Program-made: the position numbers and the translations under genes
Part shown: piece by piece, positions 1-64,000 of the stretch
Layout: each line of letters begins with the position of its first letter
Numbering within the stretch: position 1 is the first letter of the stretch
The notes under the pieces: model-generated
The model's input: the letters and a program-made list of their open reading frames with translations, nothing else
Told to the model about the DNA's origin: nothing
The model's database searches: none
IMG/VR virus record: IMGVR_UViG_3300024344_000001
Reading direction: 5' to 3' (one strand)
From: a virus
Lineage: Duplodnaviria > Heunggongvirae > Uroviricota > Caudoviricetes
Length of the DNA stretch: 64,000 nucleotides

Positions 1-630
1 TACATCAATGGTCCTATATTCTTTAGAGGATCTACTAGCAATCCAATCACAACCAGAATCACTCAGAATGGTATCAATGCATATACTTCAGGGGCCGCTT
101 ACTGCGGTTTCCTTGGAACACCTTGGAATCAAACCAGTACATGGATTTCCAACATTGAACGCGGTGAAAAGACCGGTCAGTTGTTCCTATACTCTGCTGG
201 TGTAAACTCTGGTGTTGCACCTACAACATACGACAACTATCAAAGACTCGCCGTTTCAGGTAATAGATTTGGTAACTTCGAGATTACAACACAGGCCCTT
301 GGTAGTGGTGATCTAAGGGCGATTGAGTTCAACTGTGATGTTGTCTTCAATAGTGGAGTAAACGTTACTAGTGTAAGCGGAGATATTAGACTTAGCAACA
401 CTGGTATGGTAACAAATAGTGGTGTAGATTCAAGTACAGAACGCACAATAGTTGATGCGAGTGGTTTACTAGTGACTCCTAAGTACGCAAGTATTGCCGA
501 AGCTACGGGAGACATTCCTGTTGCTCAAGAGGGAGCATTCGCCTTCAGCACTTCAGGTTTATACAACGTATTACTAATTTCTAATGGCACAAATTGGTAT
601 AGCGGTATCCTTGGTCAATTGGTGCCTTAA
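1..630 (+). CDS. 5'-truncated virion protein, Ser-Gly rich
   Basis: Frame 1 is open from base 1 (YINGPIFFRGSTSNP...) to the TAA at 628-630, so the gene starts before the window. Beta-rich G/S/T/N composition, 10 SG dipeptides in ~209 aa, upstream of the neck genes. Confidence 0.65.
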   Translation, partial: YINGPIFFRGSTSNPITTRITQNGINAYTSGAAYCGFLGTPWNQTSTWISNIERGEKTGQLFLYSAGVNSGVAPTTYDNYQRLAVSGNRFGNFEITTQALGSGDLRAIEFNCDVVFNSGVNVTSVSGDIRLSNTGMVTNSGVDSSTERTIVDASGLLVTPKYASIAEATGDIPVAQEGAFAFSTSGLYNVLLISNGTNWYSGILGQLVP

Positions 631-651
631 TTTAACATTGGAGAGTAAATA

Positions 652-861
652 ATGGCAGACGTAGTAAAACCAGCCAGTTCTGTAACTGCTGTTAGTAATA
701 ACGGTGGCATGACGACTTTTGTCAATATTCATGGTACCGCTCAGAAACTCACTTCCGCTCAACAGGGTGGCATAAATGTCGTACAGACATCGGGTGAGAT
801 CGAGACTAATCTTACTAACAGATTCGATGACAGGGCATACTATGCTGGATCGGGTGTATAA
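652..861 (+). CDS. Small hypothetical protein, probably virion-associated (69 aa)
   Basis: GGAG upstream of ATG; stop overlaps the next start (TAATG); lies in the structural operon. Confidence 0.6.
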   Translation: MADVVKPASSVTAVSNNGGMTTFVNIHGTAQKLTSAQQGGINVVQTSGEIETNLTNRFDDRAYYAGSGV

Positions 862-1349
862 TGTCTCTAGCGATTCCTACAGGTGTACGTGCAAAGTACA
901 AGGAAGTAATCGATGCAACCATTTCTACAGACATGTTTGGCGTTGTATGCCAGCTAGTGTTTGTTGAAAAGAGAGAGGTTGTGTCTAATACTTTCGATGC
1001 ACCTACGGTTAACAACCTTCACGCACACATGTATGGTATGGGTCCAACCCAGTTCAAAAGAGATGACAAGACATACAAAGAAGTAGAGGTAACGGAGAAT
1101 ATCACAATCAAGGTGTACTGGGAATCAAAGGACTTTCAGAAGCCCACTAAAGATTTCGTAGTACCCGATAATGCTATTCAGATTATTGGTTACCAGTCTG
1201 ATCTTCCAAAGATCCGTGAAGCTAAGGCTTTCATTCCCCTTAGTGGTAATTCATATTTTGCGGGTCAGAGATACAAACTGTACAAAGAGCCGTTCCCAGT
1301 AGGGATTGGAAAAGACAGATACTTCGCGGCATTCATGGAGAGAATATGA
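861..1349 (+). CDS. Putative head-closure / head-tail adaptor protein
   Basis: Size and position before neck and terminator genes; beta-rich, C-terminal RYKLYKEPFPVGIGKDRYF resembles stopper-type proteins. Function inferred from synteny. Confidence 0.45.
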   Translation: MSLAIPTGVRAKYKEVIDATISTDMFGVVCQLVFVEKREVVSNTFDAPTVNNLHAHMYGMGPTQFKRDDKTYKEVEVTENITIKVYWESKDFQKPTKDFVVPDNAIQIIGYQSDLPKIREAKAFIPLSGNSYFAGQRYKLYKEPFPVGIGKDRYFAAFMERI

Positions 1350-1978
1350 CAATTAGTATCAAGCTAGTTGACTCTATAGCGACTATCAAAAAAGATATTC
1401 ATGCCGCCATTGCGGAGGAAATGAATAAACGTATCAAGACTAACTCTAAAAGGTTCGCTACTCATCTTAAACAGTCTATTAGAGCATGGTTGGTAAGTCA
1501 ACCAGAAATGGTGAGTTTACAAACGGAGGGATCTCCGTTCAGTCTTCATGCACAATTTGGTCTATTACCCGGTCAGGGTCATACAGCCGCAGATGCTATC
1601 ATAGACGCCGTTGCTCAATCAATAGAGATCAAGGCCGTTCCTTTTACTAAGAATCTAAAGGGTCGCGTAGAAATCGCCGTACAACCTAAAGACTTTAGGG
1701 CCGTACTAGGTATTCCTCAAGGAACAGTATTAACTGATAAAGGGGCCGTTCTTGAATGGCTAAATTGGTTGCTGTTCGAAGGTGACAGAGTAATCATTAT
1801 TGGTTATGAGTATACTCCAGATGGAGGCGGTAGATCTGGCGGTGGTACTATGACAGGTGGTGTTGGCTGGAGAATTCATCCTAACTTTGCTGGTACTGTT
1901 GACGACAACTTTATTACCAGAGCACTTGTAACAAGAGAAAAAGAAATGACTACTCTAGTTCAGCAGTTATTTACTTAA
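1346..1978 (+). CDS. Putative neck / tail-completion protein (HK97 gp10-like position)
   Basis: Starts MTISIKL followed by a long N-terminal helix; ATGA overlap with the previous gene; canonical position. Confidence 0.4.
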   Translation: MTISIKLVDSIATIKKDIHAAIAEEMNKRIKTNSKRFATHLKQSIRAWLVSQPEMVSLQTEGSPFSLHAQFGLLPGQGHTAADAIIDAVAQSIEIKAVPFTKNLKGRVEIAVQPKDFRAVLGIPQGTVLTDKGAVLEWLNWLLFEGDRVIIIGYEYTPDGGGRSGGGTMTGGVGWRIHPNFAGTVDDNFITRALVTREKEMTTLVQQLFT

Positions 1979-1986
1979 GGTTTATT

Positions 1987-2970
1987 ATGTCTAACTACTT
2001 TAGTGAGCTAAAAGGTTTTGGGGACTACAAAGAGTCCACTCTGAATCTAGATATTCAGGCTGGTCTTATAGAGTATTTCCGTTGGGGCCTATTAGAAAAA
2101 GGTGCTTATCGAAATGTAAGTTTCGGTGAGTCTGCTATCAATGGTATAGACGCTAGTAAACTGGCACTTTCTTCATCTGCTAAACACTTCAATAGTGGTC
2201 AGGTGTGGGAAGGTTTTCACAAGAATTGGTTGTGGGAGAGTGGGATTACCTATTCCCCGAATCCTCTAGTTGGCACAGACCATACAAATCCAGGGATTTC
2301 AGGCGTCTACGTGGACGGAGATTTTTATCCAAATAACGTGACGGGCACTTATGCCCACTCCATAAATTATCAAAAAGGAAGGGTGGTTTTTGACACTGCC
2401 ATTCCGACTGGTTCGACGGTTCAGGTCGCACATAGTTATCATGAGATCGAGGTAACTTATGCCGCTGCCATACCTTGGCTGAGAAGGTTACAAACTAACG
2501 CATTCCAGCCCGTATCAGATTTTCAGGAACTAGAAGAAGGCGATTGGGATATTCCACCAGAATCAAGAGTTCAGCTTCCGGCTATTGCGATTGAGGTGGT
2601 TCCAAGACGGAGATTTGCAGGATTTCAACTAGGTGGAGGTCAGTGGGTATATACAGATGTATTGTTCCATTGTCTTGCTACCGATAAGATGACCAGAGAT
2701 AAGTTAGTTGATATTGTTTCTTTACAGAATGATAAGACTATACATCTCATCGATCAGAATACCGCTATAAATAGCGGTGATTATCCACTGGATGTCATTA
2801 CAGGAGCACCTGTCTCTGGTGCCCTGAGATACCCTGATTTAGTGGCTCAACACGATGGTGGTAAACTTAGGCTTACCCAAACTAGTGTCCAGAGTATGGA
2901 TTCTTACTCCAGTAATGTCTGGGGTGGTATCGTTAGATTCACAACTGAGGGTATAAAACTGAATATCTAG
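1987..2970 (+). CDS. Putative tail terminator protein with an inserted domain
   Basis: LPAIAIEV...DVLFHCLATDKMTRDKLVDIV matches the tail-terminator pattern; immediately upstream of the tail tube gene. Confidence 0.55.
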   Translation: MSNYFSELKGFGDYKESTLNLDIQAGLIEYFRWGLLEKGAYRNVSFGESAINGIDASKLALSSSAKHFNSGQVWEGFHKNWLWESGITYSPNPLVGTDHTNPGISGVYVDGDFYPNNVTGTYAHSINYQKGRVVFDTAIPTGSTVQVAHSYHEIEVTYAAAIPWLRRLQTNAFQPVSDFQELEEGDWDIPPESRVQLPAIAIEVVPRRRFAGFQLGGGQWVYTDVLFHCLATDKMTRDKLVDIVSLQNDKTIHLIDQNTAINSGDYPLDVITGAPVSGALRYPDLVAQHDGGKLRLTQTSVQSMDSYSSNVWGGIVRFTTEGIKLNI

Positions 2971-2976
2971 TGTTTT

Positions 2977-2988
2977 TAGTGTATAATA
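2977..2988 (+). promoter_or_regulatory. Conserved TAGTGTATAATA motif, putative late promoter of the tail tube gene
   Basis: Intergenic, 36 nt before the ATG at 3025 (GGAG RBS). Exact copies at 23257, 33864 and 63788 (-); one-mismatch copy at 34685. Confidence 0.7.
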
Positions 2989-3024
2989 CAATATCAGTAT
3001 CTTTTCAAAATCAAGGAGAGACTT

Positions 3025-4146
3025 ATGTCAAGCAATAAGAGAATTCTGTACTCCTGCCAGTCTGTTGCTATTGGTGAGGCCGGTTTGGCTTCCTGGGGCA
3101 CCGGGAACATGGTACACGGTGCACAGTCCCTAAGTACAAACACAACTTTCAACCCTGAGCAAGCTTTTGAGTTTGGTCAGATTGAAATCTATGAAAATAT
3201 CGAAGGTACGCCAGATGTAGAGATCACTGTCGAGAAAGCTATCGATGGTTATCCTCTAATCTATCATATGGCGTCTACTGGCGTTGAAGGTGCCGCTGCG
3301 GCTGGATCTGGACTTGTTGGTCGTTCCAAAGAGCAGTGTGACTTCCGTATTGGTATTTTCCCAGAAGAAAACAACAACATCGCTGGTTCTAGTGAGAACA
3401 GTGGTAAGGCAGAGGTTGAAGTATACTGCTCCGGTATGTATATTGGATCTATCTCCTATACCATTCCAGTTGAAGGTTTCTGCACAGAAAATGTTACCCT
3501 TGTAGGTAACAACAAGCAGTGGCTAACTGGTGCCAATGTTAAGATTAGCGATACAATGGCTAACGAATTCGATGGCCTGGACTCTCCACTAGCTCGTGGT
3601 CCAGCAGATGGTTCTGCTCCATCCGGTGGTATTCAGCGTCGTGAAGACGTTCTTATGACCAAGTGTATCTTCCCAGCGTCCATTCATGGTATCACTGGGA
3701 CTACTCCTGGTAATGGTGTAGATGGTAACGATGATCCTATCATTCACGTTCAGAACATTACAATTTCAACTGACTTCTCTCGTGAAGACATTCTGGAACT
3801 TGGCCGTAAGACACCTTACTACCGTCCAGCGGGTTTCCCGATTGAAGTAACATGTGAAATTGAAGCTATAACCACATCTGGTGACTTTGTATTCGCGTAT
3901 GAAGGTGGTAACCCAGCACTATATGCAACCCAGTCATCTGGTGACAACACTAGTGAAGACAGCATGTTCTTCGAACTACGTGGTGGACACGCTTTTGACC
4001 TTGGTAGCAAGAACCGTCTAACTTCCGTATCTTACGGTGGTGGTGACGCTACTGGTGGTAACGTGGCTACAACCTACTCCTTCACTAACTTCAACGACCT
4101 TGATGTACAGTGGTCTGGAGACTACATCGGATTCAACAGTATCTAA
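3025..4146 (+). CDS. Major tail tube protein with two tandem tube domains
   Basis: Position between terminator and chaperones/TMP; own promoter motif and strong RBS. Internal gapless repeat QSLSTNTTFNPEQAFEFGQIEIYENIEGTP / QNITISTDFSREDILELGRKTPYYRPAGFP. Confidence 0.75.
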   Translation: MSSNKRILYSCQSVAIGEAGLASWGTGNMVHGAQSLSTNTTFNPEQAFEFGQIEIYENIEGTPDVEITVEKAIDGYPLIYHMASTGVEGAAAAGSGLVGRSKEQCDFRIGIFPEENNNIAGSSENSGKAEVEVYCSGMYIGSISYTIPVEGFCTENVTLVGNNKQWLTGANVKISDTMANEFDGLDSPLARGPADGSAPSGGIQRREDVLMTKCIFPASIHGITGTTPGNGVDGNDDPIIHVQNITISTDFSREDILELGRKTPYYRPAGFPIEVTCEIEAITTSGDFVFAYEGGNPALYATQSSGDNTSEDSMFFELRGGHAFDLGSKNRLTSVSYGGGDATGGNVATTYSFTNFNDLDVQWSGDYIGFNSI

Positions 4147-4220
4147 GATACATAACATCTCTCCCAGGACGAACAAGGAACCAAAATGAATACTGATACT
4201 CCCGTCTTGAGGTTTGCACT

Positions 4221-5255
4221 ATGAACCATCATGAACGGGAGTATTTTATATCAAGGATACGCTCAGGTTATCATGTGGTCAAGTATCATAGTTTGGAAAT
4301 CAAGGTCTACGGGCCTACTATAGAGGACGAACTAGAGGCAAACGCCGCATACCTTAAAGTGTATCAAGAGTGTGTTGACAACGGCATACCTACTGAGGCA
4401 GACATGCTTAACAGGCTTGTTGACCAGGAAGTGTGGACCGCCGATAAAGAACACAAACTAAAGGCTCTACCAACAGACATTGAAAGATGTCAGGTAGGGA
4501 TCTATGAGAATCGCTTCAATAACGATATGAAGGAACAAATCCGAAGAGGCCTAAACGCCGGTAAGAAACAGCTTCTCGACCTTCATAATCAAAAGGCGAC
4601 CTACAAAGAGCACACATGTGAGGGGCAGGCATTACTTGCTAAGAGTATTTCCCTTATCAGTAATTGCTCATATGTAGGAAAAGAGAAGTTTGACTTCGGA
4701 ATGAGGGATGTTAAAACGGTCTGGTTCATGTACTGTCACGAACTCCTTGATGAAAAGATAATTCGACAGTTAAGTAGATCAGAACCGTGGACAACAACCT
4801 GGTATCTCGTTAAGGATGGACTCTCTAAGTTATTTACTGATAATGACAGAGAGTTGAACAGTGACCAAAGAAATCTGATTATTTGGTCTAAGACATATGA
4901 CAACATCAATGAGTCCCCAGAGGCTCCTGCTACAGACGTATTAGAAGATGATGACATGTTAGACGGTTGGTTCATTCTTCAGAAGAGAAAAAGAGAAAGA
5001 GAACGATTAGAGGCGGAACTTGATTCCAATCCTAACACAGCAAATGCGAACGAGGTATTCATCATGGTTAAGGACCAACAAGGTGCTGATCGTGTAAATC
5101 AGATGAATGACCCTAACGCAAAACGTATCAAGTCTGAAAGAATGCAAGTCATTCAGGATAAGGGTGTTGTTAACCAACATGACTTCCCAGACGAGAGACT
5201 TAAAATCGTAAGAGAGCAACACGAACAGTATAAAGGAAAATTTAACAATGGATGA
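4221..5255 (+). CDS. Putative tail assembly chaperone, long (GT-like) paralog
   Basis: Between tube and TMP genes; N-terminal ~150 aa align with 5625-6458; extra C-terminal domain (DDDMLDGWFILQKRKRERE). Confidence 0.5.
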   Translation: MNHHEREYFISRIRSGYHVVKYHSLEIKVYGPTIEDELEANAAYLKVYQECVDNGIPTEADMLNRLVDQEVWTADKEHKLKALPTDIERCQVGIYENRFNNDMKEQIRRGLNAGKKQLLDLHNQKATYKEHTCEGQALLAKSISLISNCSYVGKEKFDFGMRDVKTVWFMYCHELLDEKIIRQLSRSEPWTTTWYLVKDGLSKLFTDNDRELNSDQRNLIIWSKTYDNINESPEAPATDVLEDDDMLDGWFILQKRKRERERLEAELDSNPNTANANEVFIMVKDQQGADRVNQMNDPNAKRIKSERMQVIQDKGVVNQHDFPDERLKIVREQHEQYKGKFNNG

Positions 5256-5625
5256 TTTCAGTAAACTGCTAAAGCAGAAGGCCGACTTCAAGAAGGCAAG
5301 GAATGATAAGTACAAGGAAGACTCAAAGACCAGACTGTCTAAGATAGTCAAGAAGAAGATTCAAACTACTATGGTTGGGGCGATTTCTTCTATTGAGGAA
5401 CACTTGGGTTTTCTATGGGAATCAGCAGACGACGGCGAACTAACAGACGCTCAAGCTGAGTTCTATGTGCAGTTCCAGAAGTTAAGGTCAGAAATTTTTG
5501 ACAAAGGGAATGCTCAGGCTAGAAATGTGGATGCCGAGCTTAATCAATACGAGGTGGAATGGAAGAAATATCACATGGATATCCCAATGAAGCCAAGATC
5601 TTCTTTTAATAAGGATGAGGAATAA
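5248..5625 (+). CDS. Hypothetical helical protein of the tail chaperone region
   Basis: 125-aa ORF overlapping both neighbours. Confidence 0.55.
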   Translation: MDDFSKLLKQKADFKKARNDKYKEDSKTRLSKIVKKKIQTTMVGAISSIEEHLGFLWESADDGELTDAQAEFYVQFQKLRSEIFDKGNAQARNVDAELNQYEVEWKKYHMDIPMKPRSSFNKDEE

Positions 5626-6458
5626 TGAGTGACGAGAACATCATTGAAGTAGAAGTGGAAAAGGGTCACAAGGTAAAAATCTTTGTGCGTAATCCCACAA
5701 GGGATCAGATCGCTAAGGCGGATATGCTTAGGGCGAAAAGATGGAACGAGTGCATTATGGAGGGTGGCATTCTAACCAAAAAGGAACTAGATGTTCTTTT
5801 AGAGAAGCGTGGTATTTGGACCAAGAAAGAAAAGGGTCTACAGGAAGATAAGGTTCTGGAAATTGGTAAACTGGAGAAGGATCTGTATCTATCTGAAGAA
5901 AATAGATCCATAGAGGCCGGTAAAGAACTCGCTATCCAGATTCGTAAAAAGAGACTTGAACTTCGTGACCTTCTAGCCACTAAGGTGAGCATGGAAGCTA
6001 ACACAGCCGAGGCATTAGCCGATAACGCAAGGTTCGATCATTTGGTTTCTCAGTGTCTTTATGACGAGTCAAACACGAAAAAGATCTATAACTCCCTAGA
6101 AGAATATAACCAAAAGGCTGATGACCCACTAGCCGCTGCTGGTGCTGCTAAGTTAGCAGAATCCATGTACGGACTGGACAGGGAGTTTGAAGCTAACCTA
6201 CCAGAGAATAACTGGCTTCGAACATTCGAGCTAGTAGACGAAGATCTGAATATCGTAAACAAAGAGGGTCAGATGGTAGACCTTGGCGGTAGAAGGATCA
6301 ACAACCTAGGTCAGTACGTTGACGATGATGGCAACCCAACTGACAAAGAAGGTAATCCTATAGACGAGCACGGTAATTACATGCTCGACAAGAGTAAGTA
6401 CCAGACCGCCCCTAAGAAAAGGGGTAGGTCTAAAAAGATAGTAAGTGGCGAAGAATAA
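5625..6458 (+). CDS. Putative tail assembly chaperone, short (G-like) paralog
   Basis: Directly upstream of TMP; paralog of 4221-5255; C-terminal Asp/Gly turn repeats (DDDGNPTDKEGNPIDEHG). Confidence 0.5.
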   Translation: MSDENIIEVEVEKGHKVKIFVRNPTRDQIAKADMLRAKRWNECIMEGGILTKKELDVLLEKRGIWTKKEKGLQEDKVLEIGKLEKDLYLSEENRSIEAGKELAIQIRKKRLELRDLLATKVSMEANTAEALADNARFDHLVSQCLYDESNTKKIYNSLEEYNQKADDPLAAAGAAKLAESMYGLDREFEANLPENNWLRTFELVDEDLNIVNKEGQMVDLGGRRINNLGQYVDDDGNPTDKEGNPIDEHGNYMLDKSKYQTAPKKRGRSKKIVSGEE

Positions 6459-6486
6459 ACATAGTTCCCTATTAGGGGTTAACTAA

Positions 6487-9400
6487 ATGTCCAGATTTGT
6501 GTTAAATGCACAGATTCAGTTACAGGCACCGACCAATACTGCACAGGTGGTCAGACAGATCCAGAGGCAACTGGGTAATGTCAATGTCAGAGTTAATGTA
6601 ACTGGTCAGGCTCAGGTTCAGAGGCAACTCAATCAAACTAATACGGCGGTTCGAAACCTCAACAACAATGCGAATGCGTTAGGCAGATCGTTTGCGGTTG
6701 TGGTACGTAGATTCGCCGCTTTTAGTATTGCTACTCGTGCCGTTACGCTGCTTAGTAACAAGCTCTCTACGGCGGTCGATGAGGCCATTAAGTTCGAGAG
6801 AGAAATCAACAAGATTGCACAGGTAACTGGTAAGTCCGTAAAATCCCTTCAGGGACTAACAGCGGAGATTACTAGATTATCTGTCACTCTTGGTGTGTCT
6901 TCTCAGGAACTAGCTAATGTAGGTAGAATTCTATCTCAGGCGGGTTTCAAAGCTAATGACCTTACCTTCGCCCTAAAGGCTCTTGCAAAGACGGACCTTG
7001 CTCCGACATTTGAAAATATTCAGAAGACTACCGAAGGTGCTATCGCGGTATTCAACCAGTTCGGCCAGGGTGCTCAGGCACTTGAGGGTCAGCTTGGTGC
7101 TATCAATGCTGTGGCTGGTAAGTTCGCGGTAGAATCCTCTGACCTTATTGGTGCTGTTAGTCGTGTCGGTGGTGTATTTAGTTCTGCCGGTGGTAGTCTA
7201 AATGAACTGATCGCGTTATTCACATCTGTGCGTTCAACCACTCGTGAATCTGCTGAATCTATTGCTACTGGTTTGAGAACTATTCTTACCAGAATTCAGC
7301 GTCCGACTACTATTAAGTTCCTTGAAGAACTAGGTGTGTCTTTAACTGACTTGAATGGTAAGTTTATTGGTCCGTTCCAGGCTGTTCAGGCTCTTGGTAA
7401 AGAGTTCTCCAGACTAGAACAGGGTGACCTTAAGTTCGTTCAGATCGCTGAAGAACTTGGTGGTTTCCGTCAGATCGGTAAGGTTATCCCGCTTATCCAA
7501 CAGTCTGAAGTTGCGTTGGAAGCTTATAACGTTGCTAAGAAGGGTAGTAACTCACTTGACAAAGATGTTGAAACCGCTCAGAAATCTCTTGCTGTACAGA
7601 TTGCTCAGCTAAGGGAAGAGTGGATTGCCCTTGTTCGTAGTTTTGCTGAAACCGGTACATTCCGTACACTGGTTAAGAGTTCCCTTGAATTAGCTTCCAG
7701 TCTCGCTAAAGTTCTGGAATCACTTAAGCCCCTACTTCCTATTCTTGCTGGTGGCCTTCTTGGTAGAGGTGCTATTGCAGGTGCTGGTGGTCTACGTAGA
7801 GTGTTTGGCTTTAATCGCGGTGGTATGGTCCCAGGTAGTGGTAACGGCGATACCGTTCCAGCTATGCTTACCCCAGGTGAATTCGTTATTAGTAAGGACA
7901 GTGTAAACCAGATTGGTGCTGGTACTCTGGCTGCTATGAATGAAAACAAATTTGCTGCTGGTGGATTAGTACATGGTGATAGGGGGCATTATGGTAGTCT
8001 TGATAAGGATGGTAGATCTTTAGTTGGTAAAACTAAAGGTCTTACTCTTACTGAGGCTATCAGTGGAGGTTTTAAGAGAAGTCAACTTAGTAGTGCTTTT
8101 GGTAAAACAGCAGTTGATTCAGCATTAGGAGTAACTGCGGCTCAAGCTCAGAGGGGTTCTTCTAGTAAGAATAAGAAAAATCAAATTACTGGAGGTAGTT
8201 ATAGTGGATTGTTTGGTGTTTCCTTCCTAGAAGGTAATAGAACCGATATATCTTCAACCATCAGAAATGTTCTTAGAGAATCTGGTGATATTGGTAAGGC
8301 TAAACTGGAGGAAGCTTTAATATCATCAATCAATAGAAAGAATCCTAACGATAAGATAAGTGACCCAAGGCAAATTAAATCATATATTGCCCGTGGAGCA
8401 AAACTAAAAACAAGAGGTGTAGCTACATTTTTACAGCCTGAAGGTAGAGAAATATTTCAGGATGATATCGTTGGAGGTCTAACTGGACTATTTAGTAAGG
8501 CTACTTCTAAATTCAGAGGGACAGAATTCGATCCTAAAGCAGCAGGTATTCCAATTGATAAATTGGTTTCTAAATCTGCTTTAGGATCAATTAAGGGTAA
8601 TTTCTTTGAAGCTTTTGTTAGACGTATTACAAAAAACGCTATTCAAGATTCATCCAAAGATGGGATTTTTGACTTCAATAAGGGATCTTTATCTGGAGCA
8701 AAAGGGGATATACGTAAATTATTTGGTAGAGCAGATTTTAAGTTTCCTAATGAATTCAAGGTTAGTGATTCAGATGCTAGTATTTCTAATTCTATTGGTA
8801 AAGCTATATCATCCAGTTCTGTAAAGGGTGCATTCAGATTCCTAAATTCTGGTGGTGGTATTTCTGGGCAGGACACTGTACCAGCTATGCTTACTCCTGG
8901 TGAGTTTGTTATTAACCGTGAGTCTGCTCAGCGTATTGGTCGTGGCAACTTAGAGATGATGAATCGTCACGGCGTTACAGGATTTAACGGTGGTGGTTCT
9001 GTTGGTGGTGGTGCTGGTGGAGCAGGAAACATAGGTCGTGGTTTCGGTCTAATTCTGTTACTACAAAGTCTACCAGCAGTTCTGAGTGATTGGACAACTA
9101 CACTAGATGAATCCGGCGATAAGGTTAGCACAATATCCAGTAGAGTGTTTGATGGTCTATCTGGTTTGCTTACTCCTATTGCGGCTGTAGTTGCTGGTCT
9201 TCAGATCATGGGAGTTGAACTAAGTAGAAATCGCCTATCTACACTTAATCAAGCATTCAATCCATTGTCCGGTGGTAAAGCAGCTACTAGTGGCCGTATC
9301 AGCGGATTCTTCAGACAATTCCAAAATGCTGGTACTAGAGTTTCTCAAGGTAGTGGTAGGGGAGCGTTTGGTCGTGCAGGATTTGGAGTAAGAGTAAACA

Positions 9401-11991
9401 ACCCTGGTATTGGTGGTAGAGTAGCTAGATTCGCAGGTGGATTAGCTGGAAGAAGTGCTGGTGCTCTTGGTGCGGCTGGTTCCATAGCGGCTCCAATTGC
9501 AGGTACCGCTTTAGCTTTTGCTGCTATTAGTAAGTCTATTTCCGGTTTCATTGGTGCTCAACAAGAATACGAAAAGGCTATCAAGAAAGGTAATGAAGCA
9601 GAGGCACAGAAGTACGCCGTACTAAAAGAAGTACCTGGTATTATTCAGCTATTTGGTGATACTGCGGCTGTTGCAACTCTTGATTTCTTACATGCATTTG
9701 GTGGTGAATCTGCTGACCTTGTAAAATCTAGAGCTACGGCGGCGTTTGCTGCCGCTAAGGCCGATAGAGATAAAGAGAAAAATGCTCTGGCAGCATCTAA
9801 GGCCCTGGATGAATTCAAGAAGGGTGCGGTTGATGCTAAGGATGTTCTGAGTGCGTTTTCTAAGAACGCCCTAAATAACATTGAAGTACAAAAGGCTAAC
9901 CGTCAAACCATCAATGACCTGGAACAGAACAAGAGTGGTACTGGTTCATTTACTGCTAGAAATATTTTCACCCTGGGTGGACTTGTTGGGGAATCTAGTG
10001 CGGAGAAGAACGCTAGAATATCCAAAGAACAAGACGCCCTTAAGAAAGACAATAAAGATAGACAGACTGACATATTCAAGTCATCTACACAGGCTATTAG
10101 TGGTATAGCTAGAAACATTCCTCTAGACAAATCATTCCAGGATGTTATTGGTGCGTCTGATGGTTTTGCTAAAAGTCTACAAGGTCTAACTGACGAACAA
10201 AGGCAAAGCCTGGAAAGTATCTTCAACGCCGAGAAGAAGATTAGACGGGCTAACCTGGAATTCCTTAAGTCCCTGAACTTCGGTCTACAGGATGTAAACG
10301 GGGCCTTGGATGCCGCTGGTGTTTCCTTTACAAACTTCAGAGAAAGACAGAAGGGTACTGCTACTGCGTTTAGTCAGGGATCAAGAATACTAGGGGCGTC
10401 TCTAACGAGTGCTGCTAGATTTATCGATGATGGAGACTTCTCTAGATCTATTCAGGCGTTCAAGGATAACATTACACAGTTTGGTGGATCTCAGGAGCAG
10501 GCTAATACTGCCGCTTCTTCTATCGAGGCATTTAGGGCCGTTCAACAAGAACTACCTAATGCTCTTGCTAGACTACAGCAGAATCCTGACTTTACCTCTG
10601 GTGGACCGTTGGATGATGACGCTTTCATTAGGGAGATTGGTAAAGAACTAACTAGTACACTAGGGGCCGGTAATCCTGAACTAAAAAGAGTAATTGGTTC
10701 CTTTAGTAGTGTAACCGTAGACGATCAACTAAGAGAGAAGATCGCAGGTATCTTTGCGGACGGTGGAGATATTAGTGATATCTCTGAGAATCTACTTAAG
10801 CCTCTACGTAAGAGTGTTGAAGATAAACTGCTTCCTCTGATGGATAAAAGGGCTAAGCTAGAAGCTGAATACAACTCTGTTATCCGTAAGTTTACTGAGG
10901 AAAGACGTGCTCTTGATGAGAGATACGTACAGGCACAACAGAAGTCTATTGACCTTCTACTGTTTACTGCTAAGAAGGGTGTGGAGTTTGGTCTACGTGG
11001 TAGAGTAACATCACAAGAGAGATTAAGTAGAAGAATAGACCAGTTCAACATTGCCGCAGAAAATTCGGGTGTGTCAGGTTTGACTAGTGGTAGTGCGAGT
11101 GATATTGGTCGTGTGGCTAAGGAACTATTAGAGGCCGCTGATGTCCGTAACAGAAGTAGAATCAATGACACACGTAACGGAGTTAATAGACAGAGTAATG
11201 ATCCTCTTAGAGAACTAAGAACTACTTCTCAGGAACTGGTTAAGTTTTCTAAGCAAAGACTGGATATTCTAAAGGATGAACTAGATATAGCTAAGAAGAA
11301 GAACGCCGTAGAGAAGTCTAGCTTTGAGTCACTATTAACAGGTGATATCGAAGGGTTCTTTAAGGGCTTCGAGAGACAGTCCGCAGCTAACATTCTGAGA
11401 CAAGGTGGTAGCCTTCGTGGGTTCTCTGGTGATGCTATTCTAGGTGCTGTAAATGATAATCAAGGTCCTGGCGGTCTTACTCCACAGCAGATAGAAGATA
11501 GGTTGATTAGCTCTGGTGCATTTTTTTCTACTGGTCTAGGTCGTAGTGCTGCCGCATCTATTTCAGATAGTACACATGAACAAGATAGAATTAGAGGTCA
11601 GGCTGACTCTCTTCTAAATGTTATTAACAGTTTAGGGGGATTGGCTGAATCGTTTAATAGATTTGATTTTTCCGCTATCGGTGCTGAAATGCAGGCGACT
11701 ACCAAGGCATTCGAAAATGCTATGGGAATAGCTTCTAATCAAATTGCGGAAGCATTCACTAAGCTAGAGCCATCAGTAGAAGGTTTGAAGGAAATAGCAC
11801 AAAAAGGATTCCAGTTCACAGGACAACATGAACTTTCTATTAAAGTAGTTGGTGGTGTAAATGGTATGAACGATGATGCCGCTATTGCAGTAGTTATGCA
11901 TGGTATTAATAAGTCGTTCGAAAAAGGTCAGTTGAACCAGCAAGGAAAAATGGAAGTAACATTGACTAAAGAAGACTTTAAGGTAACTTAA
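6487..11991 (+). CDS. Tail tape measure protein (TP901-like core) with inserted domain
   Basis: 1834 aa, Ala/Gly/Leu-rich and helical; AIKFEREINKIAQVTG...LGVSSQELA core; two DTVPAMLTPGEFVI motifs typical of TMPs. Confidence 0.92.
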   Translation: MSRFVLNAQIQLQAPTNTAQVVRQIQRQLGNVNVRVNVTGQAQVQRQLNQTNTAVRNLNNNANALGRSFAVVVRRFAAFSIATRAVTLLSNKLSTAVDEAIKFEREINKIAQVTGKSVKSLQGLTAEITRLSVTLGVSSQELANVGRILSQAGFKANDLTFALKALAKTDLAPTFENIQKTTEGAIAVFNQFGQGAQALEGQLGAINAVAGKFAVESSDLIGAVSRVGGVFSSAGGSLNELIALFTSVRSTTRESAESIATGLRTILTRIQRPTTIKFLEELGVSLTDLNGKFIGPFQAVQALGKEFSRLEQGDLKFVQIAEELGGFRQIGKVIPLIQQSEVALEAYNVAKKGSNSLDKDVETAQKSLAVQIAQLREEWIALVRSFAETGTFRTLVKSSLELASSLAKVLESLKPLLPILAGGLLGRGAIAGAGGLRRVFGFNRGGMVPGSGNGDTVPAMLTPGEFVISKDSVNQIGAGTLAAMNENKFAAGGLVHGDRGHYGSLDKDGRSLVGKTKGLTLTEAISGGFKRSQLSSAFGKTAVDSALGVTAAQAQRGSSSKNKKNQITGGSYSGLFGVSFLEGNRTDISSTIRNVLRESGDIGKAKLEEALISSINRKNPNDKISDPRQIKSYIARGAKLKTRGVATFLQPEGREIFQDDIVGGLTGLFSKATSKFRGTEFDPKAAGIPIDKLVSKSALGSIKGNFFEAFVRRITKNAIQDSSKDGIFDFNKGSLSGAKGDIRKLFGRADFKFPNEFKVSDSDASISNSIGKAISSSSVKGAFRFLNSGGGISGQDTVPAMLTPGEFVINRESAQRIGRGNLEMMNRHGVTGFNGGGSVGGGAGGAGNIGRGFGLILLLQSLPAVLSDWTTTLDESGDKVSTISSRVFDGLSGLLTPIAAVVAGLQIMGVELSRNRLSTLNQAFNPLSGGKAATSGRISGFFRQFQNAGTRVSQGSGRGAFGRAGFGVRVNNPGIGGRVARFAGGLAGRSAGALGAAGSIAAPIAGTALAFAAISKSISGFIGAQQEYEKAIKKGNEAEAQKYAVLKEVPGIIQLFGDTAAVATLDFLHAFGGESADLVKSRATAAFAAAKADRDKEKNALAASKALDEFKKGAVDAKDVLSAFSKNALNNIEVQKANRQTINDLEQNKSGTGSFTARNIFTLGGLVGESSAEKNARISKEQDALKKDNKDRQTDIFKSSTQAISGIARNIPLDKSFQDVIGASDGFAKSLQGLTDEQRQSLESIFNAEKKIRRANLEFLKSLNFGLQDVNGALDAAGVSFTNFRERQKGTATAFSQGSRILGASLTSAARFIDDGDFSRSIQAFKDNITQFGGSQEQANTAASSIEAFRAVQQELPNALARLQQNPDFTSGGPLDDDAFIREIGKELTSTLGAGNPELKRVIGSFSSVTVDDQLREKIAGIFADGGDISDISENLLKPLRKSVEDKLLPLMDKRAKLEAEYNSVIRKFTEERRALDERYVQAQQKSIDLLLFTAKKGVEFGLRGRVTSQERLSRRIDQFNIAAENSGVSGLTSGSASDIGRVAKELLEAADVRNRSRINDTRNGVNRQSNDPLRELRTTSQELVKFSKQRLDILKDELDIAKKKNAVEKSSFESLLTGDIEGFFKGFERQSAANILRQGGSLRGFSGDAILGAVNDNQGPGGLTPQQIEDRLISSGAFFSTGLGRSAAASISDSTHEQDRIRGQADSLLNVINSLGGLAESFNRFDFSAIGAEMQATTKAFENAMGIASNQIAEAFTKLEPSVEGLKEIAQKGFQFTGQHELSIKVVGGVNGMNDDAAIAVVMHGINKSFEKGQLNQQGKMEVTLTKEDFKVT
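7849..8913 (+). repeat. Two copies of DTVPAMLTPGEFVI in the TMP (7849-7890 and 8872-8913)
   Basis: Identical 14-aa motif encoded with different codons, flanking an ~330-aa insert. Confidence 0.85.
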
Positions 11992-14900
11992 TGAGTAACG
12001 ATTACACAGCATCAATTGAATGTCTATGTGTCAAACCACTTTCAATCAGTATCAGTCCCAGCTTTGATGTAGATACAAGGCTGGTCGCTGATCCTGCTAA
12101 TATGAAGGTGTCAGTTGACCCATCGTTCGATGCTGCAATAACCGCAACTAGAGTCAGAACAATGTCTTGTTCTGTAGGACTAAACGTTAGCTCAAGTCCG
12201 AAGCTAAGCGTTAACGGAGTCCTTATGTCTAGTATCTCCCTAAATCTTGATCTAGACCCTGGATTAACTGCGATCTACGCTCCGCACGTTAATATTGACA
12301 CCTCCCTAAGTACCAGTCTATCTTACGTAGATAAACTGTCAGGAGACTTCGGTGATTATGAATGTGCTCAGAAGCTATATCCAATCGGTGATAAGACTAT
12401 TGATGCTCAGTTTGATCATTTTGTCGGTCCTCATAATGAGACTAGTGGACTCTATGATTTCATTGATGAGGGTGTATTCACGGGTGACTACGATGATAAG
12501 AATAGTGCTAGTGTTCGTCTTGCTGACGATAAATCTAGTTACATCCATCCTTCAGCCGTTCATACAATAGGTGAGTGGCAGTACAAGTGTGAAGTAACAG
12601 CCCCTATCTACAGCCCTGATGAAACCAGGCTGCGTATTCGTACTGCTGCCCCTATGGCTAACTCAGAAGTAGGAACGCCGCCTAAGTACACTATCTCCGG
12701 TATCATGCTGGAAGATCCGTCTGGTACTCTGATTGTAGAGTATGACGCTATCGTTCTACGTGGTGATGCGGACTTCTACGATCCAGACTATGTGAACTTT
12801 ACCACTTACTCAGTAAATGCCAAGACTAATAACATCCTGGCTTACCACGGTGGAGATCCTGAATATCCTCTTATGCAGGAGGGTAGCGGGTATACACTTA
12901 GATTCAATGTTATCGCTGAGGCACTTGATGATGCTTTTGACGGCGGTTTCAGTGCTGGCTTCGAAGAGAATAATCTATCACATGATCCATACGCTAGTGG
13001 TGATGACCATATGGCGTTTGCGGGTGCGAGTCTGTCTGATTACGATCAACAGTTCCTAAACCCAACACATGCTCTGAAAATCTCCGCTATTGAAATTTGC
13101 AACAGCGGTGGTATCGGTCCACGTATTGATAATGCCCTAAACATCTATTCCGCCGTAAGGGCAACTGGTAATAGAATTGAGAGAACTCTACTACCGTCTC
13201 TGGTTCCAACAACAGACTTCAGCACTATAATATGGCCAGACATTGACAGTGTATGGGTAGCTGATTCTACGTTCACTAATGAGACAGAGACCGGTTCCAA
13301 GAGGTTGATTCAAAACCTGAAGGATACCGGTAAAGACACATTCATTACTCTTCAGTCTACTACTATTACAGACTCCGGTAAACTTACTCTGAAGATGACT
13401 CATGGTAGCAATCCTAATAATCTGTTTGAGATTACTCCAGGGGCGTTTGACTCAAGCTTTGATGGATCTTCTGCGAATTGTATTTCAGACGGTGCATTCA
13501 ACCGCGAGAACAAGAACGTAGACTCTATGAGTGATCACTATTTCGACGTGGAGTGTGTGAAGCTACGTGTACTTGCTAAGAAGGCCGTTGGTTCTCGTGA
13601 CTACTACCTTGATGTAGTTGGTTACTCTGACGACAAACTTTTGAATATCACTTCTGCTAGTGGCGGATTCCTACAGAATCCTGCTGGTGGTTCAGGTACG
13701 CACCCTGTTAGCTCAGGGTTCGCAGGTAATCTTGAACTACTTGGGGGCGATGCCCTTTCCTCAGATGATGACTATGCTCTATCTAGTGGTAACCCAGGTG
13801 GTGACCATTACCTATTGACTACTATTCCATTGGTATCTGGCCTTGGATTTGAATGGTACGAGATTCCCCTACAGGTTTATGATGACACCGTAGATGTGGG
13901 TACATCCCGTGACTATAGTCTAAGCCCAATGTTTGAGAAGCTGTACCTGGATATCTACCCAATTCCATCCGGTGCAAGTATCGCTAAGGTTGAACTACTT
14001 GTAAGATACAAGCCTCAGAATGCATTCAACATGTTAACTGAGGGTGGTGAGAGTATCCGTAAGGTTACCAGTCCTGATGACAATGACGCCGTTAAGATCT
14101 TCCCTACAACAAGGGGGTCTGGTGACGACATTATCAACGCTGGCCCGGACTTCGCTCCGTTATCTACAATTGAAAATATACCCCATGCGTACACAACGCC
14201 AACCTCTATTAAAACCAATTACTCCAGACGTTGGAGAGGTATGGACGGCGTTAATACTGGGCCGTTCGATCCTGATCAGTTCGATTTCTCGTTCCAGTTC
14301 AGTACTGCTGATTCCCCGTTTATGTCTGGATCATACAATTTTGAAGGAGAGAGCGATCTAACTGTAAGACCTAATGTTGGTTCCTTAAGTGGTTACATTA
14401 CTACAAGCCTGTCTCCGTACAGATTCAAGAACCTTGGTTGGAGATTCCAGAACAACGACGTATTCTCTAATGAGATGTCAGGGTGGAGCAGCGACTACAA
14501 AACTATTGACTGGACAGCCCTATCAAACGGCGGTAGTAACTTTACCGGCGATAGTCTGTATGGTCAGATTGCGGATGCCTCCAAGAACTTTGTACGTCTA
14601 AGGGGACATCAGTCATACATTAACTTTGGTGATATTGGTACCAGTGGTACCTTTGCTACACATATTAGATTCAGCCCAGATGTGAATGTGTCTGGAGTTG
14701 GATACAATCTTTGGAACAGTGGGTGTTTGTTCTCCAAGTGGGACGCCGCTAATAATCTTGAGTTCGCCCTTCATTATGCTAGTGGCTACCTACGAGGGAT
14801 CGCTAGAGACACTGCCGGTACTGTGCATACCGTTCAGGACTCCACCCATTATTCTAATTACCAGTTCCCTCTAAGTGTTATCCTATCGTACTCTGGTGGT

Positions 14901-17900
14901 CTTCACCTATACACAGACAACGAGTTTGAGCCTAACTGGAACGTATTACGAGACAGCGGTGCTCCGTTCACCATGAACGTACAGGATAGTGACTTCGTAG
15001 TAGGTCATTCCCCTGGCTCTGGTGTAGGTTTCAACATGTTCGTGTCTGAGATCGGTATTTCAGAAAGAGCAAACATTACCCCGAGTGGAGCGGATAAGAC
15101 ACTTCAGCAGGTAGACGCCGAAACATATCTTGGTAACAATAGAGTATTCTGGTGGGACTCTGGTGAGAGCTACACTAATGACGCTTACAAGATCTGGCAG
15201 AACGTAGACGAAGATACTCGTCTTGACTGGACTATCGGAGCATTCAAGTTCTGTGAGTTTGATAGTTCCTTTGATATTATCAGTAAGAGAACTGGCCGAG
15301 ATCTAATCAACTTTCACCTTGTGCATGACGGTACTGCTTATATCACTAATGCAGACCTGGCTATGCCAAGTAACGTGGATAGCGGAGTAGCGTACCATAC
15401 ACAGGTAGAAAATGACTTCCTACGCTTCAACCTATCAGATACTCAGGCTCCGTTCTATTCTACACTTCGCCGTATAACTAAAGACCTTCCTCGTGGATAC
15501 AAGTTTGCAGAAGACGCCCTTGTAGTTGAAACAATTCTTGAACACAAGGCAAGTGGTAACATCGTATGGCCTAACGGCGATATTGGTCCTCGCCTTATCG
15601 TGTCTCTATACACTAAGAACAAAGATCCATACTGGACTCCTGATGAACCTAACTGGGGTTTGATCAACCGTGAGATTCATTATCTTGAGCCATCCTCTTG
15701 TATCACAAGAGTAGATAGTAAGTTCACCTACGATAGTATCTGCGATGAGTCTGAACAGTGGGCGATGTTCCCATCTGAACCACGTCTCTCTGAGTTTAGT
15801 GAGAAATACTTCTCTCAGGATGTGGATGATATGTTCCTACAGTATGACCTTGCATACCCATCCGGTAACGGATTTGAATCCAGACTTGACATTCACGCGG
15901 CCCATGTTCGTATGGATAACGCTTATGTGAGCAAGCAGTCTGATAACGACCAGGTTAACATTTCAACCAGCGGTGGATTCGTCGTTGACGAGAATCTAAA
16001 CATGTTCATACGTAACACTTGGGAAACCTCCAGTGGTAACGTAAACCTGTATACAATCGGCCCGCTTGACATCAATATATCTGGTTTTAACCTAACCACT
16101 AGCGGTGCGGTCATCATTCCTGATGAACTAAACTTGTTCACTGAGAACAGAGAAGTTCTTACTATCAGTGGAGTGAACCTTCACATCGATGGTAACGATT
16201 CGGTATTTACAGTATCTAGTGGAACTGTCAACCTACACACATTTGGTAAAGGCGTATTAACCTCTGCAAGCGGTAACAATCTAGGTATGGCGTTGACCGC
16301 CATGAGTAGCGATTCAGGTAATCTGCCAGATGCAGGTTTACTGAATATGTTCACACATGCATCAGACATTGGCACAGAGGGCCTGTATTCTAACATGCCG
16401 ATCTTCCTATTGAATAACATTCCGCAGGCTGGCTCTGATAACAAGAGCCTGAACCTGCGTGCTATCGGTACGAATGCCCTATTCTCAAGATACAACAACG
16501 GTTCTATGAACCTAAGTATCACAAACGACGAACAGTTTGTGTCTAAGAACATCAACCTAACATTGTACGGCGATAACATTGAGAGCGTACTGTCTAGTGG
16601 TCAGGTTAATCTATACGCTGCGAACTATGGTGAGGCCGGTGTTGGCTCTGATTACTTCAGGTGGTTCAACAACAACTACGGTTCAACTATCGATCTAACC
16701 GATAACGATTACGCTAAGCTTGCAGCCAGTGACGAGATTCGTGGTGTAGATACTATTGGCTACGGTTCTTGTGACGGCGATAGTCCAGACAAGGCAACTG
16801 ATCCTGAAATCGTAACAGACGATACTGTATGGAGACCAGAGACCTGTAATGACGGTGGGGTTATTCGTGGGGAGACCACATATACCAACGGTCTTGCTGG
16901 CTACAGTGGTAACTACTACGGTATCAGAAAATACACCGAGCTACTACCGCACTCTCCGTACTGGGCAACCATGACCATTAAGACCGGCGATACCGAGTCT
17001 ATCAGGGTGCCTAACGACTTTGAAGAGTGGGAGTATGGTATCACTAATGACGTGACATACGATCCTGTTAAGCAGGTTGCAGATGCCCCTATTACAATGG
17101 AGCCATCCGGCAGAAACGCTGGAGACAAGTATGGTAAGGCAGTCGCCGTAAGAGGCGACCTAATGGCCGTTGGTGCTCCGTTCCTAACTATCCCAGATAG
17201 TTCTGGTGAAGCTATCAATAATGCCGGTTCTGTGTTCCTATACCGCCGTGGTGCTGATATTCCTGGTGAGCAGGCCGCATGGGCATTTGAAGAACAGCTA
17301 TTGCTACCAAGTGGATATCGCCGTGACTTCTCAAGTGCGACTATTGCTAATCTAATTTGCTACCCAGATACCGGTAATCCAGAGTTCTGTGTTTCCGGGT
17401 ATAGGTGGAATGTAGGTATGGAGGGCCGTGAGTTCGGTCACTCTATCGATGTTGCTAACAGTGGTAACGAAGTAATCGTTGTCGGTGCCCCAGGTGCTAG
17501 CTGGAACAGAGACTTTGAAGAAATCACATCTTCTGGTATCCCGGTTACAATGGTTGTGTTTACTGATAAATTCACATATGATGAAGCTGCAATCGGTAAC
17601 ATCGCAAACACCGCTAATAAGTACGATGTTCTATACAGATACTTCTCTGCTCCGTGGAATGCAGGTGCTAGTGAGTTCCAGCCTAGACTTGATATCAATT
17701 TGATAGTTTGTCAGCTTGTATTCAGTGACCAAACAACTCCGCTTATTGAAAGTGAGTTTGATTGGTTCCATCACGTATACATTAACAGACTGGATGATAT
17801 CGATCTTAAAGCTGAGATCAGTGAAGCAGAAATTGAAAATGAAATGGCTAGTGGTGTTGAGGGTGCATTCCTTAGTTCCATTACCAGGAACACAGCTAAG

Positions 17901-20900
17901 CCTCACAGTAATATTCCGCCTATCATTGGTATCTTTACGGACAACTCTCCGTCTACCAAGAATACTGCGGCGTTCTCCCCTGTTGTTGATAGACTAAAGA
18001 ACTTCTATGAGACATATGCATACGATAGCGGGGTTATAAATCCTACTGATTTGTCTGCTCAGAGTGGGTACATCAACCAGATTAGTGCTCCATCTGAATC
18101 ATGGGGTGCATCAACTGTTAATCTACTAAACCAAACTCTAACTACTGGTAATCTACAGACTAACGACGCTCTGTTCTACATTACCTCTGGTATTGGTCAG
18201 CAGTGGGCTAATAGTAACGCATACCAATTCCAGATTCCTGCCCCTTCCGGTGGTAGAGCATATGTGTTCGAAAAAGAATCTGGTAATTGGAACCTTGTTC
18301 AAGAGATTAAATCTGGTAGTGAAAGATTGGTTAGTGCTGGCTATACTAATGACGGTGCTGAGCAACACTATGCCGGTTATGGAGTACAGCACAATGACCG
18401 ATTTGGTCACTCTGTATCTATCAGCCAGGATGGTGAAGTTCTAGCTATTGGGTCGCCGTATTCTTCTACTCCATTCGAAGTCTTCGAGAAGAACACTTCC
18501 GAAACCACTAGAATGTACAATGGTCTGAAATCATGGTTAACTTACAGAAGCAAAACAGATAGACTGGCCCGTTATAACCAGCTTGTAGCTGACTCAGGTG
18601 CTAATGTTGCACAGAGACAGGTCTACCACGAGCTATCTACTTCAGATAAGTTCTTCTTTAGAACAGATGAACTGTACTGGGGTAATGCAGGTATTATTGA
18701 GCCTTACCAGTCCATTTACTCATACGGGTATGGAAACATTCCTTATGTGGGAACCTGGAAGTTTATCCCAGATGAATACGCTGGTTCATCTAGAATTGGA
18801 TTTAGTACGGCGGTTTCTGAGGACGGCGATACTGTTGCGTTCGGTGCTCCTACTGACTCATTCAACAAGTACGATGACACAAACGTATGGTTTAAGGGCT
18901 ATGATACATGGGCCTCTTATACCAATGCGGGAGCGGTACGTGTATTCGAATCTCGTAAGTATTACCCACATAGCGGTGCGGTTGAATACTACAAGTTCGG
19001 TAACCTTGACAGAACTGCTAACCCAGATCTTGTAGGGCAGGGATACTATGACCAGATGGGTCTGTACTTCGCCCCTGATAATATTGACTTCACCAGAATG
19101 GAATTCGAGGCTCTTGATATTCCTCAGCACGCTGGTCTTGCGTTCATTATTACCCCAGAACTAGATGCGTCTTCTGACGAGGTTATTGATAACATCAAAG
19201 ACTGGATGTCTCTAGGAGACCGTACACTTGTGCTTGTTGGTAATGACCCAACCTGGGAAGACGGTGGTATCTACAAAGACTCCAATGATATCGTTAACAC
19301 GATTCTTGAGAAGCTTGATTCCAGAATGCGTCTACACCCAGCCCGTACTAAGTATGAGTCTCTACCGGCTCCGTTGACAACCGCAGATGTGGATGCAGAT
19401 AAGTACAATGTTGTTAGGGCGTTTAGACCAGCATACAGTAATACTACTTATGTGAATACTGGATCTATATTTGCTAACGGTGTTGCTGATATTCGTATTG
19501 ATTTATCAACTTACAACAAGGAAACTTTCAACTCATCTTCCCCATGCGACAACATTAACAGTCGCTGTGAAATGCCTCTGAAGCATGACGGCGACCTTCG
19601 TGCTCAGTGGAATAAGGAATGTACTAAGACGGTTGGTAACAAGGTGTTTATTGTTAAGTACAAGGAAAACTGGCCTCGTATGTTCGGAGCAAGTAATCCT
19701 TCTGATACATGTGATGCACCACCAAGTGCTCCAATTAACAGACCTAGCTATCAGCCTACTCCTATTCTAACGGCGGCTGAGCATATTCCACCATCAAGCT
19801 ATATCATTCCTGCTACCAGTGGTTACAACCAGTTTATTACCCCTGTATACGAGGAGGTTTGTGAAACTATTTACAGTACGTATCTTGACTTTGATGAACC
19901 GAATATTACTGATCAAGTAGGCTTCTTCCTAATAGCAGATCCTGAAGGATATCCAAGCGGAGATCCAAGTGGTATCTTTACATCTTTCGATGCTGGTACA
20001 TTCTTTGATCCAAGTGGTATCAATGGTAGAGATCCTATCCTACAGGCTACTGGAGATAGCTTCTTTCTTCCACCAGTACAGGACACCAGAAAAGTGTCTA
20101 ACATTTCTGATGTTATCACCGAAGAACTGTACTATGATGAAGATACGGATACTGATACAGGCTCCGTTGTATACCTAATGGCTGACCCTACATTTGAAGA
20201 CGAAGATAACCTGGGTTACACAAACAAGGCTACTTCTAACAATGACCAGAACATCTACTTCATCAATAATCTTATCATGATAGATTGTGGTGAGAATGGT
20301 AATGGGTCAGTTATTCAGATTGGTGGTTGGACTGGCCGTACATCTTTTGAGGATGCATACTCGGGATCAGCAGTTACACAAGCTTTGGATAGTTACGGTC
20401 AAGGACATACGGAGAATGTTACATACATTCCCGGTGAAGAAATTGATGTTTATACTAACGTTGTATGGATCGCAAACCCAACAGGTAAGCCTAGTGAATT
20501 TGAAGTCACTCTTCTAAAGAACTGGTTAAAGACCGGTAATAAGAAATTGGTGATCACTTATGATAACTCACAAGAGAGAGCATTTAATGTTACTTATCTT
20601 TGCGATGAGCTTGGTCTTAACAGTAAGCCTTGGTATTCTAATAGCGAAGGTGAGTACCTATCTCAGTCTAAGCATGATATTGATCGAGGTGGACAGCAAC
20701 TTGGTGGTATAGAAGCTCTCACTGGTTGTGATCTTGGTTATGGTTGGGATAGCTCCAGTAACTTCTGTGGTTCTTATTGTAGCACTACTGTTGAGTCTAT
20801 AGACTTTAACGGTAATAGATACATTCCAATTAACAAGGGTGCTAGAACCAATCGCGTTGTTTATTACAATGACGAGATCTGGGAGAATTACTGGAATGTA

Positions 20901-28600: not shown

Positions 28601-30381
28601 CAAGAGACCTAACTAATCTACTGAATGATAACTCTCGCATTAAGTGTTATGTGAGATACGACCATAGTCAGTACATGGACTTTAGTGATATAGGTAAAGA
28701 TGAATTTTCTCAACAGATCATTACCACAAACGGTTTCGTTCCAGACGCCCTTGAGGCACTAGACAATACTGGAGACCAGGAACTGTCTATGGATAGATTG
28801 GCTAGGCTGTTTGAACAGGGACCAGACACACTACCGGAATCATGTGCGTACATCGCTTGTCAGTTAGATACAACTATGTATATGACACCTAAAGTGATCA
28901 AGCGTCCTACTGAAGTCTATGGTAGAGAAGTACAGCAGATCGCTGTTTTCCCAGAGTTGAATGTCTACAAAAAGACCGTAAATGATACCGTACAAGATGT
29001 ACCTATTCTAAGACTAGCTCCTGTATTTGGACCGGGGTCTGGTAATAGTGGAGGTACGGATGGTGAGTTTGTTAATAACGGCGACTTCGAAAGAGTATAC
29101 AATGAGCAACTAGATGCGAATCTGATAGATACTAGAATCGACCATCTAGATCCAGATTACGTGTATGTTGTTCTAACGGTGCCGGGTATAATTAAGCCTA
29201 CTGTGGATCATAGATTCATGGATGCGTTTATGTACGCTAAGAATGCGACATACATCAAGCACGCCCTGTCTCAAGATGTTGTTAGGGGTGCTCCTGGTTT
29301 TGAGAAGCCAGCACCATTAGTATATAAAGACAGTCCTGGTACTATAGAGACTGAGTGTGGTACCGTAGTTAAACTATTCAACTTCCTGGACGGTGCTAGA
29401 CGAGCACAACAGGAAGCCGCACATGGAGTTAACAGAAATGGTAGCTTCAACCGGAATGACTTCATGACTACTTATTCACATCCATCTCCGGTATATCCTG
29501 ATATGGTAGCTATGCCCCTTACCTCCAAAGAGAGATGTTATGGTCCGTGGTTATCCTCATCAACCCTAAGTACTGATAGCCCTGTTAGATACAGTAATAT
29601 TGGTGGTAGGGTAGAGTTCGTCAAGGATGAAAACTTGGCCCCGTGGAACTTTGCTGGTTATCAGTTAATGAATGAGGCCGGTAAACTACGGGCACAGTTC
29701 TCTAACAGTCTATTACTATTCAGCGAACGTGGAAGCTTTACAATTCCAGAGGCTCCTACTGGTCTAGCTATTGGTACCGCCCTAAATAATGTTGGTCCTC
29801 TTGTTACATCCGTAGACGTTAAGGTGGGTATTGATGGATATAGAACAACTGTTAAGATGGACCTGTACACATCCAGATTCGGTAAACTACAGAAGCAGAA
29901 GGAACAGGCTATAGCCCAGATTAGTAGGGAGAGACAGAAGATCATTGATCAGAATAACGCTATGACCCGCAAGGGGTTCGGCAAGGGTGCCTCAAAGGCT
30001 GATTTCTTGGCCCCACTGCGTCCTGGGGCAGCCGCCGTTAAAACCTTAAAAACAGAAGTGAAGCAACGCCTTGAAGAAACTATTATGTTTGAAGAAAATC
30101 AAGAAGTGGTTAGGGGTGCTGACGTAGATGACGGTTCCGCACAGACTAAAAAGATAAAGACAAAAGTAGCCACCAAGCGTCCTAGTGAGGAATTCGAAGT
30201 TCCTTCTGGACCAGACTCCGCAGAGGAAAGAGTTAAAAAGGCAACAGCAGTAGACCTTTCTGATATTATAAGTGTACATACCCCAACAGTACAATGGGGA
30301 TTTCTACCAAGTAATGAGCAAAATATGAATGAAGCTCTAGGACAATACACAGACGAAGATGTAAATGATCGAGGTCAATAA
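25618..30381 (+). CDS. Putative baseplate hub / Tal-like protein (gp27-like fold)
   Basis: FAFGGILQGWSQSKGNDGQKYDIRVVDPRE, TLIDLAQELCDIISHD and C-terminal VTSVDVKVGIDGYRTTVKM follow the hub-protein pattern. Confidence 0.6.
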   Translation: MRVYMTEYGIIPPSGEYGTEWPAHHVITQGKGGSLSYAGWTEGNEGFIQQTFLGASISNFNVIAGFGDSSSSLSVSVVVDELNKSDELPFGQGDDAYHNGKQDFFKPPVVGTPVFFKFGKNFATVEQAYRKTIDDLTGYHTMPASLDFDEVEIVGPLTDIPDHHYLRSEETNSAGVTTYTFVDKSPLYDPSYGYRGKDHFAFGGILQGWSQSKGNDGQKYDIRVVDPREILSNTTVLLNNYQGTTFNNKNLINVYGYLEYEISYELKEELEGTDELPNFDLLDKSILTKHVNISGVVSYVGDDMYRFNTSEFTLSALPEYLPITGKGMSRRGNQGIPWYRVRQSLSALFNYYGNLPTEYQDAGFGGAIDFRGFKYVVDFSGLPLDLIPKMYFIDFDQMTLIDLAQELCDIISHDMLVTLLPVIDHPSNQWLWNYNQAQIQAGNYVDIITGIIRIDAIDRSRQPEYGAIKTYLQKLEDAGVEITNEDLGYELSNITTDKFVVGAQQVNMYYFNNCKDRSNLQLRKRQGGFDNHYELIEESQWSLETALKQQILPFYGFLGENAVTIPRGFGAFQQIMLDSSTLDAAGVGYYYITTEMELRHVLSGFKSWANFLAYYNNTYVENTDDFGNGMYKELDQAEVIWGDIDDFGGTIGANGEIVRVKSGSYGVCVPRCVFNSDREYMGSDGYPASPCSPPYGYPLYYKRADKIGLPYGSIAGWIENYYQVSTDIAKLKQRLLNKLDNDGVKLDGTTALEASKEIVANINKYETALANGQNPVVSNFSIPKKIIDENQDGKLKDIAEQYDAINQNLLTFKKITGENPGYMVNKVKDIGLDGEKNAKKVFEFLQEVANKHFGKTFLVKIPKQCNLNYSKYITVNDANEILNGPYGFKPQPIKSEVDYYKSTPFQIELNTLNNMNTGYDVFTDYLDNEIPGKYTVGALNNNFNPISEKWEFNYEPSQDGGFFDFEVYDRSVNVNSGIELDDSRLPPATKQMLAPRDLTNLLNDNSRIKCYVRYDHSQYMDFSDIGKDEFSQQIITTNGFVPDALEALDNTGDQELSMDRLARLFEQGPDTLPESCAYIACQLDTTMYMTPKVIKRPTEVYGREVQQIAVFPELNVYKKTVNDTVQDVPILRLAPVFGPGSGNSGGTDGEFVNNGDFERVYNEQLDANLIDTRIDHLDPDYVYVVLTVPGIIKPTVDHRFMDAFMYAKNATYIKHALSQDVVRGAPGFEKPAPLVYKDSPGTIETECGTVVKLFNFLDGARRAQQEAAHGVNRNGSFNRNDFMTTYSHPSPVYPDMVAMPLTSKERCYGPWLSSSTLSTDSPVRYSNIGGRVEFVKDENLAPWNFAGYQLMNEAGKLRAQFSNSLLLFSERGSFTIPEAPTGLAIGTALNNVGPLVTSVDVKVGIDGYRTTVKMDLYTSRFGKLQKQKEQAIAQISRERQKIIDQNNAMTRKGFGKGASKADFLAPLRPGAAAVKTLKTEVKQRLEETIMFEENQEVVRGADVDDGSAQTKKIKTKVATKRPSEEFEVPSGPDSAEERVKKATAVDLSDIISVHTPTVQWGFLPSNEQNMNEALGQYTDEDVNDRGQ

Positions 30382-33300
30382 TGGCTAAAGTAAATAGAAG
30401 TAACTACATAATCACAACTGACTCCAAAATTATGGACGCACTAGGTCTGTCTCACTTTACGTTTGAGACACTGGCTCAGTGGGTTACGTATAATAAGGGG
30501 CATAACCTAAATTACCTGAAGATAACTGATGTTGAGCTTCTTAGCACTCAGGCTATCATGGAGAAAATTCTATACAGTGCTCCCGCCAATCCTCTTTATG
30601 AGTACATGAGTATTCGTGTTTCCACAAGAGGTGGCTCTGTTCAGACCGTAAAAGAAATCGCTAATCTAACGAATAGTGAGTGGACTCACTCCGAATGGCA
30701 GAATGGTGTTAACGTGACTAAATGGAAACCTAGTGACTTAGGATTTGCTGACCCAGATCTTGAAGTACCAAACTCTATGGGATACATAGATTACGATGCA
30801 TACAGACTAGTAAGAATGAATGACCTTCTTCTTAGTAAGTCCAGTGATCCTACTATGGACAAATACAAGGCCCGTAAGGAGCTAATTAAAGATATCAAGG
30901 CTCAGCCAACAAGATATGGAATATTGAAGCCGGGTGTTAAGTGGACTTCTGAGATCACATTTATTGTAGAAGAAGGCGAAGAATGTTTAGAGGAAGTTGT
31001 CTTTGAACTGAAGCTGTATGACTCACAGAGAAAAGAAGCCGAAGTAGTTCTTCAGACAAACAAGTTTATTGTCCCAAATCTGGATGTTACCAGGAGACCT
31101 ATTCTTGTTAAAGACGAAGACGGTAGGCTTGAGTTTGACCAGGATAAGATGAATCAGCGTATCGGTGTAGAACTTGATATGTGGTTCAATCCATATACTG
31201 GTAAAGCTGAATCCGGTACTGCACAGATAATGGCCGTAATGGAAACCGATCTTCCTGCCGCTACTGCTCCAGTAGCTGGTCTAACCTCCACACCTAGTGA
31301 ATTTCTAAAGACTAACGGCGATGGATTCAAACCATCTTATGGGCGAGCTAGACCGTTAATGATGAATGGTAATGACTGGAAACAGTGGTCTACGGAGTAT
31401 GAATATCCAACTGGATCTGATGACGACAATGAAAAGGCGAAGTTACTTTCAGAACCCGTTCAGAATAAGTTTACTGATACAGCCTTCAGTGATGGTCAGG
31501 TAGTTATGCTAAATAAAATTGGTGGAGTATGGCAACCAGTATCACCGATTGGTGGTAAGGTTACTTCTAGTCTTGTTGCTACTTCTGTAGATAAGTGGTC
31601 ATTCGATTACTTGATGACTAATGCTGAGTTCTTCTTCAGAAAAGAGGGTGGTATAGTTGAATTCGGTGATTACGAAGAAGCATTCTATGAGATCTATTAC
31701 GGCGGTGCAACAGAACTTGCTAAGTATGGCGATAAGTTGCCGACTATGAAAAACAGCCACATCCAGCTTACTTCCTTTGACTTTATGGGTAATAGTATAG
31801 GTGGTAATAGAACTAGTCACGGTCTGGGTAACACTCAGATTGGATTTAGAAACTATGCCGGTGTACAAGACAATGCTTTAACAATGCCTATTGTTACATC
31901 ACCATTCTTTGGGTGTGTGTTTCCAGACGGATATGATGAGACTAAGTATGATACGGCGATTACAGAAGCTATCATTGCTACAGATACAGACTACGTGAAG
32001 AATATTGCAATGGGGACTAAGATATTTGATCCAAGTGATGGCGAAAACTATGAGGGTCAAATCTTCTCCGAGGGACTAACTCAGCTACCCGCAGATATTG
32101 CGTTACACTGTCCCCCAGGTAATGAGAACGGCTCGCCTATTAACAAGGTTGTAGATCTTAGTGAATCATTTCTTCCAACTAATACAGGAATTGTAGATGC
32201 GTTCTTGTCTGATGAAGATACCAGGTATGCGTGGCTTTATTATGATTCTGCTGATCCTATTAACTCTAATGATAACGTAGTATTCGATATTACACCTCTC
32301 AACAATAAGAAGATTCAGTTCCGCCCAATGAAAATGGAACTGTATGCTTCCATGGAAATTAGTGCGTATAGTGCAGTTCCTGAAGCTACCAGGGGTTACT
32401 ACGGTAGAAAGATGTGGGATAGAACGAATCAGAAAGCCCCATTCAATCAAGCGGAGATTGTTTCAAGAACTGATAGTCTGGTGGCAGGTACGCCGCTTGG
32501 TATCATAGGTGCTGATGGCCTTGAGTACAATAGTGATATTCATGATGAGCTTGCTGGTGAAAGTTCCTTATTCGCGTATAACAGATTTAGAAATTCTACC
32601 TATCCCTGGATGTCTTCTGGCCCTAGACCTGCTGGTGCATTTGGTATCATTGGGGCCTCTTGTACACTCTCCGCTAATACCAGTATAACATTTAACACTT
32701 CATACTTATGGGGTATGAGTGAAGAGTTTGGCGGGTTTAATCAAATTACCGGTTCCCTATGGTATCAGACGTTCGGTGGTAGTAACACATATAGATCACA
32801 CAATAACACTGGTCTATTCGTAAGAGTATACACCAACTGGCCTACTGAGCTTACCGTGTATGACTCCAGGTATTTCGCCGTCTTCCATTTCAATTACGGT
32901 GTTGGTTCAACTAAGGATCAGGATATCACTGTCAAGTATTACAATGATGTAGATGAGATTTCTGTTGGAGACTGGGGCGATGCTGATTCTGCCGATAAAG
33001 AATACCCAGAAGGAATATACGCCGTGGAACAAATTGATTTTGAGCAGGCAGACTTTAGAGAGCCATCGTACGCCGTAGCAGACAATAATAACCCAAGTAT
33101 TCTGGCTGATCTTAATGTTGAGGTTTACAGCGATAGATCTAATGATGTAGATTCTGGGTGGAGAGAATACGATCACTGGAATATTAACATTCTGAGTAGA
33201 GGTAAATTACTTCCTATTCCTAATAACGATACCTATGCCCGTAGGACTATTGGTATTGATACCATAATAATTGAAGATGGTGGTACCAACTATCAGAACG

Positions 33301-33857
33301 GAGATACCTTTACTACATCTGGTGGTAATGGAACTGGAGTTGTGATTACCGTAGTTGGCTTGCCGAATACTGGTGGTCCTATTACGGTGAATAATCTTCA
33401 GGTGGATAATCAGGGGTATGATTTCATACCAGATAACTTCTTCACGTATGAAGATGTAGATACGTCTGTGACTACATTCCAAGGTGCTACTGTCACTCTA
33501 GTTGGAGTAGACGGTAGTTATACTGGTACTGGATTAAAGGCTTATGTGACTAACGGGTATACCGTTCTTCGCCGCCTTATAAATGATGTTGTGGGGCCTG
33601 AACTGGCTAACCCTCAGCAGAATGGAACCAGGATCATTGAGAATGCTCCTGTTGAAGACAAGAATGGAAAGAACGATGGTCCAGCTATTGGATCTATGGA
33701 AACTACAATTACTATCACGAATACGTCAAGTGATAACAAATATAACTGTTTCTTCTTCTACTACAATGATGCTTCTCACTGTTTTGACTCTGATCACGGC
33801 GATCAGACACCAAAACCATATGAGCAGTATGTAGAACTGGAAATTACGTCAGAATAA
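30381..33857 (+). CDS. Putative tail fibre / tail-tip protein
   Basis: 1158 aa after the hub gene; IIIEDGGTNYQNGD...VDNQGYDF motif common in phage tail fibres. Confidence 0.5.
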   Translation: MAKVNRSNYIITTDSKIMDALGLSHFTFETLAQWVTYNKGHNLNYLKITDVELLSTQAIMEKILYSAPANPLYEYMSIRVSTRGGSVQTVKEIANLTNSEWTHSEWQNGVNVTKWKPSDLGFADPDLEVPNSMGYIDYDAYRLVRMNDLLLSKSSDPTMDKYKARKELIKDIKAQPTRYGILKPGVKWTSEITFIVEEGEECLEEVVFELKLYDSQRKEAEVVLQTNKFIVPNLDVTRRPILVKDEDGRLEFDQDKMNQRIGVELDMWFNPYTGKAESGTAQIMAVMETDLPAATAPVAGLTSTPSEFLKTNGDGFKPSYGRARPLMMNGNDWKQWSTEYEYPTGSDDDNEKAKLLSEPVQNKFTDTAFSDGQVVMLNKIGGVWQPVSPIGGKVTSSLVATSVDKWSFDYLMTNAEFFFRKEGGIVEFGDYEEAFYEIYYGGATELAKYGDKLPTMKNSHIQLTSFDFMGNSIGGNRTSHGLGNTQIGFRNYAGVQDNALTMPIVTSPFFGCVFPDGYDETKYDTAITEAIIATDTDYVKNIAMGTKIFDPSDGENYEGQIFSEGLTQLPADIALHCPPGNENGSPINKVVDLSESFLPTNTGIVDAFLSDEDTRYAWLYYDSADPINSNDNVVFDITPLNNKKIQFRPMKMELYASMEISAYSAVPEATRGYYGRKMWDRTNQKAPFNQAEIVSRTDSLVAGTPLGIIGADGLEYNSDIHDELAGESSLFAYNRFRNSTYPWMSSGPRPAGAFGIIGASCTLSANTSITFNTSYLWGMSEEFGGFNQITGSLWYQTFGGSNTYRSHNNTGLFVRVYTNWPTELTVYDSRYFAVFHFNYGVGSTKDQDITVKYYNDVDEISVGDWGDADSADKEYPEGIYAVEQIDFEQADFREPSYAVADNNNPSILADLNVEVYSDRSNDVDSGWREYDHWNINILSRGKLLPIPNNDTYARRTIGIDTIIIEDGGTNYQNGDTFTTSGGNGTGVVITVVGLPNTGGPITVNNLQVDNQGYDFIPDNFFTYEDVDTSVTTFQGATVTLVGVDGSYTGTGLKAYVTNGYTVLRRLINDVVGPELANPQQNGTRIIENAPVEDKNGKNDGPAIGSMETTITITNTSSDNKYNCFFFYYNDASHCFDSDHGDQTPKPYEQYVELEITSE

Positions 33858-33863
33858 GCAATT

Positions 33864-33875
33864 TAGTGTATAATA
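33864..33875 (+). promoter_or_regulatory. TAGTGTATAATA motif, putative late promoter
   Basis: Exact intergenic copy 33 nt before the ATG at 33909 (AGGAG RBS). Confidence 0.7.
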
Positions 33876-33908
33876 AGATAGCTTTCTTTTCAAAAAAGGA
33901 GATTTTCA

Positions 33909-34637
33909 ATGGCATCAATTACATTTCATGTAAATAACTTTGGAGCCGCTAGTACAGGCGATCCTACCCTGATCAATCATGGTGCTGGGTCTGGCCTTGG
34001 GTTTTATGGGGGTGGTTTTGGTATTTCAGTACCGGTAGGTAGCTGGCAAGATACCACATTTGTAACTAATGCCAATGGTACTGCATCTGGAGTTAGAGCG
34101 AACAATACTAAGTTCACTAGTGTAAGTGGACTGTCCTACAATGGTGGCTCAGCCATCAACAATTCGGGAACACCGAATTATTATGCTCCGTTAAGAGTAC
34201 GTTTTTCTCACTCAACCGCCGTAAGAACACAAAACTGTAAGCTACGTGTCTTCGATAGAAATGACATTAGCCGTCAGGCTTCTGGTGTGACTACTAAGGT
34301 GTATGAGATTCGTCACCCTCACCCAACTGCTGGTGAATCCGCTACCTATGGGGCGTTGGATCACCGTGGTGTAAGTAATCATAGCTGGCAGGAATATGAC
34401 CCTGCTGAGTCTATGAGTGACATGACTCTAACGGCGTCCCCAGGTGTGTCTGGTCTAAACACAGTAGCTGGTGAAACACTACCTACTGGCGATGGATCTT
34501 ACTACAACTGGATCACCAATGAAGGTTCCGCTCACGAAAGTAAAATTCATGAGTGGTTTTTGGCAATTTCGGCCTCGCCGGACTCAATCGGTAGTAAAAC
34601 TGACTACGCACTTTACGTGACTATGGAATACCTTTGA
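33909..34637 (+). CDS. Putative abundant virion protein (242 aa)
   Basis: Own promoter motif and strong RBS; G/S/T/N-rich, 5 SG. Confidence 0.5.
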   Translation: MASITFHVNNFGAASTGDPTLINHGAGSGLGFYGGGFGISVPVGSWQDTTFVTNANGTASGVRANNTKFTSVSGLSYNGGSAINNSGTPNYYAPLRVRFSHSTAVRTQNCKLRVFDRNDISRQASGVTTKVYEIRHPHPTAGESATYGALDHRGVSNHSWQEYDPAESMSDMTLTASPGVSGLNTVAGETLPTGDGSYYNWITNEGSAHESKIHEWFLAISASPDSIGSKTDYALYVTMEYL

Positions 34638-34678
34638 TAAAATTTAAGAATTCTATCATATTTTAGTCCCAATTCAGC

Positions 34679-34732
34679 AACTTCTCGTGTATAATAAGGT
34701 GAATACGTTCACTTTCAATTACACGAGGAGTT
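34679..34732 (+). promoter_or_regulatory. Promoter motif embedded in an RBS-sequestering hairpin upstream of the HNH gene
   Basis: 13-bp outer stem 34679-34691/34720-34732 (one G-U) covers GAGGAG; 8-bp inner stem with UACG loop; TCGTGTATAATA at 34685-34696 begins in the 5' arm. Confidence 0.75.
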
Positions 34733-34736
34733 TTTT

Positions 34737-35576
34737 ATGGCTGGAAAAGAATGGACAGAACAAGAGGTAGATTTCGTGAAGGGGAATCACCAGAAGCTTA
34801 CTTGTAGAGAGATGGGTAAGAAGTTGAAAAGGACAACCAAAGCCGTACAGCATAAGTACCATCAACTTGGGTTGGAAAAAAGGCAAGCTAAAGTTGGAGA
34901 GATAGTGAAGGGCTGGAAGATTGTTAATATAGAGTTTGAGGATATTGGCAGTCAGCGTGTGAGAATGGCTGATATTGAATCCATTGTTGATGATCAGAAG
35001 CGTAGGGTGAGACTAAGTATACTTAGTAATAATCATATTGCACATCCTATAAGGAAAAGGCCAGATAATACAGAAAGAAACACTACTCATGGACAAACAA
35101 TAGGTGGTAATCCAAGTAGAATCTACAGAATCTGGGCCGGAATGAAAGGTCGCTGTAATCACAGTGAGAACTATGAACACGTTAGTGTTTGTGATGACTG
35201 GCTTGATTTCCAGAAATTCTATATTTGGGCAAACAATAATGGGTACACTGATAGTGAAACTCTAGACCGTATTGATAATAATGGCGATTATGAGCCGTCT
35301 AATTGTCGCTGGGCCAACAAAGAAACGCAGCTAATCAATCGGGCCGTAACAAAAGACCTGATGATCACTGCGTTTGGAGAAACTAAGCATATTATTGAGT
35401 GGCTACACGACGATAGGTGTAAGACCACTAATGGTTCATTGCGTTATCGAATTAAGCAGGGTTGGGAACCAGAAACCGCTATTACTAAACCTCCTATGAG
35501 GAAATCAAAATTGAATCTAAAGAACTGGCTCAAGAGAGAGTATCCAGATATTTGGAAAGAGTATCAGGAATCCTGA
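34737..35576 (+). CDS. Free-standing HNH homing endonuclease with N-terminal HTH
   Basis: RIYRIWAGMKGRC...TLDRIDNNGDYEPSNCRWAN is the phage HNH signature. Confidence 0.88.
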   Translation: MAGKEWTEQEVDFVKGNHQKLTCREMGKKLKRTTKAVQHKYHQLGLEKRQAKVGEIVKGWKIVNIEFEDIGSQRVRMADIESIVDDQKRRVRLSILSNNHIAHPIRKRPDNTERNTTHGQTIGGNPSRIYRIWAGMKGRCNHSENYEHVSVCDDWLDFQKFYIWANNNGYTDSETLDRIDNNGDYEPSNCRWANKETQLINRAVTKDLMITAFGETKHIIEWLHDDRCKTTNGSLRYRIKQGWEPETAITKPPMRKSKLNLKNWLKREYPDIWKEYQES

Positions 35577-35579
35577 TTT

Positions 35580-36089
35580 TTAACTTCTCCATCTTTTTTC
35601 TTGTTCCTCATGGAATTTTCTATTCTCTTCCGATTCCTTGAGAAATCTATTAGCAGCCGACATTCTTTTACCAATCCTTGTGCCACTCCTACATTTTTTA
35701 TATTTAGGTAGATTATTATGTTTCTGCTCAACCTTTGATCGCACCTTACTTATGGGACTTTTTTGGTTATCTTCGAATTCAGCATTATAATGACAATCTC
35801 TACATAGTGCCATTAAGCCGTTTTCGTAAATTTTTTCCCCGCTCAAATTCTCTGGATTATACCATTGATGGTGGACCTGATTTGCCTTTTTGTAACAACA
35901 GTGACATTTGTATTCGTATATGTGTAAAATTTTAGATCTGATATTTTGCCATAAGTCACTAGATAGATATTCTTTATAAGAGAAGAATCCCATATCTTTT
36001 AGTATAGTGTCTCTTAGCTTGTAACCACTCTTACCTTCATACTTTGCTAAAATAGACTTTCTTTTTTGTCGCCGTCGTCTTTTCCCCAT
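35580..36089 (-). CDS. HNH endonuclease
   Basis: YKEYLSSDLWQNIRSKIL..CHCC..ANQVHH..Y...LMALCRDCH. Confidence 0.8.
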   Translation of the reverse strand: MGKRRRRQKRKSILAKYEGKSGYKLRDTILKDMGFFSYKEYLSSDLWQNIRSKILHIYEYKCHCCYKKANQVHHQWYNPENLSGEKIYENGLMALCRDCHYNAEFEDNQKSPISKVRSKVEQKHNNLPKYKKCRSGTRIGKRMSAANRFLKESEENRKFHEEQEKRWRS

Positions 36090-36102
36090 TACCCTATCCT
36101 AG

Positions 36103-36237
36103 TTAACAATTCTCGTTTTTCTCACACATTGTGTTGTATTTATTAGTACAGTAAGTCACCAGCCAGGTGCTCATACTAACTAGCCAACATAATCCTGCAA
36201 CCTCTAGTACTCCACCGCACGCACATGCTAGTATCAT
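36103..36237 (-). CDS. Small Cys-rich hydrophobic peptide (44 aa), not in the ORF track
   Basis: MILACACGGVLEVAGLCWLVSMSTWLVTYCTNKYNTMCEKNENC; ATG overlaps the upstream TGA and the ORF fills the gap. Confidence 0.5.
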   Translation of the reverse strand: MILACACGGVLEVAGLCWLVSMSTWLVTYCTNKYNTMCEKNENC

Positions 36238-36536
36238 CAGACGTATCCTCCACCTTTACAAAGTCTCTCGTTTTTTAATTCAGGAACGAACCATTCTGGT
36301 AGATCCCCCTTGTTAATATCAGCACCGCATACATTACAGCGATAATCAATCACTCTCCACCAACCGCCGTACCCATCATCAGTTTGTCTTGCTGATTCAT
36401 AGATACTTGGGTGATGACAACGTCCACTACATTCTAATTCATCCCTGAGTTCTATACGGTCTTTAGCAACCCGTTTGGTTCTTCTTATTATACTGTTCCA
36501 TCTTTTCTCTATTTCCTCAGGGGTTAGATTTTCCAT
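36237..36536 (-). CDS. Hypothetical Zn-finger-like protein
   Basis: CSGRCHH and CNVC motifs; coupled to neighbours. Confidence 0.55.
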   Translation of the reverse strand: MENLTPEEIEKRWNSIIRRTKRVAKDRIELRDELECSGRCHHPSIYESARQTDDGYGGWWRVIDYRCNVCGADINKGDLPEWFVPELKNERLCKGGGYV

Positions 36537-36778
36537 GTTTCCAGCCTTTCTACTATGATAGCGGGGTCTCTTTCAGTTTCTTGATCTGGGTACATTACGC
36601 AATGAATAGTAAGAGTTTCCAATATATTTGGACCTAGTAGCCACCAATTATTTGAATTGTATTTTTCTGATTGTACGGAGTAGTTCATATCCGTAATGTG
36701 GTAGTCTTTACCGTCTACAGTAAGAACACCGCCTAGCCCATTTGCCATTGCCATTATTCCAAAAACTCCCCGCCACAC
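36524..36778 (-). CDS. Hypothetical protein
   Basis: Tiled in the operon; start uncertain. Confidence 0.5.
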   Translation of the reverse strand: MWRGVFGIMAMANGLGGVLTVDGKDYHITDMNYSVQSEKYNSNNWWLLGPNILETLTIHCVMYPDQETERDPAIIVERLETWKI

Positions 36779-37326
36779 TTTGTAGCACGAGCTATAAAAC
36801 CCTGAAAAGCCTCTTTAGGTTTCAACATCAATAGGTTGTCAACTGGCATTTCAATATGATCTAGTGCAGGACCAAAGTGCTTACCATTGAATAGTTGAGA
36901 ACGTTCTCTCTTAAACAGCATGAGATCGTACTTCTTGATCGTGTCTTTGTAATCGCCGTAATCATCCATCTTGAATACTATTTGAATTGCCCCCTCTACC
37001 TTTTCCTCAATATCAGTATACTCACCCATCATGATTTTGAATGGCTTAGGCATGTCTCCGATATACGCCTCAGAGGCATCATGAAGAAGTGTGTAGAATT
37101 GTAGCTTAAGGTCTTCTGGGAATTCCTGGGCGGCCAGGTAGGAACACAAGACTGAGTGTTCTGCTACGCTGTAGAATTTACTACAGTGACCACCCCACCT
37201 ACACACATTACTAAGTGCATGGGCGATATCGATAATATCAATGGCCTCTGGACGAATATCGTTGAAGTCAAAGATATTACCGGTGTAAGTCTGGAGTTTG
37301 TTTCCATCACAGGTTATTGCACTCAT
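36754..37326 (-). CDS. HD-domain phosphohydrolase (YfbR-like 5'-deoxynucleotidase family)
   Basis: IDIIDIAHALSNVCRWGGH..FYSVAEHS...LLHDASEAYIGDMPKPFK. Confidence 0.88.
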   Translation of the reverse strand: MSAITCDGNKLQTYTGNIFDFNDIRPEAIDIIDIAHALSNVCRWGGHCSKFYSVAEHSVLCSYLAAQEFPEDLKLQFYTLLHDASEAYIGDMPKPFKIMMGEYTDIEEKVEGAIQIVFKMDDYGDYKDTIKKYDLMLFKRERSQLFNGKHFGPALDHIEMPVDNLLMLKPKEAFQGFIARATKCGGEFLE

Positions 37327-37486
37327 TATCGGTTGTCCTAAAATACATTGAAAATTGATCTCTCATTCTAGTGAAACAATCAGAGATTACTTGTTTTTCC
37401 TCTTTAGTGGTACATGCTCCCTTGAGAGTCTTTTCCCACTTATCACAGTCCCTATGAAAGGTAACCACGTCTTCCCAAGTTAGCAT
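37307..37486 (-). CDS. Hypothetical protein (59 aa), not in the ORF track
   Basis: MLTWEDVVTFHRDCDKWEKTL...; GGAG upstream; fills the gap between genes. Confidence 0.45.
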   Translation of the reverse strand: MLTWEDVVTFHRDCDKWEKTLKGACTTKEEKQVISDCFTRMRDQFSMYFRTTDNECNNL

Positions 37487-37487
37487 G

Positions 37488-37871
37488 TCACGTTCTCCAT
37501 GTAAAAACGGCGATGTTCAGATTATCAGCGGCCATCTTAGCCCGTCTGAGGTACGTTAGCTCGGTCTCTTTATTTCTCAATAAAAGCAGTATGGCCGGTT
37601 GCCTGTCCGTCATTATTCCGTAATAAACAGCCTGACCAATTGCTTCTGGCCACTTCTTTACCCAGTCTACTTCGATAGCGAGAGTGGGGGTGAGTATGTC
37701 TACTCGGCTTCTATCTGGTAAGACATACTCTGGGACACCACCCATCTTACCTGCAAGCCAGTTAGACCAATGTGTTTCTCCTGAGTTATGGGAGGGTGTT
37801 AGCGACGATACATATTTCCATCCAGCCATAAACTGATACCTTATGAATTTTGTAAGCGGCAGGGTCTTCAA
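37488..37871 (-). CDS. PD-(D/E)xK-fold nuclease-like protein
   Basis: EYVLPDRSRVDILTPTLAIEVDWVKKWPEAIGQAVYY; start uncertain. Confidence 0.6.
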   Translation of the reverse strand: MKTLPLTKFIRYQFMAGWKYVSSLTPSHNSGETHWSNWLAGKMGGVPEYVLPDRSRVDILTPTLAIEVDWVKKWPEAIGQAVYYGIMTDRQPAILLLLRNKETELTYLRRAKMAADNLNIAVFTWRT

Positions 37872-37989
37872 ATAATTCCAGGTGTTGACACAACTGGTAC
37901 GGTTCTTCGAACTGGCTTTCTAGAAGCTTTTCTTTGATCTGATTCTGTAGGTTTGTATGTAGTGTACCCAGGGCCGTAATTTGACTCAT
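37786..37989 (-). CDS. Hypothetical protein (67 aa)
   Basis: AGGAG RBS before ATG. Confidence 0.5.
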   Translation of the reverse strand: MSQITALGTLHTNLQNQIKEKLLESQFEEPYQLCQHLELFEDPAAYKIHKVSVYGWMEICIVANTLP

Positions 37990-38053
37990 TACATAACTCC
38001 TAAAATAACAACATTCCAGAATTTGTCGTTCTTGTAAATTTCAAGGGCCTCTC

Positions 38054-38494
38054 TTATCCCTCCGGGTTTGGATCAAACTTAGGGTCCACAAAGACCTCTA
38101 ACCAACAATAAACGCCGTAACGGCGTTGTCTCAATAGTTGCGGGTCATCGAATAGATAAAACCCATAGTAATATAGATCATCACCTGGGTTGATATTTCT
38201 GTCTTTGAGAAATTCGCCCATACCAGTAGTAAATAAATTCACAAACTTGTTCTTGATATTGTCGGCACTTTTCCAAAACTCTTCTAGTAGACAGTCAAAA
38301 GCCATAGTTGGATCAGCCAGGTACAAGTCTACCTTCTCGTCGTCATCTGTTTCTTTGTACATATGCGAACCAAAGGGCACTATGATAACATTGTATGTAT
38401 CATTTAGCCAGATCAAAAACTCGTCCGCAATTTCTTCAGTAGCGGTCTTGAGTAGGTTTCTTCTTATTCCATGTTCTGAGAATATGTTATTCAT
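38054..38494 (-). CDS. Hypothetical protein
   Basis: 146-aa ORF with GAGG upstream. Confidence 0.6.
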   Translation of the reverse strand: MNNIFSEHGIRRNLLKTATEEIADEFLIWLNDTYNVIIVPFGSHMYKETDDDEKVDLYLADPTMAFDCLLEEFWKSADNIKNKFVNLFTTGMGEFLKDRNINPGDDLYYYGFYLFDDPQLLRQRRYGVYCWLEVFVDPKFDPNPEG

Positions 38495-38518
38495 TGTTTG
38501 CCTCGTTTAGTTTTTTGA

Positions 38519-39004
38519 TCAGTCCTGCCAAAAGTTAACGACTTCCAACTTAGCTTTCTTAGCCTGTTGAACCGTGTAAAATGTACCACCAGATGTAGCC
38601 TCTGGATTTAGTAGGGCGACTACTTTGTCTATCCCTGTAATCATTGCAATATCGCGGTCAAAGAAGACGCTGCGATGGTACTCGTCTGCACTATACTCGA
38701 CGTTTGCCGTTTTGTCAAGGATTTTCCGGTATCTTTCCTGGGAATGGGAAGGCCACCTGGATTCCTGGCCGGGAAAAGGTACAAAAGCATGAACTTCAAG
38801 TTCTTGATTCAGTGCTTCTTCTGCAAGCCACGTATCCCAACCTATTGCCATACCAGTTCTAATGATTACTGGTTCGTCAAGGGCGTTTTTCCACATGTCT
38901 AGATAATAGGACAACCTAGACCTTAACTCCACTAGCCAGGGGTGATTCTCGTTGTACTCACAAGGACAGTATTTAGGGCGATGCCCGGTACCTGCAATTA
39001 TCAC
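38519..39004 (-). CDS. SLOG-family protein (YspA/DUF1273-like)
   Basis: IAGTGHRP...RTGMAIGWDTWLAE...AFVPFPGQESRW...YRKIL...DRDIAMI...SGGTFYTVQQAKK. Confidence 0.88.
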   Translation of the reverse strand: MIIAGTGHRPKYCPCEYNENHPWLVELRSRLSYYLDMWKNALDEPVIIRTGMAIGWDTWLAEEALNQELEVHAFVPFPGQESRWPSHSQERYRKILDKTANVEYSADEYHRSVFFDRDIAMITGIDKVVALLNPEATSGGTFYTVQQAKKAKLEVVNFWQD

Positions 39005-39570
39005 GGCGATTGGTCCTTCCTAAAACCAGTATTGATTCTGATAGGCCCCGTATGATGGACTGTTAACTTATCAGTATAGACCCCTAGGTGTATTCCTATT
39101 ACTTCATCTGTGTCCATTCTACAAATCAAACCACAGTCTCCACCCCTAATTCCTTCAGAGGGCTTACTGTATGTAGAGTGATCACCAATCACTAATTCAA
39201 CTGATTGACCAGCTTCAGATACGGATAGATGGATACAATTACCCTCGTATTTCTTACACTCTTCACTAGCTTGTCGAAGAACTTGTTCGAAGGGTATTTG
39301 TACTGTGGGCGGTCCTTGCTTGTTCACAAACGCCACAATGTCATCAGCTAAGTCTTGGCTATCCCACTTACTGAAGTTCTCGCCCTCTACCTCACACCAG
39401 ATCCATTCATTATCAGTTTCGCTGAAACGAATGGTACCAAACATATGAGAGTCCTCCTGACCATTCTTACTTGTTTCTTCTACGAATACGGAACCGTCTT
39501 TCATGGTCTCAAAAGATAGATCAACGCCGTAGACCTCTGCTTCATGTGTTACTTTTTGTTTGTATGTCAT
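39001..39570 (-). CDS. Hypothetical protein
   Basis: 189-aa ORF with overlapping start and stop. Confidence 0.6.
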   Translation of the reverse strand: MTYKQKVTHEAEVYGVDLSFETMKDGSVFVEETSKNGQEDSHMFGTIRFSETDNEWIWCEVEGENFSKWDSQDLADDIVAFVNKQGPPTVQIPFEQVLRQASEECKKYEGNCIHLSVSEAGQSVELVIGDHSTYSKPSEGIRGGDCGLICRMDTDEVIGIHLGVYTDKLTVHHTGPIRINTGFRKDQSP

Positions 39571-39743
39571 CCTAACTCAATCTCCAACTCTTCGAGTTTA
39601 TCTAGTAGGTCTTCGGTGGCGTTAATGTAGTCAGACCCCGTGTATTTCATTCCCTCATCATCACACTGAGTCATCAATTCCGCCACTTCATCTAGGGTGA
39701 GAGGGACACCGTCTACTTTCTCTTTGAATTCTTCAATTGTCAT
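39567..39743 (-). CDS. Small acidic hypothetical protein (58 aa), not in the ORF track
   Basis: MTIEEFKEKVDGVPLTLDEVAELM...; overlaps both neighbours. Confidence 0.5.
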   Translation of the reverse strand: MTIEEFKEKVDGVPLTLDEVAELMTQCDDEGMKYTGSDYINATEDLLDKLEELEIELG

Positions 39744-39951
39744 CGTTAACCCTTTTTCTCAACCACTCTCCTGCATGTATGAATATCTGTGGTATACCTA
39801 TTACACAAAATAAAAGTAGGAATAGGGGCCACATAATAACCACGCACATATCATCATCCTTCTTGCTTTTTGACTTATCGCTGTAGCCAATTATCATAAG
39901 GCCAACTATAACACCAAGTACGTATAGGACCAGTATTGCAATACCTATCAT
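39733..39951 (-). CDS. Small membrane protein, two hydrophobic segments
   Basis: IGIAILVLYVLGVIVGLMIIG and VVIMWPLFLLLFCVIGI. Confidence 0.65.
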   Translation of the reverse strand: MIGIAILVLYVLGVIVGLMIIGYSDKSKSKKDDDMCVVIMWPLFLLLFCVIGIPQIFIHAGEWLRKRVNDDN

Positions 39952-40376
39952 AGTAGCTCCTTATTCTCGTGAATGTTTCCAATAACCCTAAATCGTTTAG
40001 AGGTAGTATCAGACAGACCGTAACCAGATGCCCCCCATCGAGATTCATCAGTTTTACAAAGGGTTAGACAGTTAGTAGATTCTAATCTACGTACTACTCT
40101 GAACTGATCTCGCTCTTTTCTATTGCAGGCGACTCCTGCATACTTAGAGCCTAGAATATCGCCCTCATAGATCTCAACGCCGTTCTTGTCTTCAAATCCC
40201 GTCCACTGTTCAATAAGCCATTCATCGTCGCTAAAAACAACATCAAACGGATAACCGACTTCTGGATCATCTAACATTGTAAAGTGCGGTAGGTCATCAA
40301 CCATATCATGAATGAATTTATGGGGTTTACCCAGGGCGAAGTCTCCCGCATACCATGCTCTAAACTTAAGTTTCAT
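39948..40376 (-). CDS. YopX-family protein
   Basis: MKLKFRAW...QWTGFEDKNGVEIYEGDIL...VIGNIHENKELL. Confidence 0.92.
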   Translation of the reverse strand: MKLKFRAWYAGDFALGKPHKFIHDMVDDLPHFTMLDDPEVGYPFDVVFSDDEWLIEQWTGFEDKNGVEIYEGDILGSKYAGVACNRKERDQFRVVRRLESTNCLTLCKTDESRWGASGYGLSDTTSKRFRVIGNIHENKELL

Positions 40377-40933
40377 TAGTGGCCCCTCTTTTCAGTTAGG
40401 AAGTCGATAATCCATCGACCGTTCTTTGGACGTACAACCCGCCCTTTGATAATATAGTAGTGGTCAAATGGTAAGGTGCTTGCGTAGAATTCATCTCTGT
40501 ATTCGCTATCATCTATCTTTTGATTTATAGCATCCGTAATCTTCTCACGGAAAGTAGGGTCTTCGTCATAGTCCCACTCGCCCATTTTCTGAGCCTTGCA
40601 GATATCTCGTCCTAGAGACTTAGCATTCCAACCTGTTTTTTTTCTTAGACGTTCATCGCCAGTTAGGAGCCAGTACCAATATCCCTCAATACTAGAGAAA
40701 AATCCGTCTATAGTGGTTACGGGAGAATACGTCCAGTTAGATAGAAACTCCCCTAGTGCGGTCTCGCCCCTGGAATATACGTTGATATGATTGATACCAT
40801 CACCAGTACCATCATCACCAACATCGCCGTAGGGTTCATCCCAGTTGATATCTTCTGAGACGGCTTTATTTACGGCGTCGTAGTTCATGTCTTCAGGTAG
40901 AAGGTCTTCAATGTCTGATTCAATATGATCCAT
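40376..40933 (-). CDS. NADAR-like protein (T4 gp30.3-type)
   Basis: HINVYSRGETALGEFLSNW...FSSIEGYWYWL...TGWNAKSLG. Start moved to the ATG at 40933 (GGAG RBS) because the longer start runs through a terminator. Confidence 0.62.
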   Translation of the reverse strand: MDHIESDIEDLLPEDMNYDAVNKAVSEDINWDEPYGDVGDDGTGDGINHINVYSRGETALGEFLSNWTYSPVTTIDGFFSSIEGYWYWLLTGDERLRKKTGWNAKSLGRDICKAQKMGEWDYDEDPTFREKITDAINQKIDDSEYRDEFYASTLPFDHYYIIKGRVVRPKNGRWIIDFLTEKRGH

Positions 40934-40943
40934 AATAGTCTCC

Positions 40944-40968
40944 AAAAAAAGGGGGCCTTTCGGCCCCC
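40944..40968 (-). terminator. Rho-independent terminator
   Basis: Minus strand GGGGGCC-GAAA-GGCCCCC followed by T7, 19 nt after the stop at 40987. Confidence 0.9.
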
Positions 40969-40986
40969 TCATAGTTTCACGCTACT

Positions 40987-41319
40987 CTACTCGTTCTCAC
41001 CAGTCTTAGCGTTCCACTTGACCCATCCACGGTCTGGGAGCCAGTTACCTTCCTTATCCTTACGCTTAGGGAAGAGTCTGTTACCCTTCTTAGTCTGTCC
41101 AAAGCTAAGTGTAGCCCCGCAGTCAAGACAACGAATCTCGAAGTATTCATTATCTTCTACCATACGTGTGATGAATCTTACATGAGTAGATCCACACTTG
41201 GCACAGGTAGTTTCGTCAAAAACTTCCTGAAACGCCCCAAGATTCTTGAAGATTGATTTCTGGTCGTCGCCGTCAAGTTCGACAGACATACCATTTACAG
41301 TTGTGTAAGTTACCTTCAT
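40987..41319 (-). CDS. Zn-ribbon protein
   Basis: CAKC...CLDC; directly downstream of the annealase-like gene. Confidence 0.65.
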   Translation of the reverse strand: MKVTYTTVNGMSVELDGDDQKSIFKNLGAFQEVFDETTCAKCGSTHVRFITRMVEDNEYFEIRCLDCGATLSFGQTKKGNRLFPKRKDKEGNWLPDRGWVKWNAKTGENE

Positions 41320-42104
41320 TAATTAATACTCCAATTCTCGTACCCAGTGATATCTCCAGGAACCGTACCTGGATTATTTCTCATTTCCTTCAGCGTATCC
41401 AGCAACTCACTGGTATTCGCCTTAGTCACATGACTCTTATTATGGACTTTTACAAGAGTAAAAGCCTTATCAACATTTACATCTAGATCCTGACAGATAG
41501 AATTTAGAAATCCAATCTGTCGTTCAGATGGCTCCGTAGACGAAGTAGAAGAAGTATGTTCTCCACTACTTGGCTTATTGTACCTAGAAGTACTTCTAGC
41601 TTCCTTAACGGCGGTTACGTCCAGGTTAGTAAGTTCCTCAGCCGCACACTTCTTAAGCTTTAGTGCTTTTCTAAGTGCTCTAGCTTCCGCCCTGGTTGCA
41701 GATGTTGCCAACCCAAAGCGTAGGTAGTCATCCTCGGCGTTCATAGCAGTACAGTCGGCCACGTCGCCGTAGACCCTAATTTCACCAGAATGGTGTAGCC
41801 TAATGGTTACACGCCACTGAGTAGCACCACCAGGGAGACCCTGAATAGGTGGGGTAGACCAGGTGTTCACAGGAACACTTTCTACAATCTCACCAATAAT
41901 TAACTCTGTGACTCTACGGAGACCAGCCGCCACAGGGTAGCCCTCAAAGGTCTCATCGTCCTCAAACATACTCATAACCCAGTCATGCCACTCAGGACTT
42001 GTAGGATCTGGTCCGTCTGGAACAACTACATCCTTAACGTTAGACACAGGCATATCTTCCTCCATTTCTTCGAATACTGCACCAAGTTCTTCATCTCTAC
42101 TCAT
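41319..42104 (-). CDS. Putative single-strand annealing protein (Sak/Rad52-like)
   Basis: YPVAAGLRRV...ATSATRAEARALRKAL..AAEE core plus C-terminal PSERQIGFL helix motif. Confidence 0.55.
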   Translation of the reverse strand: MSRDEELGAVFEEMEEDMPVSNVKDVVVPDGPDPTSPEWHDWVMSMFEDDETFEGYPVAAGLRRVTELIIGEIVESVPVNTWSTPPIQGLPGGATQWRVTIRLHHSGEIRVYGDVADCTAMNAEDDYLRFGLATSATRAEARALRKALKLKKCAAEELTNLDVTAVKEARSTSRYNKPSSGEHTSSTSSTEPSERQIGFLNSICQDLDVNVDKAFTLVKVHNKSHVTKANTSELLDTLKEMRNNPGTVPGDITGYENWSIN

Positions 42105-42871
42105 AATGTTACCTCAATAAACCTTTCTGTTTCTTTAGGAAACTTTTCTTCAACGGACTTAAGAATATCCAAAACTGCCTGACACATAGTGTGTGTTCTA
42201 TTTAGGGATGGCTCTCTAGTAGCATTCACCCTAATGATTACATATCCTTTACTAAGTAACATACCATTCTTACGCAAGTCGTACTCAACCTGCTTCTGGA
42301 ATTTATCTTCACCCCAGATCGGCAGGAAGTGCGACGGCCCGTCCACTTCTACTATGACTCGGAGCGACGGAATGTAAATGTCAATTTCCAATTTTTCCAT
42401 CGGAATCAAAGAATCGTTGTGCAGGTCCAGAAAATAGCTCTTTCCTTCGAGGAATTCGACCAAACTGCGTTCGACCTTCGAGCCTTCTTTCGCGGCCTTG
42501 CGGATTCCTTCCGTACTTTTTTGCTGTAACTCATACTTCTGCTTAGAAGTCATATTGTCCCAGTGTTCCTTAGCGACTCTGGATCTTTCCTCTAGATCAT
42601 CATCAGAGATATTAGTCCAATAGTTTTCCATACTGGAACTGATCTTCAGTTTTTCCTCTAAGGTTCTTTGACGCCCCTTAGTCGGATGCGAAGCAGAACC
42701 AGTTTCCAGAGCTACAGATTGTGCCTCAGACTTACCTCTTAGTTCTACTTCCGCTTTCTGAAGCATTCTACGAATCCTGTTTGGATAAGTGTCATACTCT
42801 TTGGCGATCTGGTAAGGACTCTGTCCTTCTTCATACTTAGTAATTACGTCCTCAATTAGAATTTCTGTCAT
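42101..42871 (-). CDS. Vsr-like (DUF559-type) free-standing endonuclease
   Basis: EIDIYIPSLRVIVEVDGPSHF...DLRKNGMLLSKGYVIIRV; N-terminal HTH and basic repeat region. Confidence 0.78.
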   Translation of the reverse strand: MTEILIEDVITKYEEGQSPYQIAKEYDTYPNRIRRMLQKAEVELRGKSEAQSVALETGSASHPTKGRQRTLEEKLKISSSMENYWTNISDDDLEERSRVAKEHWDNMTSKQKYELQQKSTEGIRKAAKEGSKVERSLVEFLEGKSYFLDLHNDSLIPMEKLEIDIYIPSLRVIVEVDGPSHFLPIWGEDKFQKQVEYDLRKNGMLLSKGYVIIRVNATREPSLNRTHTMCQAVLDILKSVEEKFPKETERFIEVTL

Positions 42872-43308
42872 AGTTCTCCCAACCTTCCTAATAGATCACA
42901 AATGCTATCCACCTCCAGGGCTGGTTTTAGACCGGTAAGTCTATAGAGTTCTCTACTCTCTTCTGGACTCTTAGTAATGAACTTAGTGTCCTGAGAGATA
43001 TGTAGCAAGCCTACCAGATTTTTCTCTTCTGGATTGAAGAGGTGGTATAAGCGAAACTTGTTTACGGCGGCTCTTGATATTTCACAAGTATCAAAGGTGG
43101 TAGAGATCAGAATGCCCGTAAAGTGCCAGATATCGGTACTATTAAACATACCGAAGTTGGTGTCTACAGGGTTACGATCTACGTCGTTATAGAAAACAAC
43201 TCCCTCTGAGATACTTTCACTAGTTAGTGCCTCATTAAGGCACGTAAATATTTCCTGATTCACTTCAGAATCATTGATTGCGGGGATAAAGAATCCTACG
43301 TTATACAT
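42868..43308 (-). CDS. Hypothetical protein of the glycan operon
   Basis: Coupled to fcl; alpha/beta pattern. Confidence 0.55.
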   Translation of the reverse strand: MYNVGFFIPAINDSEVNQEIFTCLNEALTSESISEGVVFYNDVDRNPVDTNFGMFNSTDIWHFTGILISTTFDTCEISRAAVNKFRLYHLFNPEEKNLVGLLHISQDTKFITKSPEESRELYRLTGLKPALEVDSICDLLGRLGEL

Positions 43309-44227
43309 TCACATTCTCCAAGTACCACGCGATAGTCTTTTTCAGACCATCACGTAAGTTTGTTTGTGCAGTAAATCCAAGTCTTTCCTGAGCACGATCA
43401 GTGTTCAAGCATCTTCTTGGTTGCCCGTCTGGCTTACTAGTATCCCACAAAAGATGACCATCATATTCCATCAACGCACATATTTCTGTAACTAAAGTCT
43501 TAATAGTAACTTCATGTCCTGTTCCAATATTGATTGGTTCTGGACCCGGATCACTAACAATAGCTTTTAGAATCGCATCGCAACAGTCTTCTACATAGAG
43601 AAATTCTCTTGAAGCTGCTCCAGTTCCCCACAACGTAACGTTTGGGTTATCATTTTTCATTGCCTGAGAAACCTTAACAATTATCGCTGGGATAACATGG
43701 GAATTGTTAAGGTTAAAATGATCATGCGGGCCATACATATTTACGGGGATCAGGTTGACTCCATTGAAGTCATACTGTGCGTGATAGGCTTTTACTGTCT
43801 CCATAAGCATCTTTTTAGCGATGCCATAGGGGGCATTAGTTTCTTCTGGATATCCATCCCATAATTCAGCCTCACAAAATGGGACAGTGGTATGCTTAGG
43901 ATAGGAGCATACCGTTCCTAACATAATGAATTTGGCCCTGGGTGCCCATACACGAGTAGCCTCAATCATGTTGAGGCCCATTACGGCGTTTTCGTATATG
44001 AATTTACCTGGGTTCTTCTGATTGGCACCAATACCGCCTACGCTACCAGCGGCATGGATTACGATATCAATCGCCCTACCTTGTAGGGATTGTTCAGCGA
44101 AAAATATCTTCCTTAGATCCGTGTGAGAGGAAGGGGCATACACATGATACCCCTCGCTCTCCAGTTTCTTAGTAAGATTACGCCCTAAGAACCCATTACC
44201 CCCAGTTAAGAGGACTCTAGGATTCAT
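43301..44227 (-). CDS. fcl: GDP-L-fucose synthase
   Basis: TGGNGFLG, VGGIGAN, YPEETNAPYGIAKK, PVNMYGP, SHVIPA, WGTGAASREFLYVED, KPDGQPRR. Confidence 0.95.
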   Translation of the reverse strand: MNPRVLLTGGNGFLGRNLTKKLESEGYHVYAPSSHTDLRKIFFAEQSLQGRAIDIVIHAAGSVGGIGANQKNPGKFIYENAVMGLNMIEATRVWAPRAKFIMLGTVCSYPKHTTVPFCEAELWDGYPEETNAPYGIAKKMLMETVKAYHAQYDFNGVNLIPVNMYGPHDHFNLNNSHVIPAIIVKVSQAMKNDNPNVTLWGTGAASREFLYVEDCCDAILKAIVSDPGPEPINIGTGHEVTIKTLVTEICALMEYDGHLLWDTSKPDGQPRRCLNTDRAQERLGFTAQTNLRDGLKKTIAWYLENVNV

Positions 44228-44855
44228 CTACTTCCTCCCCAAACCAGTCTGAGCGGTCTCCTGATGGATTAGGAAAGTCACCAGTAGGAGCATGTTCTTC
44301 CATTTCTACTTCTACTTCAATAGGGAAGTCCGCTGGTCGATAATACGGAGTTCTCTTTCCTAGATCAACAATGTCTTCTCTGGAGAGGTCTGTGGAAACC
44401 TTTTCAGTTTGAGGTACACTAACCTGTGTAATAACATCGCCCACATTACTGTATACAATAATGGTTGGCTTACAGTCATCAAGATACACAAAGTCATTGA
44501 ATACACCAGCATGAGCATGAATAGGTGAGGTATTACGGCGTTTTAGACTACCGCCCTCATTTTCCTCAACGATGACTGCCGTGGTATCATTGATATACTC
44601 AATACCGGCGTCCATACCCATCTTGTCACCTGCGAAGATAACAATGTCTGGTACAATATCGTCCAACTCGTCCTTTTCTTCCCATAGAACCACATTGAGA
44701 AAACTCAGTGAGTGTTTCACATAGTCCCTAACGCCGTTATCCATTCCAACTATCAGTACATATAATAGGGCGTCGTTATCTGATTCATATTTCTTTACAT
44801 CACTAGACAGGGCCGTAAGGGCCTGGTGTGTTACGTATTCAAGCTTAGTTACCAT
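44217..44855 (-). CDS. Hypothetical protein with a C-terminal tail-tube-derived segment
   Basis: Overlaps both neighbours; N-terminal alpha/beta region; VSTDLSREDIVDLGKRTPYYRPADFPIEV matches the tail tube protein. Confidence 0.7.
   Translation of the reverse strand: MVTKLEYVTHQALTALSSDVKKYESDNDALLYVLIVGMDNGVRDYVKHSLSFLNVVLWEEKDELDDIVPDIVIFAGDKMGMDAGIEYINDTTAVIVEENEGGSLKRRNTSPIHAHAGVFNDFVYLDDCKPTIIVYSNVGDVITQVSVPQTEKVSTDLSREDIVDLGKRTPYYRPADFPIEVEVEMEEHAPTGDFPNPSGDRSDWFGEEVDES
44274..44399 (-). repeat. Diverged 126-nt copy of tail tube segment 3763-3888
   Basis: Gapless 42-codon alignment, 27 identical residues. Confidence 0.92.
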
Positions 44856-45633
44856 TTTGAAACTCCTTGAAGAATGGGCAGTCTATCTGCCAGGGTTTGA
44901 AATCGTACCAATAATGATTGATACATACAGGTAGGAATACACTTTCGGGCATAGTAGGTCTACTTACTTTATTATATGGGTTGAGTAAGTAGTTCTTGGA
45001 CTGTAGTCCCGCACAGTGATTCCACTCATGTCCCACTTTTGGGTGGGTATAGTCATAACCAATATGTTTGAAGTATTGGTATAACAGGGCCTGGTCCGTC
45101 CCAGGAATAATGTAGTTTGAGCCGTGTTCTTCGAACACGCTTAGGATTTTCTCGAAGTCTAACAGGGAAGGGTCTGAGACGACCTGTACGCCGCTATTCA
45201 AAAACGAAAATGGGATCTGGGCAGTATGCCCCTCAACCTTTTCATGATTTACCATAATGACGGGCTGGTCCTTGGAGCATTCCACAAGGTGGCTCAGATC
45301 TTCGAAGATAATCGCATCGGCGTCCACAAAGATAAAGGGTTCTGTTTCTCTACACAAATTGTAGAGTTTGAATCCAATATTATGAAGTGCCTTAGAGTCC
45401 CATTCTATGCGGTCATTGTAATCTTTTAGGTCAAAAGTGTTTTTAGGTATATGTGTTACACTTTTTTCCTTTCCATTGGATTCTGGCCACCTTATAGGGT
45501 AATCTTCAGTTTGATTGTGCCATATTTCTATATTTAGATCTACAGCATACTTACGGGCTTGATGTAACCACCACGCACATAAATTTATGTAATTTTCTTC
45601 TTTTGGGAAGTTGAAAATCGTTATCAGTTTCAT
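44845..45633 (-). CDS. GT-A glycosyltransferase, GT8-like
   Basis: FIFVDADAIIF, LNSGV, GTDQALL, WN, HYW motifs. Confidence 0.78.
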   Translation of the reverse strand: MKLITIFNFPKEENYINLCAWWLHQARKYAVDLNIEIWHNQTEDYPIRWPESNGKEKSVTHIPKNTFDLKDYNDRIEWDSKALHNIGFKLYNLCRETEPFIFVDADAIIFEDLSHLVECSKDQPVIMVNHEKVEGHTAQIPFSFLNSGVQVVSDPSLLDFEKILSVFEEHGSNYIIPGTDQALLYQYFKHIGYDYTHPKVGHEWNHCAGLQSKNYLLNPYNKVSRPTMPESVFLPVCINHYWYDFKPWQIDCPFFKEFQNGN

Positions 45634-46880
45634 TTGTTTTCACATTCAAAAATATGTATATATGGCCACTGATCAAATCCCTTGATAGATTTTGTAATCT
45701 TGAATCTTTCACCAAGAATACTTGTCCATTCTTCAAAGTTGAAGTTTGATAAATGTAGTTCGTATCCACATTTCTTATCTGATCCAGAAGCGACTAAAAA
45801 CAGAAAGTGGTCAGACACTGAAGATAAGCACTCAAGCACTTCATCTAGACATAAGGGCGGGATATGTTCCAACACATCTGTGCAATAAACAGCGTCATAT
45901 CTTATATCTCTTTTACAGTACGTTACTATGTCTTCGTTAAAATAATTTACGTCTGAAAGATATTTGTCACAACAAACTTTACTTATTTCTACGCCGGTCA
46001 CAGAACAAACGTGTGGAGCAACGGCACGAATATATTCACCACGTCCACAGCCAGTGTCAAGAATACTACCAGCCTGCTCGCACCACCCTACAACATAGTC
46101 TATCTTGGCTTGGTGTGGTTTTGCATATCCAGTATCTTCTTCATAAACCTTATTGTAAACACCCTGTTCATCAGCCTTATTTCTCCAATCAGAATGATGC
46201 TTATGATATACATAACAACTCTTTTCCCAAAGAAGTTTTGTGGATTGATCACGCTCTATGAGTCGTAACTGCCAATCATCTTCACATCCCCCAAAAGGAA
46301 AAGAGGGATTAAAATAGTAATTATCATTATGCATTGCGGTAATCAAGCTGTTACGATTAGTCGCCCAAAAAAATCCATGTATCATCGGTGGGGTTTTAGG
46401 GAGTTTTTCTACAGTTTCACACTTTGTGTTTCGATTAGTACATCTCTGCATCCTTGATTGATATTGATTTGCACCACCAGGATTTGATGATGGCCCAAGA
46501 ACAAAACTTCCATTAAGTGAATGAAGACACTTGAAGAACTGCTCTATAGACTGATCCAATACAACGTCATGATTAGAAAATATAAAATACTTATATGAAT
46601 TAATGTATTTTTGTACAACAATCTCCCACGCTCCAGTTAGGCCGTTTGTCTTTCTTTGATTATTAGACTTGTGGAGTGTATATAATGGATCTTTTTCCAC
46701 TGGAATATCTGACTCATTATCGAACACAATAATATCAACGTTATAGAAAACGAAGATATCATGGTACTTTTTAATGGATCTTATTAGTTCAAGAAAATCT
46801 TCTCTCCTATTGTGTGTAACAATCACAAAGCATATCTTGTCATTTTTCATTTGATCCACTCCGGTTTTGTGTCTGCACAA
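45630..46880 (-). CDS. GT2-like glycosyltransferase fused to a class I SAM methyltransferase
   Basis: VIVTHNRREDF...FSNHDVV...GCEDDW; C-terminal ILDTGCGRG...YDAVYCTDVLEHIP. Confidence 0.8.
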   Translation of the reverse strand: MCRHKTGVDQMKNDKICFVIVTHNRREDFLELIRSIKKYHDIFVFYNVDIIVFDNESDIPVEKDPLYTLHKSNNQRKTNGLTGAWEIVVQKYINSYKYFIFSNHDVVLDQSIEQFFKCLHSLNGSFVLGPSSNPGGANQYQSRMQRCTNRNTKCETVEKLPKTPPMIHGFFWATNRNSLITAMHNDNYYFNPSFPFGGCEDDWQLRLIERDQSTKLLWEKSCYVYHKHHSDWRNKADEQGVYNKVYEEDTGYAKPHQAKIDYVVGWCEQAGSILDTGCGRGEYIRAVAPHVCSVTGVEISKVCCDKYLSDVNYFNEDIVTYCKRDIRYDAVYCTDVLEHIPPLCLDEVLECLSSVSDHFLFLVASGSDKKCGYELHLSNFNFEEWTSILGERFKITKSIKGFDQWPYIHIFECENK

Positions 46881-47230
46881 ATTCCTGCAATTTTACCATT
46901 CCAATATACTTCTGGGTATTTCCAAATAATACCATAAGATGTAATGGTACAAAAGTCTGCTTCGTGCCAGAAGCAATGTAGTTTATTCATTGTACCAAAC
47001 TGTAGGGCCAGTAGATTCTTAGCATGACAGATGAACTTAGGGTTCTTTAGGAACTGTAGGTCAATTGGGTACTGAGGGAAGTCATGCCCTGTATAAAGCC
47101 CCTTACCAATTAACCAGTAATCCAACTCTACGTATGTAGAGACCTGGGTAGATTGAATCAGATACTCTGGAGAGTTTTCCAGTGCCTCATTCTTTCCCGC
47201 TACGTTACCCCTATGACTAATGAACCACAT
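46847..47230 (-). CDS. GDPD/PLC-like phosphodiesterase-domain protein
   Basis: ISHRGN...EN...VELDYW...GHD...HAKN. Confidence 0.7.
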   Translation of the reverse strand: MWFISHRGNVAGKNEALENSPEYLIQSTQVSTYVELDYWLIGKGLYTGHDFPQYPIDLQFLKNPKFICHAKNLLALQFGTMNKLHCFWHEADFCTITSYGIIWKYPEVYWNGKIAGICADTKPEWIK

Positions 47231-47657
47231 ATTTGTCTCCTATTACACTTGGGACTTTGACAGTCACAACGATACAGTCTTCTATGAAGTGCGGCTTGAC
47301 GGTCTCACCCGGCTCAATAATGAACATTTCTCCTGATACCAAGTATTGATCACCTATTCTCATGGAGCCTTGTATTAGTACATTGTATTTGGAGTCTGGT
47401 AGAATAGCATTAGCGGTCTCCAAGGAGTCTGTACGAACTTCCGTAAAGATCTTACTATACGTAGGGAACATACTAGTCCCCAATTCGATCATAGAAGGCT
47501 TCGCCGGTAGTGTCTCTAGAACCTTGAGAAACTCGCTAATTTGGAAGGTTTCCTTATTCCAGTCGGCAGCGTTCTGTATGTACTCTTCAGTTCTACCCAC
47601 GGAACGGTGGATATTGTCATGGGATTTCTTGTATTCCGCAAGAATTTCCTTATTCAT
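47217..47657 (-). CDS. Apparent chimera: methyltransferase-like N-terminus plus cupin C-terminus
   Basis: PSMIELG motif followed by VLIQGSM...GEMFIIEPGE...VVTVKVPS..DKY. Confidence 0.45.
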   Translation of the reverse strand: MNKEILAEYKKSHDNIHRSVGRTEEYIQNAADWNKETFQISEFLKVLETLPAKPSMIELGTSMFPTYSKIFTEVRTDSLETANAILPDSKYNVLIQGSMRIGDQYLVSGEMFIIEPGETVKPHFIEDCIVVTVKVPSVIGDKYVVH

Positions 47658-48370
47658 TACATTCCCCTCTTCTTGTGCGGAATATGATAGTTCCAGTTAG
47701 TTGATTGAACATTTGGTTCCCACACGTCTCTTGCGAAGTCTTGACGATTAATCAAGTGTTTGTATAACAGGCTTTCTGCGTGTAACGGCGATCCATTCGG
47801 ATCAGTGTTTGGAGTAATTAATTTTGGGTTATAGTATCTATCTAGATGCCCATACAGATCGCAGTACATAACTATGTCTAACGTACTACCAAAGGCCAGG
47901 TGATCACAAATCTGTAGGTTACTCTGATCTGGTACATGTAGTGCAGGACGTAAAAGTTCATCTGCTGGAATACTTTCCTCAAACATGATATCAGGGCGAG
48001 CTTTAATCACAAGATCATATTCTTTACCAGTAACAGTTACAAGACTACCACCTAGATAAGTCTTACGAAACATATTGACTATGTTGGAGATAGGTACTGT
48101 ATGATTAGTGGCGGCGAAGCGACTAACGTCGATTTCTACTTGCTTAGGGTCTTCTACGCAAATCGCCGCAGGTCTGTACTTTTCCATAACGTCCGTTATG
48201 TCAAGCTGTTCTTCAGTATCGAACTGGTAGCGGCCCGTATTCAATCCCAGGTTAGTCCAGGTATGAATGAATACGTCTGGTTGTAGATCTTGCAGGATGT
48301 ACTTATCGAAGTTGTCATAAACTTCCCTATACTCCCTGAATTGGCCTGTCAGTATAATGGCTACGTTCAT
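47657..48370 (-). CDS. Putative glycosyltransferase
   Basis: VAIILTGQFR...DVFIHTW...YDLVIKARPDI...DHLAFG...ESLL, a pattern common in phage glycan clusters. Confidence 0.6.
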   Translation of the reverse strand: MNVAIILTGQFREYREVYDNFDKYILQDLQPDVFIHTWTNLGLNTGRYQFDTEEQLDITDVMEKYRPAAICVEDPKQVEIDVSRFAATNHTVPISNIVNMFRKTYLGGSLVTVTGKEYDLVIKARPDIMFEESIPADELLRPALHVPDQSNLQICDHLAFGSTLDIVMYCDLYGHLDRYYNPKLITPNTDPNGSPLHAESLLYKHLINRQDFARDVWEPNVQSTNWNYHIPHKKRGM

Positions 48371-49235
48371 CGCTTAAAAGTTCTTTCCAATAAGGAGAAT
48401 AGATGCAATCATCTAAATCTGGTTTTTTGAATAGTCTCTCAACATGATCAAGTGAGTTACAGAGCATACTTAACTCTGACCAGTCATCCATGAAAACAAT
48501 TGGATACTTATCTCTCTTGAAATCTCGGTAACACTCATGATACTTGGTAACAGGAATACAGCCCATATACATAGCTTCCCAGAGTCTGTGAGTATCAATA
48601 CCAGCACCCCACGGACATAGAATAAACTTGTACCTGGATGCTTTATTGAAATAGTCTCTTACGAAAGCATCATTCTCTCTATCTCCACGCTGAACCTGTC
48701 TAACGTCCAACATACCACCAAAGGCCCTGTGGGCCATATTGAGACAAGTAGTTCTCTCCCCAATGTTATTATGCATAGAGAATGAGGCTAACAGAGTCTT
48801 ATTCTTTCTTACGGCGGCTCGCCCTGCATAGGTCAATGGATCACTCTGTATGTTACCATTATGACGCCAGTGCAAATTTTGAAGACCCAGTGGGATCGGT
48901 ACTATCTTTTCATGCACAATATTTGCATTGATAGTAAACCACTTAACCAGATGGCGAGAGAAGAGAGGGATTAACGACTCATCTGGTCCAGCGTCCCACT
49001 GGGCAGTAATAACAAAAAACGGGACATCGATAGCTGGGGCTATCTTAGTGAAAAATTCTTTTACCTTGACTCCTGTTACGTATAGAATATCTCCGGGTTG
49101 TACCCCCTGTGGATTGATACCGTGACATACTTTTTGCATGTGCGTAGTATCGCCAGGGTCACAAATTGCGTGATCAGCAAACGTGCGGTAGGTATAACCG
49201 CTTAAATATGGAGCACTAGAAATGTTTTCAAACAT
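48327..49235 (-). CDS. Exostosin-like glycosyltransferase (GT47-like)
   Basis: YKFILCPWGAGIDTHRLWEAMYMGCIPV. Start set at MFENISS, which overlaps the upstream TGA. Confidence 0.75.
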   Translation of the reverse strand: MFENISSAPYLSGYTYRTFADHAICDPGDTTHMQKVCHGINPQGVQPGDILYVTGVKVKEFFTKIAPAIDVPFFVITAQWDAGPDESLIPLFSRHLVKWFTINANIVHEKIVPIPLGLQNLHWRHNGNIQSDPLTYAGRAAVRKNKTLLASFSMHNNIGERTTCLNMAHRAFGGMLDVRQVQRGDRENDAFVRDYFNKASRYKFILCPWGAGIDTHRLWEAMYMGCIPVTKYHECYRDFKRDKYPIVFMDDWSELSMLCNSLDHVERLFKKPDLDDCIYSPYWKELLSDERSHYTDRPIQGV

Positions 49236-49971
49236 CTTCTTCTTCTTCATACCAGGTCTTGATATCTTCCATAGCTTCATCAGAAACAATTAGATTACCA
49301 GACCCGACTTTGTTCTTTATTAAATTTTCTACATAAAAATCGCCCTCAATAACCCTACGGTTATCCAAAATCGCAGCCCCTGGTTCTTCATAGAACTTAA
49401 TTTTTATGTTTTTCATATTCTCGTCACGAATACTCTTCTCTTCTTCTGTCATAGGTTTTTTGTACTGAATAGTCTCAGTTTTCTTACAGTTCCAACAGGT
49501 GCTGGTTTTAATACCATCATCTGGAACAAATGACGTAGAAAAAGACGGAGAGGTATATTCATCCTCACACCCGCAGTAATCCGTAAACTCCATCCCTAGA
49601 TGCTCATGAACGGCCTTACCAATAGCTACTGTTCCCCAACCATGACCAGTAACACACAATCTATGTAGAGTAGGTGCTAACCAGCTTTGCGGGATACGGC
49701 TATCGGTAATAATACCAATTTGAAATGGGTAGATTTTTGACCTATCGCCCCAACCATAACACTCGTCGTGGAAGATAGTTACCTCAATGTGACCAATATC
49801 TGGATGGTTTTTAACCCATTCTTTGAGGTTTTCTGCCCACATATTACAGATGTACGGACCCGTATTGATGACCATATAATTACCAAAGGATAAGGGATAC
49901 TTAGTTCCCCCGATACCCACACATGACATCATACCAACTTTTGGCTCGAACTTTTTGGTTTCTTTTCTCAT
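49228..49971 (-). CDS. Hypothetical protein
   Basis: 247 aa with a CWNC motif; tiled in the operon. Confidence 0.6.
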   Translation of the reverse strand: MRKETKKFEPKVGMMSCVGIGGTKYPLSFGNYMVINTGPYICNMWAENLKEWVKNHPDIGHIEVTIFHDECYGWGDRSKIYPFQIGIITDSRIPQSWLAPTLHRLCVTGHGWGTVAIGKAVHEHLGMEFTDYCGCEDEYTSPSFSTSFVPDDGIKTSTCWNCKKTETIQYKKPMTEEEKSIRDENMKNIKIKFYEEPGAAILDNRRVIEGDFYVENLIKNKVGSGNLIVSDEAMEDIKTWYEEEEDV

Positions 49972-50231
49972 TTTTCTTTCCTTGAGAGATACCTCAAAAA
50001 CATACCGGAACAGGATTCATCAGTAAGCAGCAGACCAATAAGTTGTTCTTCCTTAGCGGCCTCATACAGCATAGGTACATACAACGCAGGAAATTGTCCC
50101 ACAAGATCCATATCCCAAACATCTTTACCTGTTAAGTAGGTAGGATCATTATCCTCTCCTATGAGGATATCCTGTTCTCTATTCCAATCACCAGCAATCA
50201 CTTCGCACATATCACCGTAGGTCATTGACAA
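49968..50231 (-). CDS. Hypothetical protein
   Basis: 87 aa, tiled in the operon. Confidence 0.5.
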   Translation of the reverse strand: MSMTYGDMCEVIAGDWNREQDILIGEDNDPTYLTGKDVWDMDLVGQFPALYVPMLYEAAKEEQLIGLLLTDESCSGMFLRYLSRKEK

Positions 50232-51024
50232 AATCCTCCCTTGTATCGCAGTTGTAAATTGAGTTCATGTTTTCAGCAGTCAGATCCAGGTTAAAGAACA
50301 TAGCACACAGGGCCACGTTACTAATACCCTTGATAATATGGTCACACTGAGACAGCATAAGGCAATCAATAAGGACATCCTTGCCCTTTTTGTATCCATT
50401 CAACTTATCGCCGTGATGTACTGATATGTTACCAGTAGATCTAATGCAGTCTTTCTGGAAGGAAACTCGCTTCGGGAAGTGTTCCTGCATACATTCTATG
50501 ACTGAGTAGTCATCTGTGGAAAGGAAAATCCGAGATTCCGGGCGATTTTCGAGATATTTTTCGGCGTGCTCGATGTATTTTGAAAGCGGCACGGGTTTAC
50601 CCGTTTCTGGCTCGCCAAACCTGGTACATTCATTTTTATCAGTACGGCGAATGTGCAATCCCAAGGGGTTAGGACCGACTGCTTCTATTAAGTCCGCTAG
50701 GTCTTCTAGGATGTACGGTAGCGGTCTCACGTATTTTTTGATCATTTCGTGCATGGTAACACGAGTTTGGTATTCCCTAGGGAGAATTATATGTGGGTGG
50801 TTTATTAGTTTCTCCCCATGTGAGGGGAAATCTACTTCAAAGTACCATTCCCACACATTACTTCCAAACTGATCGTGCATAGACCAATCGTCGTAAATAG
50901 TATTAGTCCAGAATGGGAACGGGGCTGAATCAGGAACTGACTCACACGCCGTAAAAGCACCTACTGTGCCACGGAATACTGAGAAGAAACCTGCATCACT
51001 CCCTGGTATTACTAGTTTAGTCAT
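50212..51024 (-). CDS. Fucosyltransferase, NodZ/GT23-like
   Basis: AGFFS, LGLHIRRTDK, IFLSTDD, VLIDCLMLSQCDHIIKGISNV. Confidence 0.82.
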   Translation of the reverse strand: MTKLVIPGSDAGFFSVFRGTVGAFTACESVPDSAPFPFWTNTIYDDWSMHDQFGSNVWEWYFEVDFPSHGEKLINHPHIILPREYQTRVTMHEMIKKYVRPLPYILEDLADLIEAVGPNPLGLHIRRTDKNECTRFGEPETGKPVPLSKYIEHAEKYLENRPESRIFLSTDDYSVIECMQEHFPKRVSFQKDCIRSTGNISVHHGDKLNGYKKGKDVLIDCLMLSQCDHIIKGISNVALCAMFFNLDLTAENMNSIYNCDTREDFVNDLR

Positions 51025-51571
51025 AATTAACGCTCGATGGTCTACCGTAAATGTATTCTAATCCGTTCAGTATGTCTTTTGTCACCCAGGGCTTCGGAGA
51101 TCTAGGTTGCTCTTTTGGGAAGTTGATTATGAAATTCAGTTGTTCCCGTAGCATACGCTGAGGATAATATTCCCATATTGAGTCATAGTCCAAGTACATG
51201 GATTGTTCTCTGTACCCGTATTGTTCTAATTGGGCCAGCCACCTAAACTGGTGATCCAAAAGACCAAACAAGTCTTTTTTAGAGGCTACGTACTCTCTGA
51301 TATCATCAGGAACAGTAGGGACTTCCAGGTTGTCACAGTGCTGCTCCAGGAAGCGAGTATGTCCAGAGTAATGTTTTCCGTAAAAAGACAAAACGGAGTC
51401 TACGGGGTTACCATGAAGGTATATCATACACTCGTCTTTATCGAGAGTATCAGGAAATACCATTCTATGAACAGCAGATTGATCATTAGTGTAAAACCCA
51501 TTAGAGTCCAACCACTTATGAAACATTCGGGTGCCACACCCACCAGAACTATACAGGTAAACCTTTTTCAT
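51017..51571 (-). CDS. Sulfotransferase-like protein
   Basis: SSGGCGTRMF (5'-PSB-like loop), IYLHGNPVDSVLSFY (3'-PB-like motif), YLDYDSI. Confidence 0.55.
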   Translation of the reverse strand: MKKVYLYSSGGCGTRMFHKWLDSNGFYTNDQSAVHRMVFPDTLDKDECMIYLHGNPVDSVLSFYGKHYSGHTRFLEQHCDNLEVPTVPDDIREYVASKKDLFGLLDHQFRWLAQLEQYGYREQSMYLDYDSIWEYYPQRMLREQLNFIINFPKEQPRSPKPWVTKDILNGLEYIYGRPSSVNYD

Positions 51572-52286
51572 GATTTCTCACTATCTCTTGTATGTGTCGA
51601 TAAAGTTCGTCATGCTTACAATAACTCTCCCAGAACATCCTACCTTCTGCCGACATAGCTAACCTTTGACCTGTAGACATTTCTTTCGCTTTTCTGATCA
51701 ATTGCGGTAGGATTTTTAGTTCGCCCCTAATACACATCTTATCCCAGTCTACCACATTAGAGAATGGGTAGTCGTTCATTCCCGTAACAATCGGGATAGA
51801 TCCAACCATAAAGGCCTGGTATAGACGGAAAGATGAGGAACCAATACCTCGTGGACAAAAGGTAAACTCACAAGCACTTGTAGCAAGTAGATATGCTTTA
51901 ATCTTCTCACGTTTTTCCTCCGTAGGTAAATTGTAGATCGGATTAGTATCTTCAAACAGATAATTCTCTAGATCCAAGTGGGCCAAAACCTGCCGTCCAG
52001 CGTAGTTAGCTTGACCGATAAAACCAAATTCATAGGAGGGTGGTGGTAATCTGCACAGATCTTCATTTTCAATTAAACGCGGCCACTCGTCCGTCATCAT
52101 CAGGGGCACTGGGACCACTCTGGCACGTTTATTCTGTTCAGGGCCGTATATCGGCTGAGCCACAAATGAGATATCATGGTACGTATAAGCTATGAGGGGA
52201 TTATCGTCATTCAGATAAATGTACTTTTCACCGTCAACCTCCGTATACTTGTCATATACAAAAGGGCGACCAATCTCGCTAGTCAT
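51549..52286 (-). CDS. Exostosin-like glycosyltransferase (GT47)
   Basis: FGFIG...FTFCPRGIGSSSFRLYQAFMVGSIPIV...PFSNVVDW. Confidence 0.82.
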   Translation of the reverse strand: MTSEIGRPFVYDKYTEVDGEKYIYLNDDNPLIAYTYHDISFVAQPIYGPEQNKRARVVPVPLMMTDEWPRLIENEDLCRLPPPSYEFGFIGQANYAGRQVLAHLDLENYLFEDTNPIYNLPTEEKREKIKAYLLATSACEFTFCPRGIGSSSFRLYQAFMVGSIPIVTGMNDYPFSNVVDWDKMCIRGELKILPQLIRKAKEMSTGQRLAMSAEGRMFWESYCKHDELYRHIQEIVRNHEKGLPV

Positions 52287-53040
52287 TTGTTATTCTTTCT
52301 TTTGGGAAACCAAGCTCTTTTCTCTTAGCGTAGATTATACCATCCCGCCCCGAAAATTGCAAGGTTTTTCTCGCCGCAAAGTCGATTTTTCCCGAATTTC
52401 TGTTCCCATCTTCCGCATAGTGCTCATGTCCAAACAGGGTTCTATCAATATAGGTAACGGAGTTTAGGGCGTTTACGGCGTCTGTGAACTCATTATCGCA
52501 GTAGAGAGACTTGTAATCTGGGTGGTAGATATACCCAAAGTGCTCATACAGGGATTTACCCATAATGGAGAAGGTAATCAAGTTACCAACATCGCGGCCA
52601 TCCTTATAAGTGATACAACCGGCTAATTCTGGATAGTACGTCTCCATATCAGTAGCAATGATATCATCCCATAGGTCTTCATACGGAATCATATCATCCG
52701 AAGCACAAATGACAATATCGAAGTGAGTCATATCAATATGGGAATTTATGGCACTAATCTTCTCCGTACCTTTATCGAAGAAGATATCATACATAGGGGC
52801 ATGTGTGCATTCCTGCTGTTGCCTAAAAACCATTGCCTCAATAGCTTTAGTAACTGACGGAGCCTGCATGGACAAGTCATCTTTATCACAGATGATGTTA
52901 AATATCACCATATGTCTACCACTGAGGTTCTTTAGGTATAGTTCAAATACCTCAAGAAACTGCTTAGGGCGACCTAGAGTTGGAAATTGTACAAGGATAT
53001 TAGCCAAGGTTTGCTCCTGTATTATCAAGTGCTTGCTCAA
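52279..53040 (-). CDS. GT-A glycosyltransferase, GT2-like
   Basis: FPTLGRP...KISAIN...ASDDM...YIYHPDYKSLYCDNEFT. True start probably the TTG at 53007 after AGGAG. Confidence 0.75.
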   Translation of the reverse strand: MSKHLIIQEQTLANILVQFPTLGRPKQFLEVFELYLKNLSGRHMVIFNIICDKDDLSMQAPSVTKAIEAMVFRQQQECTHAPMYDIFFDKGTEKISAINSHIDMTHFDIVICASDDMIPYEDLWDDIIATDMETYYPELAGCITYKDGRDVGNLITFSIMGKSLYEHFGYIYHPDYKSLYCDNEFTDAVNALNSVTYIDRTLFGHEHYAEDGNRNSGKIDFAARKTLQFSGRDGIIYAKRKELGFPKERITND

Positions 53041-53872
53041 GTTGCTTGTTCTTCAAATTTCGTACTAGTCGTGCTGTACGTGTGAAAGCATTGTGCTTCT
53101 TCAGGATCTGTTCTTTGATTACGCCCCCAATACTATCAGACTTCTGCTCACTGAATAGTGTACCTAAGAACTTCTCGAACTTAGGGCGGTCTTGGTCGTT
53201 GAGTTCAACACGAATAGCCTTCGCCCTGAAAGAAGTCTCAAAGAATAGTTGGGATACTACAACGGGTAGGGCGTCTACCAATACAAATTCCTCGTACTTG
53301 TCATATACACTTACGAGGGCGGGGATATTAACTGGTAAGTCATAACCTGGGGCATCTGATGTAGACAGTAGGTGATAGGTATCCAGACCTTCTGTTACGG
53401 GTTTAATGTTTTCCAGGGGCTGAGAAGATACAATGGCGGTTCCAATACTGAATAATACTGATTCTTCTTTACGCTGAAAGATATCAAGGGCCGGTAGTAG
53501 ATTTACCACCTTAATAGTTCTCCCAAGGATAGGGATTACTCCAGACGGCGTATTAGTGAATAGGAACGGGCAGGTAATTTTGTTCTGAATGAACGTCTCA
53601 GAAATGTTATCAACCATGCTCTGAGTAGCACCCGTAATGTTCACAACAACCGACATATGCGGGTGTTGAGATAGGTACTTCATGATATCTGGGGTGATTT
53701 TAGAAAAGTGGCAGATGAAGACTTCAGGCTGGTATGAATCAAAGATATCATACGCACTTATGTTTTCATCCACCCATATTTCTGCTTCTCCCCCTACTGA
53801 CTTGATTGCTTGTGTGAAGTAAAATGGTTCCGTAGATAGGTTAGAGGAATAATTCTGAATCAGGGTTCTCAT
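53000..53872 (-). CDS. Hypothetical protein, possibly a degenerate GT-B (CgeB-like)
   Basis: YQPEVFICH and C-terminal KKHNAFTRTARLV; weak resemblance. Confidence 0.4.
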   Translation of the reverse strand: MRTLIQNYSSNLSTEPFYFTQAIKSVGGEAEIWVDENISAYDIFDSYQPEVFICHFSKITPDIMKYLSQHPHMSVVVNITGATQSMVDNISETFIQNKITCPFLFTNTPSGVIPILGRTIKVVNLLPALDIFQRKEESVLFSIGTAIVSSQPLENIKPVTEGLDTYHLLSTSDAPGYDLPVNIPALVSVYDKYEEFVLVDALPVVVSQLFFETSFRAKAIRVELNDQDRPKFEKFLGTLFSEQKSDSIGGVIKEQILKKHNAFTRTARLVRNLKNKQLEQALDNTGANLG

Positions 53873-54618
53873 ATTTTCATGCTCTTTCGTAGGGATTTGA
53901 GGTTGTCAACTTTGTTTATCCTTTTCTCGTGATTAACTACTACGGAGACTTCTCTCTTTTCCGCAAGGTTGTTAATGGCCTCGAAAAGAAACTTGTTTTT
54001 GAAGTCTGAGTCAGAAACAATTCTCTGAAAGAGATCTATAGTATCTCTCCCATGTAGGAATATCATTTCTGTCCAGAAGTGTCCTCCAACACCGTATGTA
54101 AGATGACTAAGGTTACCATCTACAATAATACACCCTACCTCAAAATTGCTATCACTTGACTGTGGCTGTACTACTACGGAAGTTTGGTTTACAGACAGCA
54201 TTTCAAGGTGAGCGGGTACTATTTCAATACCGCCGCCCATGATAAGCATTCTTTGGTTCAGGGTGTTATTCACACATAGTCGGGTGCTTTCACAACAGTT
54301 AGAATTGAGATAGATCTGATTCTCGACCATACGAATATCGTCAAGGGGATACTTCTCCCTAATGTAATTACCTATCTTATCAGTCTCAAACCCAGTACAA
54401 ATGATGATTTCATAGTTCTGGTAGGCCGACTTGATAGTATTGATTTGCTTTTCTAAAAGTGTCTTGCCGTGGAGGTTGATTAGTGATATAGGGCCATAGG
54501 ACTTCATTCTATAGCCGTGATTCTCCCCTAGAATAGCAACCGTAATAACTTCCTGTGGTCTTTTGGGCTGCTGTGATTTCTTAGGAGAGACAATGAATTG
54601 CTCTCTACTTCTTCTCAT
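53869..54618 (-). CDS. NTP-transferase-fold protein (LicC / sugar nucleotidyltransferase-like)
   Basis: ILGENHGYRMKSYGPISLINLHGKTLLEKQI...EIIICTGF...VENQIYLNSN. Confidence 0.7.
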   Translation of the reverse strand: MRRSREQFIVSPKKSQQPKRPQEVITVAILGENHGYRMKSYGPISLINLHGKTLLEKQINTIKSAYQNYEIIICTGFETDKIGNYIREKYPLDDIRMVENQIYLNSNCCESTRLCVNNTLNQRMLIMGGGIEIVPAHLEMLSVNQTSVVVQPQSSDSNFEVGCIIVDGNLSHLTYGVGGHFWTEMIFLHGRDTIDLFQRIVSDSDFKNKFLFEAINNLAEKREVSVVVNHEKRINKVDNLKSLRKSMKI

Positions 54619-55409
54619 AGAATAGTGTACATACCGGACTCACTCAATTCTGTAATTACATTGTCAAGCATAGCATCATAGGCTCCGTACTTGAGATATA
54701 TGCTATTCATCATACCGTATGATATGCAGTGGAGGCCAGTATCCTTAAAGAGTACGTATAGTGTTTTTTCAAGATCGTCGTTTAGTAGGTTGTCGATGAT
54801 ACGTAAGGTATCTATGCAAATTATGGTTGAATCTTCCAGAGTTATAACATGGGTGTACCAATCCTTGGCTTTAGACATTACCTCGTATTCTCTATTCGGC
54901 GTTGGTAGATCTGGATGCGATAGAACCAACTGACAGGGAATACCAAATTGCTTCATTACATTAACCTCATGCACTAGTTCTTCTACATCTTCACCTATTT
55001 TACCAGATATTATTACTCCAATCTTTTTAGGATTGTAGTCTAATTTCTTAATAGCATTACAGGCTCTCCAGACATACTTAGCCCCGTGTGTGAAAGAGTC
55101 TAGTACGAACAAGAATCTGGATTCTACTTCCTGTCTGGCTTTATCAATAAAGTCATCTAACATCCAACATGGATAATCGTCAGTAGGACTAGAATCTATA
55201 CACCTTTGTCTCCACTCTTCGTCACGGTACATATTACACATACGTGTAACTAATTCGTAATTAGTCTCTCCGCGTGCTACAAACTTATCTTTTCTCTTTG
55301 TGCAACATGAATTGTAATCTTCTTCGATGAAGATGCACCCTTTACAACTTCTACCTACATAAATATCTTTACCGTTAGTATCTGGGCTTTTTATGATGAC
55401 TTTTTTCAT
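54615..55409 (-). CDS. Hypothetical protein of the glycan cluster
   Basis: CKGCIF..CNMYR Cys motif followed by an alpha/beta region. Confidence 0.55.
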   Translation of the reverse strand: MKKVIIKSPDTNGKDIYVGRSCKGCIFIEEDYNSCCTKRKDKFVARGETNYELVTRMCNMYRDEEWRQRCIDSSPTDDYPCWMLDDFIDKARQEVESRFLFVLDSFTHGAKYVWRACNAIKKLDYNPKKIGVIISGKIGEDVEELVHEVNVMKQFGIPCQLVLSHPDLPTPNREYEVMSKAKDWYTHVITLEDSTIICIDTLRIIDNLLNDDLEKTLYVLFKDTGLHCISYGMMNSIYLKYGAYDAMLDNVITELSESGMYTIL

Positions 55410-55819
55410 CGTCTAACTGTAATTTCATAGTGTACGCCGTTCACGTCATATATCTCTACATTGAGACCCATAGACCTGATTCCATTGAGAACGACGCTGG
55501 TTTTAGTCATAGATCTTTTAAGGGTGATCATATTACCCCATTCAACTTCAGTAAGAGATCCATCCAAGACGCCCTTACAGAATAAGAGAATATCAGTACC
55601 GCCGATAACCAACTTACCACCCATTCGCAGTTTACTGATTAGTGTTTGTACCAGGTCATTTAGTCTACCAAGGTCGAATTCATCAAGAATCTCATTTGCT
55701 AGAATCTCCGTACATTCATTATCGGAGATAGCGGAGAGATCAAACTCTTGATCCTCAACGATGATAGGTACATAACCCGCGATAAACTGTGTATCTTTTT
55801 TTCCAATATGGATCTTCAC
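55406..55819 (-). CDS. Minimal class I methyltransferase-like protein
   Basis: DNECTEILANEILDEF...LISKLRMGGKLVI. Confidence 0.5.
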   Translation of the reverse strand: MKIHIGKKDTQFIAGYVPIIVEDQEFDLSAISDNECTEILANEILDEFDLGRLNDLVQTLISKLRMGGKLVIGGTDILLFCKGVLDGSLTEVEWGNMITLKRSMTKTSVVLNGIRSMGLNVEIYDVNGVHYEITVRR

Positions 55820-56811
55820 GCTTTTCTCCCGTATGCAACGTCAAAAATGTTATTCCAGTTGTCCAGAAAGTCCTGCTCAGAGAACATTTCTTCGATAGTT
55901 GTTCGGGCAGCTTTGCCCAACTTGTCTGCTAACTCTCTATCTTCCAGCAGGGTATCTACAAACCCACGTAGTTGAGCCTCGTCATTGGAAATAAATCCGT
56001 TTACGCCGTGTTCAATAATATCAGGGATCATACAGGTCGCCGTACTAACTACAGGTGTTCCACAAGCCATAGCCTCAAGAAGGCTAGTTGGAATAGGACT
56101 AACTGTACTAGTATTAAGGTAGACTCCACACTTCTGGTACTCGCCAGCTAGTGCTACGATAGATTCTGCTGGCTCTGATAGGCCCTCAGTCTTTCCTACT
56201 ATACGTAAGTTATCCATACCTTCGGTGATATTGCACCAACCCTTGTAGTTACAGCAGTAATCTCGGTTGATAAAGTCGTTCACAACCGTTAGAACTGTGT
56301 TTTCTCTCTTAATGGAACTTAGGTCGAATACATTGGTATCCACAGAATGGTGAATTACGAATGTAGACGGCGAGTTGACCGCCCACTCTTCCATAGAGTG
56401 ATCTGAGATAAATACGTTAATATCTCCTACCATCTGCCTAAACTCATTTAGTTGCTGCTCAGGCCAGTTCTCGATAGGTAGAGTATGCTCCAGGTGGATA
56501 ACGGGCAGTCTCAACATTTGGTTGACCTGGTGTGTTACCTGGAACTGTCCAAACTTTGATTGAGATAGGATAAAATCAAAGTCAATACCGTTAATGATGC
56601 TGTTAGGAGGAAGAGTGTAATAATTATCGGGGGGAACAGCGTAAGCACTATCCCACTCTTTACAATTATCATACCTAAACGCATAGAAATTATGCCCCGT
56701 CTTAGCTAACTGCTGTTGGTATCGCTCGTGTGTATCAAACGTAAGAATGTTGTACTTTTCTTTCGTTGGAAACAGAGCCTTGTTTATAATACTGCTTGTC
56801 TGTCTACTCAT
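55816..56811 (-). CDS. GT4 (GT-B) glycosyltransferase
   Basis: VYLNTSTVSPIPTSLLEAMACGTPVVST...HGVNGF. Confidence 0.88.
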   Translation of the reverse strand: MSRQTSSIINKALFPTKEKYNILTFDTHERYQQQLAKTGHNFYAFRYDNCKEWDSAYAVPPDNYYTLPPNSIINGIDFDFILSQSKFGQFQVTHQVNQMLRLPVIHLEHTLPIENWPEQQLNEFRQMVGDINVFISDHSMEEWAVNSPSTFVIHHSVDTNVFDLSSIKRENTVLTVVNDFINRDYCCNYKGWCNITEGMDNLRIVGKTEGLSEPAESIVALAGEYQKCGVYLNTSTVSPIPTSLLEAMACGTPVVSTATCMIPDIIEHGVNGFISNDEAQLRGFVDTLLEDRELADKLGKAARTTIEEMFSEQDFLDNWNNIFDVAYGRKA

Positions 56812-57943
56812 TCTCTAGTAGTTCCTTCATTCTTTTGCCTACATTGTAGTAGGAGAAGTTCCTAATCATTTCTGTAGTACAGGATACCCTCTCCTGCTTA
56901 AACTTTATGGGATTCTTTGTATACTCAGTGAATGCAAATCTCATAGCCTTCTTAATATCAGGCTCAGATGGTACAAACCAGTTCTCACGGCCCGTAAAGA
57001 TAAACGGAAAAGCGGCGTCCGTACATTCACATACTGTGTAGTCACCCATTATTTTGTGACCAGCCTTAGAGGCCGTAATAAACTCTTGTGGACCGCCATG
57101 ATCTGATGTGATTACGTAATTACCAAACGCGGCAGCGTCAAAAGTAGGAATAGACCAGGCCTCACCATGAGTAGCAGACACAAAACAGTCGCCGTATTGA
57201 TGTAAGGCACATATTTGATCATCTGTGATATCCTCTGTAATAGTGATTTCGTTGTGATAGTCAGTAATGTTCCTATACATTCTAAGCTTAGACTTGATAT
57301 CAAAGATCTTTTGATCCATGATTTGTCTTAGTTGATCTGATGAATGACCAAATTTTCTTACCTTTAAGATAAAACAAACAGGCTCAGACGGATTGAATTC
57401 ACTGTGGAAACAGCGAATCATAGAGTCGAGGTTCTTCCTGTCGTTTAGGTCACCAATGTAATAGAACTTGAACTTACCTTCCGATTGATCGATATGAATC
57501 GGCTCGTACTTCTTCTTGTACCTATTTTCATCACATGGGTGGTGAACCACATGAATACTCTTATTGTCTATTCCGTCTTGCGATAGGTGTTCCTTCATTC
57601 TTCTATTAGGAACCCATACTTCGGTACCTAGCTGAAGATGTTCAAACCACGCCACATGCTTAATACTAGTAGACTCAAGCTCCGTAAAGACAATGTTCTT
57701 CTTAAACTTATCAGTTCCCACTAGGTGGTGAGGAAGAATATGCTGAATCAGGTGCGTGCAATCCGCCGTATCCTTAGCTTCTAACTCCAGAATACGTGGA
57801 TGTACATTTTCCCGATCTTGTGTAAGGGTGATATTGCGACATACAACATCTACTCCTACATGATCAAGGGCGAGAATCTGAGAGGTAGCGGCAGTTGCCC
57901 ATCCCCCATCTTCCTTATAATGTCCAATGTACAATACTTTCAC
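56804..57943 (-). CDS. GT4 (GT-B) glycosyltransferase
   Basis: FYYIGDLNDRKNLD...DCFVSATHGEAWSIPTFDAAAFG..VI. Confidence 0.88.
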   Translation of the reverse strand: MKVLYIGHYKEDGGWATAATSQILALDHVGVDVVCRNITLTQDRENVHPRILELEAKDTADCTHLIQHILPHHLVGTDKFKKNIVFTELESTSIKHVAWFEHLQLGTEVWVPNRRMKEHLSQDGIDNKSIHVVHHPCDENRYKKKYEPIHIDQSEGKFKFYYIGDLNDRKNLDSMIRCFHSEFNPSEPVCFILKVRKFGHSSDQLRQIMDQKIFDIKSKLRMYRNITDYHNEITITEDITDDQICALHQYGDCFVSATHGEAWSIPTFDAAAFGNYVITSDHGGPQEFITASKAGHKIMGDYTVCECTDAAFPFIFTGRENWFVPSEPDIKKAMRFAFTEYTKNPIKFKQERVSCTTEMIRNFSYYNVGKRMKELLENE

Positions 57944-58230
57944 GCCATTACTCCTGACAAGTGACTCCCACAGAATTGTGGTGGAGATAAAATTTCGTTC
58001 ATTAGAATAAGCTGATCGTCAATGATAGCCTTTTCTAAATTGGTAATAGGTCTCTTTCTACGTTCTTGTAGTCGATTCCTAATCTTAACGGCCCTATTAA
58101 AAGCTGATTTATTTCTAGTCCACTCATCTTTATCAACACGATGTACGCCGTCTATGTGGCCGTGCTCTTTCTCCCACATAGTTTGGTAGAAGTTTTCTTT
58201 CTTAAACCACCCCATCTTTTTCTCCCACAA
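57940..58230 (-). CDS. Hypothetical protein
   Basis: Tiled ORF; start uncertain. Confidence 0.5.
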   Translation of the reverse strand: MWEKKMGWFKKENFYQTMWEKEHGHIDGVHRVDKDEWTRNKSAFNRAVKIRNRLQERRKRPITNLEKAIIDDQLILMNEILSPPQFCGSHLSGVMA

Positions 58231-58396
58231 TTTTAGGTTCCGCTACTACAAAAGGCTCCCCCTTAGATAGGGGGGTCTTCACAATATCCCACATAGTCAT
58301 TACTTGTGGAACTTCCTTATTGGGATTATCTACCCATAACCACCTATCATTTGTATAGGACTTTTTTGGGTGTATTTCAATTTTCTTGATTTGCAT
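58202..58396 (-). CDS. Hypothetical protein (64 aa)
   Basis: Tiled ORF. Confidence 0.45.
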   Translation of the reverse strand: MQIKKIEIHPKKSYTNDRWLWVDNPNKEVPQVMTMWDIVKTPLSKGEPFVVAEPKIVGEKDGVV

Positions 58397-61145
58397 TATT
58401 TTGTTGTCCTAGTTGTTGAATCCTTTGAACACGTTTCTGTTCCCAATGGTTACGGCGTTCGCATAGGTTCTTCATTTGATCATACGCAACATCAAAGTTG
58501 AATTCTGCACGCATCTGATTTCCATCAAAGGCCGCTGAAGACTCATTGAAATACATACCGCCCGTAGAACCCGTTGCACTCTTCAACATCAAATCGCGTG
58601 TTAAACGCGATTCAAAGAATGTGCCGGCCTTATCTGACTCCCCTAATACATTAGCAAGCAGCCATCTAGCCTGGTTGTTATACGCGATAGTATTCACAGT
58701 CTCCGCAGGAGGCTTAGGTTGTGGCTGATGTAGTTTGGGTTCCTGTGCCCATGCACCTTCATCGATCTCTACACTATCGAAGTAATTTTCCCACTGCTTA
58801 GCACTTTTATCCCACTGATAATATCGATCAAAGTTCTCACGACATACGGCTCCAGCAGTGGCCTGTTGCTTGTCTGTTAGATCAAAGAATTGATGGAATG
58901 TCTCTGATGCCGCCTTATTATCAGGTACAGCACGTAGGCAACCAGTCTCTAGTTCTTTATACAGGGCGGCAGGCTTGATCGGGTAACCGCCTAGTTTACG
59001 TAATACTGATTCCATAGCACTGTAATCGGTTCCGCATACAGGCACACCACATGCGGCAGCTTCAACTTGAGGAAGCCCAAAACCTTCACAATTGGCATAC
59101 TGAGTATACAGATCAAAACAGTTGATAATATCAGACAGTCCCTCATATGATACCCCGTTCTTAACGTTAGATAGCGTACTTCCCCATTCACCAGTGTACT
59201 TAGACTGGCATACGGCCCCCTTATACACAGAGCAGAAAGGTTTCCCTGTTTGTCCACAGATATAAGTGAACATTACATTAGAGGAAATCTCATTCTCTAG
59301 AATCAATTCAGGAATTTCCCATCCCAAGTCTGGATATGAAGTATGGCAGTACAGGTAATAAACGGTCTTATCACCACTTTCTTTACGCTCCTGTAAAAAC
59401 TGACTAAACGCCTTGAATAGATCAGGGTACAACTTACGGCGTTGGTTACGCATAACAGTACCAATGATCTTAGCATCGGGGTCAATACCCATTTTCTCTT
59501 TGTGGGCACGCTTATCCTCAACTGGAGCATAGGCGGGGTGAGCACTAGGCGGTGCTGATCCTAAGTAGTTGATCTTATCACCGGCCTGGTCTTGTAGAAC
59601 CGTACCAGCCCAATCAGAATACGTAAAGCAGGCATCTGCACCAGCATACGTAGCAATCCACTGTCTGGCCTGTGGGCGAGCGTCAACTGTAGGCATTAAC
59701 GCCCATTTGAAATACGGGCGAAATGGGCTACGCTCTGCAAAGTCGCAGTTATGGATGCAAAAGGAAGAAACATATGTATTATCTTCTTCTACCTCGAAGT
59801 TATGTACAGTTTCTCCATACGTTTCAGTGGTAACATTCTTAACAGTTAGCCAGGCATAACCGTTTTTAATTCTCTTTGCTGGTTTTATGCATATATTCAA
59901 TTCATTATCGTATATAACTTTGAATCCGTCAAAACTTGTAGATCTAAATGAGAATATGTATCTATAATAATCTTTATCTATACCATCTATCTTATTCTTG
60001 TTCAGATTAAATGATGGCAGAATACCTAATCTTAGACATAGGCGGAATACTTGATGTGCTAATTGTTCACTCTTGGTACAATAAGATGCACGATCAGAAT
60101 AGTACCCTCCATCCCCACGAAATAAACCACACAAGAAAGACCTAATTGAGTCATTAGATGAGTGGAAAAGTTCTGGAGACATTTTTTTATCACCAGCTAG
60201 AGATCCACAATATCCTACAAACGTTTCTGCTATTTCCTTACTATAACATCTAACAATAGTAGTATTACCTACCGTTTTAACTTTAGGAGCCTTTTTGAAA
60301 TTGATATAAATCTGATTGGTAAAATCAGTTATCATTTCAGTTTCTGAAGAATTGAAAGTCAGTTGAACACCCTTGGGATTATTTAATTCTTTTTGACCTT
60401 CGTACATTATACAACCTTCGGCCATATAATATCCAAGCATCCTACAAAAACCCGTGTCTAAATCAATATCACCTTCTTTATCTATAGGATAAACAAGAAT
60501 ATCATTCTTTTCAACTTTTTGAGAATCAATCCATTCTAAATTTTCTTTATTAAACTTGCTAACAGGTAGATTTACTTCCCCATTTCTCTTTAGGCAATAT
60601 ACTGGATGATCGTCCGTAAGAGTTACATCAAATGGGCAATTCATCACATTAATGGTGTGTAAATCACCAAAGTATTCTCTCTCAAATTTATTTAGAACCT
60701 TCTTGTATCTACCTTCATGAGTTAGTACATGATCTCCTTCTATAATATCCTTAACTTTCTTTACCCCGTCTATTGTTATAATATTTGTATTAGGGGTCAA
60801 GCACATCCAAAAGTCACGAATATCGCAAACAATATCCGGTAGGAAATCCAGGCAAACGTGCTCAAAGATCCATCCACCAAACTGGTTAGCACCGTTGGAG
60901 TGATAGGAGTCAATTTCTTCCTTAGAAGCCTGTGGGTGACATTCCGTATTTGGCATAACGCCGTAGTATTTCCAGGGAATGTTAGCGGCCCTAGGGTCAT
61001 TACGCTGACCATACGAAGCCATTTCCGCTAGTTCATACTTACCCGTTTTCTGTAGTTCATTCATGATCTCACGGGTATAGGTGGCGTATCCTGTGTTAAG
61101 GAAGGTGGCTTCACTACAAAACAATATTCTCTTACGTCTTGTCAT
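58377..61145 (-). CDS. GT4 glycosyltransferase interrupted by an intein
   Basis: RILFCSEATFLNTGYATY; IIGTVMRNQRRK; YANCEGFGLPQVEAAACGVPV. Confidence 0.9.
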   Translation of the reverse strand: MTRRKRILFCSEATFLNTGYATYTREIMNELQKTGKYELAEMASYGQRNDPRAANIPWKYYGVMPNTECHPQASKEEIDSYHSNGANQFGGWIFEHVCLDFLPDIVCDIRDFWMCLTPNTNIITIDGVKKVKDIIEGDHVLTHEGRYKKVLNKFEREYFGDLHTINVMNCPFDVTLTDDHPVYCLKRNGEVNLPVSKFNKENLEWIDSQKVEKNDILVYPIDKEGDIDLDTGFCRMLGYYMAEGCIMYEGQKELNNPKGVQLTFNSSETEMITDFTNQIYINFKKAPKVKTVGNTTIVRCYSKEIAETFVGYCGSLAGDKKMSPELFHSSNDSIRSFLCGLFRGDGGYYSDRASYCTKSEQLAHQVFRLCLRLGILPSFNLNKNKIDGIDKDYYRYIFSFRSTSFDGFKVIYDNELNICIKPAKRIKNGYAWLTVKNVTTETYGETVHNFEVEEDNTYVSSFCIHNCDFAERSPFRPYFKWALMPTVDARPQARQWIATYAGADACFTYSDWAGTVLQDQAGDKINYLGSAPPSAHPAYAPVEDKRAHKEKMGIDPDAKIIGTVMRNQRRKLYPDLFKAFSQFLQERKESGDKTVYYLYCHTSYPDLGWEIPELILENEISSNVMFTYICGQTGKPFCSVYKGAVCQSKYTGEWGSTLSNVKNGVSYEGLSDIINCFDLYTQYANCEGFGLPQVEAAACGVPVCGTDYSAMESVLRKLGGYPIKPAALYKELETGCLRAVPDNKAASETFHQFFDLTDKQQATAGAVCRENFDRYYQWDKSAKQWENYFDSVEIDEGAWAQEPKLHQPQPKPPAETVNTIAYNNQARWLLANVLGESDKAGTFFESRLTRDLMLKSATGSTGGMYFNESSAAFDGNQMRAEFNFDVAYDQMKNLCERRNHWEQKRVQRIQQLGQQNNANQEN
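59748..60803 (-). mobile_element. 352-aa intein with LAGLIDADG endonuclease
   Basis: Starts CLTPNT, block B TDDHP, LGYYMAEG and LCGLFRGDG, ends VHNFEVEEDNTY...HN with Cys at +1. Confidence 0.92.
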
Positions 61146-61449
61146 GTTTAATTTTTCCTATTGTCGAGTCTCTAGTGTCAAATTCGCACTGTTGTCGCAT
61201 TTCTTGTAACCCATTGATTAAAGCATCTATGAATGATCGAGTACTATCCTCTTGGGATACCATAATTTCATTACAGACCATATAGTATACGCCCCATTGA
61301 TCACGATATGCGATTAATATAGGTATTTTCTTATCTCTAAGTATCAAATATAGTTTGTGATCACCATTAGAATATTCAACAGTTACCTGCCCCTTAATTT
61401 CTGGATAGTCATCAAATTCTGATGTATATATTGTATCGCAGTTTGTCAT
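61132..61449 (-). CDS. Hypothetical protein (AT-rich)
   Basis: 105 aa, overlaps both neighbours. Confidence 0.55.
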   Translation of the reverse strand: MTNCDTIYTSEFDDYPEIKGQVTVEYSNGDHKLYLILRDKKIPILIAYRDQWGVYYMVCNEIMVSQEDSTRSFIDALINGLQEMRQQCEFDTRDSTIGKIKHDKT

Positions 61450-61736
61450 TCGAACTCATTTATCCTAAAGACACATCTATCATCATCACCATCTATATTC
61501 TTAGCCGTAGCAAAGATAGTGATGCTATCACCTCTCTTGTACGACTTAGCGATGACCTCCGCACCAGAGGCCCATGCCTCACAATAGAGATATGCGGACG
61601 TTTTACTTCTCTCATTAGTGCTCTTAGTAGTTCTGTAGTTGTCTACTACTATGCACAAGTCAAGAAAACTGACCCCGTCTCGTTCAATCAATTCAGGGTC
61701 TTCGTCTAGTCTACCAGTAAATACACACAAGTTCAT
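61446..61736 (-). CDS. ssb: Single-stranded DNA-binding protein lacking the long acidic tail
   Basis: MNLCVFTGRLDEDPEL...YCEAWASGAEVIAKSYKRGD OB-fold. Confidence 0.85.
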   Translation of the reverse strand: MNLCVFTGRLDEDPELIERDGVSFLDLCIVVDNYRTTKSTNERSKTSAYLYCEAWASGAEVIAKSYKRGDSITIFATAKNIDGDDDRCVFRINEFE

Positions 61737-62896
61737 AATTCGTACATCTTTTCTAGGATCATAGTCCCGTTATCGTCAACATTACCATAGAATAGGGCGT
61801 TGCAATCCTCGTACAATAGATGAACATTATTATCTCGTGCTTCTGGGAATGCAATAGCCTCAATGGCCCCGCTAGAGTCTTCCAATGTTAGGAAGGACAT
61901 CATTTTCCCTTCGTTTTTACCTTTCTTCTTAATCTTGTGATTGTGAATCTTGGTTACGTTAGCGGCGATATAGATCTGATCGCCACGCTTACCGTCTAAA
62001 ACGTCTTTACACGTAGTATTTGCCTGAGAAGTATCAACTGACTCAATCTTAGCAATTGAAACAGGACAGCCTATCAGCTTGATTTCCTCAGTGGCAACCC
62101 ACATTGGGTCATCTTGCAAATCAAAAGGTGGATTCTCAAGCACAAAGATTTCATTGTTAATAGCCTCTTTCCTGCCTGGAGTATTAGTTCCGCCACCCTC
62201 TTTCTTGCTGGGGGCGAGACTCCTAAGCATGGAGATAGCATTATTCCACTTAAATCGTTCATAGTTGCTCTGAAGCCACTTAGTTTCATTCTTGTTCACG
62301 ACACCCTTGAAGGACAAATACTCATACAGGGCCTTATTGCGGCTTAGTTTTGAGCCATTTCGTGAAAAGAATCCAATTGTACAGAGAGACGTAAATGCCC
62401 TCTTGTTTACCAAAGGTGATAGAAATAACAATACCTCTATCCAGGAGAAGTCTTCTAGGGGCTTTTGTAGCCATTCCTCTACTTCTCCTATAGACTCAAG
62501 GAACTTATCGCCGTTAACGCCCGTAAGAGACTTAACACTAGATAGTCCAAACCTAATAGTATGGTCATCTATGATCCTAAAATCCTTAGAATAACCACTT
62601 GAGTTAGGACAAGCAATGTCAATTCCGTAATATTTGGCGTCTGTAGCAAGTTCTCTGACTTCTTCATGTGGATCAAGGCTCGCTTTTGCGAATTCAAGTG
62701 AACTACAGAAGAATTCAATAGGGTAGTGGGCCTTGTAGTATGCCGTATCATAGGCATTGGCCGCATAACAGATGCTATGAGAATTAGAAGTGACTAATCC
62801 GTTACCATAAAAAACATGTTCATTACTATCTACTTCAATATCCATTGTAGGAATTATACCTACTTTTTTAATGCTGATAATTTTTGCAATATCCAT
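61733..62896 (-). CDS. dnaE: DNA polymerase III alpha, C-terminal fragment preceded by a split-intein C part
   Basis: SHSICYA...YYKAHYPIEF, IRFGLSSVKSL HhH region, C-terminal OB domain GKMMSFLTLEDSSG. Confidence 0.92.
   Translation of the reverse strand: MDIAKIISIKKVGIIPTMDIEVDSNEHVFYGNGLVTSNSHSICYAANAYDTAYYKAHYPIEFFCSSLEFAKASLDPHEEVRELATDAKYYGIDIACPNSSGYSKDFRIIDDHTIRFGLSSVKSLTGVNGDKFLESIGEVEEWLQKPLEDFSWIEVLLFLSPLVNKRAFTSLCTIGFFSRNGSKLSRNKALYEYLSFKGVVNKNETKWLQSNYERFKWNNAISMLRSLAPSKKEGGGTNTPGRKEAINNEIFVLENPPFDLQDDPMWVATEEIKLIGCPVSIAKIESVDTSQANTTCKDVLDGKRGDQIYIAANVTKIHNHKIKKKGKNEGKMMSFLTLEDSSGAIEAIAFPEARDNNVHLLYEDCNALFYGNVDDNGTMILEKMYEL
62783..62896 (-). mobile_element. Split intein C fragment (38 aa)
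   Basis: MDIAKIISIKKVGIIPTMDIEVDSNEHVFYGNGLVTSN followed by Ser+1 (SH). Confidence 0.9.
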
Positions 62897-63747
62897 TTTT
62901 CATTTCCTAATATGTCACATTCCCAAAAGCGAATTAGATCCAACGAATTATTGTTGCAAAACTGATTTTTCTTTTGGTCTCTATACCAATTTATTTTCTG
63001 GGTGTTGGTGATTGGCCCATCTGGGTAAAGTTTTGGATTAGAATGAAAATAATCTCCATCTACTTCTAATAGAATATCTATTTTTGGAAGATAAAAATCA
63101 AAAGACCAACAATCTATAACATACTCTTCTACATATTCTATATTTAAGTTAGCTAGTATAGATTGCATAGCTTGGTGAGGTTTCGTTTCTAAGTGTAGAA
63201 AATCTCCGTTCTTAATTCTTTTTAGAGTAGCCTCTCTCATTTTATTTTTAGATTCTTCGGAATGTTTTTTGCCCGTATGTCCATGTATACTTCTTTTTTT
63301 AGCTGATATAGATTGTTTCTTTTTTGTGTTACTAGAGACCTTTCTCCCTGACATTTTTGAAGAAACAGACATTAAGCTTTTTGAAGTGGTTTTATCGAGT
63401 CCCTTATTCCAAGGCTCAGAACCGTACATCGGGTTACCATTTCCCTTCCTATCTATTTTAGCCTCTTCGGACCATTTCATAGTACCAGGAAATCTACCAC
63501 AGGCATACTTCTTATAAAAGAAGTTAGCACCTTTTCTACCAACCCCAACATTTTTACCACATATACCACAGGGGCATATTGGCCCGTCGTCAAAATATTC
63601 ATCAAGAGAGATCTGGTGATATTCTTTTATATGATTTTTGAAGCATATAGCCCTATACGTACCCCCTCCACCATATTCGTCGATTATTTCTTGAAGTTCT
63701 TGCCCACAAATCTTACACTTGGCCCATTTGTTTTTTGGTATATTCAT
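62860..63747 (-). mobile_element. Vsr-like homing endonuclease between the two split-intein halves
   Basis: N-terminal CxxC Zn motifs, NUMOD3-like GNGNPMYG and HTGKKHSEESKNKMRE, C-terminal FDFYLP...EVDGDYFH...D..KN...LIRFWE. Confidence 0.85.
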
Positions 63748-63782
63748 TAGTATGCCTTTTATTAAGGGTAATAAGTATCATG

Positions 63783-64000
63783 CTATTTATTATACACTAA
63801 AATTTCCAAGTCTTCGTCGATAATTTGGTATAAGGGTAGAATTCTTCCATCTTTTACCTTGAATTTGTGATCTATAGAACATACGATGGAATCGCCATTA
63901 CTTAAAGTTACTTCATATGATTCCTTCTCGCCACTATCAACAACGTCAAGAACGTCAATAAACTCATCATCCCCATTTTCAATCGGAGCTAGCACTTTAT
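63783..64000 (-). CDS. 3' end of the dnaE N-terminal gene: split intein N fragment (5'-truncated)
   Basis: Frame is open to the window edge; YEVTLSNGDSIVCSIDHKF is intein block B, followed by a stop. The DnaE N-extein lies outside the window. Confidence 0.8.
   Translation of the reverse strand, partial: KVLAPIENGDDEFIDVLDVVDSGEKESYEVTLSNGDSIVCSIDHKFKVKDGRILPLYQIIDEDLEILVYNK
63788..63799 (-). promoter_or_regulatory. TAGTGTATAATA motif, putative late promoter of the endonuclease
   Basis: Exact copy on the minus strand within the last codons of IntN (TTA GTG TAT AAT AAA TAG), 40 nt before the ATG at 63747. Confidence 0.7.

What the first reader, a model, noticed from the sequence alone, without database searches (positions are those of the whole stretch)
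44217..44855. A glycan-operon protein carries a conserved 42-aa copy of part of the major tail tube protein
Seen: residues at 44399-44274 (-), VSTDLSREDIVDLGKRTPYYRPADFPIEVEVEMEEHAPTGDF, align without gaps to tail tube 3763-3888, ISTDFSREDILELGRKTPYYRPAGFPIEVTCEIEAITTSGDF. 27/42 residues are identical and most others are conservative (L/V, E/D, RK/KR). 12 of the 27 identical residues use different codons, which suggests selection on the peptide rather than a fresh DNA duplication. The gene lies 40 kb away on the opposite strand, overlaps both the GT8-like gene and fcl, and the rest of the protein is unrelated. Known: tube proteins polymerise through a long beta-hairpin loop, and the sirtuin defence DSR2 is triggered by phage tail tube protein and blocked by the competing phage protein DSAD1. 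Inference: this segment is the loop region of tube domain 2. The protein could be (a) an adaptor docking the glycosylation machinery onto tails, (b) a chain terminator that poisons tail assembly of related co-infecting phages, or (c) a decoy for a tube-sensing defence. I know of no described system like this.
Basis: partly seen in the sequence, partly recalled or inferred. Interest (0 to 1): 0.88.

Follow-up and report, generated by a model that had tools for sequence, protein, structure and literature searches.

The report
Tail-tube loop copy in glycan-operon protein
One uncultured large phage has a small enzyme-like protein in its sugar-modification operon whose floppy tail carries an old, in-frame copy of the loop that the phage's tail-tube subunits use to lock onto each other. 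The copy is real and looks selected, but no other genome searched has it and its function is untested.

Summary
ORF212 (44217-44855, minus strand) residues 153-194 match residues 247-288 of the 373-aa protein at 3025-4146 (27/42 identical, no gaps, BLASTP E 3e-17). By fold, internal duplication and position before the tape measure, the 373-aa protein is a T5-pb6/P74-26-type two-domain tail tube protein. The copied piece is the subdomain-2 strand, long loop and strand.

ORF212 is a Rossmann-type, methyltransferase-like domain (1-148) plus a disordered acidic tail. Its rare family always sits between a glycosyltransferase and an fcl-like gene. All nine relatives lack the insert, 34 related phage genomes have no extra-tube copy, and five near-complete relatives lack the gene.

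The copy is not recent. Synonymous sites are saturated, and no sampled tube gene is a closer donor. The loop half looks constrained (dN/dS about 0.07, mostly conservative changes). The strand half is drifting (about 0.8).

My best reading (about 45%) is a selected docking peptide that mimics the tube's long loop. A tolerated recombination scar from an unsampled donor remains a serious rival (about 38%). Interest is moderate: this is a single case with no functional evidence. The notes of this scan that I saw report nothing like it on other DNA.

The parts
44217..44855 (-). ORF212, 212 aa, the gene carrying the insert. The start at M1 is supported by N-terminal conservation in relatives.
44412..44855 (-). 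N-terminal alpha/beta domain (residues 1-148). Rossmann-type, closest to class-I methyltransferases. The only part conserved in the family.
   Evidence: pLDDT 78-93; Foldseek E 4e-4; VIA Z 8.2; alignment A3
44313..44399 (-). Loop half of the tube-like insert (residues 153-181). 22/29 identical to the tube, 6 of the 7 changes conservative, dN 0.16 and dS 2.3.
44274..44312 (-). Strand half of the insert (residues 182-194). 5/13 identical, dN 0.57 and dS 0.71; core-facing tube residues replaced by acidic or polar ones. Ends in GGT GAC TTT, identical in both genes.
44241..44279 (-). Ancestral tail motif DFP..PSG..DWF (residues 193-205), shared with relatives P0004 and P0005. It overlaps the right border of the insert.
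3025..4146 (+). 373-aa T5-pb6/P74-26-type tandem-domain major tail tube protein.
3763..3888 (+). Tube residues 247-288: end of a strand, long loop (low pLDDT 254-261), next strand of subdomain 2. The counterpart of the insert and one of the most conserved stretches of the family.
3109..3240 (+). Paralogous strand-loop-strand element of tube subdomain 1 (residues 29-72).
6487..11991 (+). Tape measure protein, 1834 aa. Positional support for the tube assignment.
   Evidence: phrog_28 E 1.6e-31
43301..44227 (-). fcl-like NAD-dependent epimerase/reductase (best match GDP-L-fucose synthase, below the curated cut-off). The downstream neighbour in all five relatives whose downstream gene was scored, and in this window.
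44845..57943 (-). Upstream part of the glycan operon: weak GT8-like, GT2+methyltransferase, two GT47/RXYLT1-like, FUT8/NodZ-like, two GT1 genes and unannotated ORFs.

Best explanation
ORF212 is an accessory protein of the phage's fucose-type glycan operon. It has a compact Rossmann-fold, methyltransferase-like domain and a disordered acidic C-terminal arm. In this phage lineage alone, the arm has captured in frame a copy of the subdomain-2 long loop, plus the following strand, from a T5-pb6-type tail tube gene. In such tubes this loop is disordered in the free subunit and inserts into a neighbouring subunit on assembly. I propose that the copied loop is kept by selection as a docking peptide. 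It would occupy the loop-binding site on tube subunits, or bind whatever other partner recognises that loop. That would bring ORF212, and perhaps the neighbouring sugar enzymes, to tail tube protein before or during polymerisation. Shown: the capture, its uniqueness, its age, and the uneven constraint along it. Inferred: that it binds anything, and what that is.
For: The match is far beyond chance and has sharp borders. The source element is the long loop of tube subdomain 2. The long loops of T5 pb6 are essential for tube formation (PMC5717097), and in P74-26 the loop works as a loop-in-socket contact (PMC10034513). The insert lies in a predicted disordered arm (pLDDT about 40), where a peptide is free to dock. 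Synonymous sites are saturated (pS 0.645 to the genome's own tube; mean 0.705 to 55 tubes, equal to tube-versus-tube 0.70), while dN is 0.27. If the genome's own tube was the donor, neutral decay over that distance predicts about 11/42 identities; 27/42 or more never occurred in the simulated sequences that kept an open frame (about a quarter of 4000). Replacements are more conservative than simulated neutral drift with the same number of first- and second-position changes (P 0.005). Constraint is uneven: the loop half has dN/dS about 0.07 and the strand half about 0.8 (Fisher P 0.02-0.035). That is the pattern expected if the loop is used and the strand no longer packs into a beta-sandwich. 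The segment's divergence by codon position (74/83/45% identity) resembles that of the constrained N-domain between this phage and P0004 (82/86/47%). The family tails are acidic and variable, with short conserved aromatic motifs, which suits interaction arms.
Against: It is a single case. All nine family relatives lack the segment. No second carrier turned up among 116-371-aa proteins of the 5.8-billion-protein collection, and scans of IMG/VR and JGI metagenome contigs for its ORF212-specific 11-residue core found none. 34 related phage genomes have no extra-tube copy. So conservation across genomes and co-variation with the tube cannot be tested. The family's core function clearly does not need the segment. 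If the donor was an unsampled foreign tube gene and the capture was recent (0.25 substitutions per site or fewer), identity alone does not reject neutrality (P 0.37). What remains are post-hoc pattern tests on 42 codons. No binding evidence exists. Strain variation that could give population-level dN/dS was absent.
Confidence: 0.45

Rival explanations
1. Tolerated recombination scar. A fragment of a tube gene, most likely from a co-infecting or ancestral relative, was inserted in frame by illegitimate recombination into a hypervariable disordered tail. The reading frame is kept only because the downstream C-terminal motif is needed. The segment has no tube-related function.
For: Only this genome has it. 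The tails of the family vary freely in length and sequence, including a roughly 70-aa insertion in P0126. A 9-nt identity (GGT GAC TTT) lies at the right border, where relatives already have D-F-P, which fits a microhomology junction. Neutral drift of 0.25 substitutions per site or fewer from an unsampled donor reproduces 27/42 identity (P 0.37). The genome holds a second unrelated 49-aa shared fragment, so fragment sharing is not unique here.
Against: With the genome's own tube as donor, neutrality is rejected. Replacements are too conservative (P 0.005). The rate differs between the loop and strand halves (P 0.02-0.035). None of 120 tube proteins and 80 tube loci is closer than 28/42 aa or 86/126 nt.
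Confidence: 0.38
2. Assembly regulator or poison. The loop copy plugs the loop-binding site of tube subunits to hold them unassembled (chaperone-like timing control) or to block tail assembly of competing related phages.
For: The long loops are required for polymerisation in T5 (PMC5717097). Free P74-26 subunits need control of loop and socket to avoid off-pathway assembly (PMC10034513). Same sequence evidence of constraint as for the main explanation.
Against: The loop is almost invariant across more than 2000 tube homologs, the phage's own included, so a plug could not tell self from competitor. The gene sits in a glycan operon and not among the tail genes. Relatives manage without it.
Confidence: 0.08
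3. Immune decoy. The segment titrates a host sensor that recognises tail tube protein, by analogy with DSR2 and the competing phage protein DSAD1.
For: Tube-sensing defences and competing phage proteins exist (PMC10973363, seen only as title and abstract). Accessory genes of phages are often anti-defence genes.
Against: Only an unfolded 42-aa piece of a beta-sandwich is present. Whether any sensor reads this loop is unknown. The operon context is sugar metabolism. No similarity to any anti-defence family was tested or found. The host is unknown.
Confidence: 0.05

Closest known systems
Long loops of the T5 pb6 tail tube protein (beta3-beta4 and beta13-beta14) and the loop-and-socket contacts of the P74-26 tail tube protein
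   Same: The source of the copy is the equivalent strand-long loop-strand element of subdomain 2 in a tandem-domain tube protein. The element has low confidence in the monomer model and is highly conserved, as expected for an assembly contact (PMC5717097; PMC10034513).
   Different: Here a copy of the element sits outside any tube fold, in the disordered tail of an unrelated enzyme-like protein 40 kb away on the other strand. I found no description of that in the papers I searched.
Virion glycosylation in mycobacteriophages (Freeman et al. 2023, as summarised in PMC12619734)
   Same: Phage-encoded glycosyltransferases that modify capsid and tail tube subunits. This gives a precedent for a functional link between a phage sugar operon and the tail tube.
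   Different: There the glycans sit on C-terminal ends of the subunits, and the summary I read describes no substrate-mimicking adaptor. Here glycosylation of the tube is not shown at all. I could not read the primary paper.
Shared short targeting peptides in virus and compartment assembly (T4 capsid-targeting sequences, encapsulin cargo-loading peptides); from my own knowledge, not checked here
   Same: A short peptide copied onto otherwise unrelated proteins directs them to one assembly site. This is the mode of action I propose.
   Different: Those peptides are dedicated tags. This one is a copy of an internal structural element of the assembly's own building block.
DSR2 - tail tube protein - DSAD1 (PMC10973363)
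   Same: A phage protein that competes with tail tube protein for a binding partner.
   Different: I know of no sequence mimicry of the tube in that system. No evidence links ORF212 to any defence system.

Membership tests
T5 pb6 / P74-26-type tandem-domain major tail tube protein (for the 373-aa protein) | Tail-tube beta-sandwich fold | tested here: met
   Foldseek versus PDB: 8hqz_p, 8xan_A, 9iny_A, 8hrg, 8ed0_A, 7qg9_A at E 2.6e-8 to 4.6e-7, TM 0.42-0.53, followed by single-domain tube, Hcp and PVC proteins. Model pLDDT 73, pTM 0.76.
T5 pb6 / P74-26-type tandem-domain major tail tube protein (for the 373-aa protein) | Two tube subdomains in one chain (internal duplication) | tested here: met
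   Residues 29-86 align with 239-306, E 0.003. In 12 related genomes the subdomain-2 loop query also hits about 600-770 nt upstream in the same ORF.
T5 pb6 / P74-26-type tandem-domain major tail tube protein (for the 373-aa protein) | Long loop in each subdomain, unstructured in the free monomer | tested here: met
   pLDDT below 50 at 53-60 and 254-261, between paired strands. This is a prediction, not a structure.
T5 pb6 / P74-26-type tandem-domain major tail tube protein (for the 373-aa protein) | Gene placed upstream of the tape measure gene | tested here: met
   Tape measure at 6487-11991.
T5 pb6 / P74-26-type tandem-domain major tail tube protein (for the 373-aa protein) | Polymerises as trimeric, pseudo-hexameric rings | not testable with these tools
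   Needs electron microscopy or biochemistry.
Tail tube protein family (for ORF212) | Possesses the tube fold or full-length homology | tested here: not met
   Only residues 149-194 match. The rest is a Rossmann-type domain. ORF212 is not a tube protein.
Class-I SAM-dependent methyltransferases (for the ORF212 N-domain) | Rossmann-like methyltransferase fold | tested here: inconclusive
   Foldseek E 4e-4 to 1e-2 to METTL21D, spermidine synthase, METTL16 and WbdD. VIA Z 8.2 to METTL15 and the sugar O-methyltransferase SpnH, within the range the tool calls common. The Atlas also lists receiver domains.
Class-I SAM-dependent methyltransferases (for the ORF212 N-domain) | Match to a curated family profile | tested here: not met
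   No Pfam, PHROG or NCBIfam hit.
Class-I SAM-dependent methyltransferases (for the ORF212 N-domain) | Glycine-rich SAM-binding motif I (GxGxG) after the first strand | tested here: inconclusive
   The sequence there reads V-G-M-D-N-G. Only G37 and D39 are near-invariant in the family. Cofactor binding is untested.
Phage virion-glycosylation systems | Phage-encoded glycosyltransferases and sugar-nucleotide enzymes | tested here: met
   GT1 x2, GT2+methyltransferase, GT47-like x2, FUT8/NodZ-like, fcl-like.
Phage virion-glycosylation systems | Glycans attached to virion proteins such as the tube | not testable with these tools
   Needs virion mass spectrometry or glycan staining. The operon could instead act on host surface glycans or on DNA.
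Anti-defence decoys of tube-sensing systems (DSAD1-like) | Homology to a known anti-defence protein, or binding to a sensor | not tested
   No anti-defence library was available. No family hit of any kind for ORF212.

The most novel reading that the evidence does not exclude
A phage modification enzyme has copied the polymerisation loop of its own tail-tube subunit and uses it as a plug for the subunit's loop-binding socket. This tethers the glycan or methyl-modification machinery to tube protein, and possibly delays polymerisation, so that subunits are modified before they are buried in the tail. It would be a self-mimicry adaptor of a kind not described for phage assembly.
Probability: 0.3. 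Interest if true: 0.75.

Novelty: new variant of a known kind. Interest (0 to 1): 0.42.

Why it matters
If the copied loop really docks on tube subunits, it would show how a phage can aim an accessory enzyme at a virion building block by borrowing that block's own assembly contact. It would also provide a natural peptide that engages the loop-binding site of T5-type tail tubes, useful for studying or controlling tube polymerisation. And it would link a large, unexplained phage glycan operon to a concrete substrate. If it is only a scar, it is still a clean, datable example of in-frame gene-fragment capture in a disordered protein tail.

Tried and rejected
1. Complex prediction of the tube protein with ORF212 residues 140-212 returned no verdict (score 0.01, controls not run). 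It is no evidence either way.

2. Search for a closer donor: 120 tube proteins and 80 tube loci are all 22-28/42 aa and 79-86/126 nt from the segment. None was found.

3. Search for other carriers:
- a degenerate DNA pattern for the ORF212-specific core found nothing in IMG/VR or the JGI metagenomes;
- a segment-only protein search returned only the protein itself, in the 116-371 aa range only;
- deposited phage records gave no match for either protein;
- a relatives scan of IMG/VR with the three-sequence profile found nothing, and the ten-sequence one was too diverse to run.

4. Idea that the relatives' tails are decayed copies of the same loop. A recurring D-L-S-x-x-D-x-L-x-L-G motif resembles the start of the loop, but:
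- shuffle tests gave P 0.014-0.42;
- the tube-segment HMM scored 1.4 bits or less, as with shuffles;
- P0004's tail against the tube profile had probability 0.1%;
- a profile of the relatives' tails did place its best hit exactly at tube 249-264, but with P 0.077.
I kept this as an unexplained hint, not evidence.

6. Population variants: the public runs hold only identical copies of the region, and X3 covers only fragments outside the segment. No pN/pS was possible.

7. ORF212-family gene in five near-complete related genomes: none found, with a working positive control.

8. The Atlas feature search gave no usable hit.

9. The primary paper on virion glycosylation was not held.

Full report
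**Observation**

- BLASTP gives one ungapped match, ORF212 149-194 to 243-288: 28/46 identical, E 3e-17. Nothing else in the two proteins matches.
- Against a 43-sequence profile of the 373-aa family the tail scores E 5.5e-19.
- DNA identity is 85/126 in the 42-codon core (31, 35 and 19 of 42 by codon position). It is 30/120 in the flanking 20 codons on each side.
- In the genome (a 154,328-base IMG/VR virus record, estimated 93% complete) the segment occurs only at these two places. The pair is one of nine paralogous pairs in an all-against-all comparison.
- A contig from a different sample and study is identical across the region. With only 67% DNA identity to the tube gene, a chimeric assembly is excluded.

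**What the 373-aa protein is**

No Pfam or NCBIfam model matches it, and the only PHROG hit is marginal (phrog_985, E 0.0049). It has over 2000 metagenomic homologs.
- An AlphaFold model built on 43 homologs (pLDDT 73, pTM 0.76) matches the tail tubes of T5, DT57C, P74-26 and SH-Ab15497 at Foldseek E 2.6e-8 to 4.6e-7. Single-domain tube, Hcp and PVC proteins follow.
- The two halves of the protein align with each other (29-86 with 239-306, E 0.003).
- In 12 related genomes a query made of the subdomain-2 loop also hits about 600-770 nt upstream in the same ORF.
- An 1834-aa tape measure gene follows after three small ORFs.

So this is a pb6-type tandem tube protein. Residues 247-288 are the end of a strand, a 23-residue loop with low confidence at 254-261, and the next strand of subdomain 2. 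They lie in one of the most conserved stretches of the family.

In T5 pb6 the equivalent long loops are unresolved in subdomain 1 of the crystal structure and held by crystal contacts in subdomain 2. They are modelled into the EM density of the assembled tube, and deleting them abolishes tube formation (PMC5717097). In P74-26 the loop inserts into a socket of another subunit (PMC10034513).

**What ORF212 is**

Its model has a confident alpha/beta domain (1-148, pLDDT about 78-93) and a disordered tail (150-212, pLDDT about 40). The tail has 18 acidic and 6 basic residues out of 64.
- The domain resembles class-I methyltransferases, but weakly: Foldseek E 4e-4 and upward (METTL21D, spermidine synthase, METTL16, WbdD), AlphaFold DB clusters likewise, and VIA Z 8.2 to METTL15 and the sugar O-methyltransferase SpnH.
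- There is no profile hit and no clear GxGxG motif. I call it methyltransferase-like, not a methyltransferase.
- The family is rare: ten representatives among 1.84 billion proteins.
- In all five relatives with context the gene lies directly upstream of an fcl-like epimerase, or of its cut start. Two of them (P0005 and P0126) show a Pfam-scored glycosyltransferase upstream. The downstream 146-aa and roughly 256-aa genes are also shared with this window.
- In the window the operon holds GT1, GT2+methyltransferase, GT47-like, FUT8/NodZ-like and weakly GT8-like genes. The epimerase's best match is GDP-L-fucose synthase.

**Who else has the segment**

Nobody.
- Only the first 148 or so residues align across the family. 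The tails differ in length and sequence.
- A tube-segment HMM gives 69 bits on ORF212's tail and 1.4 bits or less on the nine relatives, which is shuffle level.
- The closest relative's tail has 0.1% probability against the tube profile.
- P0127, which I infer from equal contig lengths to lie on the contig that carries tube homolog P0009, shows no tail-to-tube similarity.
- Pattern scans of IMG/VR and the JGI metagenomes, and a segment-only protein search, found no other carrier.
- In 34 related phage genomes the loop occurs only within the tube gene.
- Five near-complete relatives have no ORF212-family gene (positive control).

**Age and selection**

No sampled tube gene is a closer donor (22-28/42 aa and 79-86/126 nt for 120 proteins and 80 loci).
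- Synonymous sites are saturated: pS 0.645 to the genome's own tube (dS 1.48), and mean 0.705 to 55 tubes, the same as tube versus tube (0.70). dN is 0.27, so pairwise dN/dS is 0.18.
- If the donor was this genome's own tube, neutral decay over half that distance predicts about 11/42 identities. 27/42 or more never occurred among the simulated sequences that kept an open frame.
- If the donor was an unsampled foreign tube and the capture was recent (0.25 substitutions per site or fewer), identity alone is compatible with neutrality (P 0.37).
- Two pattern tests then remain. Replacements are more conservative than simulated drift (P 0.005). The rate differs along the segment: the first 29 codons (the loop) have 7 changes, 6 of them conservative, with dN 0.16 and dS 2.3. 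The last 13 codons (the strand) have 8 changes, with dN 0.57 and dS 0.71 (Fisher P 0.035 for residues, 0.019 for first and second positions).
- The strand's core-facing residues have become acidic or polar. That fits a peptide that no longer packs into a beta-sandwich while its loop is still used.
- As a calibration, the constrained N-domain differs between this phage and P0004 by 82/86/47% identity per codon position, close to the segment's 74/83/45%.

**Origin**

The right border is a 9-nt identity (GGT GAC TTT). Relatives already have D-F-P there, followed by the shared PSG..DW motif. The insert therefore replaced or entered an ancestral tail, possibly at a microhomology.

**Interpretation**

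I favour a selected loop mimic that serves as a docking peptide on a disordered arm. It would most plausibly bring this glycan-operon protein to tube subunits (confidence 0.45).
- The precedent for a sugar-operon link to the tube is virion glycosylation in mycobacteriophages, which I know only as summarised in PMC12619734.
- The scar reading stays close behind (0.38), because there is one genome, 42 codons and post-hoc tests.
- A polymerisation poison aimed at competitors is unlikely, since the loop is nearly invariant across the family, self included.
- A decoy role has no support.
- The one complex prediction gave no verdict and counts for nothing.

**Novelty**

I found no description of a tube long-loop copy outside a tube protein in the searches I could run. 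It is best classed as a new variant of known kinds: fragment capture and peptide mimicry or targeting. Interest is moderate.

Noticed in passing
L094 (G000:C1:131282-133174, minus) residues 307-355 and L095 (G000:C1:139930-140562, minus) residues 7-55; outside the window: A second ungapped fragment (31/49 identical, E 4e-20) is shared by two otherwise unrelated, unannotated proteins of 630 and 210 aa in the same genome. It may be another shared docking peptide or another fragment capture.
   Followed up: partly
window 42868-44855 (-) and loci L001, L002, L086, L087: Conserved gene string in unrelated contigs: ORF212-family gene, fcl-like epimerase, a 146-aa gene, then genes of about 256-261 aa. 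A glycosyltransferase lies upstream where it was scored. The ORF212 family looks like a fixed partner of the epimerase.
   Followed up: partly
L086:5375-6565 (+): A 396-aa product with a recorded Pfam RuBisCO_large hit lies inside the glycan operon of a related phage contig, a few genes upstream of the ORF212-family gene.
   Followed up: no
tails of P0004, P0005, P0126, P0128 (alignments A3, A4): A recurring tail motif D-L-S-x-x-D-x-L-x-L-G/K resembles the start of the tube long loop (D-F-S-R-E-D-I-L-E-L-G). A relatives-only profile puts its best hit exactly at tube 249-264, but with P 0.077. Not significant and unexplained.
   Followed up: yes
window 11991-23444 (+): A 3817-aa ORF directly follows the 1834-aa tape measure, followed in turn by 567-, 1587- and 1158-aa ORFs. 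The three of these that were scanned (567, 1587, 1158 aa) gave no PHROG match.
   Followed up: no
window 50212-51024 (-) and 43301-44227 (-): A FUT8/NodZ-like fucosyltransferase and an fcl-like GDP-fucose synthase lie in one operon, which suggests a fucosylated product. Its target (virion, host envelope or DNA) is unknown.
   Followed up: no
window 42101-42871 (-) and 39948-40376 (-): A DUF559/Vsr-type endonuclease-like gene with an N-terminal HTH, and a YopX-family gene, lie just downstream of the glycan genes.
   Followed up: no
window 43301-45633: The region is held, letter for letter, in contigs of two subsurface metagenome runs from different samples and studies, and in fragments of a third. 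No strain variation is visible.
   Followed up: yes
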